A DNA stretch of 64,000 bases from Macrostomum lignano. Lineage: Eukaryota. The stretch is taken from assembly GCA_002269645.1 (NCBI GenBank), contig NIVC01001945.1:62001-126000 (forward strand). The letters run 5' to 3'. Of the stretch, positions 1 through 64,000 are shown piece after piece. The stretch's first letter is position 1. Every line of letters starts with the position of its first letter. The notes beneath the pieces were generated by a model. It was not told the origin of the DNA. It did no database searches and saw only the letters and a program-made list of their open reading frames with translations. The position numbers were made by a program, and so were the translations under genes.

Positions 1-78
1 AGAAGTAAATGGAGCTCTAAACACAATAGCTACTCGTATTTGAAAAATCGATTACAACCGTACAAATCTATCCATCAG

Positions 79-153
79 GTGCCATCACAACGTCTACTAT
101 GACAACGCCTAAGCCAACAACACCAACGACTCGACTTGAGTTCACAACGCTAG
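79..153 (+). CDS. Penultimate exon (Thr-rich stalk) of an upstream membrane-protein gene, likely ADAM paralog
   Basis: ccatcag acceptor and gtaaga donor, phase 1-1, encodes AITTSTMTTPKPTTPTTRLEFTTL; splices in frame to exon 240-706. Confidence 0.6.
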
Positions 154-239
154 GTAAGAACTCTGATGGAACCAGATTAATAAAATTAATTTACCCCCCC
201 CAAAATGGTCTGAAATTCAGTTTACAACAATTTGCACAG

Positions 240-706
240 AACAAAGTCGTGACGACTTCTGGCTCTACATTGGCATCGGCATTGGCATCGCCATTGTGCT
301 GGTCCTCGCCATTGTCTTCTTCGTGTGGCTGTACTTCTGGTGCCGTCGCAATGACTTCACGCCCTACATTGGCGGCTGCGACGTGCCCGTCCCCGACGCC
401 AGCGCGGCTGCGAAGTTCCGCAGCTCCGCCGACATGCGCTCCTACCCGCTGGACGAGACGGCCTCGCCCGAGCAGGTTGCAGTGTCAACAGCGGGATTCA
501 ACCACAGCGGCAACGGCAGCGGTGGCGGCGGAAAGTCGTACATCGAGCGGCAATACGCGGCCAATTCGTACTTCAACGATGACTTTGACAACCCGGGCTA
601 CCACAGCGACGAATTGCGCAGCGGGCCGCAAGCTGTGGGCAGCGCTCAGAAGTATGAAATCGAACTCGAAGTCGGAGTGCCTGGCAAATTTGTGAAGAAG
701 TGCTGA
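240..706 (+). CDS. Terminal exon: transmembrane helix plus cytoplasmic tail of a type I membrane protein
   Basis: ttgcacag acceptor, phase 1; QSRDDFWLYIGIGIGIAIVLVLAIVFFVWLYFWCRR (TM followed by basic stop-transfer), tail ends KFVKKC-TGA. Confidence 0.8.
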
Positions 707-1218
707 GCACAGAGATTTACAACTTCAACTATATTTTCGAGGATAGTTCGATCACTTTGAGCACTTTCAGCAGTAAAAAGTTAACGCCAAGTTGCCCCTA
801 CCTCCCATTTGTAAGCTATATCTTTCCTCAAATTCACAACCGTACAGCTAGCAACCAAAACAAATTTATTTTCAATCGCTTGCCACCTTCATCAGAAGCT
901 TAGCTTAGGTTTTTTATTTAGTTATTTATTTATTATATTTATCATTTATTTACACAGTACTCTCGTATCGAAAGAAGCGCCTGAATTGCCAGCGTATACC
1001 AAAACATTTTCTAATGCACTGATCCTAGAAATTTTTGTTTAAATAATTGCTTTCAACAAATTTTAATTTTAATTGAATTTCAATTGAATAAGATAATGAA
1101 TTAAACTGTGCTCAATTGACATGACCGCTTGCCCAGTCGCTTGTCAAATGCATGAACGAATTTGTGATTGTTAACTTTTTCATTTTTTACATCAACTTTC
1201 TTGCCTCGTTAGTGCTTT

Positions 1219-1422
1219 CTAACCCTAACCCTAACCCCTAACCCAAATCCCTAACCCAAACCCCTAACCCAAATCCCTAACCCAAATCCCTTAACCCAAA
1301 CCCCTAACCCAAACCCCTAACCCAAATCCCTAACCCAAACCCCTAACTCAAACCCCTAACCCAAATCCCTAACCCAAACCCCTAACCTAAGGTCTAACTC
1401 TAACCCCTAATCCAAACCCTAA
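1219..1422. repeat. Degenerate interstitial telomere-like (CCCTAA)n tract
   Basis: ctaaccctaaccctaacc followed by variants ccctaacccaaat and ccctaacccaaac. Confidence 0.8.
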
Positions 1423-1717
1423 ATAAACCCTTTTACTGACGAAACGATAGCTGATTAACGCACCAATTTAAGAGGCCAAACGGTAACCCACCTGACTCCG
1501 CACGTTCGTGCTCGGAAATCGACCTGTCTGAGGCTTCTAGATGCGATTCACGCCAAGGCACACAGTTGGGTACCACTGCCTGATAACCGAGAAAGTCGGG
1601 GCCGCCTGTACATTCTACAGTCTACAACTCATGAAATCAAACAGACGTTTTGCATTCAGCTGCATGGTCTTTCTTGCGAAAGTGGAATACGTACTGGAAA
1701 ATTCTGTTCATAGTTCT

Positions 1718-1850
1718 GCTTTATACAGTCGATTGTGATGCTCTATACAGTCTATTGTGATGCTCTATACAGTCTATTGTGATGTTGTATACAGTCTATT
1801 GTGGTTACTCTATACAGTCTATTGTGATTCTCTATACACTCTATTGTTTG
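1718..1850. repeat. 22-bp minisatellite, about 6 copies
   Basis: Unit ctctatacagtctattgtgatg. Confidence 0.8.
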
Positions 1851-2327
1851 TATCTTGTTCTGACCTTCAGGCAGAACCCAACGGCTCATATCGAAAGCCG
1901 AACTCAATGCAGAAAATTCCTGACCCAATCAACACTCAAAAGAACTCAAAGAGGGGGGGGGGCAAAGAAAAAGAGAAACAAAAAGCACAAAATAAAAAGG
2001 CCAGCCTAAACCGCAACGCTCCAGAGTTCTCAGATCCAGAGAGCAGTCAATCCCTACTCACACATGGCTCATTGGCTCAAATCACTTTCACGCGGGGTAG
2101 GGCTATAGGTAAGGCAAAATCGATAAGAAAGGCAATCTGCACCTTTTCTGGGAGCATGCAGCAGAGCCAATATTTGTTGTCGTGGGGGGGGGGGCAGGGC
2201 CCGGCCAAAGCCGCTTGACCCAGAGCTCATGTCAGCCTCAAGCCAGTTCTCGCTGACCGACTCAGACTCTAAAAATATCTCAGCGCAATAAATAAGCTGA
2301 GGTGACAGACAGACTCAGAGCTTTAGA

Positions 2328-2409
2328 ATGAAGCAGGCAGCGATGTTGCTCAATCTGTCAATTATTTTAATGCTACTGCAGATTCATGTCCAGGCCGATG
2401 CATTGAAAG
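2328..2409 (+). CDS. ADAM: ADAM exon 1, signal peptide
   Basis: [27 protein letters not shown] then gtatgg donor, phase 1. Confidence 0.75.
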
Positions 2410-5400
2410 GTATGGAAAATTCAATTTGGTGTACTTGGCTTTCGACTTCACCGACTCTTATTAAATATTAATGTTCTTCGCTTTATATTAAACCACTAAA
2501 TCATCCTCTGCATAATCCACCAACCCTCCCGATCCTTTGAAATTCCGCCAACCCTCCCGATCCTTTGAAATTCCGCCAACCCTCCCGATCCTTTGAAATT
2601 CCGCCAACCCTCCCGATCCTTTGATATTCCGCCAACCCTCCCGATCCTTTGATGTGCCGCCAACCCCCCCAATCCTTTGACATTCCGCCAACCCTCCCCC
2701 GATCCTTGGATATGCCGTCAACCCTCACGATCCTTTGATATTCCGCCAACCCTCGCAATCCTTTGATATGCCGCCAACCCTCCCGACCCTTTGATATGCC
2801 GCCAACCCTCCCGACCCTTTGATATGCCGTCAACCCTCCCGATCCTTTGATATTCCGCCAACACTCCCGATCCTTTGATATGCCGCCAACCCTCCCGATC
2901 CTTTGATATTCCGTCAACCCTCCCAATCCTTTGATATGCCGCCAACCCTCCCGACCCTTTGATATGCCGCCAACCCTCCCGACCCTTTGATATGCCGCCA
3001 ACCCTCCCGACCCTTTGATATGCTGTCAACCCTCCCGCGTCGCCAAACCTTCTTAACATGTGATTTTTTTATACTAATACATTCTTAACACTAACACATT
3101 TCTTAGCTTGAATTCCAGTCCCACCAGACACTAATCTTGCAAGCCATCGCCATGGACCACTGTTCTACAACCTGGACGAGTCCGAGTGCGCCAGCTCGCG
3201 CACTGAAGACATTGTAGTGAACGATGCAGTCGCAGTTCGACTGCAGCTGGGAGAAAGTTCCAGGTTGGATTAGATTTTATGCCTTAAAATTGCATTTTAT
3301 GCGGAAGCCTATTGCCTGTAATAAATTTCTAATTTGTGTCAACCTGAATTCAGAGACTCCTACCTGCCGAGTTTGAAATCGATTCGGAATTAGCCACAGC
3401 CATCTCATCCCGGCCCTGCTACTATCAGGGCTCCGTGGCTGGCACCGGGGAGATGGCCGTTGCCAAGCTGGTGGACGGCTGGTTCAGGTGCGAGCTGCTG
3501 ATATAATTATGCAGGTCCTCGGTACTGACTCAGGACCGATTCTCATGTTAACTCAGAACTGAATCTCAGGTGTTTCAGGGCTGAATCTCAAGTGTTTCAG
3601 GGCTGAATCTCAGGTGTTTCAGGGCTGAATCTCAGGTGTTTCTGGGCTGAATCTCAGGTGTTTCAGGGCAGATTCTCAGGTGTTTTTTAGGGCTGGATCT
3701 CAGGTGATTCAGGGCTGAACCTCGGGTGTTTAAAGGCTGAATCTCAGGTGTTTTTTTCAGTCCTGAATCTCAGGTTTTCTGGGACCAACTCTCGGGTGGC
3801 TTAGATTCGATCATCATGTCGATTCAGGACTATCATGCCATGTCATCTTTATGACTTATTCAATTGCAAGACTAGCAATCCATTATATTCCTTTATCGAC
3901 AATTTGCTATTTGATAATTCCACTCAGTTCATTCTTATTTTCAGCGCCACCTTCATCTATCAAGGCCGCCCCTACCAAGTTGGACCCGTTCGTCAGCAAA
4001 GTCGCAGCCGGAATCCGCTGGTGCGGCAGCAGCAGGCGCCCCTGCCAGCAGCAGCGCTGACCCCGTCACAGATCAGGAAGTGCGGCTTGCACTCAAATCC
4101 CCACCGCAGAGAGGATGAAAAAGCCGGGATTGCCAGCGGCAGCAACGCGACCACCTCGGACAGTCCGCACAGGCGCAGCCGGCGAGCCGTGATCCGGGCG
4201 GACACAAAGTCCCTGATCCTGCCGGAGAACAGGAAGTACATCCGTCTGGTTCTTGTCGGAGATGCCGCATTTGTGAGTTCATGATGTCCTTCTAGATATG
4301 TATTGGCTTATTAGCTTTGTTAGATAGTTAGTTAATTTACTAGCAATCTTCGCCCCCCGATGGGGGACATCTGGATAGAATCTCTGTTCTCTACAAGTAA
4401 CAAAAAGACAGCCAAAAAATCCTTCACAAAGACAACAGACAAACTGCTCAAATGAAGTGAATTGCAATAAGAAATCTTCCCAAGACCACAAGCATCCCCC
4501 AGATAGCAAGCATTCCCCAGATAGCAAGCATCCCTCAAATAGCAAGCATCCCCAGATAGCAAGCATCCCCAGATAGCAAGCATCCCCCAGATAGCAAGCA
4601 TCCCCCAGATAGCAAACATCCCCCAGATAGCAAGCATTCCCCAGATAGCAAGCATTCCCCAGATAGCAAACATTCCCCAGATAGCAAGCATTCCCCAGAT
4701 AGCAAGCATCCCTCAGATAGCAAGCATACCCCAAATAGCAAGCATCCCTCAGATAGCAAGCATCCCTCAGATAGCAAGCATCCCCCAGATAGCAAGCATC
4801 ACTCAGATAGCAAGCATCCACCAGATAGCAAGCATCCCCCAGATAGCAAGCATCACTCAGATAGCAAGCATCCCTCAGATAGCAAGCATCCACCAGATAG
4901 CAAGCATCCCTCAGATAGCAAGCATCCCCCAAATTGCAAGCATCGCCCAGATAGCAAGCATCCCCAGAAAGCAAGCATCCTCCAAATAGCAAGCATCCCC
5001 CAGATAGATAGCATCCCCAAATAGCAACCATCCACCAGACAATAAGTAGCTAGAGCGACAATTTCCTTAGCTTTATAGTGGCTCCTTTAAATTGGCATGG
5101 CGCTTTATACCTTTACATTTGAAATTGTATATCTTGAATGTTTGACATGGTGGCTCTTTTATGTTTGACATGGTGGCTCTTCTATGTTTGACATGGTGGC
5201 TCTTCTATGTTTGACATGGTGGCTCTTTTATGTTTGACATGGTGGCTCTTTTATGTTTGACATGGTGGCTCTTTTATGTTTGACATGGTGGCTCTTTTAT
5301 GTTTGACATGGTGGCTCTTTTATGTTTGATATAGTGGCTCTTCTATGTTTGACATGGTGGCTTTTTTATGTTTGACATAGTGGCTCTTCTATGTTTGACA

Positions 5401-8400
5401 TGGTGGCTTTTTTAGGTTTGACATGGTGGCTCTTTTATGTTTGACATGTTGGCTTTTTAATGTTTGACATGGTGGCTTTTTAATGTTCGACATGGTGGCT
5501 CTTTAATGTTTGACATGGTGGCTTTTTAATGTTCGACATGGTGGCTCTTTTAGGTTTGAAATGGTGGCTCCTTAATTTTCGAAATGGTGGCTCTTTTATG
5601 TTCGACATGGTGGCTCTTTAATGTTCGACATGGTGGCTCTTTAATGTTCTTAATGGTGTCTGTTTTATGTTTGACATGGTGGCTCTTTATTGTTCGACAT
5701 GGTGGCTCTTTAATTTTTAACATGGTAACTCTTTTATGTTTGATATGGTGGCTCTTTAATGTTCGACATGGTGGCTCTTTAATGTTCGACATGGTGGCTC
5801 TTTAATGTTTGATAAGGTGGCTCTTTAATGTTCGACATGGTGGCTTTTTAATGTTTGACATGGTGGCTCTTGAATGTTCTTAATGGTGGCTCTTTAATGT
5901 TTGACATGGTGGCTCTTTAATTTTTGAAATGGTGGCTGTTTTATGTTCGACATGGTGGCTCTTTAATTTTTAACATGGTGACTCTTTTATGTTCGATATG
6001 GTGGCTCTTTTATGTTTGACATAGTGGCTCCTTTAGGTTTGAAATGGTGGCTCTTAAATGTTTAACATTGTGGCTCTTTAATTTTCGAAATGGTGGCTCT
6101 TTTATGTTTGACATGGTGGCTCTTTAATGTTCGACATGGTGGCTCTTTAATGTTCTTAATGGTGTCTGTTTTATGTTCGACATGGTGGCTCTTTTATGTT
6201 CGACATGGTGGCTCTTTAATGTTCGACATGGTGGCTCCTTTAGGTTTGAAATGGTGGCTCTTTAATGTTTGACATTGTGGCTCTTTAATATTTGACAAGG
6301 TGGCTCTTTAATGTTCGAAATGGTGGCTCCTTAATTTTCGAAATGGTGGCTGTTTTATGTTTGACATGGTGGCTCTTTAATGTTCGACATGGTGGCTCTT
6401 TAATGTTCGACATGGTGGCTCTTTAATGTTCTTAATAGTGTCTGTTTTATGTTCGACATGGTGGCTCTTTAATTTTTAACATAGTAACTCTTTTACATGT
6501 ATGTTTCACATGGTGGCTCTTTAATGTTCGACATGGTGGCTCCTTTAGGTTTGAAATTTTGGCTCTTTAATGTTTGACATTGTGGCTCTTTAATGTTTGA
6601 CATGGTGGCTTTTTAATGTTCGACATGGTGGCTCTTTTAGGTTTGAAACGGTGGCTCTTTAATGTTTGACATGGTGACTCTTTAATGTTTGACATGGTGG
6701 CTCTTGTATGTTCGACATGGTGGCTCCTTTAGGTTTGAAATGGTGGCTCTTTAATGTTTGATATTGTGGCTTTTTAATGTTTGACATGGTGGCTTCTTAA
6801 TGTTTGACATGGTGGCTCTTTTAGGTTTGAAATGGTGGCTCTTTAATATTTGACATGGTGGCTCTTTAATGTTTGACATGGTGGCTCTTTTAGATTTGAA
6901 ATGGTGGGTCTTTAATGCTTGACAATGTGGCTCTTTAATGTTTGACATGGCTGCTCTTTAATGTTCGATATGGTGGCTCTTTAATGTTTGACATGGTAAC
7001 TCTTTTATGTTTGATATGGTGGCTCTTTTATGTTCAACATGGTGGCTCTTTAATGTTTGACATGGTGGCTTTTGAATGTTCGACATGGTGGCTCTTTAAT
7101 GTTTGACATGGTGGCTCTTTTAGGTTTGAAATGGTGGCTCTTTAATGTTCTACATGGTAACTCTTTTATGTTTGATACGGTGGCTTTTTAATGTCTGACA
7201 TGTTGTCTCTTTTATGTTTGACATGGTGGCTCTTTAATGTTTGACATGGTAACTCTTTTATGTTTGATATGGTGGCTCTTTTATGTTCGACATGGTGGCT
7301 CTTTAATGTTCGACATGGTGGCTCCTTTAGGTTTGAAATGGTGGCTCTTTAATGTTTGACAATGTGGCTCTTTTATGTTCGACATGGTGGCTCTTTTAGG
7401 TTTGACATGGTGGCTCTTAAATGTTCGACATAGTGGCTCTTTAATGTTTCACATGGTGGCTCTTTAATATTTGACATAAAGTCACATATATGTTTGACAT
7501 GGTGGCTCCTAAATGTTTGACATGGTGGCTCTTTATGTTTGACATGGTGGCTCTTTTATGTTCGACATGGTGGATCTTTTTTGTTCTACATGGTAACTCT
7601 TTTATATTTGATACGGTGGCTTTTTAATGTCTGACATGTTGGCTCTTTTATGTTTGACATGGTGGCTCTTTAATGTTCGACAAAGTGGCTCTTTTATGTT
7701 TGACATGGTGGCTCTTAATTGTTTGACAAAGTGGCTCTTTAATGTTCAAAATGGTGGCTCTTTAATGTTCGAAATGGTGGCTCTTTAATGTTCGAAATGG
7801 TGGCTGTTTTATGTTTGACATAGTGGCTCTTTTATGTTTGACATGGTGGCTCTTTAATGTTCGACATGGTAGCTCTTTAATGTTCGACATGGTAACTCTT
7901 TTATGTTTGATATGGTGGCTCTTTTATGTTCGACATGGTGGCTCTTTAATGTTCGACATGGTGGCTCCTTTAGGTTTGAAATGGTGGCTCTTTAATGTTT
8001 GACAATGTGGCTCTTTTATGTTCGACATGGTGGCTCTTTTAGGTTTGACATGGTGGCTCTTAAATGTTCGACATGGTGGCTCTTTAATGTTTCACATGGT
8101 GGCTCTTTAATATTTGACATAAAGTCACATATATGTTTGACATGGTGGCTCCTAAATGTTTGACATGGTGGCTCTTTATGTTTGACATGGTGGCTCTTTT
8201 ATGTTCGACATGGTGGATCTTTTTTGTTCTACATGGTAACTCTTTTATGTTTGATACGGTGGCTTTTTAATGTCTGACATGTTGGCTCTTTTATGTTTGA
8301 CATGGTGGCTCTTTAATGTTCGACAAAGTGGCTCTTTTATGTTTGACATGGTGGCTCTTAATTGTTTGACATAGTGGCTCTTTAATGTTCAAAATGGTGG

Positions 8401-11400
8401 CTCTTTAATGTTCGAAATGGTGGCTCTTTAATGTTCGAAATGGTGGCTGTTTTATGTTTGACATGGTGGCTCTTTTATGTTTGACATGGTGGCTCTTTAA
8501 TGTTCGACATGGTAGCTCTTTAATGTTCGACATGGTAGCTCTTTTATGTTTGACATGGTGGCTCTTTAATGTTCGACATGGTAGCTCTTTAATGTTCGAC
8601 ATGGTAACTCTTTTATGTTTGATATGGTGGCTCTTTTATGTTCGACATGGTGGCTCTTTAATGTTCGACATGGTGGCTCCTTTAGGTTTGAAATGGTGGC
8701 TCTTTAATGTTTGACAATGTGGCTCTTTTATGTTCGACATGGTGGCTCTTTTAGGTTTGACATGGTGGCTCTTAAATGTTCGACATGGTGGCTCTTTAAT
8801 GTTTCACATGGTGGCTCTTTAATATTTGACATAAAGTCACATATATGTTTGACATGGTGGCTCCTAAATGTTTGACATGGTGGCTCTTTATGTTTGACAT
8901 GGTGGCTCTTTTATGTTCGACATGGTGGATCTTTTTTGTTCTACATGGTAACTCTTTTATGTTTGATACGGTGGCTTTTTAATGTCTGACATGTTGGCTC
9001 TTTAATGTTCGACATGGTAGCTCTTTAATGTTCGACAAAGTGGCTCTTTTATGTTTGACATGGTGGCTCTTAATTGTTTGACATAGTGGCTCTTTAATGT
9101 TCAAAATGGTGGCTCTTTAATGTTCGAAATGGTGGCTCTTTAATGTTCGAAATGGTGGCTGTTTTATGTTTGACATGGTGGCTCTTTTATGTTTGACATG
9201 GTGGCTCTTTAATGTTCGACATGGTAGCTCTTTAATGTTCGACATGGTAGCTCTTTTATGTTTGACATGGTAACTCTTTTATGTTCGATATGTTGGCTCT
9301 TCTATGTTTGACATTGCGCTTCTTTGATGTTTAGCAGTTTTGTTGTGTTTTTAAGGTGTTTTAATAAAAAAAATCTTTTTGCACTACTGAGATTCGAACC
9401 CAGGTCGCTACATTAGCATTCCAGTCTGTTCGCATCAGGGCTATCTCTTTTCAATTGGAGAACATGAATTGTGGCCCTTATAATTCAATTCTTACAGCAA
9501 GTCAATTGGAGTAAAAAGTTATGACATAATCAATTTCTCAGTCAGCCAGTATCAGTCTCAATTTAAGTTAGCAATATGGTTACGCAATTTCAATCAAGTC
9601 GTGTGTGCATTTCTTCGGCACTGTTTTCAACTTGTTGTGATGCAATCTTTAGCACAATCGGAATTCAGTCAGTCAGTTTTTTCTCTAATTCTTACAATGC
9701 ATTTCAAGTCGAAAATTTGGCTTGACCTTTGCAAAAAAGCATGTTTTTCGAATATTTAATCCCTTTAACATTGAGCAATTTCTTAGCCAGGATGCATGTA
9801 CCGTGCCAGGAAAATTTCTGATCAAATGGTGCAAGTTTGAAGAAAATCGGTTGAGCCAATTTTTCTGAAATCTATCGCATACCGACAGACAACTCATTTT
9901 TAGTATATAGGACTAGCAATCAGTGCCCCCCGTTGGGGAGCCAAAAATGCAGTACAAGTTTTTTTAATAAACTACATGTAAGCGTCTCTTTGCATTATAC
10001 CTTGTAAGCCTTGACATGTCAGAAAATCCCCCCACAAGCCTTAGCATATCAACCGCCTTGACATCTTAGCAATGCCCCATAAGCCTTGCAATCTTAAAAA
10101 ATCTGTCAACCTTCTAACCCTAACCCTAGCCCTAACCTAAAGCATTGACATTTCAGTAATTCTCTCCAACAGTCATTATAGCACTACAGCATTATAGCGA
10201 TTCCCTGCAAGCCTCGACATCGTAGGGATTCCCAAATGATCTCTTAACTTCGACATGAAGCTTCTTTTATTTTTTACATTACGCTTTTTCTATCAGCGAT
10301 CCCTCCCCTGAGGAGCGAACAAATAATGTAATAAAAAGTTTTCAATAAACCACATGTAGCTTCTGACTTTAGCCTTGAAATCTCATTTATACCCCAGTGA
10401 GCCTTGACATCTCAGCTATTACCCTCATAAGCCTTGACATGTCAGCGATGCCCCCATAAACCTTGAAATCTGAAAAATCCCCTGCTAACCTTGAAACCCG
10501 ATAAAATATAACCCTCAACCCAAACCTGACCTAAACCTAACTTTAACCCAACGTAAAGCCTTAAAATCTCAGCAATTCTTCTCCCTAAGCCTTGACAATT
10601 TAGTGATTCTTTTTTTCAAGAATTCAAGCACATGTAGCTCCCCAAGCGACATGTACTCCCATGAATCTTTTTTTCGACATGACTCTTCTTTATGCGACAT
10701 GTGCTTTTTTTTTTAATGTACATGTACTTCTTCTATCAGCGCTGGCGAGCCAACAAAGAATGTTTGACATTGAGTAAAGTACATGTACTCTTAAAGTAGC
10801 TTCTGACTTTTGCTTTGACATCTCAGAAGTAATCTCAGTTATTCTCCGTGAGCCTTGACATCTCAGTAAGTCTCGCACAGCACAATAGCCTCATTTATTT
10901 TTACATGACTTCTTTCATGTCTGACATTTTTTATTGTCACTTGATTTTTGATGTCAGTAAGATTTTTTACATGTTTACATGACGCTTTCAAGATTGTTTA
11001 CATGACGCTTCTATGATTGTTTACATGACGCTTCTATGATTGTTTACATGACGCTTCTATGATTGTTTACACGACGCTTCTATGATTTTTTACATGACGC
11101 TTCTATGATAGTTTACATGACGCTTTCATGATTTTTTACATGACGCTTTCATGATTGTTTACATGACGCTTCTATGATTTTTTACATGACGCTTCTATGA
11201 TTGTTTACATGACGCTTCTATGATTGTTTACATGACGCTTCTATGATTGTTTACACGACGCTTCTATGATTTTTTACATGACGCTTCTATGATTGTTTAC
11301 ATGACACTTTCATGATTGTTTACATGACGCTTCTATGATTTTTTACATGAGGCTTCTATGATTTTTTACATGACGCTTCTATGATTGTTTACATGGCACT

Positions 11401-14400
11401 TCTATGATTTTTTACATGACGCTTCTATGATTTTTTACATGACGCTTTCATGATTGTTTACATGACGCTTCTATGATTTTTTTACATGACGCTTCTATGA
11501 TTGTTTACACAACACTTCTATGATTTTTTACATGACGCTTCTATGATTGTTTACATGACGCTTCTATGATTTTTTACATGACGCTTCTATGATTGTTTAC
11601 ATGACGCTTTCATGATTTTTTACATGACGCTTCTATGATTTTTTACATGACGCTTCTATGATTTTTTACATGACGCTTCTATGATTTTTTACATGACGCT
11701 TTCATGATTGTTTACATGACGCTTCTATGATTTTTTTACATGACGCTTATATGATTGTTTACATGACGCTTCTATGATTCTCTACATGACGCTTCTATGA
11801 TTTTTTACATGACGTTTTTTTGATATTTATCTGACGCTTCTATGATTTTTTAAATGACGCTTCTATGATTGTTTATATGACGCTTTTTCGATTTTTTACA
11901 TGACGCTTCTATGATTTTTTACATGACGCTTCTATGCTTTTTACATGACGCTTCTATGATTTTTACATGATACTTCTATGATTTTTTACATGAAGCTTCT
12001 ATGATTGTGTACATGACGCTTCTATGATTGTTTACATGACGCTTCTACGATTTTTAACATGACGCTTCTATGATTTTTTACATGACGCTTCTATGATTTT
12101 TTACATGACGCTTCTATGATTGTTTGCATGACGTTTCTATGATTTTTTACATGACGCTTCTACGATTTTTTACATGACGCTTCTATGATTGTGTACATGA
12201 CGCTTCTATGATTCTCTACATGACGCTTCTATGATTTTTTACATGACACTTCTATGCTTTTTACATGATGCTTCCACGATTTTTTACATGACACTTCCAC
12301 GATTTTTTACATGACGCTTCTATGCTTTTTACATGACGCTTCTATGATTTTTACATGATACTTCTATTATTTTTTACATGAAGCTTCTATGATTGTTTAC
12401 ATGACGCTTCTATGATTGTTTACATGACGCTTCTATGATTTTTTACATGACGCTTCTATGATTGTTTGCATGACGTTTCTATGATTTTTTACATGACGCT
12501 TCTACGATTTTTTACATGACGCTTCTATGATTGTTTACATGACGCTTCTATGATTCTCTACATGACGCTTCTATGATTTTTTACATGACACTTCTATGCT
12601 TTTTACATGATGCTTCCACGATTTTTTACATGACACTTCCACGATTTTTTACATGACGCTTCTATGATTTTTTACATGACGCTTCTATGATTTTTTTTAG
12701 TTTCCTTGGCGTTAAAAAGCTTTAATTAAAAAAACTCTACTCTCTAAAAATTCGAACCATCGTTTCTGCATTTAGCAGTTCAGTCTGTTTACCTCTAGGC
12801 TAGCTCTCATCGTTTTGATAACATGAATTCAGCACTTATAATTATAAGTTTCAAAACTCCAAGCATAGAGTAAATCACACGAGGCAGTTATGACATAATC
12901 AATTTCTCAGTCAGTCAGTATCAGTTAACAATATGGTTGCGCAATCTAAATCAAGTCTGGTGCTACGCTTCCACACTGCATTTTCAATACTGTGACGCAA
13001 TTCAAGTTGGAGTTACAATTCAGTTATGATGTAATCCATTTCAGAATCAGAATTCAACCAGTCAGTTTTTTCTCTAGCATTCTTACAATGCATTTCAAGT
13101 CGAAAAGTTTGCTTGACCTTTGCAAAAAAGCATGTTTTTCGAATATTTAATGCCTTTAGCATCGAGCAATTTCTTAGCCACGTTGCATGTACCGTCCCAG
13201 GAAAATTTCTGATCGAACAGTGCAAGTCTCATGAAAATCGGTTAAGCCATTTTTTCTCTAATCGATTACAAGCAAGCAAGATTTTCATTTTTAGTATATG
13301 GGATTGCGCAATCTAAATCAAGTCTGGTGCTACGCTTCCACACTGCATTTTCAATACTGTGACGCAATTCAAGTCGGAGTTACAATTCAGTTATGATGAA
13401 ATCTATTTCAGAATCAGAATTCAACCAGTCAATTTTTTCTCAAGCATTATACCAATGCATTTCAAGTCGAAAAGTTTGCTTGACCTTTGCAAAAAAGCAT
13501 GTTTTTCGAGTATTTAATGCCTTTAGCATCGAGCAATTTCTTAGCCAAGATACATGTACCGTCCCAGGAAAATTTCTGATCGAATGGTGCAAGTCTCATG
13601 AAAATCGGTTAAGCCATTTTTTCTCTAATCGATTGCAAGCAAGCAAGATTTTCATTTTTAGTATATAGGACTAGCAATCTTCGCCCCCCGTTGGGGGACA
13701 TCTGTATAGAATCTCTGTTCTCTACAAGTAATAAGAAAATAGCCAAATAAAGCTTTCACAAAGAAAACAGACAAACTACTCAAATGAAGTGCAATGCAAA
13801 AAGAAATCATCCCAAGACAGCAAGCATCCCCCAGATAGCAAGCATCCACCAGATTGCAAGCATCCCCCGGATAGCAAGCATCCCCAGATAGCAAGCATCA
13901 CCCAAATAGCAAGCATCCCCAGATAGCAAGCATACCCCAGATAGCAAGCATCCCCAGATTGCAAGCATCCCCCGGATAGCAAGCATCCCCAGATAGCAAG
14001 CATCCCCCAGATAGCAAGCATCCCCCAGATAGCAAGCATCCCCAAGATACAAGATAGCAAGCATCCCCCAGATAGATAGCATCCCCAAATAGCTAGCATC
14101 CACCAGAAAATAAGTAGCTAGTGCGACAATTTCCTTAGCATTATAGTGGCTCCTTTAAAATTCGCTCACTTTTACGTTGAAATTGTGTATATTTTATGTT
14201 TGACATGGTGGCTCTTTTATGTTTGAAATGAAGTCACTTATATGTTTGACATGGTGAATCTTTCAATGTTTTACAGGTTGGCTCTTTAATTTTCAACATG
14301 GTGGCTCTTTTATGTTCGACATAGTGGCTCCTTTATGTTCAACATGGTGGCTCTTTAATGTTCGACACGATGGCACGTTAATGTTTGATATGGTGGCTCT

Positions 14401-17400
14401 TTAATGTTTGACATGGTAGCCCTTAAATGTTCAACATGGTGGGTCTTTTATGTTTGAAATAAAGTCTCATATATGTTTGACATGGTGGCTCTTTAATGTT
14501 CGACATGGTGGCTCTTTAATGTTTGACGTTGTGGCTCTTTAATGTTCGACATGGTGGCTCGAATGTTTGACATGGTGGCTCTTTTATGTTTGACATGGTG
14601 GCTCTTTAAGGTTCGACATGGTGGCTCTTTAATGTTCGACACGATGGCACTTTAATGTTTGATATGGTGGCTCTTTAATGTTTGACATGGTAGCTCTATA
14701 ATGTTCAACATGGTGGCTCTTTTATGTTTGAAATAAAGTCTCTTATATGTTTGACATGGTGGCTCTATAATGTTCGACATGAAGTCACGTATATGTTTGA
14801 TATAGAGTCATATATGTTTTACATAGTGGCTCTTTTATGTTTGAAATGGTGGCTCTTTAATCTTTGACATGGTGGCTCTTTAATGTTCGACATGCTGGCT
14901 CCTTAATGTTCGACACGATGGCTCTTTAATTTTTGACGTTGTGGCTCTTTAATGTTCGACATGGTGGCTCGAATGTTTGACATGGTGGCTCTTTAATATT
15001 TGACATGGTGGCTCTTTAATGTTCGACATGGTGGCTCCATAATGTTCGACACGATGGCTCTTTAATGTATGACATGGTGGCTCTTTTATGTTTTACATGG
15101 TGGTTTTTTAATGTTCGACATGGTAGCTCTTTAATGTTTGACATGGTGGCTCTTTTCTGTTTGACATGATGGTTCTTTTATGTTTGAAACGGTGGCTCTT
15201 TAATGTTTGATATAGTGGCTCTTTTATGTTTGACATGGTGGCTCTTTTATGTTTGACATGGTGGCTTTTTAATTTTTGACATTGTGGCTCTAATGTTTGA
15301 CATGGTGGCTCTCTAATTTTTGATATAGTGACGCTTTAATGTTCGACATGGAATCACGTATATGGTCGACATGGTGGCTCTTTGATGTTTGACATGGTGG
15401 CTCTTTAATTTTTGACAATGTGGCTCTTTAATGTTCGACATGGTGGCTCTTTGATGTTTGACATGGTGGCTCTTTTATGTTTGACATGGTGTCTCTTAAT
15501 GCTTGACATTGTGGCTCTTTAATGTTCTACATTGTGGCTCTTTAATTTTCTACATTGTTGCTCTTTAATGTTTGACATGGTGGCTCTTTAATGTTCTACA
15601 TGGTGGTTCTTTAATGTTCTACATTGTGGCTCTTTAATGTTCTACATTGTGCTCTTTAATATTTGACATTGTGGCTCTTTAATGTTCTACATTGTGGCTC
15701 TTTAATGTTCGACATGGTGGCTCTTTAATGTTCAACATGGTGGCTCTTTATTGTTTGACATGATGGCTCTTTAATGTTCGACATGGTAGCTCTTTACTGT
15801 TAGACATTGTGGCTCTTTAATGTTCGACATGGTGGCTCTTTATTGTTCGAAATTGTGCCTTTTTAATGTTAGAAATGGTGGCTCTTTAATGTTCTACATT
15901 GTGGCTCTTTAATGCTCTATATTGTGGCTCTTTAATGCTCTACATGGTGGCTCTTTAATGTTCTACATGGTGGCTCTTTAATGCTTGACATTGTGGCTCT
16001 ATAATGTTCTACTTATTGTGGCTCTTTAATGTTCGACATGGTGGCTCTTTAATGTTCGACATGGTGGCTCTTTATTGTTTGACATGATGGCTCTTTAACG
16101 TTTGACATTGTGGCTCTTTAATGTTCTACATGGTGGCTCTTTAATTCTCTACATGGTGGCTCTTTAATGCTTAAAATTGTGGCTCTTAATGTTCTACTTA
16201 TTGTGGCTCTTTAATCTTCGACATGGTGGCTCTTTAATGTTCGACATGGTGGCTCCTTAATGTTTGCCATGGCGGCTCTTTAATGTTTGACATTGTGGCT
16301 CTTTAATGTTCTACATATTGTGGCTCTTTAATGTTCGACATGGTGGCTCTTTAATGTTCTACATTGTGGCTCTTTAATGTTCTACATTGTGGCTCTTTAT
16401 TGTTTGACATGGTGGCTCTTTAATGTTTGACATGGTGGGTCTTTAATATTTGACATGGTGGCTCTTTAATGTTTGACATGATGGCTCTTTAATGTTCGAC
16501 ATGGTGGCTGTTTAATGTTTGTTATGTAGTCATATGTGTATGTTTTACATGGTGGCTCTTTTATGTGTGACATGGAGTCACGTATATATTTGACATGGAG
16601 TCACATATATGTTTGACATGGTGGCTCTTTAGTGTTCGTAAGGTGGCTCTTTAATGTTTGATATGGTGGCTCTTTTATGTTTGACATAGTGGCTCTTTAA
16701 TGTCTGACATGGTGTCTCTTTAATGTTTGACCTGGTGGCTCTTTTATGTTCGACATGGTGGCTCTTTAATGTACGACATAATGGCTCGTTTATGTTCGAC
16801 ATGGTGGCTCTTTAGTGTTTGACATAGCTCTTTAATGTTTGACATAGTGGCTCTTTTATGCTTGACATGGTGGCTCTTTAATGTTCGACATGGTAGCCCT
16901 TTAATGTTTGACATGGTGGCTCTTTAATGCTTGACATGGTGGCTCTTTAATGCTCGACATGGTGGCTCCATAATGTTCGACACGATGGCTCTTTAATGTA
17001 TGACATGGTGGCTCTTTTATGTTTTACATGGTGGTTTTTTAATGTTCGACATGGTAGCTCTTTAATGTTTGACATCGTGGCTCTTTTCTGTTTGACATGA
17101 TGGTTCTTTTATGTTTGAAATGGTGGCTCTTTAATGTTTGATATAGTGGCTCTTTTATGTTTGACATGGTGGCTCTTTTATGTTTGACATGGTGGCTTTT
17201 TAATTTTTGACATTGTGGCTCTAATGTTTGACATGGTGGCTCTTTGATGTTTGACATGGTGGCTCTCTAATTTTTGATATAGTGACGCTTTAATGTTCGA
17301 CATGGAATCACGTATATGGTCTACATGGTGGCTCTTTGATGTTTGACATGGTGGCTCTTTAATTTTTGACAATGTGGCTCTTTAATGTTCGACATGGTGG

Positions 17401-20400
17401 CTCTTTGATGTTTGACATGGTGGCTCTTTTATGTTTGACATGGTGTCTCTTTAATGCTTGACATTGTGGCTCTTTACTGTTCTACATTGTGGCTCTTTAA
17501 TTGTCTACATTGTTGCTCTTTAATGTTTGACATGGTGGCTCTTTAATGTTCTACATGGTGGTTCTTTAATGTTCTACATTGTGGCTCTTTAATGTTCTAC
17601 ATTGTGCTCTTTAATATTTGACATTGTGGCTCTTTAATGTTCTACATTGTGGCTCTTTAATGTTCGACATGGTGGCTCTTTAATGTTCAACATGGTGGCT
17701 CTTTATTGTTTGACATGGTGGCTCTTTAATGTTCGACATGGTGGCTCTTTACTGTTAGACATTGTGGCTCTTTAATGTTTGACATTGTGGCTCTTTAATG
17801 TTTGACATGGTGGCTCTTTAATGTTCGACATGGTGGCTCTTTATTGTTCGAAATTGTGCCTTTTTAATGTTAGAAATGGTGGCTCTTTAACGTTCTACAT
17901 GGTGGCTCTTTAATGCTCTATATTGTGGCTCTTTAATGCTCTACATGGTGGCTCTTTAATGTTCTACATGGTGGCTCTTTAATGCTTGACATTGTGGCTC
18001 TATAATGTTCTACTTATTGTGGCTCTTTAATGTTCGACATGGTGGCTCTTTAATGTTCGACATGGTGGCTCTTTATTGTTTGACATGATGGCTCTTTAAC
18101 GTTTGACATTGTGGCTCTTTAATGTTCTACATGGTGGCTCTTTAATGCTCTACATGGTGGCTCTTTAATGCTTGACATTGTGGCTCTTAATGTTCTACTT
18201 ATTGTGGCTCTTTAATCTTCGACATGGTGGCTCTTTAATGTTCGACATGGTGGCTCCTTAATGTTTGCCATGGCGGCTCTTTAATGTTTGACATTGTGGC
18301 TCTTTAATGTTCTACATATTGTGGCTCTTTAATGTTCGACATGGTGGCTCTTTAATGTTCTACATTGTGGCTCTTTAATGTTCTACATTGTGGCTCTTTA
18401 TTGTTTGACATGGTGGCTCTTTAATGTTTGACATGGTGGGTATTTAATATTTGACATGGTGGCTCTTTAATGTTTGACATGATGGCTCTTTAATGTTCGA
18501 CATGGTGGCTGTTTAATGTTTGTTATGTAGTCATATGTATATGTTTTACATGGTGGCTCTTATATGTGTGACATGGAGTCACGTATATATTTGACATGGA
18601 GTCACATATATGTTTGACATGGTGGCTCTTTAGTGTTCGATATGGTGGCTCTTTAATGTTTGACATGGTGGCTCTTTTATGTTTGACATAGTGGCTCTTT
18701 AATGTCTGATATGGTGTCTCTTTAATGTTTGACTTGGTGGCTCTTTTATGTGTGACATGGAGGCACGTATATATTTGACATGGAGTCACATATATGTTTG
18801 ACATGGTGGCTCTTTAGTGTTCGATATGGTGGCTCTTTAATTTTTGATATGGTGGCTCTTTTATGTTTGACATAGTGGCTCTTTAATGTCTGACATGGTG
18901 TCTTTTTAATGTTTGACTTGGTGGCTCTTTTATGTTCGACATGGTGGCTCTTTAATGTACGACATAATGGCTCGTTTATGTTCGACATGGTGGCTCTTTA
19001 GTGTTTGACATAGCTCTTTAATGTTTGACATAGTGGCTCTTTTATGCTTGACATGGTGGCTCTTTAATGCTTGACATGGTGGCTCTTTAATGTTTGACAT
19101 AAAGTCACTTATATGTTTTGCATGGTGCCTCTTAAATATTAGACATGGTGGCTCGTTTAGGGTTGAAATGTTGGCTCTTTTATGTTTGACATGGTGGCTC
19201 TTTTATGCTTGACATGGTGGCTCTTTAATGTTTGACATAAAGTCACTTATATGTTTTGCAGGGTGGCTTTTTAATGTTTGACATGGTGGCTCTTTAATGT
19301 ACGACATAATGGCTCGTTTATGTTCGACATGGTGGCTCTTTAATGTTTGACATGGTGGCTCTTAAATGCTTCACATGATGGCTCTTAAAAGTCTTACATG
19401 GTGGCTCTTTTATGTTTGACAATGTGGCTCTTTAATGTTTTACATGGCGGCTCTTTTATGTTCGAAATGGTGGCTCTTTAATGTTCTTCATGGTGGCTCT
19501 TTTACGTTTGACATGGTGGCACTTTAATGTTCGACGTGGTGGCTCTTTAATGTTCGAAATGGTGACTCTTTTATGTTTCACATGATGGCTCTTTAATGTT
19601 TGACATAGAGTCACGTATATGTTTTACATGGTGCCCATGTAATGTTTGACATGGTGCCTCTTTTACGTTTGACATTGTCCTTTTTTATGTTTAGCAGTTT
19701 CGTGTTTTCAAGGTGTTTTATAAAAAAATTATTTTGCACTACTAAGATTCGAACCCAGGTCGCTACGTTGGCAGTCCAGTCTGTTCGTATCTAGGCTATC
19801 TCTTTTCAATTGGAGTACGTGAATTGTGGCCCTTATAATTCAATTCTTACAGCAAGTCAATTAAAGTAAAAAGTTATGACATAATTAATTTCTCAGTCAG
19901 CCAGTATCAGTCTCAATTTAAGTTAGCAATATGGTTACGCAATTTAAATCAAGTCGTGTGTGCATTTCTTCGGCACTGTTTTCAACTTGTTGTGATGCAA
20001 TCTTTATCAGAATTGAAATTCAGTCAGTCAGTTTTTTCTCTAGCATTCTTACAATGTATTTCAGGTGGAAAGAGCTGCTTGACCTTTGCAAAAAAGCATG
20101 TTTTTCGAATATTTAATCCCTTTAACATTGAGCAATTTCTTAGCCAAGATGCATGTACCGTCCCAGGAAAATTTCTGATCGAATGGTGCAAGTTTGAAGA
20201 AAATCGGTTGAGCCATTTTTTCTGAAATGTATCGCATAGCTAGTTACAGACATTTCATTTTTAGTATATAGGACTAGCAATCTTCGCCTCCCGATGGGGG
20301 GCATCTAGATAGAATCTCTGGCACTCTACAAGTATCAAAAAGACGGCCAAATAAAGCCTTCACATAGACAATAGAAAAACTGCTCAAATGAAGTGCAATG

Positions 20401-23400
20401 CAAAAAAATATCCCAGGACAGCAAGCAACCCCCCAGATAGCAAGCACCCCCAGATAGCAAGCATCCACCTAATAGCAAGCACCCTTAGATAGCAAGCATC
20501 CCCAGATAGCAAGCACCCTTGGATAGCAAGGCAAGCATCTCCAGATAGCAAGCACCCCCAGATAGCAGGCACCCCAGATAGCAAGCATCCACCTAATAGC
20601 AAGCACCCCAAGATAGCAAGCATCCACCTAATAGCAAGCACCCTTAGATAGCAAGCACCCCCAGATAGCAAGCACCCCCAGATAGCAAGCACCCCAAGTA
20701 GCAAGCATCTCTAGATAGCAAGCACCCCCAGATAGCAGGCACCCCAGATAGCAAGCATCCACCTAATAGCAAGCACCCCAAGATAGCAAGCATCCCCCTA
20801 ATAGCAAGCACCCTTAGATAGCAAGCACCCCCAGATAGCAAGCATCTCCAGATAGCAAGCACCCCCAGATAGCAAGCATCCACCTAATAGCAAGCACCCC
20901 CAGATAGCAAGCATCCACCTAATAGCAAGCACCCCCAGATAGCAAGCATCCACCTAATAGCAAGCACCCCCAGATAGCAAGCACCCCCAGATAGCAAGCA
21001 CCCCCAGATAGCAAGCATCTCTAGATAGCAAGCACCCCCAGATAGCAGGCACCCCAGATAGCAAGCATCCACCTAATAGCAAGCACCCCCAGATAGCAAG
21101 CATCTCCAGATAGCAAGCACCCCCAGATAGCAGGCACCCCAGATAGCAAGCATCCACCTAATAGCAAGCACCCCCAGATAGCAAGCACCCCCAGATAGCA
21201 AGAACCCCAGATAGCAGGCACCCCAGATAGCAAGCATCCACCTAATAGCAAGCACCCCCAGATAGCAAGCACCCCCAGATAGCAAGCACCCCCAGATAGC
21301 AAGCACCCCAGATAGCACGCATCTCCAGATAGCAAGCACCCCCAGATAGCAGGCACCCCAGATAGCAAGCATCCACCTAATAGCAAGCACCCCCAGATAG
21401 CAAGCACCCCCAGATAGCAAGAACCCCCAGATAGCAGGCACCCCAGATAGCAAGCATCCACCTAATAGCAAGCACCCCCAGATAGCACGCATCTCCAGAT
21501 AGCAAGCACCCCCAGATAGCAGGCACCCCAGATAGCAAGCATCCACCTAATAGCAAGCACCCCCAGATAGCAAGAACCCCCAGATAGCAAGAACCCCCAG
21601 ATAGCAGGCACCCCAGATAGCAAGCATCCACCTAATAGCAAGCACCCCCAGATAGCTAGAACCCCAAGATAGCAAGCATCCCCCAGATAGCAAGCACCCC
21701 CAGATAGCACGCATCTCCAGATAGCAAGCACTCCAAGATAGTAGGCACCCCATTTATGTTTGACATGGTAGCTGTTTTGTGTCTGACATGGTGGCTCTTT
21801 AATGTTTGAGCTGGTGGCTCTTTTATGTTTGACATGGTGGCACTTTAATGTCTGAAATGGAGTCATGTATACGCTTGACATGGTGACTCGTAGATGTTTG
21901 ACAAAGTGGCTCTTTTATGTTCGACATGTGGCTCTTTAATGTTTGACATGGTGGCTCTTTAATGTTTGACATGGTGGCTCTTTAATGTTTGACATGGTGG
22001 GTCTTTAATTTATGACATGGTGGCTCTTTTATGTTTGACATGATGGCTCTTTAATGTTCGACATGGTGGCTGTTTAATGTTTGTTATGTAGTCATATGTA
22101 TATGTTTTACATGGTGGCTCTTTTATGTGTGACATGGAGTCACGTATATATTTGACATGGAGTCACATATGTTTGACATGGTGGCTCTTTAGTGTTCGAT
22201 ATGGTGGCTCTTTAATGTTTGACATGGTGGCTCTTTTATGTTTGACATAGTGGCTCTTTAATGTCTGACATGGTGGCTCTTTAATGTTTTGACATGGTGG
22301 CTCTTTTATGTTTGACATGATGGCTCTTTAATGTTCGACATGGTGGGCTGTTTAATGTTTGTTATGTAGTCATATGTATATGTTTTACATGGTGGCCCTT
22401 TTATGTGTGACATGGAGGCACGTATATATTCGACATGGAGTCACATATGTTTGACATGGTGGCTCTTTAGTGTTCGATATGGTGGCTCTTTAATGTTTGA
22501 CATGGTGGCTCTTTAATGTCTGACATGGTGGCTCTTTAATGTTTGACATGGTGGCTCTTGAGTGTTTGACATGGCTCTTTAATGTTTGACATGGTGGCTC
22601 TTTTATGCTTGACATGGTGGCTCTTTAATGTTCGACATGGTGGCTCTTTAATGTTTGACATGGTGGCTCTTTTATGCTTGACATGGTGGCTCTTTTATGT
22701 TCGACATGGTGGCTCTTTTTTGTTCTACATGGTAACTCTTTTATGTTTGATACGGTGGCTTTTTAATATCTGACATTGTGGCTCTTCTATGTTTGACATT
22801 GTGGCTCTTTTATGTTTGACATGGTGGCTCTTTAATGTTTGACATGGTGGCTCTTTAATGTACGACATAAAGGTTCGTTTATGTTCGACATGGTGGCTCT
22901 TTTAGGTTTGACATGATAGCTCTTTTATGTTCGACATGGTGCCTCTTTTAGGTTTGACATGGTGGCTCTTTTAGGTTTGACATGGTAGCTCTTTTATGTT
23001 CGACATGGTGGCTCTTAAATGTTTCACATGATGGCTCTTAAATGTCTTACATGGTGGCTCTTTTATGTTTGACAATGTGGCTCTTTAATGTTTTACATGG
23101 CGGCTCTTTTATGTTCGAAATGGTGGCTCTTTAATGTTCGACATGGTGGCTCTTTAATGTTTGACATGCTAGCTCTTTAATGTTCGACATAGTGGCTCTT
23201 TTATGTTTGGCATGGTGGCTCTTTAATGTTCTTCATGGTGGCTCTTTTACGTTTGACATGGTGGCACTTTAATGTTCGACGTGGTGGCTCTTTAATGTTC
23301 GAAATGGTGACTCTTTAATGTTTCACATGGTGGCTCTTTAATGTTTGACATAGAGTCACGTATTTGTTTTACATGGTGCCCATGTAATGTTTGACATGGT

Positions 23401-26400
23401 GCCTCTTTTATGTTTGACATTGTGCTTTTTTATGTTTAGCAGTTTCGTGTTTTCAAGGTGTTTTATAAAAAAATTATTTTGCACTACTAAGATTCGAACC
23501 CAGGTCGCTACGTTGGCAGTCCAGTCTGTTCGTATCTAGGCTATCTCTTTTCAATTGGAGTACATGAATTGTGGCCCTTATAATTAAATTCTTACAGCAA
23601 GTCAATTGGGGTAAAAAGTTATGACATAATCAATTTCTCAGTCAGCCAGTATCAGTCTCAGTTCAAGTTAGCAATATGGTTACGCAATTTAAATCAAGTC
23701 GTGTGTGCATTTCTTCGGCACTGTTTTCAACTTGTTGTGATGCAATCTTTATCACAATTGGAATTCAGCCAGTCAGTTTTTTTCTCTAGCATTCTTACAA
23801 TGAATTTTAGGTCGAAAGAGCTGCTTGACCTTTGCAAAAAAGCATGTTTTTCGAATATTTAATCCCTTTATCATTGAGCAATTTTTTAGCCAAGATGCAT
23901 GTACCGTCCCAGGAAAATTTCTGATCGAATGGTGCAAGTTTGAAGAAAATCGGTTGAGCCATTTTTTCTGAAATCTATCGCATACCTACCTACCCACAGA
24001 CAACTCATTTTTAGTATATAGGACTAGCAATCTTCGCCCCCCCGATGGGGGACATCTGGATAGAATCTCTGTTTTCTAAAGTAACAAAAAGACAGCCAAA
24101 AATCCTTCAAAAAGACAACAGACAAACTGCTCAAATGAAGTGCATTGCAAAAAGAAATCATCCCAAGACTGCAAGCATCCCCAGATAGCAAGCATCCCCT
24201 AGATAGCAAGCATCCCCAAGATGGCAAGCATCCCCAGATAGCAAGCATCCCCCAGATTGCAAGCATCCCCCAGATAGCAAGCATCCCCAAGATGGCAAGC
24301 ATCCCCAGATAGCAAGCATCCCCCAGATAGCAAGCATCCCCAGAAAGCAAGCATCCCTCAGATAGCAAGCATCCCCAGATAGCAAGCATCCCCCAGATAG
24401 CAAGCATCCCCCAGATAGCAAGCATCCCCCAGATAGCAAGCATCCCCAGATAGCAAGCATCCCCCAGATAGCAAGCATCCCCCAGATAGCAAGCATCCCC
24501 CAGATAGCAAGCATCCCAAGATAGATAGCATCCCCAAATAGCAAGCATCCACCAGACAATAAGTAGCTAGTGCGACAATTTCCTTAGCATTATAGCGGCT
24601 CCTTTAAAATTCGCTTACTTTTACGTTTGAAATTGTGTATCTTTTTATGTTTAACAGGGTGGCTCTTTTATGTTCTACGCTCGTACATGGTAACTCTTTT
24701 ATGTTTGATACGGTGGCTTTTCAATGTCTGACATAGTGGCTCTTCTATGTTTGACATGGGGGCTCTTCTATGTTTGACATGGGGGCTCTTCTATGTTTGA
24801 CAAACTTTTTAATGTTCAAAAAGGTGGCTCTTTTATGTTTGACATGGTGGCTCTTTAATGTTTGACATGGTGGCTCTTTAATGTTTGACATGGTGGCTCT
24901 TTAATGTTAGACAAAGTAGCTCTTTAATGTTTGACATGGTGGCTCTTTAATGTTAGACAAAGTAGCTCTTTAATGTTTGACATGATGGCTCTTTAATGAT
25001 AGACATGGTGGCTCTTTAATTTTTGACATGGTGGCTCTTTAATGTTGGACATGGTGGCTCTTTAATGTTAGACATGGTGGCTCTTTAATGTTTGACATAA
25101 AGTCACTTATATGTTCGAAATTGTGGCTCTTTTATGTTTAACATGGTGGCTCTTTAATGTTTGACATGGTAGCTCTTTTATGTTCGACATGGTGGCTCTT
25201 TAATGTTCGACATGGTGGCTCTTTTATGTTCGACATGGTGTCGCTTCAATGTTTGACATGGAGTTACGTATATGTTTTACATGGTGGCTCTTTTATGTTC
25301 GACGTGGTGGCTCCTTTAATGTTTGACATGGGGTCTCTTCAATGTTTGACATGGTGGCTCTTTAATGTTTTACATGGTGGCACTTTCATGTTTGACCTGG
25401 TGGCTCTTAAATGTTTGACATGGTGGCTCTGTAATGTTTGACATGGTGTCTCTTTAACGTTTGACATAGAGTCATGTATATGTTTGACATGGTGGCTCTT
25501 AAATGTTTGACATGGTGGCTCTTTAATATTTGACATGGTGGCCCTTTTATGTTCGACATGGTGGCTCTTTAATGTTTGACATGGAGTCATATATATGTTT
25601 GACCTGGTGGCTCTTGTATTATTAACACGTTGGCTCTTTAATGTTCGACATGGTGGCTCTTAAATGTCTAACATGGAGTCACGTATATGTTTGACATGGA
25701 TTCATGTATATGTCTGGTATGGTAGCTCTTTAATGTTTTACATGGAGTCACCTATATGTTTCACATGGTGGCTATTTTATGTTTGACATGGTGGCTCTTT
25801 AATGTTTTACATGGTGGCACTTTCATGTTTGACCTGGTGGCTCTTTAATGTTTGACATGGTGGCTCTTTAATATTTGACATGGTGGCCCTTTTATGTTCG
25901 ACATGGTGGCTCTTTAATGTTTGACATGGAGTCATGTATATGTTTGACCTGGTGGCTCTTTAATGTTTGACATGGTGGCTCTTTAATGTTTTACATGGTG
26001 GCACTTTCATGTTTGACCTGGTGGCTCTTTAATGTTTGACATGGTGGCTCTTTAATATTTGACATGGTGGCCCTTTTATGTTCGACATGGTGGCTCTTTA
26101 ATGTTTGACATGGAGTCATGTATATGTTTGACCTGGTGGCACTTTCATGTTTGACCTGGTGGCTCTTAAATGTTTGACATGGTGGCTTTTTAATATTTGA
26201 CATGGTGGCACTTTCATGTTTGACCTGGTGGGTATTTAATGTTTGACATGGTACCTCTTTTATGTTCGACATGGTGGCTCTTTAATGTTTTACATGGTGG
26301 CTCTTTAATGTTTGACATGGTGGCTCTTTTATGTTTGATAAGGTGGCTCTTTAATTTTTGACATTGTGGCTCTTTAATATTTGACAAGGTGGCTCTTTAA

Positions 26401-29400
26401 TGTTTAAAATGGTGGCTCTTTAATTTTCGAAATGGTGGCTGTTTTATGTTTGACATGGTGGCTCTTTAATGTTCGACATGGTGGCTCTTTAATGTTCTTA
26501 ATGGTGTCTGTTTTATGTTTGACCTGGCGGCTCTTTAATGTTTGACATGGTAACTCTTTTAGGTTTGAAATGGTGTCTCTTTAATGTTTGCCATTGTGGC
26601 TCTTTAATGTTTGACATGGTGGCTTTTTAATGTTCGACATGGTGCTCTTTTAGGTTTGAAATGGTGGCTCTTTAATGTTTGACATTGTGGCTCTTTAATG
26701 TTCGACATGGTGGCTCTTTAATGTTTGACATGGTAACTCTTGTATGTTTGATATGGTGGCTCTTTTATGTTCGACATGGTGGCTCTTTAATGTTTGACAT
26801 TGTGGCTCTTTAATGTTTGAAATGGTGGCTCTTTAATGTTTCGATATGGTGGCTCTTTAATGTTGAGAATTTTGTGTTTTTTAACGTGTTTTAATAAAAA
26901 AAACATTTTTCACCACTAAGATTCGAACCAAGGTCGCTACATTAGCATTCCAGTCTGTTTGCATCCGGCTATCTCTTTTCAAATCGAGAACATGACTTGT
27001 GGCCCTTATAATTCAATACTTATAGCAAGTCGGTTAGAGTAAAAAGTTATGACATAATCAATTTCTCAGTCAGCCAGTATCAGTCTCAATTCAAGTTAGC
27101 AATATGGTTACGCAATTTCAATGAAGTCTTGTGTGCGTTTCTGTGGCACTGTTTTCACCTTGTTGTGATGCAATCTTTATCACAATCGTAATTCAGCCAG
27201 TCAGTTTTTTCTCTAGCATTCTTACAATGCATTTCAAGTCAAAAATTTGGCTTGACCTTTGCAAAAAAGCATGTTTTTCGAATATTTAATCCCTTTAACA
27301 TTGAGCAATTTCTTAGCCAAGATACATGTACCGTCCCAGGAAAATTTCTGATCGAATGGTGCAAGTTTGAAGAAAATCGGTTGAGCCATTTTTTCTGAAA
27401 TCTATCGCATAGCTAGTTAGTTACAGACATTTCATTTTTAGTATATAGGACTAGCAATCTTTGCCCCCCGTTGGGGGACATCTATATAGAGTCTCTGTTC
27501 TCTACAAGTAAGTAACAAAAAAATAGCGAAATAAAGCCTTCACAAAGAAAACAGACAAAATACTCAAATGAAGTGCAATGCAAAAAGAAATCATCGCAAG
27601 ACAGCAAGCATCCCCCAGATAGTAAGCATCCCCCAGATAGCAAGCATCCCCCAGATAGCAAGCATCCCCAGATAGCAAGCATCCCCAGATAGCAAGCATC
27701 CCCCAGATAGCAAGCATCCCCAGATAGCAAGCATCCCAGATAGCAAGCATCCCCCAGATAGCAAGCATCCCCCAGATAGCAAGCATCCCCAGATAGCAAG
27801 CATCCCCAGATAGCAAGCATCCCCAAGATAGATAGCATCCCCAAATAGCAAGCATCCACCAGACAATAAGTAGCTAGTGCGACAATTTCTTTAGCATTAT
27901 AGCGGCTCCTTTAAAATTCACTTACTTTTACATTTGAAATTGTGTATATTTTATGTTTAACAGGGTGGCTCTTTTATGTTCTACATTGTGGCTCTTTTTT
28001 GTTCAACATGGTAACTCTTTTATGTTTGATACGGTGGCTTCCAATGTCTGACATGGTGGCTCTTCTATGTTTGACATGGTGGCTCTTCTATGTTTGACAA
28101 AGTGGCTCTTTAATGTTCGACATGGTGGCTCTTTAACGTTCGACATGGTGGTGCTTTAATGCTCAACATGGTGGCTCTTTATTGTTTGACATGGTGCTCT
28201 TTAATGTTCTACATTGTGGCTCTTTAACGTTCGACAGGTGGCTCTTTAATGTTTGACATGGAGTCATGTATGTGTTAGACATGGAGTCATGTATATATTT
28301 GGCATGGAGTCACATATATGCTTTACGTGGTGGCTCTTTAATGTTCGACATGGTGGCTCTTTAACGTTCAACATGGTGACACTTTAATGTCTGAAATGAT
28401 GGCTCTTTAATGTTTGACATGGAGTCACGTATACGCTTGACATGGTGACTCGTTAATGTTTGACATGGTGGCTCTTTAACGTTCGACATGGTGGCTCTTT
28501 AATGTTAGACATGGTGGCTCTTTAATGTTTTACATGGTGGCTCTTTTATGTTCGACATGGTGGCTCTTTAACGTTCGACATGGTGGCTCTTTAATGTTCG
28601 ACATGGAGTCACATATATGTTGGACATGGTGGCTCTTTAATGTTGCATGTTGGACATGGTGGCTCTTTAATGTTCGACTTGGAGTCACATATATGTTAGA
28701 CATGGTGGCTCTTTAATGTTGGACATGGTGGCTTTTAATGTTCGACATGGTGACACTTTAATGTCTGAAATGATGGCTCTTTAATGTTTGACATGGAGTC
28801 ACGTATACGCTTGACATGGTGACTCGTTAATGTTTGACATGGTGGCTCTTTAACGTTCGACATGGTGGCTCTTTAATGTTAGACATGGTGGCTCTTTAAT
28901 GTTTTACATGGTGGCTCTTTTATGTTCGACATGGTGGCTCTTTAACGTTCGACATGGTGGCTCTTTAATGTTCGACATGGAGTCACATATATGTTGGACA
29001 TGGTGGCTCTTTAATGTTGCATGTTGGACATCGTGGCTCTTTAATGTTAGACATGGTGGCTCTTTAATGTTCGACATGGAGTCACATATATGTTGGACAT
29101 GGTGGCTCTTTAATGTTGCATGTTGGACATGGTGGCTCTTTAATGTTAGACATGGTGGCTCTTTAAATTATTTTCATGGTGGCTCTTAAATGTTTGACAT
29201 GGTGGCTCTTTATTATTTGACATGGTGGCTCTTTAATGTTTGACATGGTGGTTCTTTAATGTTCGACATGGTGGCTCTTTAATGTTCAACGTGGTGGCTC
29301 TTTAATGTTCGAAAAAGTGGCTCCTTTATGTTTGACATGGTGGCTCTTTAATGTTTGACATGGTGGCTCTTTAATGTTTGACATTGTAGCTTTTAAATGT

Positions 29401-32400
29401 TCGACATGGTGGTTCTTTTACGTTTGACATGGTGGCTCTTAAATGTTTGACATTGTAGCTCTTAAATGTTCGACATGGTGGTTCTTTTACGTTGACATGG
29501 TGGCTCTTTAATTTTCGACATGTTGGCTCTTTTATGTTTGACATGGTAGCTCTTTAATTTTCGACAAAGTGGCTCTTTAATGTTTGACATGGTGGCTCGT
29601 TAATGTTTGACATGGTAGCTCTTTAATTTTCGACATGTCGGCTCTTTTATGCTTGACATGGTAGCTCTTTAATGTTCGACATGGTGGTTCTTTATTGTTA
29701 GACATGGTGGCTCTTTTATGTTTGACATGGTGGCTTTTTCACGTTCGACGTGGTGGCTCTTTAAAGTTTGACATGGTGGCTTTTTTATGTTTGACATGGT
29801 AGCTCTTTAATGTTCGACATGGTGGCTCTTTTAAGTATGACAAAGTGGCTCTTTAATTTTTGACATGGTGGCTCTTTAATGTTTGACATGGTGGCTCTTT
29901 AATGTTCGACATGTCGGTTCTTTTACATTTGACATGGTGGCTGTTTAATGTTCGAAAAAGTGGTTCTTTATTGTTAGACATGGTGGCTCTTTTATGCTTG
30001 ACATGGTGGCTTTTTCACGTTCGACGTGGTGGCTCTTTAAAGTTTGACATGGTGGCTTTTTTATGTTTGACATGGTAGCTCTTTAATGTTTGACATGGTG
30101 GCTCTTTTAAGTATGACAAAGTGGCTCTTTAATTTTTGACATGGTGGCTCTTTAATGTTTGACATGGTGGCTCTTTAATGTTCGACATGTCGGTTCTTTT
30201 ACGTTTGACATGGTGGCTCTTTAATGTTCGACATGGTGGTTCTTTTACGTTTGACATGGTGGCTCTTTAATGTTCAACATGTCGGTTCTTTTACGTTTGA
30301 CATGGTGGCTCTTTTATGTTTGACATGGAGTCACGTATATATGTTTTACATGGAGTCACAAATATGTTTGACATGGTGGCTTTTTAATGCTTGACATGGT
30401 GGCTCGTTTATGTTTGGCATGGTGGCTCTTTAATGTTCGACATGGTGCCACTGATATTTTTGACATTGTGCTTCTTTATGTTTAGCAGTTTCATGTTTTC
30501 AAGGTGTTTTAATAAAAAAATTATTTTGCACTACTAAGATTCGAACCCAGGTCGCTACATTAGCATTCCAGTCTGTTCGCATCTGGGCTATCTCTTTTCA
30601 ATTGGAGTACATCAATTGTGGCCCTTATAATTCAATTCTTACAGCAAGTCAATTAGAGTAAAAAGTTATGACATAATCAATTTCTCAGTCAGCCAGTATC
30701 AGTTTCAATTCAAGTTAGCAATATTGGTTACGCAATTTAAATCAAGTCGTGTGTGCATTTCTTCGGCACTGTTTTCTACTTGTTGTGATGCAATCTTTAT
30801 CAGAATTGAAATTCAGCCAGTCAGTTTTTTCTCTAGCATTCTTACAATGCATTTCAAGTCGAAAATTTTGCTTGACCTTTGCAAAAAAGCATGTTTTTCG
30901 AATATTTAATCCCTTTAATATATAGCAATTTCTTAGCCAAGATGCATGTACCGTCCCAGGAGAATTTCTGATCGAATGGTGCAAGTTTGAAGAAAATCGG
31001 TTGAGCCATTTTTTCTGAAATCTATCGCATACCCACAGACAACTCATTTTTAGTATATAGGACTAGCAATCTTCGCCCCCCGTTGGGGGGACATCTGTAT
31101 AGAACCTCTGTTCTCTACAAGTAACAAAAAGATAGCCAAAAAAGGCCTTCACAAAAAAAACAGACAAAATACTCAAAGGAAGCTAAAAGAAATCATCCCA
31201 AGACAGCAAGCATCCCCCAGATAGCAAGCATCTTCCAGATTACAAGCAACCCCCAGATAGCAAGCATCCCCCAGATAGCAAGCATCCCCCAGATAGCAAG
31301 CATCCGCCAGATAGCAAGCATCCCCTACATAGATAGCATCCCCAAATAGCAAGCATCCACCAGACAATAAGTAGCTAGTGCGATAATTTCCTTAGCATTA
31401 TAGTGGCTCCTTTAAAATTCGCTTACTTTTATGTTTGAAATTGTGTAAATTTTATGTTTGACATGGTGGCTGTTTTAAGTTCTACATGGCAACTGTTTTA
31501 TGTTTGAAACGATGGCTTTTTAATGTCAGACATGGTGGCTCTTTTATGTTTGACATGGTGCCTCTTTATTGTTTGACATGGTGGCTCTTTAATGTTTAAC
31601 CTGGTGGCTTTTTTATGTTTGAAACAGTGGCTCTTTTATGTTTGACACAGTGACTCTTTAATGTTCGACAAAGTGGCTATTTAATGTTTGACAAGGTGGC
31701 TTTTAAATGTTTGACATGGTGGCTCCTTAATGTTCGAGAAAGTGGCTCTTTAATGTTTTTCATGGTATAGCTCTTTTATGTTCGACATGGTGGCTCTTTT
31801 AGGTTTGACATGGTGGCTCTTTTAGGTTTGACATGGTGGCTCTTTTAGGTTTGACATGGTGGCTCTTAAATGTTTGACATGGTGGCTCTTAAATGTTTGA
31901 CATGGTGGCTCTTTAATGTTCGAGATAGTGGCTCTTTAATTTTTTTCATGGTATAGCTCTTTTATGTTCGACATGGTGGCTCTTTTAGGTTTGACATGGT
32001 GGCTCTTTTATGTTCGACATGGTGGCTCTTTTAGGTTTGACATGGTGGCTCTTTTAGGTTTGACATGGTGGCTCTTAAATGTTTGACATGGTGGCTCTTA
32101 AATGTTTGACATGGTGACTCTTTAATGTTTCAAATGGTGGCTCTTTAATGTTTTACGTGGTGGCTCTTAAATGTTTGACATGGTGGCTCTTAAATGTTTG
32201 ACATGGTAGCTCTTTAATATTCTACATTGTGGCTCTTAAGTGTTCGAAATTGTGGATCTTTTAGGTTTGACATGATGGCTGTTTAATGTTCAACATAGTG
32301 GCTCTTTTATGTTTAACATGGTGGCTCTTAAATGTTTGACATGGTGGCTCTTTAATGTTCGAAATGGTGGCTCTTTTGTTTTACATGGTGGCTCTTTAAT

Positions 32401-34734
32401 GTTTGACATGGTGGCTCTTTAATGTTTGACATAAAGTCACTTATATGTTCGAAATGGTGGCTCTTTTAGGTTTGACATGGTGGCTCTTTTAGGTTTAACA
32501 TGGTGGCTCTTTTAGGTTTAACATGGTGGCTCTTTTAGGTTTAACATGGTGGCTCTTTTAGGTTTAACATGGTGGCTCTTAAATGTTCGACATGGTGGCT
32601 CTTTAATGTTCGACATGGTGGCTCTTTAATATTCTTCATGTTATAGCTCTTTCATGTTTGACATGGTGGCTCTTTTATGGTCGACATGGTGGCTCTTTAA
32701 TGTTCGAAATGGTGGCTCTTTAATGTTCGAAATAGTGGCTCTTTCATTTTCGACATGGTGGCTCTTTATGTTTGACATGTTGGCTCTTTTATGTTTGACA
32801 TGTTGGCTCTTTTATGTTTGACATGGTGGATATTTAATGTTCAAAATAGTGGCTCTTTTATGGTCGACATGGTGGCTCTTTAATGTTCGAAATAGTGGCT
32901 CTTTTATTTTCGACATGGTGGCTCTTTTAGGTTTGACATGGTGGCTCTTTAATGTTCGACATGGTGGCTCTTTAATGTTTGACATGGTGGCTCTTTAATG
33001 TTTTACATGGTAGCTCTGTTATGTCCGAAATGGTGGCTCTTTAATGTTTGACATAAAGTCACATATATGTTTGACATGGTGGCTCTTAAATGTTTGACAT
33101 GGTGGCTCTTTATGTTTGACATGTTGGCTCTTTTATGTTCGAAATGGTGGCTCTTTTTTGTTCTACATGTTAACTCTTTTTATTTGATACGGTGGCTTTT
33201 TTAATGTCTGACATGTTGGCTCTTTAATGTTCGACAAAGTGGCTCCTAAATGTTTGACATAGTGGCTCTTCAATGTTTGACAATGTAACTTTTGAATGTT
33301 TGACATGGTGGCTCTTTAATGTTTGACATGGTAGCTCTGTTATGTTCGACATGGTGGCTCTTCTAGGTTTGACAATGTGGCTCTTTAATGTTTCACATGG
33401 TGGCTCTTTAATGTTTTACATGGTGGCTCTTTTATGTTTAACTTGGTAGCTCTTTGTTATTTTACATGGCAGCTCTTTTATGTTCGACATGGTGGCTCTT
33501 TAATATTCTTCATGTTATAGCTCTTTCATGTTTGACATGGTGGCTCTTTAATGTTCGAAATGGTGGCTCTTTAATGTTTAACACAAAGTCACATATATGT
33601 TTGACATGGTGGCTCTTAAATGTTTGACATGGTGGCTCTTTATGTTTGACATGTTGGCTCTTTTATGTTTGACATGTTGGCTCTTTTATGTTTGACATGG
33701 TGGCTCTTTAATGTTCGAAAAAGTGGCTCCTAAATGTTTGACATAGTGGCTCTTTGATGTTCGAAATAGTGACTCTTTTATTTTCGACATGGTGGCTCTT
33801 TAATGTTCGAAATGGTGGCTGTTTAATGTTAGAAATGGTGGCTCTTTTATGTTTGACATAAAGTCACTTATATGTTTTATATGGTGCCTCTTAAATATTA
33901 GACATGGTGGCTCGTTTAGGTTTGACATGGTGGCTCTTTAATATTCGATATGTTAGCTCTTTTATGTTCGACATGGTGGCTCTTCTATGTTTGACATTGC
34001 GCTTCTTTTATGTTTAGAAGTTTTGTGTTTTTAAGGTGTTTTAATAAAAAAAAATCTTTTTTGCCCTACTAAGATTCGAACCCAAGTCGCTACATTAGCA
34101 TTCCAGTCTGTTCGCATCTGGGCTATCTTTTTCAATTGGAGAACATAAATTGTGGCCCTTATAATTCAATTCTTACAGCAAGTCAATTGGAGTAAAAAGT
34201 TATGACATAATCAATTTCTCAGTCAGCCAGAATCAGTCTCAATTTAAGTTGCCAATATGGTTACGCAATTTCATTCAAGTCGTGTGTGCATTTCTTCGGC
34301 ACTGTTTTCAACTTGTTGTGATGCAATCTTTGTCAGAATCAGAATTCAGTCAGTCAGTTTTTTCTCTAGCATTCTTACAATGCATTTCAGGTCGAAAGAG
34401 CTGCTTGACCTTTGCAAAAAAGCATGTTTTTCGAATATTTAATCCCTTTAAAATTGAGCAATTTCTTAGCCAAGATGCATGTACCGTCCCAGGAAAATTT
34501 CTGATCGAATGGTGCAAGTTTGAAGAAAATCGGTTAAGCCGTTTTTTCTGAAATCTATCTCACAGAGACACACATTTCATTTTTAGTATATAGGATTTAA
34601 CCATACAATCCCAGGCTGATTACAAATCTTTTGGCGAAAACGCGATCAAAATCGGTGAAGAATTGCAATCTCTAGAGCGTTATGGACAAACATACAAACA
34701 AACAAATATTAGAGATTTAGTATATTTAGATTAA

Positions 34735-34771
<37 letters not shown>

Positions 34772-34772
34772 C

Positions 34773-34819
<47 letters not shown>

Positions 34820-34820
34820 C

Positions 34821-34875
<55 letters not shown>

Positions 34876-35120
34876 CAGTCAGTCAGTTAGTTAGTTAGTC
34901 AGTTAGTTAGTTAGTTAGTTAGTCAGTCAGTCAGTTAGTTAGTGAGTTAGTTAGTTAGTCAGTTAGTTAGTCAGTTAGTCAGTTAGTGAGTTAGTCAGTC
35001 AGTCAGTCAGTCAGTTAGTTAGTGAGTTAGTTAGTTAGTCAGTCAGTTAGTTAGTCAGTCAGTCAGTTAGTTAGTGAGTTAGTTAGTCAGTCAGTTAGTT
35101 AGTGAGTTAGTTAGTTAGTG

Positions 35121-35163
<43 letters not shown>

Positions 35164-35192
35164 CAGTTAGTTAGTTAGTTAGTTAGTTAGTC

Positions 35193-35223
<31 letters not shown>

Positions 35224-38200
35224 CAGTCAGTCAGTTAGTTAGTGAGTTAGTTAGTTAGTCAGTTAGTTAGTTAGTCGGCTTAACCGCTTGCTTCACTTTT
35301 TGTAGTACAACGGAATGGGCAAGTCTGCAACAAAGACCTCTGACCGACTGTGGGAGATCGGTAACCTGGTTAATGGGGTGAGGCTCATGAACCCTGGCAT
35401 TAATCAGACCAATAAACAAGAATTTCTCCTGATAGGTTGTGTATTTAGGAATCAATCGATGTCTATAATCTGCAGCTCTACAAGCAACTTGGCGTGAATG
35501 TGATCATGGTGAAAACGCTGTTCTGGACAACCGATCCGTTCACCGTGAGCACAACTAACGGAAAAGTTAACGCTTCTCTACTGCTGGATCAATTCCTCGT
35601 ATACCGGATGAAGTCACTGAACGACACGCCGCATACTGTTGCTCATCTGGTGTCGTGAGTTAGTCGCATATAGCTAGCCACACACAGACTTTTTATTTGA
35701 AAACAAACTTAAATGAGATATAATGTACTTTTGAAACGTTTCTTCCAGCGGATATCCCATGGATGGTGGTCTCGTGGGACTCGCCAGTCTGGGAAAACTG
35801 TGCCACTTCTCTACAGGCGGAGGCGTGAACTGGGTGGGTACACATGTCACAAATATGGACCAGACAGTTCCAAAATTTTCTGTGCTTTCCAATTATGACT
35901 TCACAAACTCACTCCCCAAGCCCTCAATTCCCACCCACCTCACTCTCTACCCACCTCACTCCCTACCCACCTCACTCCCTACCCACCTAACTCCCTACCC
36001 ACCTCACCCCCTACGCACCTCACTCCCTACCTACCTCACTCCTTATCCACCTCACTCCCCAACCACCTCACTCCCCAACCACCTCACTCCCCAACCATCT
36101 CACTCCCCCACCACCTCACTCCCCAACCATCTCACTCCCCAACCACCTCACTCCCCAACCACCTCACTCCCAAACCACCTCACTCCCCAACCATCTCACT
36201 CTCCAACCACCCCACTCCTCACCCACCTCACTACTCACCCACCTCACTCCTCACCCACCTCACTCCCCGACTACCTCACTTCTCAACCAGGATACGCAGA
36301 TGAACGGCAGCGCCTACGGCGTGGCAACCACGGTGGCGCACGAGCTCGGGCACAACCTTGGAATGCAGCACGATGATGAAGGCAGTTGGACTTCGGCTGG
36401 CTGCGGCTGCCCGGACCCGCAGGGCTGCATGATGCAGTCGGCAGGCGGAGAGTGAGTGGCCGGGGTTGGTTGGGGCAGGGAGAAGCCGGCTGAGCAGTGT
36501 GAGGGAGTGAGCTGAGCAGTGTGCGGGAGTGAGCTGAGCAGTGTACGGGAGTGAGCTGAGCAGTGTGAGGGAGTGAGCTGAGCAGTGTACGGGAGTGAGC
36601 TGAGCAGTTTGAGGGAGTGAGCTGAGCAGTGTACGGGAGTGAGCTGAGCAGTGTGCGGGAGTGAGCTGAGCAGTGTACGGGAGTGAGCTGAGCAGTGTGC
36701 GGGAGTGAGCTGAGCAGTGTGCGGGAGTGAGCTGAGCAGTGTACGGGAGTGAGCTGAGCAGTGTGAGGGAGTGAGCTGAGCAGTGTACGGGAGTGAGCTG
36801 AGCAGTGTACGGGAGTGAGCTGAGCAGTGTGAGGGAGTGAGCTGAGCAGTGTGAGGGAGTGAGCTGAGCAGTGTGCGGGAGTGAGCTGAGCAGTGTGAGG
36901 GAGTGAGCTGAGCAGTGTGAGGGAGTGAGCTGAGCAGTGTGTGGGAGTGAGCTGAGCAGTGTGAGGGAGTGAGCTGAGCAGTGTGCGGGAGTGAGCTGAG
37001 CAGTGTGCGGGAGTGAGCTGAGCAGTGTGCGGGAGTGAGCTGAGCAGTGTGCGGGAGTGAGCTGAGCAGTGTGCGGGAGTGAGCTGAGCAGTGTGCAGGA
37101 GTGAGCTGAGCAGTGTGCGGGAGTGAGCTGAGCAGTGTGCGGGAGTGAGCTGAGCAGTGTGCGGGAGTGAGCTGAGCAGTGTGCAGGAGTGAGCTTATGT
37201 GAGTTGCATCCATTATGAATTTTACCTCACTCAGTAAAATATTCCGTATTCATCTGCTCGCCAACACGGAACCAGCTCAGACCCGGTGAGGTTCTCCAAT
37301 TGCTCAGTGAACTCCTACCTGGAGTACAGCGTGCCAAACGGTCTCGGCTATTGCATGACTAAACCGCCAGAGGCTTCCGTTACCGCGGCCGCTGTGCCCA
37401 CCTGTGGAAATCGAATTGTTGACCCTGGCGAAGACTGCGACTGCGGACTGGCTGCGGTGAGTCACCGGAATGCTCAGCTGTGTACTCAGTACCTGTGATT
37501 GCTCTGTGACTGTGATTACTCAGTACCTGTGATTGCTCTGTGACTGTGATTACTCAGTACCTGTGATTGCTCTGTGACTGTGATTACTCAGTACCTGTGA
37601 TTGCTCTGTGACTGTGATTACTCAGTACCTGTGATTGCTCTGTGACTGTGATTACTCAGTACCTGTGATTGCTCTGTGACTGTGATTACTCAGTACCTGT
37701 GATTGCTCTGTGACTGTGATTACTCAGTACCTGTGATTGCTCTGTGACTGTGATTACTCAGTACCTGTGATTGCTCTGTGACTGTGATTACTCAGTACCT
37801 GTGATTGCTCTGTGACTGTGATTACTCAGTACCTGTGATTGCTCTGTGACTGTGATTACTCAGTACCTGTGATTGCTCTGACTGTGATTACTCAATATCT
37901 GTGATTGCTCAATACCTGTGATTTCTCAGTGCCTGTGATTACTCAATACCTGTGATTGCTCAATACATGTGATTACTCAGTACCTGTGATTACTCAGTAC
38001 CTGTGATTACTCAGTGCCTGTGATTACTCGATATCAGTGATTACTCAATACCTGTGATTACTCAATATCATTGATTACTCAATACCTGTGATTACTCAAT
38101 ATCAGTGATTACTCAGTGCCTGTGATTACTCAATATCAGTGATTACTCAATACCTGTGATTACTCAATATCAGTGATTACTCAATACCTGTGATTGATCA

Positions 38201-41200
38201 ATACCTGTGATTACTCAGTAATGAATAGAAAGTTCGAATGGTGACCAATCAACTTTGCAGTACTGCAACAACACCTGCTGCAATCCGACCACTTGCAAAT
38301 TCAAACCGGGAGCCACCTGCGCCTCCGGCCAGTGCTGCAACATCAACACCTGCTCGGTGATGTCGAGAGGTTCAGTTTGCAGAGCATCCCGAGGTGTCTG
38401 CGACCTGCCTGAGTACTGCAACGGCACCAGCGAGTGGTGTCCCGAGACTGACGACTTCCTGCTTGATGGCACCGAGTGCGCCTTCAACCCGACCAATTCT
38501 TTGGTAACTGCGGAAGCTGGGCTGGATGGGTTGATGGGGAATACGGGACGCCGAGCAGGTTTATAAGGCAGGTGTTCTCTACAGATAGTGGATAGCAGGT
38601 AAATTTGCAGGCTGCATAGACACTGAGCAGGTAGATTTGCTGGTAAATTGGGTAAACACTGAGCAGGTAGGTTCGTAGGTAAATTGGGTAGACACTAGAC
38701 TGGTAGATTTTTTGGTAAATTGGGTAGACACTAGACTGGTAGATTTTTTGATAAATTGGATAGACACTAGCTGATAAATTGGGTAGACACTAGACTGGTA
38801 GATTTTTTGATAAATTGGGTAGACACTAGTTGATAAATTGGGTAGACACTAGACTGGTAGAAAGGATGGATACGAAGCAGATAGAATCTAATGCTCAGGT
38901 GCAGGTGAAGACCCTCCGTCCCTCTCCCTTGCCCGCCCTCGCCAGCAGGTGCAGGCCTACTGCTACAACGGCGAATGTGGCAGCCGGGATTCCAGATGCT
39001 CGCAGCTGTTCGTCAACGTCAACAGGAGCGCTACAACGGAAGCGGCGGAGGCTGCGTCGACCGCAGGCAACGAGACTGGCTATTGCGACTACCGCGCTGT
39101 GGATGCTTCTCCACTTATCTACCAGTACCTGGGCTGCGTTGGCGGGTGAGTTCCCGTGTGCGGAGTTCATCCCTGTGGCTACAGGTGCCTGGAGTAGACA
39201 GGTGTGCCTGGAGTAGACAGGTTTCTGGAGTAGACAGGTGTGCCTGGAGTAGACAGGTGTGCCTGGAGTAGACAGGTTGTGCCTGGAGTAGACAGGTTGT
39301 GCCTGGAGTAGACAGGTGTGCCTGGAGTAGACAGGTGTGCCTGGAGTAGACAGGTGTGCCTGGAGTAGACAGGTGTGCTTGGAGTAGACAGGTTTCTGAA
39401 GTAGACAGGTGTGCCTGGAGTAGACAGGTGTGCCTGGAGTAGACAGGTGTGCCTGGAGTAGACAGGTGTGCCTGGAGTAGACAGGTGTGCTTGGAGTCGA
39501 CAGGTTTCTGGAGTAGACAGGTGTGCCTGGAGTAGACAGGTGAGCCTGGAGTAGACAGGTTTCTGGAGTAGACAGGTGTGCCTGGAGTAGACTCGTGCCG
39601 GACGGGGCCGAGTGCGGAGCGAGCATGGTGAGGAGTTCGGTAGTTTCGGGAGTTGTGGGATATCTTCCCGACAAACTGACATGTGAGATAATGATTGTGG
39701 GAGATCTTCCCGACCAGCTGACAGGTGATATAATGATTGTGGGATATCTTCTCGATCAGCTGACAGGTGAGATAATGATTGTGGGAGATCTTCCCGGTCA
39801 GCTGACAGGTGAGATAATGATTGTGGGAGATCTTCCCGGTCAGCTGACAGGGGATAATGATTGTGGTAACCTTGTCAAGCAACAGTCAAAGGACACTAAT
39901 GGAAATTTCCATTCCAGATGTGCGTCAGCTAAGTCTGCCGTGCTGTGTCGAGCGTCGCAGCCGCCGCTAACCCGTCCGCCGGGTCGCTGCCGAAATGCAA
40001 CGGCCGCGGGCACTGGGCGCAGAGCCGGCAGTGCTTCTGCAACGCCGGCTTCGCTCCGCCAGACTGCCTGGCAGCTGGCAACGGCGGTTCGGCTTCCAAT
40101 CAGCCAGCCGCGTCTGCAGGTGAGTGGAGGCTACATGAGACATTTGCTGTGTTACTCGTAGATTGATCGAATACGGGGTCCTCAGCTTGTTTGTGCATCC
40201 GCCTGTCCACTCACTCAGTGCTTGAGAATCCGCCTGTCCACTCACTCAGTGCTTGAGAATCTGCCTGTCCACTCACTCAGTGCTTGAGAACCTGCCTCTC
40301 CACTCACTCAGTGCTTGAGAATCCGCCTCTCCACTCTCACAGTGCTTGAGAATCTGCCTCTCCGCTCACTCAGTGCTTGAGAATCTGCCTCTCCGCTCTC
40401 TCAGTTGCTTGAGAATCTGCCTCTCCGCTCACTCAGTGCTTGAGAATCTGCCTCTCCGCTCCCTCAGTGCTTGAGAATCTGCCTCTCCGCTCACTCAGTG
40501 CTTGAGAATCTGCCTCTCCGCTCACTCAGTGCTTGAGAATCTGCCTCTCCGCTCACTCAGTGCTCGAGAATCTGCCTCTCCGCTCTCACAGTCTTGAGAA
40601 TCTGCCTCTCCACTCTCACAGTGCTTGAGAATCTGCCTCTCCGCTCACTCAGTGCTTGAGAATCTGCCTCTCCGCTAACTCAGTGCTCGAGAATCTGCCT
40701 CTCCGCTCTCACAGTCTTGAGAATCTGCCTCTCCACTCACTCAGTGCTTGAGAATCTGCCTCTCCGCTCACTCAGTGCTTGAGAATCTGCCTCTCCGCTC
40801 ACTCAGTGCTTGAGAATCCGCCTCTCCACTCACTCAGTGCTTGAGAATCTGCCTCTCCGCTCACTCAGTGCTTGAGAATCTGCCTCTCCGCTCACTCAGT
40901 GCTTGAGAATCCGCCTCTCCACTCACTCAGTGCTTGAGAATCCACCTCTCCACTCATTCAGTGCTTGAGAATCTGCCTCTCCGCTCACTCAGTGCTTGAG
41001 AATCCGCCTCTCCGCTCACTCAGTGCTTGAGAATCTGCCTCTCCGCTCACTCAGTGCTCGAGAATCTGCCTCTCCGCTCTCACAGTCTTGAGAATCTGCC
41101 TCTCCACTCTCACAGTGCTTGAGAATCTGCCTCTCCGCTCACTCAGTGCTTGAGAATCTGCCTCTCCGCTAACTCAGTGCTCGAGAATCTGCCTCTCCGC

Positions 41201-43646
41201 TCTCACAGTCTTGAGAATCTGCCTCTCCACTCTCACAGTGCTTGAGAATCTGCCTCTCCGCTCACTCAGTGCTTGAGAATCTGCCTCTCCGCTAACTCAG
41301 TGCTCGAGAATCTGCCTCTCCGCTCACTCAGTGCTTGAGAATCTGCCTCTCCACTCACTCAGTGCTTGAGAATCCGCCTCTCTGCTCTCTCAGTGCTTGA
41401 GAATCTGCCTCTCCGCTCACTCAGTGCTTGAGAATCTGCCTCTCCGCTCACTCAGTGCTTGAGAATCCGCCTCTCTGCTCTCTCAGTGCTTGAGAATCTG
41501 CCTCTCCGCTCACTCAGTGCTTGAGAATCTGCCTCTCCGCTCACTCAGTGCTTGAGAATCCGCCTCTCCACTCACTCAGTGCTTGAGAATCCGCCTCTCC
41601 ACTCACTCAGTGCTTGAGAATCTGCCTCTCCGCTCACTCAGTGCTTGAGAATCCGCCTCTCCGCTCACTCAGTGCTTGAGAATCTGCCTCTCCGCTCACT
41701 CAGTGCTCGAGAATCTGCCTCTCCGCTCTCACAGTCTTGAGAATCTGCCTCTCCACTCTCACAGTGCTTGAGAATCTGCCTCTCCGCTCACTCAGTGCTT
41801 GAGAATCTGCCTCTCCGCTAACTCAGTGCTCGAGAATCTGCCTCTCCGCTCTCACAGTCTTGAGAATCTGCCTCTCCACTCTCACAGTGCTTGAGAATCT
41901 GCCTCTCCGCTCACTCAGTGCTTGAGAATCTGCCTCTCCGCTAACTCAGTGCTCGAGAATCTGCCTCTCCGCTCTCACAGTCTTGAGAATCTGCCTCTCC
42001 ACTCTCACAGTGCTTGAGAATCTGCCTCTCCGCTCACTCAGTGCTTGAGAATCTGCCTCTCCGCTAACTCAGTGCTCGAGAATCTGCCTCTCCGCTCTCA
42101 CAGTCTTGAGAATCTGCCTCTCCACTCTCACAGTGCTTGAGAATCTGCCTCTCCGCTCACTCAGTGCTTGAGAATCTGCCTCTCCGCTAACTCAGTGCTC
42201 GAGAATCTGCCTCTCCGCTCACTCAGTGCTTGAGAATCTGCCTCTCCACTCACTCAGTGCTTGAGAATCCGCCTCTCTGCTCTCTCAGTGCTTGAGAATC
42301 TGCCTCTCCGCTCACTCAGTGCTTGAGAATCTGCCTCTCCGCTCACTCAGTGCTTGAGAATCCGCCTCTCTGCTCTCTCAGTGCTTGAGAATCTGCCTCT
42401 CCGCTCACTCAGTGCTTGAGAATCTGCCTCTCCGCTCACTCAGTGCTTGAGAATCCGCCTCTCCACTCACTCAGTGCTTGAGAATCCGCCTCTCCACTCA
42501 CTCAGTGCTTGAGAATCTGCCTCTCCGCTCACTCAGTGCTTGAGAATCCGCCTCTCCGCTCACTCAGTGCTTGAGAATCTGCCTCTCCGCTCCCAAGCCC
42601 ATGGAATGGCGAGTCAGTATTTCAGAGTTATAAAACATTCAGAGCAATAGCCATTATTCAAAACCCTTTTTCCTTAATTCCCAGATGCAACAACTGTGGG
42701 AACATCTACAGCAACTATCATTATCAAAACTAGTAAGTAGCACTGTGCCAAAATTTATCAATCTGACTGGACTATTTAATTGACGACGTGATCAGTTAGG
42801 CGTACAGTGAAACAGTATGTCGTTTTATTGAGACATTGCGTCACCTATTAGAGACTACCTAGTAGTGACAGGACGTCACCTGGTAGAGACATTGCGTCAC
42901 CTGGTAGAGACATTGCGTCACCTGGTAGAGACATTGCGTCACCTGGTAGAGACATTGCGTCACCTGATAGAGACATTGCGTCACCTGGTAAAGACATTGC
43001 GTCACCTGGTAGAGACATTGCGTCACCTGGTAGAGACATTGCGTCACCTGGTAGAGACAGGACGTCACCTGGTAGAGACATTGCGTCACCTGGGTCACCT
43101 GGTAGAGACATTGCGTCACCTGGGTCACCTGGTAGAGACATTGCGTCACCTGGGTCACCTGGTAGAGACAGGACGTCACCTAGTAGAGACAATGCACCAC
43201 GGTGAAACAGTGTCACCAGCTTGGGACAGTGCTTTGGACAGATTGAGACAACACTTCACCTGCCAGTGGGTGTCACCAACTAATTAATTTATGACCCAAT
43301 CGATTGTTTGGAATCCTTTCTAGAAAGCAAGTTGTTTAACATCTCGCAGCGCAATTCTGATCCATTCTGAAAAATTATTTCAGACCCAGCAACGCTGGAC
43401 CACCTGGCTTACCTGGGCATCGGCATAGGCGTCGGCATCCTCGCCGCCAGCATCATCGGCCTGATTGTCGGGCTCGTCGTGTGGACCTGTCGCCGACGTC
43501 AAGGCCCGGCTGCAGATGGCAACATATTGCAGCCGTCTCAGCCCAAGATTGCCACAGTGGACGGCAACGGAGGAGCGGCTAACGTGGCCTATCAGTATTC
43601 CAGCGATCGGTTTGTCTCCGGTGGCATCGCCGAGCGGCACGTTTGA
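2328..43646 (+). CDS. ADAM: ADAM (M12B reprolysin) disintegrin-metalloprotease gene, 15 exons, with one in-frame stop at 39930-39932
   Basis: GT-AG exons with matching phases: 2328-2409, 3119-3263, ~3356-3487, 3945-4272, 35306-35377, 35476-35654, 35749-35833, 36291-36451, 37276-37456, 38261-38503, 38949-39145, 39591-39627, 39918-40119, 42685-42732, 43384-43646. Domain order: signal, prodomain (CYYQGSV, RKCG Cys switch, RRSRR furin site), reprolysin ([22 protein letters not shown]), disintegrin ([23 protein letters not shown]), Cys-rich, EGF-like, TM. The exon 2/3 junction phase is uncertain. Confidence 0.92.
2517..3037. repeat. 28-bp minisatellite in ADAM intron 1
   Basis: Unit ccgccaaccctcccgatcctttgatatt, about 18 copies. 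Confidence 0.9.
3119..3263 (+). CDS. ADAM: ADAM exon 2, prodomain
   Basis: Phase-1 acceptor at 3119 or 3128; open frame [37 protein letters not shown]. Confidence 0.6.
3356..3487 (+). CDS. ADAM: ADAM exon 3, prodomain
   Basis: [26 protein letters not shown] matches the M12B propeptide CYYxGxV motif; gtgcga donor, phase 2. Confidence 0.75.
3558..3800. repeat. 22-bp minisatellite in ADAM intron 3
   Basis: Unit gaatctcaggtgtttcagggct. Confidence 0.85.
3945..4272 (+). CDS. ADAM: ADAM exon 4, Cys switch, furin site and start of catalytic domain
   Basis: [24 protein letters not shown] then gtgagt donor; phase 0 matches the acceptor at 35306. Confidence 0.85.
4340..9912 (-). mobile_element. Helitron unit 1 (5573 bp)
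   Basis: 18-bp array ~4495-5035 (cccagatagcaagcatcc), 23-bp array ~5140-9320 (atgtttgacatggtggctctttt), conserved ~550-bp terminal block. Confidence 0.8.
9379..9446 (-). ncRNA. tRNA-derived Pol III cassette inside the Helitron (further copies near 19736, 23481, 26911, 30528, 34063; degenerate near 12750)
   Basis: Minus strand has a T-arm ctggg-TTCGAAT-ctcag (B box), a weak A-box-like tagccctgatgc, and a downstream T run; anticodon arm not convincing. Confidence 0.5.
9913..13670 (-). mobile_element. Helitron unit 2, divergent subfamily (3758 bp)
   Basis: Same termini, different 23-bp array ~10960-12700 (acatgacgcttctatgattgttt), no 18-bp array, ~366-bp tandem duplication of the 5' end (~12938-13303, 13304-13670). 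Confidence 0.75.
13671..20273 (-). mobile_element. Helitron unit 3 (6603 bp)
   Basis: 18-bp array ~13820-14100, 23-bp array ~14195-19690. Confidence 0.8.
20274..24023 (-). mobile_element. Helitron unit 4 (3750 bp)
   Basis: Expanded 17/18-bp array ~20420-21750 joined directly to 23-bp array ~21755-23430 (linker missing). Confidence 0.8.
24024..27450 (-). mobile_element. Helitron unit 5 (3427 bp)
   Basis: 18-bp array ~24170-24550, 23-bp array ~24645-26860. Confidence 0.8.
27451..31062 (-). mobile_element. Helitron unit 6 (3612 bp)
   Basis: 18-bp array ~27605-27860, 23-bp array ~27950-30480. Confidence 0.8.
31063..34595 (-). mobile_element. Helitron unit 7 (3533 bp)
   Basis: 18-bp array ~31205-31360, 23-bp array ~31450-34010. 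Confidence 0.8.
34596..34730 (-). mobile_element. Isolated 5' end of a second Helitron family
   Basis: Minus strand begins A|TCTAAATATACTAAATC and contains an aaaatcggt motif and a (caaa)n tract like the main family's 5' block. Confidence 0.55.
34733..35275. repeat. (TAGT/CAGT)n tetranucleotide microsatellite
   Basis: Directly visible tract of about 540 bp. Confidence 0.95.
35306..35833 (+). CDS. ADAM: ADAM exons 5-7, catalytic domain (35306-35377, 35476-35654, 35749-35833)
   Basis: [11 protein letters not shown] / [12 protein letters not shown]...HTVAHLVS / [12 protein letters not shown]...GGGVN; all junction phases match. Confidence 0.85.
35905..36283. repeat. C-rich degenerate minisatellite in ADAM intron 7
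   Basis: Repeated cacctcactccc(caac/tacc). Confidence 0.8.
36291..36451 (+). CDS. ADAM: ADAM exon 8, zinc-binding active site
   Basis: [13 protein letters not shown] (HExGHxxGxxHD, 36339-36374) followed by Met-turn CMMQS. Confidence 0.95.
36488..37195. repeat. 22-bp minisatellite in ADAM intron 8
   Basis: Unit gagtgagctgagcagtgtgcgg. Confidence 0.95.
37276..38503 (+). CDS. ADAM: ADAM exons 9-10, disintegrin domain (37276-37456, 38261-38503)
   Basis: FSNCS...[15 protein letters not shown] / [21 protein letters not shown]...[22 protein letters not shown]. Confidence 0.93.
37484..38220. repeat. 34-bp grading into 17-bp minisatellite in ADAM intron 9
   Basis: ctcagtacctgtgattgctctgtgactgtgatta, then ctca(g/a)tacctgtgatta. 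Confidence 0.9.
38600..38860. repeat. ~36-bp minisatellite in ADAM intron 10
   Basis: Repeated ttgggtagacactagactggtagattttttgataaa. Confidence 0.75.
38949..40119 (+). CDS. ADAM: ADAM exons 11-13, Cys-rich and EGF-like domains (38949-39145, 39591-39627, 39918-40119)
   Basis: [18 protein letters not shown] / LVPDGAECG / MCVS*VC...CNGRG...[12 protein letters not shown]. Confidence 0.8.
39186..39592. repeat. 19-bp minisatellite in ADAM intron 11
   Basis: Unit cctggagtagacaggtgtg. Confidence 0.92.
39655..39865. repeat. 42-bp minisatellite in ADAM intron 12
   Basis: Unit gagataatgattgtgggagatcttcccggtcagctgacaggt, about 5 copies. Confidence 0.85.
40200..42592. repeat. 31-bp minisatellite (~2.4 kb) in ADAM intron 13
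   Basis: Unit ctcagtgcttgagaatctgcctctccgctca. Confidence 0.95.
42685..43646 (+). CDS. ADAM: ADAM exons 14-15, stalk, TM and cytoplasmic tail (42685-42732, 43384-43646)
   Basis: Phase 1-1 Thr-rich exon, then [30 protein letters not shown], stop TGA at 43644-43646. Confidence 0.8.
42830..43190. repeat. 21-bp minisatellite in ADAM intron 14
   Basis: Unit agagacattgcgtcacctggt. Confidence 0.92.
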
Positions 43647-44304
43647 TGTCGGACAGCAGCCGCTGTGTCGGTAGCCATATTGTTGGTCTTTTTAACAGAA
43701 CGCATCGTAACGCAGCATGTGGCCCCCAAAACATTTTAATGTCCTTCATACGTCACTCTTTCAAACTGGGTTCTTGCTAATAAATTCCCAGGTTGAGCGT
43801 CTTGATAATACACGCATCATCTCACATTATTACCAAAATCAGCACTGCAAAGGACTACTCAAAAAGCTCTATTGATATTCATAGAGCTTTTTGTAAATAA
43901 AATTAGAAATCTATGTTAATTTTATATCCTATACGTACATGTCCTGTGCCCAAAAAATCATAAAAATGGCACTGCTCGACTCAATGGTTTTAAGAATCTA
44001 CTTGATTATTCTGATCCCTTTTGCTCTGCAGAGACTGCCGAAATTCTTCTGCATGGAGCCGCATACAGTGAACCTGTATTGTTCCATGCTCCATTGAGCA
44101 GTCGGTTTTCTGTTTTTAACCAACTACAATGCATATTCGCTAGTAATCAGCTTGAATTGTTTTATAAAACATTTTTTTAAACTTTTAGTTAAAAACGTTC
44201 TATATAGTACTTTTAAAAAGCAGTAGACTGCATAAAGTATCGAAACAGCAGATTCTACGTTAAGCTGTACTCGTAAATTTTCTGAATAAGAATCTCCCTC
44301 CAAC

Positions 44305-44602
44305 CAGTGGCGTAGCCAGGAATTTCAATTGGGGGGGGGGTTGGCCTGGCTAGCCATGCCTTTATGCCATTGCCACTTTTGGCGCCGCAGGCACTCATTT
44401 TGGCGCCGCAGGCACTCATTTTAGCGCCGCAGGCACTCATTCTTGCGCCGCAGGCACTTATTTTGGCGCCGCAGGCACTCATTTTAGCGCCGCAGGCACT
44501 TAATTGCCTCTAGGTTTTTGGTATCCGCCGCGCCCAACCCCACCCCCCAGGCGATTGGGGGGGGCCGCGGCCCCCCCGCCCCCCCCCCTGGCTACGCCAC
44601 TG
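44305..44602. mobile_element. Non-autonomous TIR element (MITE), probably hAT-type
   Basis: Perfect 16-bp TIR CAGTGGCGTAGCCAGG; flanks cctccaac/cctataac (6 of 8 match, decayed 8-bp TSD); internal 21-bp repeat ttttggcgccgcaggcactca x6. Confidence 0.75.
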
Positions 44603-44944
44603 CCTATAACAGCGGAATAAACGCGCGTACGAATTCAAAGAAATGTTTCTAGGAAAAAAGTTTTTAAAAGCGCTTATTCCGGTGTTGGACTACGAAAATG
44701 CTAATTGACTGTACATGATGTATGCACTTGCAGTTTTCGTCAATCGTATATGCACCCGACTTTTTATGCATGCACTTGATATATTTAATACGACTGCAAA
44801 AAGGCTGTATAGCAATAGATAAATAATCTTATAATTATTAACAATAAATGTACCAAGAAGCATGCAATCTGTTTGTTGCATTCTTTCAATATTTTTTTTA
44901 CTTTGACAACTTCTGCACTACCAGACCTTAAAATGAAATTTAGC

Positions 44945-45251
44945 AATAATAACAATCGATTCCACCTGCCCCAATGGGCAGATGTGCAACTGACAGCTCA
45001 GCCGCAGCTATTGAGCGGCGCATCTGAAGGCTGCGTACGGCTGCTCAGTCCAAGGACTGGGTGGTCGCCACGCACACCCTCAATTACCCCGGCTAATGCT
45101 GGCACCCATTTTACAGCTGGGTGAACTGAAGCAATGCAGAGTCAAGTGTCTTGCTCAAAGACACAAATTGTTCCAGAAGGATCGGGAATCGAACCCCCAA
45201 CCTTCAAGTCGTGAGTCCGACGCTCTGACCACCGGCCGGGCTACAACCCCC
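44945..45251 (-). mobile_element. tRNA-derived CORE-SINE (MIR-like core)
   Basis: Minus strand: tRNA head ggggttgtagcccggccggtggtcagagcg...gggttcgattccc, core gagcaagacacttgactct...cagctgtaaaatggg, (tta)-like tail. Confidence 0.75.
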
Positions 45252-45573
45252 TACAACCCAAACTAAGAAATTCAGTTTGGCTGCAACGCACACACATTGC
45301 TTGCAGCTGCTTTGCTGATGCATGCAGAAAAAATTGGAACAATGAGATGGCTCAGCAGAGTCTACGGCTGCTAAGTGCAGGTCTTGCATAGCAAGTGGGG
45401 CGGCTATATTGTTGTACACCGATGCAGTACGCCATAGGGGGATGGGGGATGGGGAAGAGGATAGGAAGGGGAAACGCGGACGGTCGGCAGGCAGGATGTG
45501 AATGCGGACAGCTTGCTGCTCAAAGTGAGAACTGTTTCTCCATTTTTTCTGCATCCTGAGCCGCTTGCAGACC

Positions 45574-48133
45574 ATGTTCCTGCTGTTGTTTAGCAAGACC
45601 AAGAGAAAGTCCTCGGACAGCAACTTGGTCGCCATGAACTCGCTATCGGACAATCCGGAGGACCTCCTGCAGGAGCGGCACCGCCTGTCCAAGCTGGAGA
45701 AGCGGCAGAGGGCCAGGGAGAAGAAGCGCCGTCGCGAGGCCAAGAAGCTGCGGCGGCTGCATCGATCCGGCAACGGAAGCGGCTGCCGTCACCTCTGCTG
45801 CTGCCTGGGCCGCTTCCCCTGCCTTCTGCTGCTTCTGGCAGGCCTGTCCGCCTTTCTCTACTTGTACTTTTATCGTGGACTCAGCATTCACTTGGCGCTG
45901 AGTGACCGGCTGCTCGATAGGCAGATGCTCCTGCGTAAGCAGCAACAGCAGCAACTGCCGCAGCAACAGTTGTTGCCCGCAAGGTTAGCTTATCAAAGAT
46001 CAATACGTTTTGGGGCTTTGTCGTGCGATTCACCCATGAGGACCAACCCTCCAAGGCAAGAGTGTACCATGCTTTATGATTAGACAATCAGAATTGCCTC
46101 AACGCTGGAGTAAGATTCAACCCCACAGATGCTGGAATAACTGGATGGGCCACTCAGGCATATATAACTTAAGTAAAACAGCTTTCTACTTTCAGTTCAG
46201 TAGCAAAGAAGAATACATAAGGTATTTTATATAAAAGGCAGTTGAAATGACTTTGATTTAGAAGCCAAGCTTGCAGGCGTAAAACAACTTGCGAATTGGT
46301 TCAGCAATAATGTACATTAGCCAGTCCATGAAATGCACATGGCAGCTTTAGGCTGGAATTCCGAGAAAGGCAATAAAAACTGGGGCGGGGCGTTGGGGCG
46401 TAGTGTGCAAAGGCGCGGTTGGAGGGTTTCAGCTGGGGGTAAGAGGCAATAAAGAGCCTTGGCTTTAAAAATACATTAAAATACTTCTGTTTAACTTGCT
46501 ACTGAACTGAAAGTAGCTTGCACGCAAATGCACTGAGTGACCCACCATCTAGTTATTCTGGCATTGAATGGCTAAATTTTTCCAGTGCTTAAGTTGACTC
46601 TAACCATAGCAAATCTACCCAACACACGATTTCCCCCATCTGCAGGCCACCTCCGGATTCTCATCTTCAAGCGGAGGCCTCGCCGCGTAGAAATTGGCGC
46701 CTTCGAAACGGTTCTTTAGTCTCCCAGAATCTGGTGCCGCATCAGTCGCCTACTCGGGCTTCGGCGAGACAGCCAAAAATCATTCAAATGCCAAACAGAT
46801 GCCCGAGTTCGTCTTTGTCCGCGCTGTTCCTGGCCACCCGTGATCAAACAATCCGTGACGCGGCACCGAATTTTGTCCGTCGGCAGCGGGAAGCTGTGCG
46901 ACGATCCTGGGGCGGCCCGGCCGGATTGAAGGCCGGAGGCTCCGTCGTCTTCTTGGTGACTGTGGAGACTGCGTACTACGCACTGAATCAGGTGCAAATT
47001 AGGGATGGGTTGCGTTGGCTCACTAGGAACCTGGGGGCTCAGTGGGGAATCTGAGGGTTCAGTCGGGAATCTGGGGGCTCTGTGGGGAATCTGAGGGTTC
47101 AGTCGGGAATCTGGGGGCTCTGTGGGGAATCTGAGGGTTCAGTGAGGAATCTGATGGCTCAGTGGTGAATCTGAAGGCTCAGTAGGGAATCTGATGGCTC
47201 AGTGGTGAATCTGAAGGCTCAGTAGGGAATCTGATGGCTCAGTGGTGAATCTGAAGGCTCAGTAGGGAATCTGATGACTCAGTGGAGAATCTGATGGCTC
47301 AGTGAGGAATTCGAGGGGGCTCAGTGGGGAATCTGATGGCTCAGTGGAGAATCTGGGGGCTCAGTGGGGAATCTGATGTCTCAGTGGGGAATCTGTGGGC
47401 TCAGTGGGGAATCTGTGGGCTCAGTGGGGAATTTGCACGCGGGATTGGGGCTCACTGAAGAGAATTAAATAACCAACTCCAACAACCAACTGCTCGCGTG
47501 TAGGAGGCGAAGAAGTACGGCGACTTGATGATCATACAGTCGGCAGTCAGCAGCAACCCGAAGCTGGCGGAGCAGCAACCACACCTGCTGTTTGCCCTGG
47601 CCAAGCTTCGGTCCCGCTGTCCTTTCGTCAGCCTCTACGGCAGGACAAACGCCGGGGTGCTGTGGAATCCGCGCCTGCTGAAGCAACTGCTACACCTGAT
47701 GCAGCAGCGCGGCCAGCTTCAAGAAAGCCTCATGCTTGGCCGAGCCGTCCGCGGTCTGTCCAAGGACTCCAGCACCGGTCTCAACGAGCGGCTGGCCGCC
47801 GACCCGGGCTACCTAATGACCGGCCGCGCGCTGGACGCCCTGTTGAAGTTGGCGAGAGGCAACCGCGACGAAGACGACGACCACCGGCTGGACGACGGTG
47901 TCACAGACAATCGCCTGACTGGCGACCTGAGGTTGAAGGCAGGAGTCCGTCTGGCAGACCTTGGCCGACAGCTGCGGGTGTCCCGCCGGCCACCGAGGTC
48001 GTTCTGCCTGGCCCGGGCAAGACTCGCCTGGCCGGGCCTGAGCGCAGACGACATGGAGCACCAGTGGGCGAAGGTTTCAAGCAGCAGTCTGGAGTGCACG
48101 CAGTCGGCTGCTGAGCAGCCAGACGAAGAGTAG
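45574..48133 (+). CDS. GT31 (beta-1,3-galactosyl/GlcNAc-transferase-like) type II membrane protein, 3 exons, catalytic motifs degenerate
   Basis: Exons 45574(or 45634)-45983, 46646-46991, 47504-48133 join in phase; N-terminal TM CLLLLLAGLSAFLYLYFY; GT31 hallmarks RQREAVRRSWG, VVFL, LNQEAKKYGDLMII, RCP, GYLMTG, C-terminal FC...W...C. Confidence 0.75.
46129..46564. mobile_element. Old MITE-like element with imperfect inverted repeats in GT31 intron 1
   Basis: atgctggaataact...ctactttcagttcagtagcaa is mirrored by ttgctactgaactgaaagtag...agttattctggcat. Confidence 0.5.
47030..47440. repeat. 20-bp minisatellite in GT31 intron 2
   Basis: Unit ggctcagtggggaatctgat and variants. Confidence 0.88.
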
Positions 48134-48214
48134 CCAAGGACCACTATAGTAAAACAGGACGGGAAATTCAAAGGAAATTCCAGGAAATTGGCCTACAAAA
48201 AATGCACTGCGGAG

Positions 48215-48955
48215 ACTACGTAATGCGCAGATAAGTGTTGATTTTTAGGCAGATTTGACGCAAAAAACGCAAATTATACTACTATCTGAAAATGAAGTAA
48301 GTAGTATACAAAAACGCTATCCTAAGCGTGATATGACAATATGTAGTCGTAATAATCCATGTGCTCATATATGTACATTAATTCCATGTACATTAATCCC
48401 TATCTATCTCAAATTGTACATTAATTCCATGTACATTAATCCATATCTCAAATGTCTATCCCCAATTCTATATGTACACTTACATTAATCTACAGTGTCA
48501 TCCCCAGCGCGCGCGCACCAACATTACATGTACAATACTACATGTACACAGAGGTGAGAATTACTAATCTCATCTACTACCAAATGAGTCAACTAACAGT
48601 GTAGCGCACATCATGTATAAGTATTTACAATGAAGATATATTTACATTTAATCAGTAGCATATTACAGGAATCGAGACATGTACACCATCACCAGCAAAT
48701 AGAATATACAGAAAATTTTACATTGTTTTTCAATATTTTTCTCTTCATAAATGATTTTAAACAGGTTTGACATGCAAAATATGTACAATAGATTTTTACA
48801 TTGGCAATTTCGCCACACGCAATGCAAAAATGTTTTATGTACATTGAATTATATACAGCAAATAGATTCTGATAAATACAGCAGTATTACAATGCAACTT
48901 ATGTACAATAAATAGATTTTACTAATTTAATATTGCAAAATGTACATTGAATTGT
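48215..48955 (+). repeat. Left terminal inverted repeat of the Polinton
   Basis: Reverse complement of 62603-63336 with a few substitutions and one 9-bp indel. Confidence 0.92.
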
Positions 48956-49939
48956 CAGACAGATTTGAATAATAGTGGTCGGAGTCTATATGTACATCGA
49001 TAGCCTCTATACTCATATCCGCTACATACCCAAAAAATTAGGTATGTACATTTTCACCCTCGGAGACCGTAAGTTGAATATGCTGATAACTTATACAAAG
49101 TCACTTATAAAATACACATACTTTCATATAGAGGCGGGCCTGTACAAACTCTCGCCAAGCGATGGGGTGGAGGTTGCGTCATCCAAGCCTCTCCCCAAGT
49201 CAGAACCCAAATGCAGGACTGCGTTGAAGCAGTGCTTTATATTTCTATATTGACAGTGTGGAGGATACAAGACCTTTAATTGGTAATTATCAACTGCTAC
49301 TGCTGTACGGTATATCCTCACCCCCCCTCGAAACTCCTATACTGAATGTTGAATCACCCTTTAACTCGGACCATAGTCAAATTCAACCCTGTTCGAAAAC
49401 AGCCACCCCTCCGATGTTTACCAGACACAGCGCAGACCCCATAGCAAATCGAGCTAAATTTTAACACTCACCCCTGTTCTCTCTGTCCCCCCTTCTAAAT
49501 GCCAAGGAATTTCGACCCTCTCTCCATTTTCAGTGTACAGACAGATCTTTCCACAGCACAGACCATATATTAAACTCAAAACCCCTCTCTTCTCCGATTA
49601 CGTCATCCATGCCGCCCCAGATAGCAAGAAACCAACTTTTAATGCACACATCAACCCCCGCGAGCAAATCCGAGTCCGCCAACCTCTACCTGCATTGACA
49701 AACCCCAGCTGCATTTTTAAATGTACACAGCCTATGAATCAGTGTCTCCACCGCATGCAATTCTGATTTACTTTGATTCTAAACTTTGTAAATTGTATAA
49801 GTCACCCTTGCGTTATACTAGAAGTAGTGAAGTCCACATATTTAAATACGTGAGGCTATTCAATTCTGCCTCTCCGCCTCCCCTGCCTTCTCACTTCAAG
49901 CTTTCAGAATTGGTCTTTGAGACGGTCGGTTTAATCTGT

Positions 49940-51190
49940 TAGAAGCAGGAATGAATCATGCACTGACCTCTCCATACAAAGTAAAGTTGGAATTTCAGAC
50001 AAGAAATTTGGTTATTTTGAAAGCTAAATGACTAGAAATGCACATTTTTCATTAAAATGCAGCTTTTTACAGTTTTTTACGATTTTAACCTTAAAATGCA
50101 GACTTTGTTGATCAAAATCAGTGGTTTCATCACTAGAAACTATACATTCAACAGCTAATTTGTCCAAATGGCGCTTTCAACTTGACTTTAGACAGCTTTT
50201 AAGCAGGAATGAACCCCACACAAACATCCACAAGCCAGCCTAAAATCATCCAAAGACATGGCTATTGAAGCCTAATTGCTAGAAATGCGCATTTTTCATA
50301 AGAAAATACAAATTTTCACAGTTTTTATGCATTTTTAGGTTCAAATGCAGACTTTATTGATCAAAATCAGTAGTTTCATCACTGAAAACCATAATTTCAA
50401 CAGCTAATGTGTCCAAATGTCGTTTTTAACTTGACCTTAGACGGCTTCAAAGCAGGAATGAATCGCACACGAACATACACAAGCTAGCCCAAAATCATCC
50501 AAAGACGGCTGTTGAAGACTAAATTGCTAGAAATGAGCATTTTTTCATAAGAAAATACAAATTTTCACAGTTTTTACGCATTTTTACGTTAAAACGCAGA
50601 CTTTATTGATCAAAATCAGTAATTCATCACTAAAAACCACAATTTTAACACAAAATTATTACAAATGCTATAACTTCTGGCCACTCTGAGACAGCTTCGA
50701 AGCAGGAATTAATCACACATGGATTACACCAGCCAGTCCAATATCCACTGAAGCCAGGGTTTTTTAAAGCTGAATTGTTAGAATTGCTCATTCTTTCGTT
50801 TAATAAATGGCAATTTTCACAGTTTTATTATTTTCTAACGTTTAAATGCGAAATGTATTGGTCAAACTTAGTTGTTTAATCCCAAAAACCATAATTTCAA
50901 CAGCTAATTTGTCCAAATGCTGATTTCAAAGTTGGCAAGAAACAGCTTTCGAGCAGGAATGAGTCACACACTGATCTCTATATGCACACCCCGGCCCAAG
51001 TTGGAATTCCACCCAAGACATTTTAATGAAAGCTAAATTACTAGAAATTGCACATTTTCGTTTAAAAAAAGGTCAATTTTTCACAGTTTTACTCTTTTTA
51101 ACGTTCAAATGCAGACTTTATGGATCGAAATCTGCTATTTTATCAGCAGAAACCATAATTTTTACAACTTAATCGTCAAAAATGCTGTTT
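49940..51190. repeat. Five diverged ~250-bp tandem repeats inside the Polinton
   Basis: gcaggaat anchor at 49945, 50203, 50452, 50702, 50953. Confidence 0.85.
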
Positions 51191-52227
51191 CATCATTCAA
51201 ATAGGCATGTATATTGCCCAAGAAGCTGGGGAATATTCTATAGACACAGTAAAAATTGGGGCTAAAAACACAGTCTGCTATTAAACTTAGTTTTCAGCAT
51301 TCAATTACTAAATCATGCCATTGATGCTATTTTAAACGTTATTCTCAGTTCTGAAGCTCCCAACAGCCTCTTTTAGATGCATTGAATCGGTTTTGTTGCA
51401 TACTTTGCATGTTGAATCACCCTTCAATTCAACGATTCTCCGCTATACATTCTAGCCATATTCAAAATTCAACCCAGGACTATTAATGTTCGCCAATATG
51501 GAGAGAACAACACCTACCCCAGCCTCACCAAGGCAATTCTTTACTACCGCGTAAATGCCATAACTGACTCTCTGTCCCTATAACCCCAGGTCCATCCCTA
51601 AACATTACGTAAACAGAAGTAGAAAACTCTGTCTCTGATTTGGCTTGCGACAGGGGCTGTCACCTTTATTACTCTTTGATGGATATTTTGGATGATGGCA
51701 AGAGCTTTTCATCGACTATTACTCTTCCCCGAGCCTCTGTCAATCGGATGCTTTGCACACAAGCCCCATTTCACCCAGGTTATTAAATTGATACAGCGAT
51801 TTTTAACAACCATTTTCTCGCAGAGACCGGCGGGCCTTAAAAACCACAGAAGTTATCTTTCATATTTTTCATCTGTATTTAGCTATTATTGGTCCGCCAA
51901 GGTATTGTCTTTTGAATAAACACCGTTTTCTATCCAATTCAAGTCGAAAAGACATGCTGCAAGAGGAAGCTGTCATCTTCTTTGAGAGACTGTACTCTGG
52001 CGGAGCAGCAGTTTTCACTCCTGCGAGAATGCTGGTTGGGTGGCTCCGCTCAGATCCAATAAAATACAGCATGAGAAAAGAATTGGTGGGGTATTTTCGA
52101 CCCCCAACTTTTCTATACCAAATGTGGAACCGAGTGTACAATCGTACACTAATCTAGAAAATATAGACCCGGGAAAGAAAATCACGCACACCTCTCGTGC
52201 CCCTACCCCATCCTCCCTCTTGCGGGG

Positions 52228-52235
52228 TATATAAA
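52228..52235 (+). promoter_or_regulatory. Candidate TATA box of the polB gene
   Basis: TATATAAA about 165 bp upstream of ATG 52397 (acaATGg context), followed by a CAG/CAT-repeat leader. Confidence 0.5.
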
Positions 52236-52396
52236 GCGGGTGAGAGCTGCTGCAGCAGCATCAGCAAAAGCAGCAGCACAGCTAGCAGCAGAAGTCACAA
52301 CATCAGCAAACGGCAGCAGCATCAGAAACCGCAAGCATCAGCAGTCACAGTCGCAATCACAGCAGCCACAATCACACCAGCATCAGCAGCATCACA

Positions 52397-55024
52397 ATGG
52401 CATCGAAGCGTTCAGCCGCTGAAGCCGCCATTTCAACCTTGTGGGGACGAGCAGGCCCCTCACAACAGCAGCAGCACAAGGGCCGCAGGTACATCACGCC
52501 CAGAGAGAAGGCCACAGCATTCGCCAAGGAGTATGCGGCGGTAAGCAGCTACCAGATCAAGAAAAAGGACAGAGCGCTCAGAAGAAAGGTCGATCGGACG
52601 CTCAAGAGAACGCAGTCGGGTCGGAACGAGGGAGACGACATCACCTTGGAGGAGGTGCAGCATGCGCTGGACGAGTTGGACGGCGGAAAGGCGCCGGGAC
52701 CAGACAAAATCCACCCGAGGCTACTCAAGGAGCTGCCCACCGAGATGATCAAAGCGGTAGCCCAGCTGTTCCAACGCTCATGGGCGCACGCCGAAGTCCC
52801 ACAGAACTGGAGAACCGGCGAGATTGTGCCCCTGTTGAAGGAGAATCAGGTACCAGAGGCCATTGTGTCATACCGCCCGATATGTCTCACTGCGACGATT
52901 GGAAAGTGGCTGGAAAGAGTCCTGGCGAACCGTCTGAAGCACACGCTGGAAAACCAGAAACTGCTGACGGAGGCCCAAGCCGGATTTAGACAGGGCAGAA
53001 CAACCACGGACCAGGTGCTGAGCTTATGCCAGGAAATCAGCGACGGGTTTAACGATCGGAAACGGACCGTTCTGACCACCCTAGATTTCACCAAGGCGTA
53101 CGACAAGGTGTGGCGAACAGGGTTGCTCTGGAAGCTGCTGAAGAAAGGGATTGACGGCCGGATGATCAGATGGATACAAGCCTGGTTAGTCAATCGCACC
53201 AACTGGGTGCGGCTAGGCGAGGAGAAAGGCGCAGTGGTGTGTATGAAGCAGGGGCTTCCACAGGGGGCGGTACTGTCCCCCCTGCTGTTCCTGGTATTCA
53301 TCGACGACCTGCCCTCGGAATGCGGGACTACCGGCGTTCAATTCCGCATGTTCGCTGACGATGTAGCCCTATGGAGCACCGAAGAACGAGTAGGCAGAGC
53401 ATGTGCTAGAGTCCAGGAGGCACTACGGAAGGTGCACGAGTGGACCAGGGCCTGGTACCTCCCCTTGAACACTAAGAAGTGCGAGTCATGCGTCTATAGC
53501 AACAACCAAGCGGAGCGAGGAATGCGACTCGACTTGAGAATTGGAGATGACATCATCAGAACGACCTCGGCCCCCCGATACCTCGGGGTCACGGTGGACC
53601 AAAAGCTCACGTTCGCTGAACACGTGAGGATGCTATCGACGAAGGCCAGGGCGAGGACGCACCTGCTGAAGAAGCTGTGTTGCTTGGAGGGAGGTCTAAA
53701 CTTGGAGATTGCGAGGATGGCCTACCTGGCGCTAGTGAGACCGATTCTGGAGTACGCGGCCCCGGCATGGTACCCATGGCTGGCCAAGGTACACCTGGAG
53801 AAGCTGGAGAGGTGCCAGCGGGCAGCCGCCAGAGCCATTGCCGGAGTACTGGCCAGCACGCCGGTGGAAATGGTGCTGCAAGAAGCCGGGCTACCATCGC
53901 TGGAAAGCAGGCTGCAGTTCCAGACGCTGAAGACCTATGATAGCTACCGACGGCTACCAGCGGACTCGCCTAGGAATGAGATGGCCAATAGGCGCATGAA
54001 GAAGAGGCTGAAGAAGCCCAACTGGAGGCAGAAGTGTCGCGAGGACTGGACCAGACTGGCGTTACCGGAGCCGGAGCCGGAAGAGCGGAGCAGGCCAATC
54101 CCACCGTGGGTTCAAATCAGAACTAAGGTTGCCTTGGAGGAGCTCACGAACCGGCAGGCAACCGAGAAAGAGAACAAGGAAACCGCAGAGAGCTGGATCG
54201 CGAACAGAGACACCGACTACATCCTGTACACAGATGGGTCGGTGGGCAAGGACGGTAAAGGTGGAGCTGGTCTCATCATCTACCGGGGCAGCACGAAGCA
54301 GGGCGAAGCTCGAGGATCAGCGGGACAGGGATGCTCGTCCACGCAAGCCGAGATCAGGGCACTCCGTATGGCAATCGATTGGTTGGACGCGGCAGACTGG
54401 AAAACGGCCACCATCGTGAGTGACAGTCAAGCAGCGCTCCGGGCTTTCCAGGACAGATGGAAGGGTGAATGGCAGGACGTGAGGCATTGCTGGCTAAAGA
54501 TCGCGAAGTGGCCTGAAAGAACCCTGACGATGAAGTGGGTGGCAGGACATGTCGGAGTGGAAGGAAATGAGCTGGCGGACAGGCTGGCGGCAGAGGGACG
54601 AGGCGAGGAAGGTGACGTCTGGACAAGGAAAGCGGCCACTAACCACATTCGTAGAGCCCTGGAAGGCAGGATGGAGTGGAAGCACGAGAGGGCGAAGGAA
54701 ATCTACGCGAAGAAGCAGCCGGACTGGCGGAAGGAAGGAAAGTGGTGCAGAGCGGCCAGGCGCGATTTTGCCAGGTTCAGGACCGGACACCACACGGAGC
54801 TGGCGGAGTATGGTGCTCGGATTGGAGCCAGGGAGAGTGGAACGTGCCGGCTGTGCAATCTCGAGGAGGAAGGCACGGAACACGTACTGTTGAAGTGCCC
54901 AGTGATGGACAACATCAGGAGGAAGACCGGCATCACGGAGATGGGTGACTTATGCGCCATGCCCGAAGAATGCCGGGCCCTTTGGAACGAGTTCCGAGAA
55001 CGGGTTAGACTGAAGAGAGAGTAG
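52397..55024 (+). CDS. 875-aa chimeric ORF: ~27 aa of polB exon 1 fused to LINE reverse transcriptase-RNase H
   Basis: KAPGPD, YRPICL, QAGFR, LDFTKAYD, QGAVLSP, FADD; RNase H YTDGS, AEIRAL, SDSQAAL, WVAGHVG, NELADR; CRLC-x8-H-x4-C; no stops. Confidence 0.92.
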   Translation: MASKRSAAEAAISTLWGRAGPSQQQQHKGRRYITPREKATAFAKEYAAVSSYQIKKKDRALRRKVDRTLKRTQSGRNEGDDITLEEVQHALDELDGGKAPGPDKIHPRLLKELPTEMIKAVAQLFQRSWAHAEVPQNWRTGEIVPLLKENQVPEAIVSYRPICLTATIGKWLERVLANRLKHTLENQKLLTEAQAGFRQGRTTTDQVLSLCQEISDGFNDRKRTVLTTLDFTKAYDKVWRTGLLWKLLKKGIDGRMIRWIQAWLVNRTNWVRLGEEKGAVVCMKQGLPQGAVLSPLLFLVFIDDLPSECGTTGVQFRMFADDVALWSTEERVGRACARVQEALRKVHEWTRAWYLPLNTKKCESCVYSNNQAERGMRLDLRIGDDIIRTTSAPRYLGVTVDQKLTFAEHVRMLSTKARARTHLLKKLCCLEGGLNLEIARMAYLALVRPILEYAAPAWYPWLAKVHLEKLERCQRAAARAIAGVLASTPVEMVLQEAGLPSLESRLQFQTLKTYDSYRRLPADSPRNEMANRRMKKRLKKPNWRQKCREDWTRLALPEPEPEERSRPIPPWVQIRTKVALEELTNRQATEKENKETAESWIANRDTDYILYTDGSVGKDGKGGAGLIIYRGSTKQGEARGSAGQGCSSTQAEIRALRMAIDWLDAADWKTATIVSDSQAALRAFQDRWKGEWQDVRHCWLKIAKWPERTLTMKWVAGHVGVEGNELADRLAAEGRGEEGDVWTRKAATNHIRRALEGRMEWKHERAKEIYAKKQPDWRKEGKWCRAARRDFARFRTGHHTELAEYGARIGARESGTCRLCNLEEEGTEHVLLKCPVMDNIRRKTGITEMGDLCAMPEECRALWNEFRERVRLKRE

Positions 55025-58000
55025 GACCGTGGTACGGCAACGCCAACAACAACAACAACAACAGCAGCAGCAGCAACAACAGCCTCCGGCCGCAAAGAGA
55101 GGACGCCCACTAGGTGAGTCTCTGCGTGCGTAAAACTATGCTTTTAGCATTTGTAAAATCTGAATTCAGAAAAATAGGGCTGTATAATTGCTTTAGCATT
55201 TGTGTGATTAGCAAATTTTTTCGCTAGTTGAAATATGGGTTTTCTTTGAAAGCACAGCTTTTCATCTTTAGCATTCATTTTGGGTTAAAATTTCTGTAAT
55301 TGCTTTTCAGCTTTAGCATTTGTGTGATTTGCAAACTTTTCGCTTGTTGAAATATGGGCTTTCTTTGAAACCACAGCTGCTTTTCATCTTTAGCATTCAT
55401 TTTGGCTTAAAATTTCTGAATTTCCTCTTGACATAGATGTTGAAGTTGGATTTCTCAAATTCAGACCTGTTGAAATAACAGAGTTTTTGAGAATATCAGC
55501 AGCAGCAGCAGTATAGCCAGATAATACCTGTAGAGGATAGTCATAAAATTTCTGGGGTTATGTGACTAGAGAAGTAAAAACAGCAATCCTGCAGCGCGCG
55601 CGTGACTCAGCGGGGGGCGGGCAGGCGGCAGTGATAAAAATCAACCCCCGATTTTTGGGCTCAGCATGATGATGTAATCACCACAGCGGCAGGTATTCTA
55701 GCGGCGCAGTGATAAAATCACCCCCGATTTTTGGGCATGATGATGTAATCACCGCTGCAATTGTATGGGGTTTTGGCAGCAATAGCTGCTGCAGTGAGGG
55801 TTATTAATCAGACAGCTTTAAAAATCCAAAAGCGGCCGCGCGGTATTGTTGCTAGGTGTCAAGGAGGCACAATGGAGGCACGTGCTGATAGGGGGTTTTC
55901 TTAAATTTTACAATGGCTGCTGCGGCAGGATCTGTGTTATCAGGGGTCATCAATCAAACATTTTTGACAGCCTAAAGTTCGAAACGGGGGTCAATCAACC
56001 CCACATTTCTTTTGTTGCTACGTGTCGGAACGTGCCGAGTTGTGGTTTTTACAACTCACCGATTTTGTTGCTTGGGGTGGGGCGATAAAATTGCTGCTGC
56101 TGCAGGCAATCAATCAAAAAATTTTGACAGTTGTAAAATTCCAAGCGGTCAGAATTTTAGTCACCATGCGCATTTTATTGCAGATTTGGCTCAATTTCAA
56201 CCCCCGCCCCAGCCCGACACTGTCGAAGGCGATGGTAAGGAGTTGATTTTATTTCATGAGTCATACACCCACAATTCTAATTTCAAACCCTCAAATTTTT
56301 TCAGGCTTCATTGCGCGTCTTGGCGGGGCGAAAGCCCTGCCTAAATTTAGAGCTGCAGGACACGAATATGTGGTATCGTTCACAGCGGATATTGTCGATG
56401 TTCGAGACACATTCGCTAGGGTGATAACAGCTCTTTGTGTGGACCTTCAAGCAGATGATTTCGTCGCATCTAAGCTGACGGCGGACAACATGATGCTAGC
56501 CATCAACGTCCCGCCCGTCCGCCGCAGCCGCTTCACTGCAGAGCTTGTTTTCAAGCATATCAACAAGGTGCTGCAGTCGGACTCCAGCGTCTTGGGCAAC
56601 AACTTTAAATTGTTTTTGCTCAAGGCCTGGGTCCCGCGGGGCGGCTGCGGCAGCTTAGATGCGGCGGAGCGTCACATCCAGGCCAGGCATTCGACAGGCC
56701 GCAACTATATCGTCATTGCCAACCGCGATAAGCGGTGCCTCATTCGGGCGCTAGTGGTGGCCAAGGCCTTTGCCGACCTGGAGGCCAAGGCCATCACTAA
56801 GCAAACTTGGCGGACCATCAAGGCCGACTCCCCAATGCAGACGAAGCTGACTGGGGAGCTTCAGATTGCCGCCAATCCGTATTCGGTGAGTAAAAATGTT
56901 CTTGCGCATTTTAATTTGCATTTTTATTAATATACAAATGTTTTAGTCTTTATCAACCATTGCACAGGACGGGCCTTTCGGGGTTGATGTGCTCCCCCAA
57001 CTGCTGGCAGTTCTGAACGCCCAGTCGCCGGGCAGGGATTTCGGCGCCCGCGTGTACAGTGCTGAGGAGGGCAATACATGTGTGTACGCCCTGCCCGGCC
57101 GCGAAGTGCTGAATCTGCACCTAATTGGCGAACACTTTAACGCTGTTTGCAAAGTGCCGCCATTTTTCGGAGCTCGCCGCTATTGCGACCGCTGCCAGCA
57201 GCCGTATGATTGCAACTCTGCAGGGCACAAGTGCACCAACACCTGCCCTCAATGCAAAGTGCCCGGCACCGACTGCAAGAGCCTGCAGCGTGACTACAAG
57301 CGCTGCGCTGATTGTGGCCTCAAGTGCTACAATCAGCAGTGCTTCGAAAATCACCGCCGGAAAAACCGAGCCGGCAGGTCACGCTGCAGCTCAACCCGCG
57401 TCTGCCCCAAATGTGGATATGTAGAAGAGTTAAGAGTCGACCAAAAGGAGCCGGAGCACAAGTGCGGCCATGTCAAGTGCCCACTGTGTAAACAGTACGA
57501 CGAGGCCGGCTCGCATTTGTGCTTCGTCAAGGCTCCCAAAGTGAAAGCATCGACTATGCCGTACGTGTTCTACGATACGGAAACATACACGGACGAGGAG
57601 AAGCAGCATCACGTGCACCTGGTGACTGCCGTCACGTGCTGCGAGACCTGCTCCGGCCGGGCGTTTCCGCGCGAGACTTGCCGCCTCTGCAATGGCCTGC
57701 ATAGCGCCGCCAACTGTCTGACTGGCCGCGATCTGGGGGAGGAATTCTCCAATTGCGTCAGCCACTCAGACTGCGCCTGCCAAATGGCCGATTTTGTGGC
57801 TGTGGGCCCGGCCTCGCTGAATGCGTTTTTCGCCTGGCTGAGCACCACATTCCGAGGCGGCGCCATTGTTGTCGCGCACAATGCATCAGGCTACGATTCG
57901 TTTCTACTGCTTGGCGCTCTACTCAACGGCCTGGCCAAGAAGCGGCCACAAGTACTGTTCCAGGGCAGCCGGTTAATGAGCATGACGGTGGATAAATTGG

Positions 58001-61000
58001 TATTCAAAGATTCGTTAAATTTTATACCAATCCCGCTTGCGCAATTCCCAAAAGCGCTGGGGCTCGCTGACACAAAGCTGGCCAAGGGGACGTTTCCCCA
58101 CGAGTTCAACAAGCCGGCTAATTGGAACTACGTGGGCCCCTACCCGGCTATTGAATATTATGGCGGCAAAGCAAACAAGGACTATGACTCAATCTGTGCT
58201 TGGCTAGCCTCGCGACAGGGCGAGTTGTTCAACTTTAATCGGGAATATCTCGATTATTGTTTGAGCGACACAGTCCTGCTTCGCGAGGGCTGTATCAAGT
58301 ACAGGGCAATAATTGGTGAAATTTGCGACGGCCTGGAACCATTTGTACAGGCCAACACGATTGCCAGTTTGGCAATGGCCGTTTTCACCACCCGATTTAT
58401 GGAGCCCAACTCGGTCGGCGTGATTGCCCGGCAGGCCGACCAGCAATCGTTCAAGGCGCGCAAGTGGCTGACTTATTTGAATGCCACCGAATTTGGCGGG
58501 CGGCTGCGCACCTGCGACTCGACTGACGGCGAGGCTGTCATTCTTGGCCGCAAGGTGGATGGTTTTGATGAGGCGAGCAACACTGTCTTGCAGTTTCATG
58601 GCTGTTTCTACCATGGCTGCGAGCAGTGTATGCCTGATCAGGATGCTGTCCACCCACTCAAACGGCAGCCTCTGAGCCACATTCGCCACGAGACTGAGTG
58701 GTTTACTCGCGAGTTGGAGCGGCACAATTACAGTGTTCGTGTCATTTGGGAGCACGAATACGACACTGTATTGGCATCGCAGGCCGACTTTATCGCCGCA
58801 ACTGCACATCTGCGCGCTCCACTCAAGATGGAAGATGCTCTCTATGGCGGCCGCGTAGAGTGTTTTATCCCGCATGCTGTGGCCAGCGAGACTGAGACTC
58901 TCAAATATCGGGATGTGGTGAGTAGTGATACTACTGATATAGTAGAATATTTTGCAAAAATACAGTTTATGAAAATAATGTTTTATTTCAACTGGCAGGT
59001 CTCTCTGTACCCGACGGTGCAGTCAAAGGACCCGTACCCGATTGGCCACCCGGTGCAACATCCGACGCCGCAAGTGCTAGATTCTGACGCGCTGGCTAGT
59101 TACTTTGGTATTGCCAAAGTGACTGTATTGCCGCCGTCAGATTTACATATTCCGCTGCTGCCGTACAGAGTTCAAAAGAGTTCAAAAGTGCAAAAGAAGC
59201 TCTTTTTTGGGCTTTGCCGCACCTGTATGGAGCAGCAGTGTGGCGACGATTGTGACCACTCAGATGAGGAGCGGGCGCTGACTGGCACCTGGGCAACGCC
59301 GGAGCTGCGGAAGGCCTTCCAGTTGGGCTACCGACTGCAGGTGGTGCACGCGCTGGCCTACTGGACAGAGAAGCGGACCGGCCTGTTCAGTGACTATGTT
59401 AGCACCTTCCTCAAGCTGAAGGCTGAGTCGAGCGGCTCCCCCGGCATGTCGGATGAAGACAAGGCCGCCTACATTGCCGATTTCTTTGCAAAGGAGGGCG
59501 TCACGCTGGACAAGGTCGAGCCCAACCCAGGACTTCGCTTTGTAGCGAAAATCTTTTTGAATTCGTAAGTAATTATAAATTCTGTTTTTAAACGATTTCT
59601 TCTACTAACAGTAGCACTTCTTTTCACAACACACAGGCTCTGGGGCAAATTTTGTCAGCGTGACGACCTGACATCGACAGAAATAGTATCCAGCTACGAG
59701 GACTGGCTCGCCCGGCTGACCGACCCCAACCTCAAAGTCAAGGCCTGCGAACCGATTGGCAGCGAGTTTATGCTGCTAGAGTACCGGCACCGCTACTTTA
59801 ATCAGCGGCCCTTCCGGTACTCTAATGTGCCAATCGGGGTTTTTACAACCACGCAGGCCCGGCTGCGCCTGTACGAGGCCTTGGAGGGGCTCGGCGAACG
59901 GGCCATTTACTGCGACACTGACTCGTAAGTAATGCATTTGATGTAACCGCCCTTGTCGCCTGTCCGCTCCGTAGAGAGACGAACGCATGGCTAGAGGGGG
60001 CAATGACCGTAGGCTGCCTATGACCGGGCAATGACCTGACGGACCTCCAGCACCAGACTGTCCCGCCCACATGATTAGTAGCTTTGGTAGCGCTTCGTGA
60101 CCAGAGGGCCAAGGACCCACATGGACCCCACCTGTAGCCAAGGTGCAATAGTTGGTCACTCGGTCATGGTATGACCGAGTGGCTGCCACCACTCTATGTG
60201 ACCTGGCGCACCTGGATCTTTCTACCAGACCTCTCGAGGCTAGAGCCCCGCCTGGATTGGTTACCAGGGGATTTAGGCTAACAGGGGAGACGCATGCAGC
60301 CGAGTACAGGGACTCTGCTTGGGGCATGATCGGGAACTCTGGGCTCAATCCTGGAGGATTTCTCAGCAGGGGATCCTTTGTGGCTGTGAGCGAGGCTGAC
60401 TTGCGACTTTGATTACTAAGAGTAGTATGAGGCGAACATGTACTGTCTACAGTTTAGATTGCTCAGGGCGAAGGGACGCGTTAGCATGGGGTTGCAACCT
60501 TCCTACTGCCATTCTGTGCCAAGACTCGCTAATCCCTCTACTGCACGCACACGCGGCCCCGCAGCACGCACTCACAGGCGGGCTTTGCACGGGGAGAGGC
60601 CATTAGCTTACCCAAACTTCCTTATGCTTTGCCACCCCGGGAGAAAGGCTTAGCAAGCCATGAGTGAAATGATGGTGAAAGATTGAATAATGATGAAGTT
60701 AGTTAATAGTTAATAATTAGGCCCTTAGGCAAATAAGCAGGCAATTAGGCGGCTTCACTATTGAGTAAAATACAGCAAAAGATACGGTATCACAATTGGC
60801 TCAGCTCTCTAATCAGACAATGGAAAATAGGCAAACCCCGGATAAGCAAAGGCAATTAGAGCACAAATTAGTAGCAGGAACTTACCGGCAGCTGCACAGA
60901 GAGTGAGAGAGACGGAGTGACCGAGGGCGGCTGTAGGCTGCAGTCAGGCAGACGGTGAAGCGGCGATGCGCTGGAGCGACGAGGCGCTGATGTAGATCAG

Positions 61001-62583
61001 GCGATGCTGATGATGCTGGGCGGTATCAGACCGCTGGCCGATAGGCGAGCTCACTTGGGGAGCTAAGGATAACTTGGCGGTAACAGACCGCGGACCGGCA
61101 GGGATTCGTCTTATAGACGAATGGGTCAGAACTCAATCTGACAGCAAGTCCAAAGAAGGACGAGGAGAGGAACAGAGATAAACCCAGTTGAGTATTCTCA
61201 TGCCGAAATCGCTTCCTTTTATAGACCTCACAGCCGCCTCCTCAAGGTCGTTACCATGGCTCCCTCTCTCTGATTGGCTGCCGGCAGAATGACGTCAGAA
61301 TGAGTCATGATGAGAAGCATGAGACCGGCATAGCAACATGAGAAATCGGGAAATTGCGCAATCCGGAGGTGGGGTGGGGGGATAATTGGCGCAGCGGGTG
61401 GTCGCGAAAGTGTTGCGCAAGCAAACATTGAGAACAATAGGGCTGGGGTCGAGAACAAAGGAATTGGAAATCGGGGATAATTGGGGAAAACTGAGAACAA
61501 TGGAAAAGTAAACATTGGAGAAAAGGTGATAATTAGGTGCGAAAACGAGAACAAAAGAAAGAGAAAATCGGAGAAAATGTGATAATTGGTGGGGGTCGAG
61601 AGAACAAAAGAAGCAAAAACGAGAACAATAGAAGCGGAGGTGGGGTGGGTGTCACATGAGAAATTTGGGAAGGAGAACAATAGCGTGAGAAAAGGTTGCG
61701 CAAGAGAGGGGGATGAGTCATCGATGAGTCACCGAGGGGGAGAAGGGGTCACACGACTTGCGTCACCGTTTGGGAGTTTGAGAGGGGATGGGGAGACGGT
61801 GAGCACACAAAGTACTGTAAGTAGACACAGGGAAAGAGGGGACAGCGCAGGAAAAGAGTGCAGAGGGAGACAAAAAAAGAGAGGAGATAGAGAAAGTACA
61901 GGAAGAATAGGGCGGAAACAGAAGAGATAGGGTAGAGGGGGAGGTACAAAAAGGGGTAGGGGCTCCGGAAAGGCAGGTGTGGCGGCAGGAGAGACGGGAC
62001 CAAGGCAGTAGGAGGGGGGGCAGCAGAGCGGGAGTCTCCAGGCCCGGTCGGAGACCTGGCCGAGTCTCGACAGCTCTGTGCAGAGGGTGCACGGGATAGG
62101 AGGCACTTTCGAAAAAGTTCCCATGCCCTATCCCGCGACCAGAGCGTGGTTACATCACATTGATAAATTCTTTTAGAATTGAATAGTTGGCATGTGGAAC
62201 TAATTCCACAAGAGGGCCAATGGGAGCCGCCCCATGGCACGAGCCTCGGAATGTGGACCGACGAGGTACCCGCAGGCAGCCGGATGACCGACTTTGTAAG
62301 TGGAGGGCCCAAGCTCTACACTTACATTGTCGAGGATGCTGCTGGTGTCCGGAGTCAGGTCCTGAAATGCAAGGGCATCCGCCTGACTCCGGAGATTCGG
62401 GAACGCAGCGACGAATTGCGCAGTGCCCTACTACACGGCGGCTCCCTGAAACTGCCGCAGTTTCAGTTCAGGCGCGACAAGGCGTCTTGCACCATACACA
62501 CTGTTAGTATGGACAAGACGTTTCAGCGCGTCCTGACGAAACGCGTGTACGGGACCTTCAGCAGGCCTTATGGCTATAAATAA
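52397..62583 (+). CDS. polB: Protein-primed family B DNA polymerase (pPolB), 6 exons, about 1300 aa when reconstructed; exon 1 disrupted by a LINE
   Basis: Exons 52397-52476+55073-55113, 56305-56885, 56968-58917, 58999-59564, 59637-59924, ~62187-62583. ExoI FYDTET, ExoII AHNASGYD, ExoIII YCLSDT, motif A DV|VSLYP, motif B KIFLNS|LWGKF, motif C YCDTDS, C-terminal GPKLY and KCKG. Exon 1 assignment and the last acceptor are less certain. Confidence 0.88.
52477..55058 (+). mobile_element. 5'-truncated non-LTR retrotransposon (I-group-like: RT + RNase H + CCHC), (CAA)n tail
   Basis: 14-bp TSD caacagcagcagca at 52463-52476 and 55059-55072; (CAA)5 tail at 55044-55058; no endonuclease domain. Confidence 0.88.
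56305..56885 (+). CDS. polB: pPolB exon 2, N-terminal region with NRDKRCLIRAL (vOTU-like Cys motif)
   Basis: ttttcag acceptor, gtgagt donor, phase 0 into exon 3. Confidence 0.75.
56968..59924 (+). CDS. polB: pPolB exons 3-5: Zn-finger cluster, exonuclease, VSR-like nuclease insert, polymerase motifs A-C
   Basis: 859-aa ORF 56989-59568 plus exon 59637-59924; VDGFDEASNTVLQFHGCFYHGC insert. Confidence 0.93.
59939..62157 (-). mobile_element. Probable solo LTR (2219 bp) in the last polB intron
   Basis: TG...CA ends with 10-bp inverted repeat TGATGTAACC/GGTTACATCA; 4-bp TSD CATT at 59935-59938 and 62158-62161; minus-strand TATAAAA at ~61217-61223 with nearby CCAAT, TGACGTCA and TGAGTCA; no convincing ORF. 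Confidence 0.7.
62187..62583 (+). CDS. polB: pPolB last exon (C-terminal palm/thumb region)
   Basis: WEPPHGTSLGMWTDE...FVSGGPKLYTY...KCKGI...KRV...SRPYGY typical of pPolB C-termini; exact acceptor unresolved. Confidence 0.85.
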
Positions 62584-62602
62584 TGTAATCCAATTATAAC
62601 TA

Positions 62603-63336
62603 ACAATTCAATGTACATTTTGCAATATTAAAATCTATTTATTGTACATAATTTGCATTGTAATACTGCTGTATTTATCAGAATCTATTTGCTGTATATA
62701 ATTCAATGTACATAAAACATTTTTGCATTGCGTGTGGCGAAATTGCCAATGTAAAAATCTATTGTACATATTTTGCATGTCAAACCTGTTTAAAATCATT
62801 TATGAAGAGAAAAATATTGAAAAACAATGTAAAATTTTCTGTATATTCTATTTGCTGGTGATGCTGTACATGTCTCGATTCCTGTAATATGCTACTGATT
62901 AAATGTAAATATATCTTCATTGTAAATACTTATACATGATGTGCGCTACACTGTTAGTTGACTCATTTGGTAGTAGATGAGATTAGTAATTCTCACCTCT
63001 GTGTACATGTAGTATTGTACATGTAATGTTGGTGCGCGCGCGCTGGGGATGACACTGTAGATTAATGTAAGTGTACATATAGAATTGGGGATAGACAATT
63101 TGAGATAGGGATTAATGTACATGGAATTAATGTACAATTTGAGATATATAGGGATTAATGTACATGGAATTAATGTACATATATGAGCACATGGATTATT
63201 ACGACTACATATTGCCATATCACGCTTAGGATAGCGTTTTTGTATACTACTTACTTCATTTTCAGATAGTAGTATAATTTGCGTTTTTTGCGTCAAATCT
63301 GCCTAAAAATCAACACTTATCTGCGCATTACGTAGT
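62603..63336 (-). repeat. Right terminal inverted repeat of the Polinton
   Basis: Mirror of 48215-48955. Confidence 0.92.
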
Positions 63337-64000
63337 GCGGAGATATGAAGATATCTTTTTTTAATCACATAATCAAATGATTGCATTTGATCTGGGCAGT
63401 GTTATATTTTATATAGATGTGTAGTGAAAAGTTCATATTCATATTCATTGATATTTCATAACATGCTGTGCATGCCAAATTTAAAGATGGTTAATCATCA
63501 CTGCCCCAGATCAAGTGCGATCATTGATTTTTTTCCTATCTCAGCAGTGTATTTTTTCAGGAAATTTGCCTCCAAATAATACGATTTTTAAGTTTTACCT
63601 TTTGTTATACCATAGTGATGTCTGAGAGTAGTGTATGTAGCTCGCATTACAATTGAAAATTTTTCCTAGGCTTCCTTAGTTTCTGTGTTCCGCACCAACT
63701 AGTAGTCAGTAAGGGATCTGAGTACATGGCCCACGAGGGGCGAACTCACATTAGGTAAATGTGCCACCAGCCTTTTTACTACAGACAGAGAGGCTGTGTG
63801 CACCCTGGCGCACTTAAATCGACCTTGTGACACAACCGGCGAGAGGCATTACTGCATGCCCATTTTGGCAAACGGCAACTTAAACCGAGGGACTCTGTGA
63901 CATCCGCCAGCTTTTCGTTTTTCGAGGAGGCTCTTCCCCCTCCTTTTCGTTCTGGCCTGGCGTGGAAGCGGCTAGCTTCCTCGTCTTGGTCTGCTGGTGG

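Follow-up and report, generated by a model that had tools for sequence, protein, structure and literature searches.

The window analysed here, 64,000 nucleotides of a Macrostomum lignano contig (NIVC01001945.1, positions 62,001 to 126,000), holds an element with long terminal inverted repeats (TIRs), a target site duplication and a Polinton-type DNA polymerase gene (pPolB, polB) as its sole recognised gene. We asked whether such an element represents a class of satellites that borrow an integrase, as the first-pass annotation had proposed, or a decayed copy of something larger. Our analysis indicates that it is probably a young, non-autonomous derivative, dead by now, that arose by internal deletion from a fuller Polinton of M. 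lignano. Its ends, target duplication and gene content, together with four lesions in polB, are read directly from the window and are the starting points of this explanation.

The element spans 48215-63336, and its two arms align over approximately 740 bp, where 730 positions are identical, 6 are mismatched and 2 gaps occur. The TIRs, 744 bp on the left and 737 bp on the right, are 98% identical, and their lengths fall within the range of 100-1500 bp given for Polintons (10.1101/2023.08.22.554363). Since the divergence between the two TIRs is 0.8%, the insertion is young. Both the long near-identical TIRs and the size of approximately 10.3 kb reported at first pass were recovered, the element minus its two nested insertions amounting to 10,303 bp. 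It is laid out as follows.

48209-48214: left target site duplication GCGGAG (an alternative 8-bp version is 48208-48215)
48215-48958, plus strand: left TIR, starting ACTAC and carrying an internal 43-bp duplication
48959-49943: unique non-coding interior of 985 bp, with no family match and no coding bias
49944-51192: diverged 249-bp tandem repeat, approximately 5 units
51193-52396, plus strand: unique non-coding interior; the probable polB promoter follows, with a TATA-like box at 52228 and then a CAG-rich leader
52397-52476, plus strand: probable polB exon 1, 5' part, with the ATG at 52397
52477-55072, plus strand: 5'-truncated LINE (RT, RNase H, zf-RVT) with a CAA tail and a 15-bp duplication, in frame in exon 1
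55073-55113, plus strand: probable polB exon 1, 3' part, with a phase-1 donor at 55114
55114-56183, plus strand: probable intron 1, GT-AG, 1070 bp, holding 122-bp repeats
56184-56234, plus strand: polB exon 2
56305-56885, plus strand: polB exon 3, N-terminal region with a candidate vOTU Cys motif
56968-58917, plus strand: polB exon 4, with a candidate vOTU His, a Cys-rich region, the exonuclease, a VSR-like insert and the start of motif A
58999-59564, plus strand: polB exon 5, holding an in-frame duplication of 6 residues private to this copy
59637-59924, plus strand: polB exon 6, ending at motif C
59939-62157: solo-LTR-like insertion inside intron 6, with TG..CA ends, a 10-bp terminal inverted repeat and a 4-bp duplication CATT
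62162-62211, plus strand: remainder of intron 6; the acceptor and the first codons of the last exon are absent
62212-62583, plus strand: remainder of the last polB exon, its stop 17 bp from the right TIR
62600-63336, minus strand: right TIR
63337-63342: right target site duplication GCGGAG

The polymerase is matched by PF03175 (E 8.6e-27) and is of the Polinton type, though the gene is broken in this copy. Stop-free exon frames contain all 13 pPolB motifs sought. The labels used here for motifs (vOTU, exonuclease, VSR, polymerase A-C) follow our own reading, guided by PMC11161782 and 10.1101/2023.08.22.554363. Six GT introns are predicted in the gene. Five are GT-AG introns of 1070, 70, 82, 81 and 72 bp, and the sixth starts at 59925 and has a damaged acceptor. 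The phase of exon 1 fits exon 2, and in a sister protein model (P0010) the same Q-rich stretch runs on into polB.

We found three breaks in polB and one further alteration. The 15-bp target duplication of the LINE (52462-52476 and 55058-55072) places it within the short ATG exon behind the TATA-like box. The LINE therefore starts at 52477 and not at 52397, where it had been placed before; the ATG exon is the element's own, split by the LINE. Four sister models (P0001, P0003, P0006 and P0010) have approximately six residues after motif C for which no frame of this copy offers a counterpart, the best match being 3 of 6; a last-exon splice acceptor matching those of the relatives is missing as well. 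Exon 5 carries a six-residue in-frame duplication that is absent from the five closest models covering the site. As judged from its sequence, polB of this copy is not self-replicating now because of these breaks, and neither the complete pPolB nor the self-replicating element of the first-pass annotation can be maintained. The main argument of that annotation was that a polB open apart from the nested insertions marks a satellite class and not a randomly decayed copy. At the divergence of the TIRs, 0.6 stops are expected and the probability of finding none is 0.55, so that at this age a stop-free frame says nothing on selection; that argument falls because youth explains the open frame. The lesions are those of a neutral copy, a pattern that supports the decayed-derivative reading.

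The two nested insertions have features of their own. The LINE landed in frame in a CAG/CAA-rich exon behind the element's probable promoter, and an 875-aa stop-free chimeric ORF (52397-55024, plus strand) now fuses the first 26 codons of the element to the LINE RT and RNase H. The solo-LTR-like sequence of 2.2 kb (59939-62157) gave no Pfam or Rfam match.

The interior left of the promoter consists of two unique stretches of approximately 1 kb (985 and 1035 bp) flanking the 249-bp tandem repeat. No integrase was detected by Pfam or by a 6-sequence profile in the six frames of the element, and the searches likewise returned no capsid, packaging ATPase or protease, genes that are usual but not universal in Polintons. 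Pfam searches of 24 frames with stops read as X (TIR, interiors and LTR) gave a single match at chance level (E 0.079) and no core gene. Custom profiles likewise found no match in the element; they covered integrase, ATPase, protease, putative major and minor capsid, PC4 and two unknown families, and the pPolB control profile run with them detected even the short polB exons. These profiles were built from fetched Polinton-like loci, with capsid labels given by gene position and size and without a Pfam match; their sensitivity is limited, since the PC4 profile missed a PC4-like stretch in one sister model (P0007). A codon-bias scan of the interior showed no coding bias, its best scores being 16.6 (in the CAG-rich leader) and 15.2, against 55 and 35 for two polB exons and shuffle maxima of at most 20. 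Nothing usable came from PHROGs (10 short ORFs), Atlas (the 94-aa ORF at 48969) or Rfam. When 269 ORFs of Polinton-like loci were compared with the interiors, six matches with E values of 0.02-0.04 were obtained, including a 31-aa ATPase-like match inside the 122-bp repeat, and all were treated as chance. The earlier statement that no gene besides polB is recognisable thus stands, and the check for hidden integrase or capsid exons that accompanied it uncovered none by Pfam, custom profiles or coding bias. The element behaves as the remnant of a Polinton, but because no integrase was found we file it as a non-autonomous derivative and not as a complete Polinton. Neither the profiles nor the ORF comparison found a core-gene remnant in the interior, which counts against internal deletion.

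Precise ends without an integrase gene imply dependence on the integrase of another element, unless the gene was lost after insertion. With that proviso, the integration dependence of the proposed satellite is retained; the argument for a selected class is not. We propose that the element kept both ends and the intron-containing pPolB and that the rest would have been lost by internal deletion. Insertion would have been carried out by a retroviral-type integrase from a fuller family member sharing these ends, acting in cis if insertion preceded the deletion and in trans if it followed. The LINE, the solo LTR and two small changes would then have killed the polymerase. The family itself would replicate in the nucleus by way of a spliced pPolB transcript, which would run from the TATA box near 52228 into the inner right TIR.

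Loss from a fuller Polinton is supported by colinearity with a gene-rich relative, by PC4-like ORFs beside polB in other loci and by extra sequence in sister models. The polB protein is colinear with that of a Polinton (L001), at 30% identity; L001 has an intronless polB as well as integrase, ATPase and protease. This locus is one of 21 (L001-L021) recovered from public bacterial MAG records and taken to be host contamination. In 11 of these 21 fetched Polinton-like loci, polB has PC4-like ORFs next to it. One sister model, P0007, contains a PC4-like stretch, to which Pfam gives E 2e-4, short of the curated cut-off, and Atlas 0.87, no more than a lead. It also contains a segment common to the polB-upstream part of P0013, and neither of the two matches the window. 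The extra sequence in these models suggests that genes were lost in this copy. The PC4-like stretch may not belong to the element, because the P0007 locus appears rearranged: its residues 485-774 hold polB pieces in both orientations, implying an inversion there. No more copies of the P0007 accessory region were found among 8000 candidates, a result made uninformative by low-complexity stretches in the query. As a separate observation, a single Rubritalea MAG holds 11 near-complete animal-type Polinton loci, which are probably host contamination.

We next consider the family, whose sister copies are known from automatic protein models alone. Among 43 protein matches, 35 are M. lignano pPolB models with 46-94% identity. 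In a FastTree tree of 32 rows, the M. lignano-type rows, eight in number, form two supported groups, the first of which includes this copy; the tree does not resolve the deep position of the M. lignano clade. The two subfamilies are approximately 0.6 changes per site apart (approximately 60% identity), and both keep the motifs. Given so many diverged copies and the intact mobile ends, we rejected a domesticated host polymerase gene. The many M. lignano models in two subfamilies also favor a different reading, possible but in our judgment unlikely, in which the whole family is minimal, carrying a spliced pPolB and small accessory genes, replicating its own DNA and taking its integrase from a rare helper, with this copy a dead member. 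Consistent with that reading, the polB stop adjoins the TIR, two models (P0020 and P0029) run from a host exon straight into polB and straight on into host sequence again, itself a weak negative, and integrase, ATPase, capsid and protease are found in none of 41 related models (36 named M. lignano, 5 assigned by identity). The last count also speaks against a fuller parent, and it is weak because automatic gene models seldom fuse opposite-strand or distant genes; the small profiles, moreover, missed P0007's own PC4-like stretch. A family-wide minimal layout is further opposed by the extra sequence that sister models carry and this copy lacks, and it gains nothing from the open frame, which youth explains without the need for selection that keeps a trans-acting polymerase while the integrase is lost.

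A search for longer fused models gave 11 matches, 2 of them M. lignano-type, with no core gene; nine Heterodera and Pinctada models contain none either. Eight second-subfamily models (P0012, P0014, P0016, P0033-P0035, P0186 and P0187) share a stretch upstream of polB, approximately 280 residues in the longest model, with the look of an unknown gene read on its opposite strand. Read on that strand, it gave no integrase, ATPase, capsid or protease (best score 11.7; 7 of 9 controls scored 26-87 and 2 were weak, with just 6 shuffles run alongside), and the absence of a core gene there counts weakly against a fuller parent. Separately, P0189-P0196, from the cyst nematode Heterodera, are pPolB models of 1,800-2,700 aa whose long N-terminal parts have no core-gene match.

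The introns bear on the same question, since introns shared between subfamilies imply a long nuclear residence, which favors a family-wide minimal element. The 30 second-subfamily models show breaks exactly at the junctions of this copy: for intron 4 in 16 of 30, for intron 6 in 3 of 18, for intron 2 in 3 of 13 and for intron 5 in 1 of 25. Mid-exon controls in that subfamily gave 0/26, 0/27, 0/23 and 0/29, and one control was unclean in the first subfamily (4/9); the intron-3 junction was left out as ill-defined. These traces of four introns at approximately 60% identity indicate that the polB introns are old.

The derivation from a Polinton itself has to be weighed against the ends. A direct repeat GCGGAG at both flanks has a chance probability of approximately 2.5e-4, and its length of 6 bp is as expected of a Polinton. 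The bases just beyond it match too, and an 8-bp duplication TGCGGAGA with CTAC..GTAG ends, one base shorter, also fits. The perfect 6-bp duplication of the first-pass annotation is therefore present at 48209-48214 and 63337-63342, yet an 8-bp version accounts for the flanks equally well. The termini are ACTAC..GTAGT and not the AG..CT of vertebrate Mavericks (PMC8097293). The atypical termini and the possible 8-bp duplication count against a Polinton derivative and, along with the missing integrase, would suit a cut-and-paste transposon other than a Polinton, one that duplicates 8 bp of target and has the spliced pPolB as its cargo. We regard this as very unlikely. A 6-bp duplication looks like an 8-bp one by chance in approximately 6% of cases, and the odds are the same in reverse, so that the prior decides between them; Polintons are on record with TIRs of 100-1500 bp and duplications of 5-8 bp (10.1101/2023.08.22.554363), and the sole gene is a Polinton-type pPolB. 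It is hardly credible that the interior conceals a highly divergent integrase gene in many exons, so that the element was autonomous, for although a spliced polB means that other genes could be spliced too, the 985 and 1035 bp of unique sequence left of the promoter show neither coding bias nor a profile match.

Returning to the favored reading, a derivative reduced by internal deletion, we asked how it compares with known elements. Capsid-less Polintons and integrase-less loci with pPolB and TIR are already published. The 'N' in Repbase names such as Polinton-1N1_DR denotes non-autonomous. In Table S1 of PMC4028283, 9 of 72 Polintons are without capsid, ATPase and protease; Polinton-1N1_DR, Polinton-2N1_DR, Polinton-1_GI and Polinton-1_TV, among others, are, like the element here, 10-16 kb long and without these genes, although the table gives no integrase or polB status and the main text makes no mention of introns. 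In C. elegans, 10 loci across 18 strains have pPolB1 and a TIR with no nearby integrase (10.1101/2024.01.15.575659), the same combination as here; that study treats them as remnants, and its available text does not state paired TIRs or a duplication. Both sets support the non-autonomous-derivative reading (PMC4028283; 10.1101/2024.01.15.575659). Polintons with LINE or LTR cargo, some of them without polB, appear to be still mobile, which is consistent with mobilization in trans (10.1101/2025.02.07.637071).

Also close in architecture are Polintons/Mavericks (Polintoviricetes) with a VSR-containing pPolB, as found in marine molluscs and marine nematodes (10.1101/2023.08.22.554363). These share the long TIRs, the 6-bp duplication and the pPolB architecture including the VSR-like insert, whereas the element here is without integrase, ATPase, capsid and protease and ends in ACTAC..GTAGT. 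The polB genes of L001 and L003 are single ORFs, in contrast to the six GT introns here, and intact vertebrate Mavericks are reported to be intronless (PMC8097293). Dinoflagellate eupolintoviruses likewise have Polinton-like genes with spliceosomal introns, derived from introners (PMC12166617), but those are recent introner insertions in full-length elements, while the element here has introns of 70-82 bp that are common to two subfamilies approximately 60% identical. The six-intron pPolB is a more unusual feature than the gene-poor layout. In the literature searched, which excludes most subscription papers and Repbase, we found no account of integrase-less or intron-bearing Polintons as a class and, with preprint supplements also excluded, no related account of a Macrostomum Polinton/Maverick; the word 'Maverick' is absent from the text of an M. 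lignano transposon paper (PMC12801592).

Elsewhere in the window, 4489-34015 holds arrays of a 23-bp satellite, each with up to 403 copies, in alternation with arrays of a 17-18-bp repeat. The pattern recurs several times and may reflect a higher-order unit or a transposon that carries the repeats. At 36309-40106 (plus strand) lie exons of an ADAM-type metalloprotease gene, with introns filled by tandem repeats; the second-subfamily elements of P0012 and P0020 sit inside a paralogous ADAM gene. A 209-aa GC-rich ORF (47504-48133, plus strand) without a Pfam match, probably a host exon, ends 82 bp before the element.

As one deleted copy, the element is ordinary. The intron-rich pPolB common to two old subfamilies matters more than this single copy, and, because intact vertebrate Mavericks are reported to be intronless, such a lineage may record how a virus became a transposon confined to the nucleus. 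Speculatively, and we rate this as rather unlikely, an old M. lignano Polinton lineage with an intron-rich pPolB may have given up the virion and spread mainly as polymerase plus small accessory genes, with integrase supplied in trans. If true, this virion-less lineage would be a nuclear counterpart of linear plasmids. Genome assemblies and RNA-seq exist for M. lignano, and if polymerase-only copies are the rule, a division of labor among Polintons, in which the polymerase is kept and the integrase borrowed, would become directly testable.

Follow-up and report, generated by a model that had tools for sequence, protein, structure and literature searches.

The DNA analysed here is a 64,000-nt stretch of the Macrostomum lignano genome (contig NIVC01001945.1), hereafter the window, and labels such as C206, C221 and C2286 designate contigs of the genome assembly that was searched. 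Towards its right end lies a DNA element whose polB gene is interrupted in exon 1 by a LINE, with the following features in window coordinates.

48215..63336, + strand: Polinton-like pPolB-only DNA element, ends ACTACG...CGTAGT, 6-bp target-site duplication (TSD) GCGGAG
48215..48970, + strand: left terminal inverted repeat (TIR), arms 48215-48453, 48450-48933 and 48926-48970
52228..52236, + strand: TATA box TATATAAAG, conserved in other copies of the element
52397..52476, + strand: 5' part of polB exon 1, with the ATG, a short N-terminus and the first part of the poly-Gln tract (an insertion hotspot)
52397..55024, + strand: 875-aa fusion ORF in which 26 aa from polB exon 1 precede the RT-RNase H of the LINE (ORF scan, Pfam)
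52462..52476, + strand: left TSD of the LINE, 14-15 bp
52474..55061, + strand: 5'-truncated Ingi-like LINE (RT, RNase H, CCHC, (CAA)6 tail)
52865..53596, + strand: reverse transcriptase domain, FADD at 53351 (aa 319)
54212..54598, + strand: RNase H domain, D613, E652, D676 and D728 all present
55058..55072, + strand: right TSD of the LINE
55073..55119, + strand: rest of polB exon 1 on the 3' side, with its GTGAGT donor (GT at 55114)
56184..62583, + strand: the six remaining polB exons, boundaries approximate, DNA_pol_B_2
59939..62157, strand not assigned: a further, separate insertion of 2.2 kb within the last intron of polB (inverted ends of 10 bp, duplication of 4 bp), missing from other copies
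62588..63336, - strand: right TIR

The host element, which measures ~9.5 kb without inserts, is bounded by TIRs of ~750 bp that are 98-99% complementary. Its ends and 6-bp TSD recur in all four copies with both ends present, which rules out a duplication of 8 bp; for Polinton/Maverick elements, the part of bioRxiv 10.1101/2023.08.22.554363 available to us gives TIRs of 100-1500 bp and TSDs of 5-8 bp. The only gene recognised is an intron-split pPolB (DNA_pol_B_2, E 2.3e-27), which appears spliced in run X1 (one GT..AG joint, 56233 to 56304) and of whose downstream exons five were checked individually, each with a stop-free frame. Exon 1 most probably belongs to this gene, since the GTGAGT donor is kept in 17 of 17 uninterrupted ATG-bearing copies and the exon (118-160 nt) is always 1 mod 3 in length. 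Another 41 ORFs of the window element, with lengths from 60-75 aa upwards, gave no integrase (rve) or other Pfam gene (this search could miss a gene divided among very short exons), no packaging ATPase, protease or capsid was found in its ORFs, and there was no Pox_A32 match among the 150 of 375 candidates scored across the genome. The name Polinton, used in the earlier note, therefore fits the pPolB and not the remainder of the gene set: the element works like a non-autonomous Polinton yet falls outside that group by gene content.

Several observations on the surroundings and relatives of this element deserve mention. Its non-coding left arm contains ~249-bp tandem repeats (window 50017-51200), and elsewhere in the window a 23-bp satellite, with 17-18-bp and other arrays interspersed, occupies ~29 kb (5132-34015). 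One pPolB element, on C1159, is nested inside a copy of the same 2.2-kb element that sits in the last polB intron of the window, that is, the two nest in each other. Many elements with the same TIRs, among them those on C903, C362, C2455, C125, C3637, C2274 and C4430, are near-perfect one-arm palindromes of 6-10 kb (in tandem on C362), resembling fold-back products of strand-displacement replication, and these palindromic copies suggest that the pPolB-only element may replicate itself. A second pPolB family (C24, C173, C493; 66-67% identity, at least 60 matches) is ~9 kb long, intron-split, flanked by a 6-bp TSD, ends in ACTACT...AGTAGT and has one extra 166-aa ORF with no Pfam match; it was rejected as an autonomous helper, being also of ~9 kb and giving no integrase match in the 23 ORFs of one copy. 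One pPolB-element copy, on C157, has a dUTPase ORF (PF00692, E 1.6e-30) in its left arm (L104:914-1435), and two Rac/Rho-like GTPase ORFs, recognised by eye, lie between two short TIR-like matches at C1849:153000-158600.

The earlier note had described a 5'-truncated LINE inside the poly-Gln tract of polB exon 1, in frame with the polB ATG behind a TATA box, and this description stands. The fusion ORF starts at the first ATG downstream of the TATA box and runs through its 875 codons uninterrupted by a stop, with the FADD motif and the four RNase H acidic residues in place. Pfam recognises RVT_1 (aa 157-400), RNase_H (aa 606-734, E 2.3e-16) and a weak zf-RVT (CCHC, aa 808-838) and finds no endonuclease domain in the 875 aa, so that an RT product would be endonuclease-less, as had been claimed. 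The window LINE is likewise devoid of a ribozyme-like leader, 2A, PHD-like fingers and APE. Its TSD, previously given as 14 bp, measures 14-15 bp (the longest duplication is 15 bp, one base of which possibly belongs to the (CAA)n tail), and at its 5' junction three nucleotides, GCA, are shared as microhomology with the LINE in full-length form.

That the fusion is an assembly artefact, two repeats having been joined through the CAG tract, is barely credible. The assembly is indeed repeat-rich and partly duplicated, and sister LINE copies show single-base indels, but the window LINE has a TSD on both flanks, its microhomology is typical of 5' truncation, and a 98-nt contig from a probable DNA run equals 52406-52503 with zero differences (30 nt of it on the LINE side, the bridging rule being 31 nt). 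As for transcripts, none of the contigs listed for the presumed-RNA runs X1, X2, X3, X6 and X8, which can show presence only, bridges the 5' junction; the X2 contig at the LINE start continues into parental full-length sequence, and the X1 exon-1 contig derives from an uninterrupted copy of the polB element.

The polB gene of this copy is likely knocked out, and the fusion product is likely a dead end, 2A and endonuclease having been lost; an RT that lacks its endonuclease would have no means of spreading. Since the fusion-ORF stop lies 89 nt upstream of the exon-1 donor and further introns follow downstream, the fusion mRNA would moreover probably be a target of nonsense-mediated decay. These points bear on the idea that an RT-RNase H gene has been captured by the polB element, which expresses and can carry it, as raised in the earlier note, or that the host keeps this gene. 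In its favour, the ORF is intact behind a TATA box and a first ATG, the TIRs are well matched, the polB family appears spliced in X1, and one different exon-1 LINE fragment occurs in two rearranged element copies (C157, C513), which indicates that cargo can be duplicated. Against this, the window junction occurs once in the assembly: a search for other copies with the same LINE at the same site finds three matches extending as far 5' as the window LINE, only one of which has a polB flank. Furthermore, nine other, independent and unrelated insertions occupy the same exon-1 site, the stop precedes the splice donor, and the LINE has only three private nucleotides, which suffice to explain why its ORF is intact. 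One of these changes Asp to Val beside RT domain 1, although it may be an assembly error. A captured gene would be marked by several copies sharing a junction or by purifying selection; there is one junction, and private codons number 2 of 850 (one non-synonymous), a divergence too low for dN/dS and without power, so the intact ORF reflects youth and says nothing on selection. Capture is in our judgement quite improbable, and the window ORF by itself is ordinary: real, yet young and likely neutral.

Chance is also what the reading frame indicates. The figure of one in three for an in-frame fusion, put forward in the earlier note, is correct: 4 of 14 truncated copies are in the Gln frame (1/5 at polB exon 1, 2/6 elsewhere in the window family and 1/3 in two other families), as chance predicts, which further weakens the case for capture.

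The place of insertion, on the other hand, is not ordinary. The exon-1 poly-Gln tract is readable in at least 33 copies of the host element (exon-1 copy counts being lower bounds), of which 18 are uninterrupted and 15 interrupted by 10 distinct insertions. All 10 carry a simple-repeat tail on the downstream side and are therefore sense-oriented. Among them are a LINE of another family in C2286, full-length, in frame and giving a 1507-aa ORF from the polB ATG, a nest of 11.6 kb, truncated LINEs and, from the window LINE's own family, a bipartite derivative; four further copies of the host element have LINEs in the 5' UTR. The C1263 insert was considered as a ribozyme mini-element and excluded, since it corresponds to the 3' end of the LINE family on C221. 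Insertions amount to ~1 event per 130 nt of tract versus at most 10 others in 54.5 kb of aligned element, a rough estimate from 7 non-randomly chosen copies that makes the tract roughly 40-fold denser than the rest. The exon of one mobile element thus serves as a recurring niche for other mobile elements.

The family of the window LINE shows the same preference, 16 of the 18 3' ends found running on into CAG/CAA. Its full-length relatives on C206 and C255 each have one long ORF, broken by two or three indels, with the order leader, 2A-like motif (GDVEKNPGP in both, identified by motif), PHD-like fingers, APE, RT and RNase H; each adjoins a poly-Gln run in frame, and neither has an in-frame ATG before 2A. 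The borrowing of a promoter and start codon proposed in the earlier note suits these full-length parents much better than the truncated window copy. The family also has a bipartite non-autonomous derivative, made of its 5' and 3' ends, in five copies (L041-L045). The family belongs to a guild of Ingi-like, single-ORF LINEs with a 2A-like peptide. Its features of the Ingi clade are a single ORF with APE, RT and RNase H and no ORF1 (seen also in the intact relatives of C2286 and C221), a 2A-like GD[V/I]ExNPGP and the bipartite derivative. The label Ingi-like is given on domain order and motifs; an APE tree built without named references has no usable segment in 17 of 24 family rows and 9 of 17 branches open, and leaves monophyly largely undecided. 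The Vingi clade was excluded by the RNase_H match cited above, since RNase H is described as present in Ingi and lacking in Vingi in the available part of PMC13708176.

How general is the coupling between poly-Gln and frame? A genome-wide pattern search returned 122 2A motifs (control 0), 100 of which were retrieved and fall into 32 families. Among these 100 copies, 55 carry a CAG/CAA run no more than 300 nt upstream of 2A, and 40 of them are in phase 0, seven in phase 1 and eight in phase 2. By family, phase 0 is modal in 15 of 23, with two more ties (binomial P 0.002 if families are independent, which overstates the case because LINE families are related); 18 families have an in-phase copy, 5 of the 23 only out-of-phase copies, and 9 of the 32 no CAG run. 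An antisense control (14 copies with (YTG)3) was left out, being confounded by the Leu codons of 2A. The in-phase leaders are free of stops in 39 of 40 cases. In 18 family representatives, picked without regard to stops, the whole leaders, 1276 codons in all, contain no stop, against 24 and 53 in the two other frames and 38 when shuffled. The leaders, that of the C221 element included, form 11 groups without blastn links between them, and protein identity is only 32% between two LINE families that were compared. One of the groups consists of six alignable families; here the codon phase in which conserved DNA blocks are read differs, and every leader nevertheless ends in the 2A phase, from which it appears that the open phase, rather than a peptide, has been conserved. 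An independent case surfaced through a protein search: on C221, the poly-Gln exon of a host gene resembling Bod1/Shg1 (PF05205) reads in frame into an intact LINE, with 1581 codons open, and two uninterrupted copies of this gene exist elsewhere in the genome.

The main rival to translation from a host ATG accepts the same hotspot and the same by-product, and holds that the LINEs start translation themselves, from their own Met or a non-AUG codon near a ribozyme-cut 5' end, the Gln phase being inherited from CAG annealing. Own in-frame Mets before 2A exist in 15 of the 18 representatives (the three exceptions include the window LINE family), and an IRES role has been suggested for the R2 ribozyme in the accessible text of PMC3414825. 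Open leaders also occur where no CAG target does: in three families used as control, leaders are stop-free in the 2A frame, although two of these families are stop-poor in all frames and the third has one copy with a stop, and among metagenomic relatives (2A in 14 of 21 loci) 13 of the 14 have at least 86 open codons before 2A, most with no CAG run. Long open leaders may thus be general to 2A LINEs, CAG target or not. Seven of these relatives have an upstream CAG/CAA run, five in phase and three in phase and open, but with short runs and collapsed contigs these phase data seem a weak hint only. An upstream in-frame Met lies within the 900 nt examined in only nine of the 40 in-phase copies, and many copies are in satellites. 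What self-initiation does not readily explain is why the leaders should be open before any Met of their own: in that part, the 18 representatives have 0 stops in 707 codons (11 and 20 in the other frames, 18.3 when shuffled), and within the first 75 nt 0 stops versus 8 and 13. Nor does it account well for the compensated frame changes in the six-family group, for leader lengths that take 14 distinct values between 138 and 270 nt, every one a multiple of three, or for the lack of a stop in leaders of 2A LINEs when the R2 ribozyme keeps its stop codon in 18 of 19 Drosophila elements (in the part of PMC3414825 available). We regard self-initiation as unlikely, although it deserves to be taken seriously.

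An HDV-like descriptor matches 10 of 18 leaders (1.75 in shuffles) and also the full-length window-family leader, a predicted fold in each case. In three families, the predicted P1 helix would pair 7/7 with the CAG target itself (a count with no shuffled control), a pairing that would set the phase with no need for translation and so favours self-initiation. Rfam RF00094 scores 30 bits on the bipartite derivative, below the gathering score of 50, and no Rfam ribozyme was found in 18 other leader loci. In autonomous copies of the window family (5' ends L052 and L053), two perfect 7-bp hairpins spanning 38 nt break the predicted P1 strand; the non-coding derivative has an unbroken 7-bp P1, and its L3/P1.1 pair differs by a compensatory change. 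The coding element, with P1 interrupted, could therefore self-cleave more weakly.

Taken together, these findings lead us to prefer a reading with three parts, to which we assign a probability of about 0.65: (i) the window ORF is a dead end produced by chance, (ii) polB exon 1 is an insertion hotspot and (iii) the full-length LINEs of the guild sit in the Gln frame and are predicted to be translated from a host ATG and released by 2A. LINEs sit in sense in CAG/CAA runs, and their full-length copies keep the Gln frame through a stop-free leader into 2A and on through PHD-like fingers, APE, RT and RNase H. Host Pol II would transcribe into the LINE, and ribosomes starting at the host ATG would cross the poly-Gln and the leader and skip at 2A. 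The HDV-like leader fold would cut some of the co-transcripts to give template RNA, whose retained CAG repeat could anneal to a new target and keep the phase, much as 28S sequence has been proposed to do for R2. Truncated copies would lose leader, 2A and APE, and with their frame set by microhomology one in three would land in frame. Full-length 2A LINE fusions would also be exposed to nonsense-mediated decay, with their stop inside an internal exon.

A bolder version of this preferred reading, for which we would give even odds, is that at least 18 Ingi-like families are natural 2A gene traps. Their APE would target polyGln codons, in sense and in frame, and they would dispense with a promoter and start codon of their own, with 2A freeing the protein and a CAG-pairing HDV-like fold freeing the template. 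Exon 1 of pPolB, with its TATA box and an ATG ~25 codons upstream, would then be a replenished safe harbour comparable to rDNA for R2. The accessible part of PMC3894237 names two open questions, the reason for 2A in LINEs with a single ORF and the way in which translation of that ORF begins, and this genome offers a direct and testable answer: landing in frame in poly-Gln, with release by 2A. If true, it would also mean APE-type endonucleases with a natural preference for CAG/CAA runs.

The titles and abstract openings of the full-text literature searched include no poly-Gln-targeting, frame-coupled LINEs and no pPolB-only elements; most subscription journals, Repbase Reports and supplements lie outside this scope, and a family-level note on CAG targeting could exist. 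The closest known counterparts are those of the Ingi clade (Ingi, L1Tc, Ingi-1_AC, with RIME/NARTc-type derivatives), which share with the guild a single ORF, an N-terminal 2A-like motif, PHD-like fingers before APE, RT and RNase H, a predicted HDV-like 5' fold and a bipartite non-coding derivative. To judge from the portions of the sources available, Ingi and further LINEs with a single ORF are known to have 2A-like peptides, with PHD domains ahead of APE (PMC3708506), and HDV-like ribozymes and bipartite derivatives have been described for Ingi (PMC5786205; PMC3414825). The guild differs in preferring CAG/CAA runs in sense, in a leader whose Gln frame is open from its very first base and in the role envisaged for 2A, which, in the excerpts at hand, is proposed to be down-regulation of ORF2 (PMC3894237; bioRxiv 10.64898/2026.06.17.732966), not release from a host N-terminus. 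With R2 of 28S rDNA, the guild has in common target-specific insertion in a transcribed repeat and, as predicted for the guild, co-transcription and an HDV-like ribozyme, and for R2 an upstream cut in the target sequence has been postulated to yield uniform 5' junctions by annealing (both according to the accessible text of PMC3774820 and PMC3414825). However, R2 has a restriction-like endonuclease, a non-coding Pol I target and a conserved ribozyme stop, whereas the guild has APE, a target that is possibly a Pol II coding exon and a stop-free leader. The host element, for its part, shares pPolB, long TIRs and a 6-bp TSD with Polinton/Maverick, from which it departs by its small size, the spliceosomal introns in polB and a gene set in which integrase, ATPase, protease and capsid were not found. 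Insertion into simple repeats is a trait shared with microsatellite-targeting non-LTR families such as Waldo, Mino and Dong (Kojima and Fujiwara in 2004 reportedly treated families of this kind); we know of none in which the reading frame is coupled to the repeat. A further parallel is man-made: in engineered T2A gene-trap and knock-in cassettes, insertion is in frame into a coding exon and 2A separates the products, and the same logic would here be used by a natural selfish element.

Follow-up and report, generated by a model that had tools for sequence, protein, structure and literature searches.

The systems closest to the one described here are Polintons/Mavericks (adintoviruses), in particular those with the Vsr-carrying pPolB2 known from molluscs and a marine nematode, which likewise carry the exonuclease and polymerase motifs of pPolB, a protein-primed polymerase (PMC10748475; PMC8502044). 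The long terminal inverted repeats and the 6-bp target duplication of Polintons/Mavericks are also found at the Macrostomum lignano locus, and a weakly nuclease-like insert may correspond to the Vsr domain that pPolB2 has between exonuclease and palm. However, intact vertebrate Mavericks have been reported to lack introns (PMC8097293), whereas the polymerase gene studied here is interrupted by five spliceosomal introns, and the M. lignano element differs further in its size of 9-10 kb, in giving no integrase, ATPase or capsid-like match, and in its ACTAC..GTAGT ends. Inteins and group I introns also favour the most conserved stretches of genes, polymerase motifs included (PMC2814812), but the introns here are short and spliceosomal, without an endonuclease or a ribozyme fold, and occupy several neighbouring bases per motif. 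Dinoflagellate Polinton-like viruses likewise carry spliceosomal introns, known as introners (PMC12166617); those are young transposon copies, in contrast to the old and mutually unrelated introns of M. lignano, and the part of that paper available to us reports no motif preference. Finally, collaborative homing and intron-based interference in phages (PMC11296320; PMC11620839) follow the logic proposed below, an intron interrupting a nuclease target in a conserved gene, except that the phage systems combine self-splicing introns with a known nuclease, and in M. lignano the nuclease and its target are putative.

The gene lies in the window (the whole 64,000-nucleotide stretch analysed) and is the pPolB of a Polinton-derived element of 9-10 kb in Macrostomum lignano. 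It matches PF03175, and its motifs A, B and C are intact, being complete only when read across the introns. The features of the element are as follows.

48215..48958, forward strand: left terminal inverted repeat, starting ACTAC (745 bp, 98% identity to the right repeat)
52489..55049, forward strand: non-LTR retrotransposon in the left arm, with RT and RNase H (Pfam RVT_1, RNase_H)
56235..56304, forward strand: intron 1, phase 1, N-terminal region (GT..AG joint in one X3 contig only)
56305..56885, forward strand: pPolB exon 2
56886..56967, forward strand: intron 2, phase 0, where conservation is low (position common to both subfamilies)
56968..58917, forward strand: pPolB exon 3, with zinc fingers, exonuclease, nuclease-like insert and the start of motif A
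58438..58800, forward strand: inserted Vsr-like nuclease domain with an FHGC motif (weak evidence)
58918..58998, forward strand: intron 3, inside motif A (YRDV^VSLYP), phase 0, 81 nt (28/30 copies)
58999..59564, forward strand: pPolB exon 4, motif A to motif B (P0062 and P0063, which come from other samples, have identical ends for this exon)
59565..59636, forward strand: intron 4, splitting a Ser codon of motif B as TC^G in phase 2, 72 nt (28/30 copies)
59637..59924, forward strand: pPolB exon 5, motif B to motif C
59925..62211, forward strand: intron 5, where motif C ends, splitting the DTDS Ser in phase 2 (broken here, canonical in 26/30 copies)
59939..62157, no strand assigned: young solo LTR in intron 5, TG..CA ends, 4-bp duplication, 2,219 bp
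62212..62583, forward strand: last pPolB exon, a remnant whose first codons are lost in the window copy
62600..63336, forward strand: right terminal inverted repeat, ending GTAGT and followed by the 6-bp duplication

The 6-bp target duplication also precedes the left repeat, and it was found in all nine elements with both ends (two of them in simple repeats); terminal inverted repeats are present in 10 of the 13 copies examined, C1131 being counted via its match to C24. The sister copy C2757 lacks the non-LTR retrotransposon of the left arm and shows no large ORF other than pPolB. Three integrase queries gave no tblastn match in nine elements and 109 matches elsewhere in the M. lignano genome, and ATPase and putative capsid ORF queries gave no match in the 9-10 kb elements, a search that distant capsid homologues could escape. 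Named non-host relatives nearest to pPolB include oyster proteins. The inserted domain matches a PHROG endonuclease weakly (E=0.005); the window piece itself has no Pfam match, and a Pfam Vsr match, also weak, appears only in the relative P0036 (E=0.03).

The window copy is broken, since intron 5 has lost its acceptor, and the last exon its first codons, near 62206-62211. The stretch marked in the initial annotation ends at 62186, which is ruled out as the acceptor of intron 5: sister copies and RNA contigs use another one, lost in the window copy, and the length of intron 5 in the window, against about 70-90 nt in sister copies, includes the solo LTR. All 40 scored matches to this LTR are 100% identical, pairs lie 9-11 kb apart in direct orientation, and its depth in run X17 is about 100-fold. 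The other positions and phases proposed from the letters were borne out, introns 3 and 4 cutting motifs A and B and intron 5 beginning at the end of motif C, with splice joints present for all three. Introns 4 and 5 do both interrupt a Ser codon in phase 2 and start with gtaagtaat in the window; the final aat, which follows the GTAAGT consensus, is not retained in many sister copies and is uninformative.

Splicing is supported by GT..AG joints in presumed-RNA runs from several studies. Joints of intron 3 occur in X3, X5 and X6, and on the sister locus L003 in X1 and X5; on L003, joints are also found for intron 4 (X1, X5) and intron 5 (X1, X5, X8), and none supports 62186. The runs are represented by Logan contigs, 'RNA' is a guess by the tool, and no holder is listed as RNA on record. 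Intron 2 has no RNA joint among those listed, and the DNA-like runs X17 and X18 give no joint for introns 3-5 among the joints listed. An intronless family copy as the source of the joints was considered and rejected: of 126 matches, not one sits within an open frame exceeding 873 codons, and no joint from a DNA-like run is listed. The U2-type features are present, with GT(A/G)AGT donors, a pyrimidine tract, YAG acceptors and removal from RNA. The introns of motifs A, B and C are thus ordinary GT..AG spliceosomal introns.

The Macrostomum copies form two subfamilies that share the motif introns, although the intron sequences are unrelated and dS between the subfamilies is saturated (1.6-2.3). 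Within subfamilies dN/dS is about 0.015-0.09 in six of eight pairs (0.18 and 0.26 in the remaining two), and pPolB is under purifying selection. The motif introns are ~65-125 nt long with plain GT..AG ends; by eye they differ in sequence from one another and between subfamilies, and the three Macrostomum junctions share no common sequence word and none equals GGNCC, again by eye. The nearest relative in the genome that lacks introns, C234, reads through motifs A, B and C without interruption. Subfamily 2 intron 3 opens in frame with the next exon's four residues in 7/9 copies, possibly a single case of tandem duplication. As a general origin tandem duplication was rejected, there being no excess likeness across 45 metagenome intron records (2.13 vs 2.32 matches in 10). 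For the window gene alone, the probability that at least three of five introns fall in equally conserved sites is 0.004-0.013, a value that is only modest because the three introns represent one ancestral set.

Intron positions were compared across metagenome relatives, sampled as the best 80 of 321 loci against an exon-4 query bounded by motifs A and B; a search of viral contigs gave no relative. Metagenome introns are aligner calls from DNA alone, and the aligner misplaced calls in degraded copies. In-frame, stop-free calls were dropped everywhere, since the aligner also makes one in the Macrostomum copies, at a place with no listed RNA joint, and 20 forced calls were left out of the strict set and returned in the relaxed set. 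L097 and L093 start at a motif, so that intron absence there is uninformative. Strict introns were found in 23 of these best 80 relatives; stops, frameshifts and long gaps are absent from the alignments of most intron-bearing loci, and variable-region introns were detected as well.

Ranked by DNA identity among relatives without introns, twelve of the 19 core positions fall within the highest 10%, against 2.1 expected, and seven lie in ordinary regions. The enrichment holds in all 16 null variants (P<=0.045), including those in which neighbours were collapsed, phase and flanking bases were matched, or motifs A and B were dropped. Conservation at the DNA level correlates with that of the amino acids (r=0.79), and with the amino-acid measure one of 12 variants is not significant (P=0.17); one site stands in the top 2.4% for DNA identity and only in the top 25% for amino-acid conservation. 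Introns occupy seven of the ten most DNA-conserved windows, and from protein P0076 appears to have one in an eighth conserved window. Besides the catalytic motifs, the windows with introns include Exo II, the FHGC of the inserted domain, YGGR and the LG after motif C, and of the distinct DNA-backed positions motif A holds two, motif B five, motif C two and FHGC three. Intron placement is thus non-random with respect to conservation family-wide, which supports targeted gain, as proposed in the initial annotation, or retention, but the clustering is not specific to motifs A, B and C: it tracks any DNA window conserved among relatives and stays significant without A and B.

Intron-bearing lineages are interspersed with intronless ones, with six changes on a quick tree, two of them forced by strongly supported branches, and on the same tree motif introns were lost precisely in some lineages. 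Repeated independent gain is inferred, since sliding would hardly produce positions that lie 5, 6, 8 and 10 nt apart within an invariant motif; the Ser of motif B is split as TC^G in Macrostomum versus AG^Y in other lineages. Five positions recur in separate tree groups, all of them in conserved windows, whereas each variable-region position is limited to a single lineage, as are many positions in conserved windows. Beside the intron-bearing polymerases of L093, L101 and L134, the integrase, the ATPase and a 438-aa ORF are uninterrupted, in small numbers.

How such clustering arises can be approached from several sides. The reading we favour, tentatively and at somewhat less than even confidence, is that the introns sit mainly in short DNA windows common to related elements, likely through selection for splitting sequence that cannot be recoded. 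Conserved motif DNA would be the target of a sequence-specific attacker, either a nuclease encoded by competing elements or small RNAs of the host; an intron splitting motif DNA that the element cannot recode would interrupt the attacker's target, and the host spliceosome would rebuild the coding sequence and leave the polymerase unchanged, a logic that would parallel the collaborative homing of phage group I introns. Against small RNAs acting on spliced mRNA an intron would give no block, which counts against that form of attacker. HNH, GIY-YIG and Vsr nucleases are known in Polintons and PLVs (PMC12220804; PMC10748475). Against the favoured reading, the inserted domain is only weakly nuclease-like, and homing-endonuclease families matched none of 87 neighbouring ORFs (87 of 203 scanned, on short contigs); the absence of a common word at the three Macrostomum junctions, judged by eye, the seven core positions in ordinary regions and the precise losses of motif introns in some lineages count against it too. 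A further, rather doubtful step would be that animal Polintons repeatedly recruit spliceosomal introns as shields against the putative nuclease of competing elements, gained and spread by the logic of homing elements, with the nuclease possibly being the Vsr-like domain within the polymerase itself. It is also possible, if on the unlikely side, that introns are gained anywhere and that those in variable loops are deleted imprecisely or absorbed, while invariant motifs tolerate exact removal only, so that introns accumulate there. Such retention requires no new agent, would fit the confinement of all five recurring positions to conserved windows and of variable-region ones to single lineages, and is how the conserved placement of inteins and group I introns is commonly accounted for (PMC2814812), yet that same paper reportedly found no preference of spliceosomal introns for conserved sites. 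Exact losses at motifs did happen, many conserved-window positions are also single-lineage, and the other genes are intron-free in three loci, all of which speak against it. Because DNA and amino-acid conservation go together, the data do not separate this retention from selection for split targets.

The five identical positions in separate tree groups could also reflect recombination, given that pPolB exchange among Polintons is reported (PMC10748475): polymerase genes would be swapped and an intron copied only where flanks are similar, without selection on the intron. We regard this as improbable, as recombination would equally readily erase introns and leaves several bases per motif and the TC^G versus AG^Y split unexplained. 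Chance and bias (Gly/Ser-rich motifs would supply protosplice-like bases, introns would be easier to detect where conservation is high, and the query ended at motifs A and B) might be argued from the post hoc single-gene probability, the choice of the best 80 of 321 loci against exon 4 and the one non-significant variant; the enrichment, however, survives phase and flank matching and removal of motifs A and B, variable-region introns were found and most intron-bearing loci align cleanly, which makes this account very improbable. Homing elements are placed in a similar way (PMC2814812), and the introns might then be relics of homed self-splicing introns or inteins decayed into spliceosomal ones, but 20 loci gave no Rfam group I or II match, the Macrostomum introns are short with plain ends, and homing elements hold one exact site rather than several neighbouring bases, so that we give this origin hardly any credence. 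Equally little speaks for a regulatory switch making active polymerase dependent on host or germline splicing. The dependence on host splicing proposed at the outset is real, as retention of intron 1, 2, 4 or 5 each closes the reading frame, with immediate stops upon retention of intron 4 (where one lies immediately 3' of the donor) or 5, and intron 3, in frame and stop-free in the window, is so in 15/21 copies of one subfamily. It nevertheless fails to explain placement, because an intron at any site would give the same, and the in-frame state of intron 3 is found in 0/9 copies of the other subfamily and is broken by length variants; contigs, moreover, are blind to regulation.

Polinton core genes have been described as intron-free, and ORF-based surveys would therefore miss or mis-score spliced lineages. 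Since the ancestral gene was likely intronless, the pPolB family offers a natural test case for intron gain, and its clustering departs from the lack of conserved-site preference published for spliceosomal introns, as far as the available part of that work states it (PMC2814812). A long-standing question thereby becomes testable, namely whether new introns are placed at such sites or kept there by selection, and by which force. If introns do act as shields, spliceosomal introns would have a direct role in conflict between virus-like elements.

The window carries, on the plus strand, the 3′ portion of a gene for a family B DNA polymerase of the protein-primed kind (pPolB; PF03175 match), and database labels assign the host to the flatworm Macrostomum lignano (99% identity). 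Three of its introns lie at catalytic motifs:

58918-58998, plus strand: intron 3, splitting motif A
59565-59636, plus strand: intron 4, splitting motif B
from 59925, plus strand: intron 5, after the motif C catalytic aspartates

The initial annotation had placed introns in motifs A and B and at the end of C, and GT..AG joints bear this out, though not as to where intron 5 ends: position 62186, the end point it had set, is intron sequence. The true acceptor is missing near 62206-62211 together with the first codons of the last exon, so that the window copy is broken. Its intron 5 holds a young solo LTR of ~2.2 kb (59939-62157), for which 40/40 scored matches, from 725 candidates, are 100% identical over 563 bp. 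Some of these matches are paired, 9-11 kb apart, and the set points to a recently active LTR family.

GT..AG skipping was seen in contigs of presumed RNA runs for intron 3 (four runs), intron 4 (two) and intron 5 (three), the RNA side of the comparison comprising six run slots with run X5 counted twice. No intron joint was among those listed for two DNA-like runs, and presumed RNA run X8 covers intron 4 in unspliced form. The joints are unlikely to stem from an intronless genomic copy, because exon 4 matches the genome at 126 places, not one of them in an open frame of more than 873 codons. Automatic UniRef gene models already include the junctions of introns 3-5. These introns, which are of U2 type and constitutive-looking, are kept under purifying selection. 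They occupy the same base in 28/30, 28/30 and 26/30 copies, respectively, and their positions are common to two subfamilies (exon 4 ~70% identical in amino acids; dS 1.6-2.3), with intron sequences that are unrelated between them. Within subfamilies dN/dS is mostly 0.015-0.09. Two ORFs in the databases, which come from other samples and show 57-66% identity, start and stop at the same exon borders. The nearest relative in this genome to lack introns (contig C234, ~44%) has motifs A, B and C all whole.

Intron 3 is in frame and stop-free in 15/21 subfamily-1 copies, at 81 or 87 nt, and if retained would insert ~27 residues into motif A. In 7/9 subfamily-2 copies (e.g. L024, on contig C271), its first four codons encode residues that recur where the next exon begins, possibly a trace of origin by duplication, and one subfamily-2 copy has a long CA microsatellite inside it. 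At position 2248 of locus L003, mid-exon 5, identical foreign sequence is joined in contigs of three presumed RNA runs (X1, X5 and X8), which suggests a truncated copy transcribed at another locus.

The element is bounded by inverted repeats, with a 6-bp target duplication:

48215-48958: inverted repeat
62600-63336: inverted repeat

Sister copies free of insertions measure 8.8-10.4 kb. Queries for integrase, ATPase and putative capsid gave no match in the nine elements searched, this element does not qualify as a complete Polinton, and at least 109 Polinton-type integrase matches lie elsewhere in the genome; the element appears to work like a Polinton replication module, one that would be integrated in trans. 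A non-LTR retrotransposon with RNase H (52489-55049) has landed in frame within a small left-arm ORF, giving a 912-codon open frame. The subfamily-2 left arm carries a 178-codon ORF (L057 9429-9962, minus strand) with a weak PC4 match (E=0.1), found in four subfamily-2 copies and one of five subfamily-1 copies tested and absent from the window copy. The copies on contigs C3085 and C4430 (L008/L010 and L009/L013) show an internal inversion close to the exon 3 end, and an AT-rich element is apparently nested within the subfamily-2 copy on C271. Several other pPolB families in the genome (L061-L079, L025, L027) are apparently intronless, with open frames of 1,036-1,478 codons.

For the window gene alone, three of five introns fall at sites this conserved (P=0.004-0.013), a post hoc figure for one ancestral set. 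An independent sample was drawn from 321 metagenome loci, of which the best 80 were used, with introns predicted by a custom spliced profile aligner. Since in the Macrostomum control this aligner recovered the RNA-supported junctions plus one unsupported in-frame call, in-frame stop-free calls were discarded. Strict predicted introns, present in 23 of the 80 loci, occupy 22 positions, and 19 of these belong to the core. The test of position against conservation called for in the initial annotation placed 12 of these 19 in the 10% with the highest DNA identity among 29 intronless relatives, against 2.1 expected. The DNA-identity null gave P≤0.045 in 16/16 variants, including neighbour collapsing, phase and flanking-base matching, a relaxed filter and the dropping of motifs A and B; with amino-acid information instead, P was ≤0.03 in 11/12 variants and 0.17 in one. 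Because the query disfavoured introns between motifs A and B, that stretch did not enter the nulls. Introns are concentrated in windows whose DNA is conserved, and among the ten with the highest DNA conservation seven have one. Non-random placement holds across the family and extends beyond the three catalytic motifs: with Macrostomum sites included, distinct positions a few bases apart occur at motif A (2), motif B (5), motif C (2), the FHGC motif of a domain inserted in pPolB (3) and Exo II (2), and protein fragments hint at further positions. One metagenome pPolB gene (L113) is interrupted by 12 short introns of 52-94 nt. GTTAA-type donors occur in several of them, and the set probably reflects a recent burst within a single host. 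In a metagenome Polinton a TBP-family gene (L085 8353-8868; Pfam E=4e-24) adjoins the integrase.

The introns appear to have been gained repeatedly and independently, because shifts of 5-10 nt within an invariant motif are hard to reach by sliding (for protosplice sites and sliding, see PMC3488318), as is a Ser split TC^G in the Macrostomum gene versus AG^Y elsewhere. On a quick 120-row tree that covers the exon-4 region, intron-bearing lineages need six changes, two forced by strong branches. As the cause of placement we tentatively favor selection for interruption of conserved windows. The main rival, which we regard as somewhat less likely, is a ratchet in which loss is harder for introns inside motifs. 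Spread by recombination is improbable, and chance and bias are more so. A ribozyme search of 20 loci was negative, and an origin as ribozyme relics is very improbable. Polymerase activity does depend on host splicing, one of the two options in the initial annotation, but this dependence is the same wherever an intron sits and gives no account of placement; a regulatory switch is as improbable as the relics.

In the published texts as available, intact vertebrate Mavericks are intronless (PMC8097293), dinoflagellate elements contain introners (PMC12166617), PLVs carry homing endonucleases and group I introns (PMC12220804), and collaborative homing (PMC11296320) and adintovirus classes (PMC8502044) are treated; pPolB2 bearing Vsr or HNH, and pPolB exchange, are described in PMC10748475, the available part of which makes no mention of spliceosomal introns alongside its pPolB2 accounts. 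We found no description of spliceosomal introns clustering in Polinton polymerase motifs, though supplements, most subscription papers and Repbase reports lay outside the search and may hold an earlier mention.

Under selection for interruption, conserved windows would be natural targets for sequence-specific nucleases or nuclear small RNAs, since related elements have them in common and they offer little synonymous freedom. No candidate attacking nuclease was found among the neighbouring ORFs scanned, and the domain inserted in pPolB is only weakly nuclease-like. An intron within such a window would conceal the target while the protein stays unchanged.
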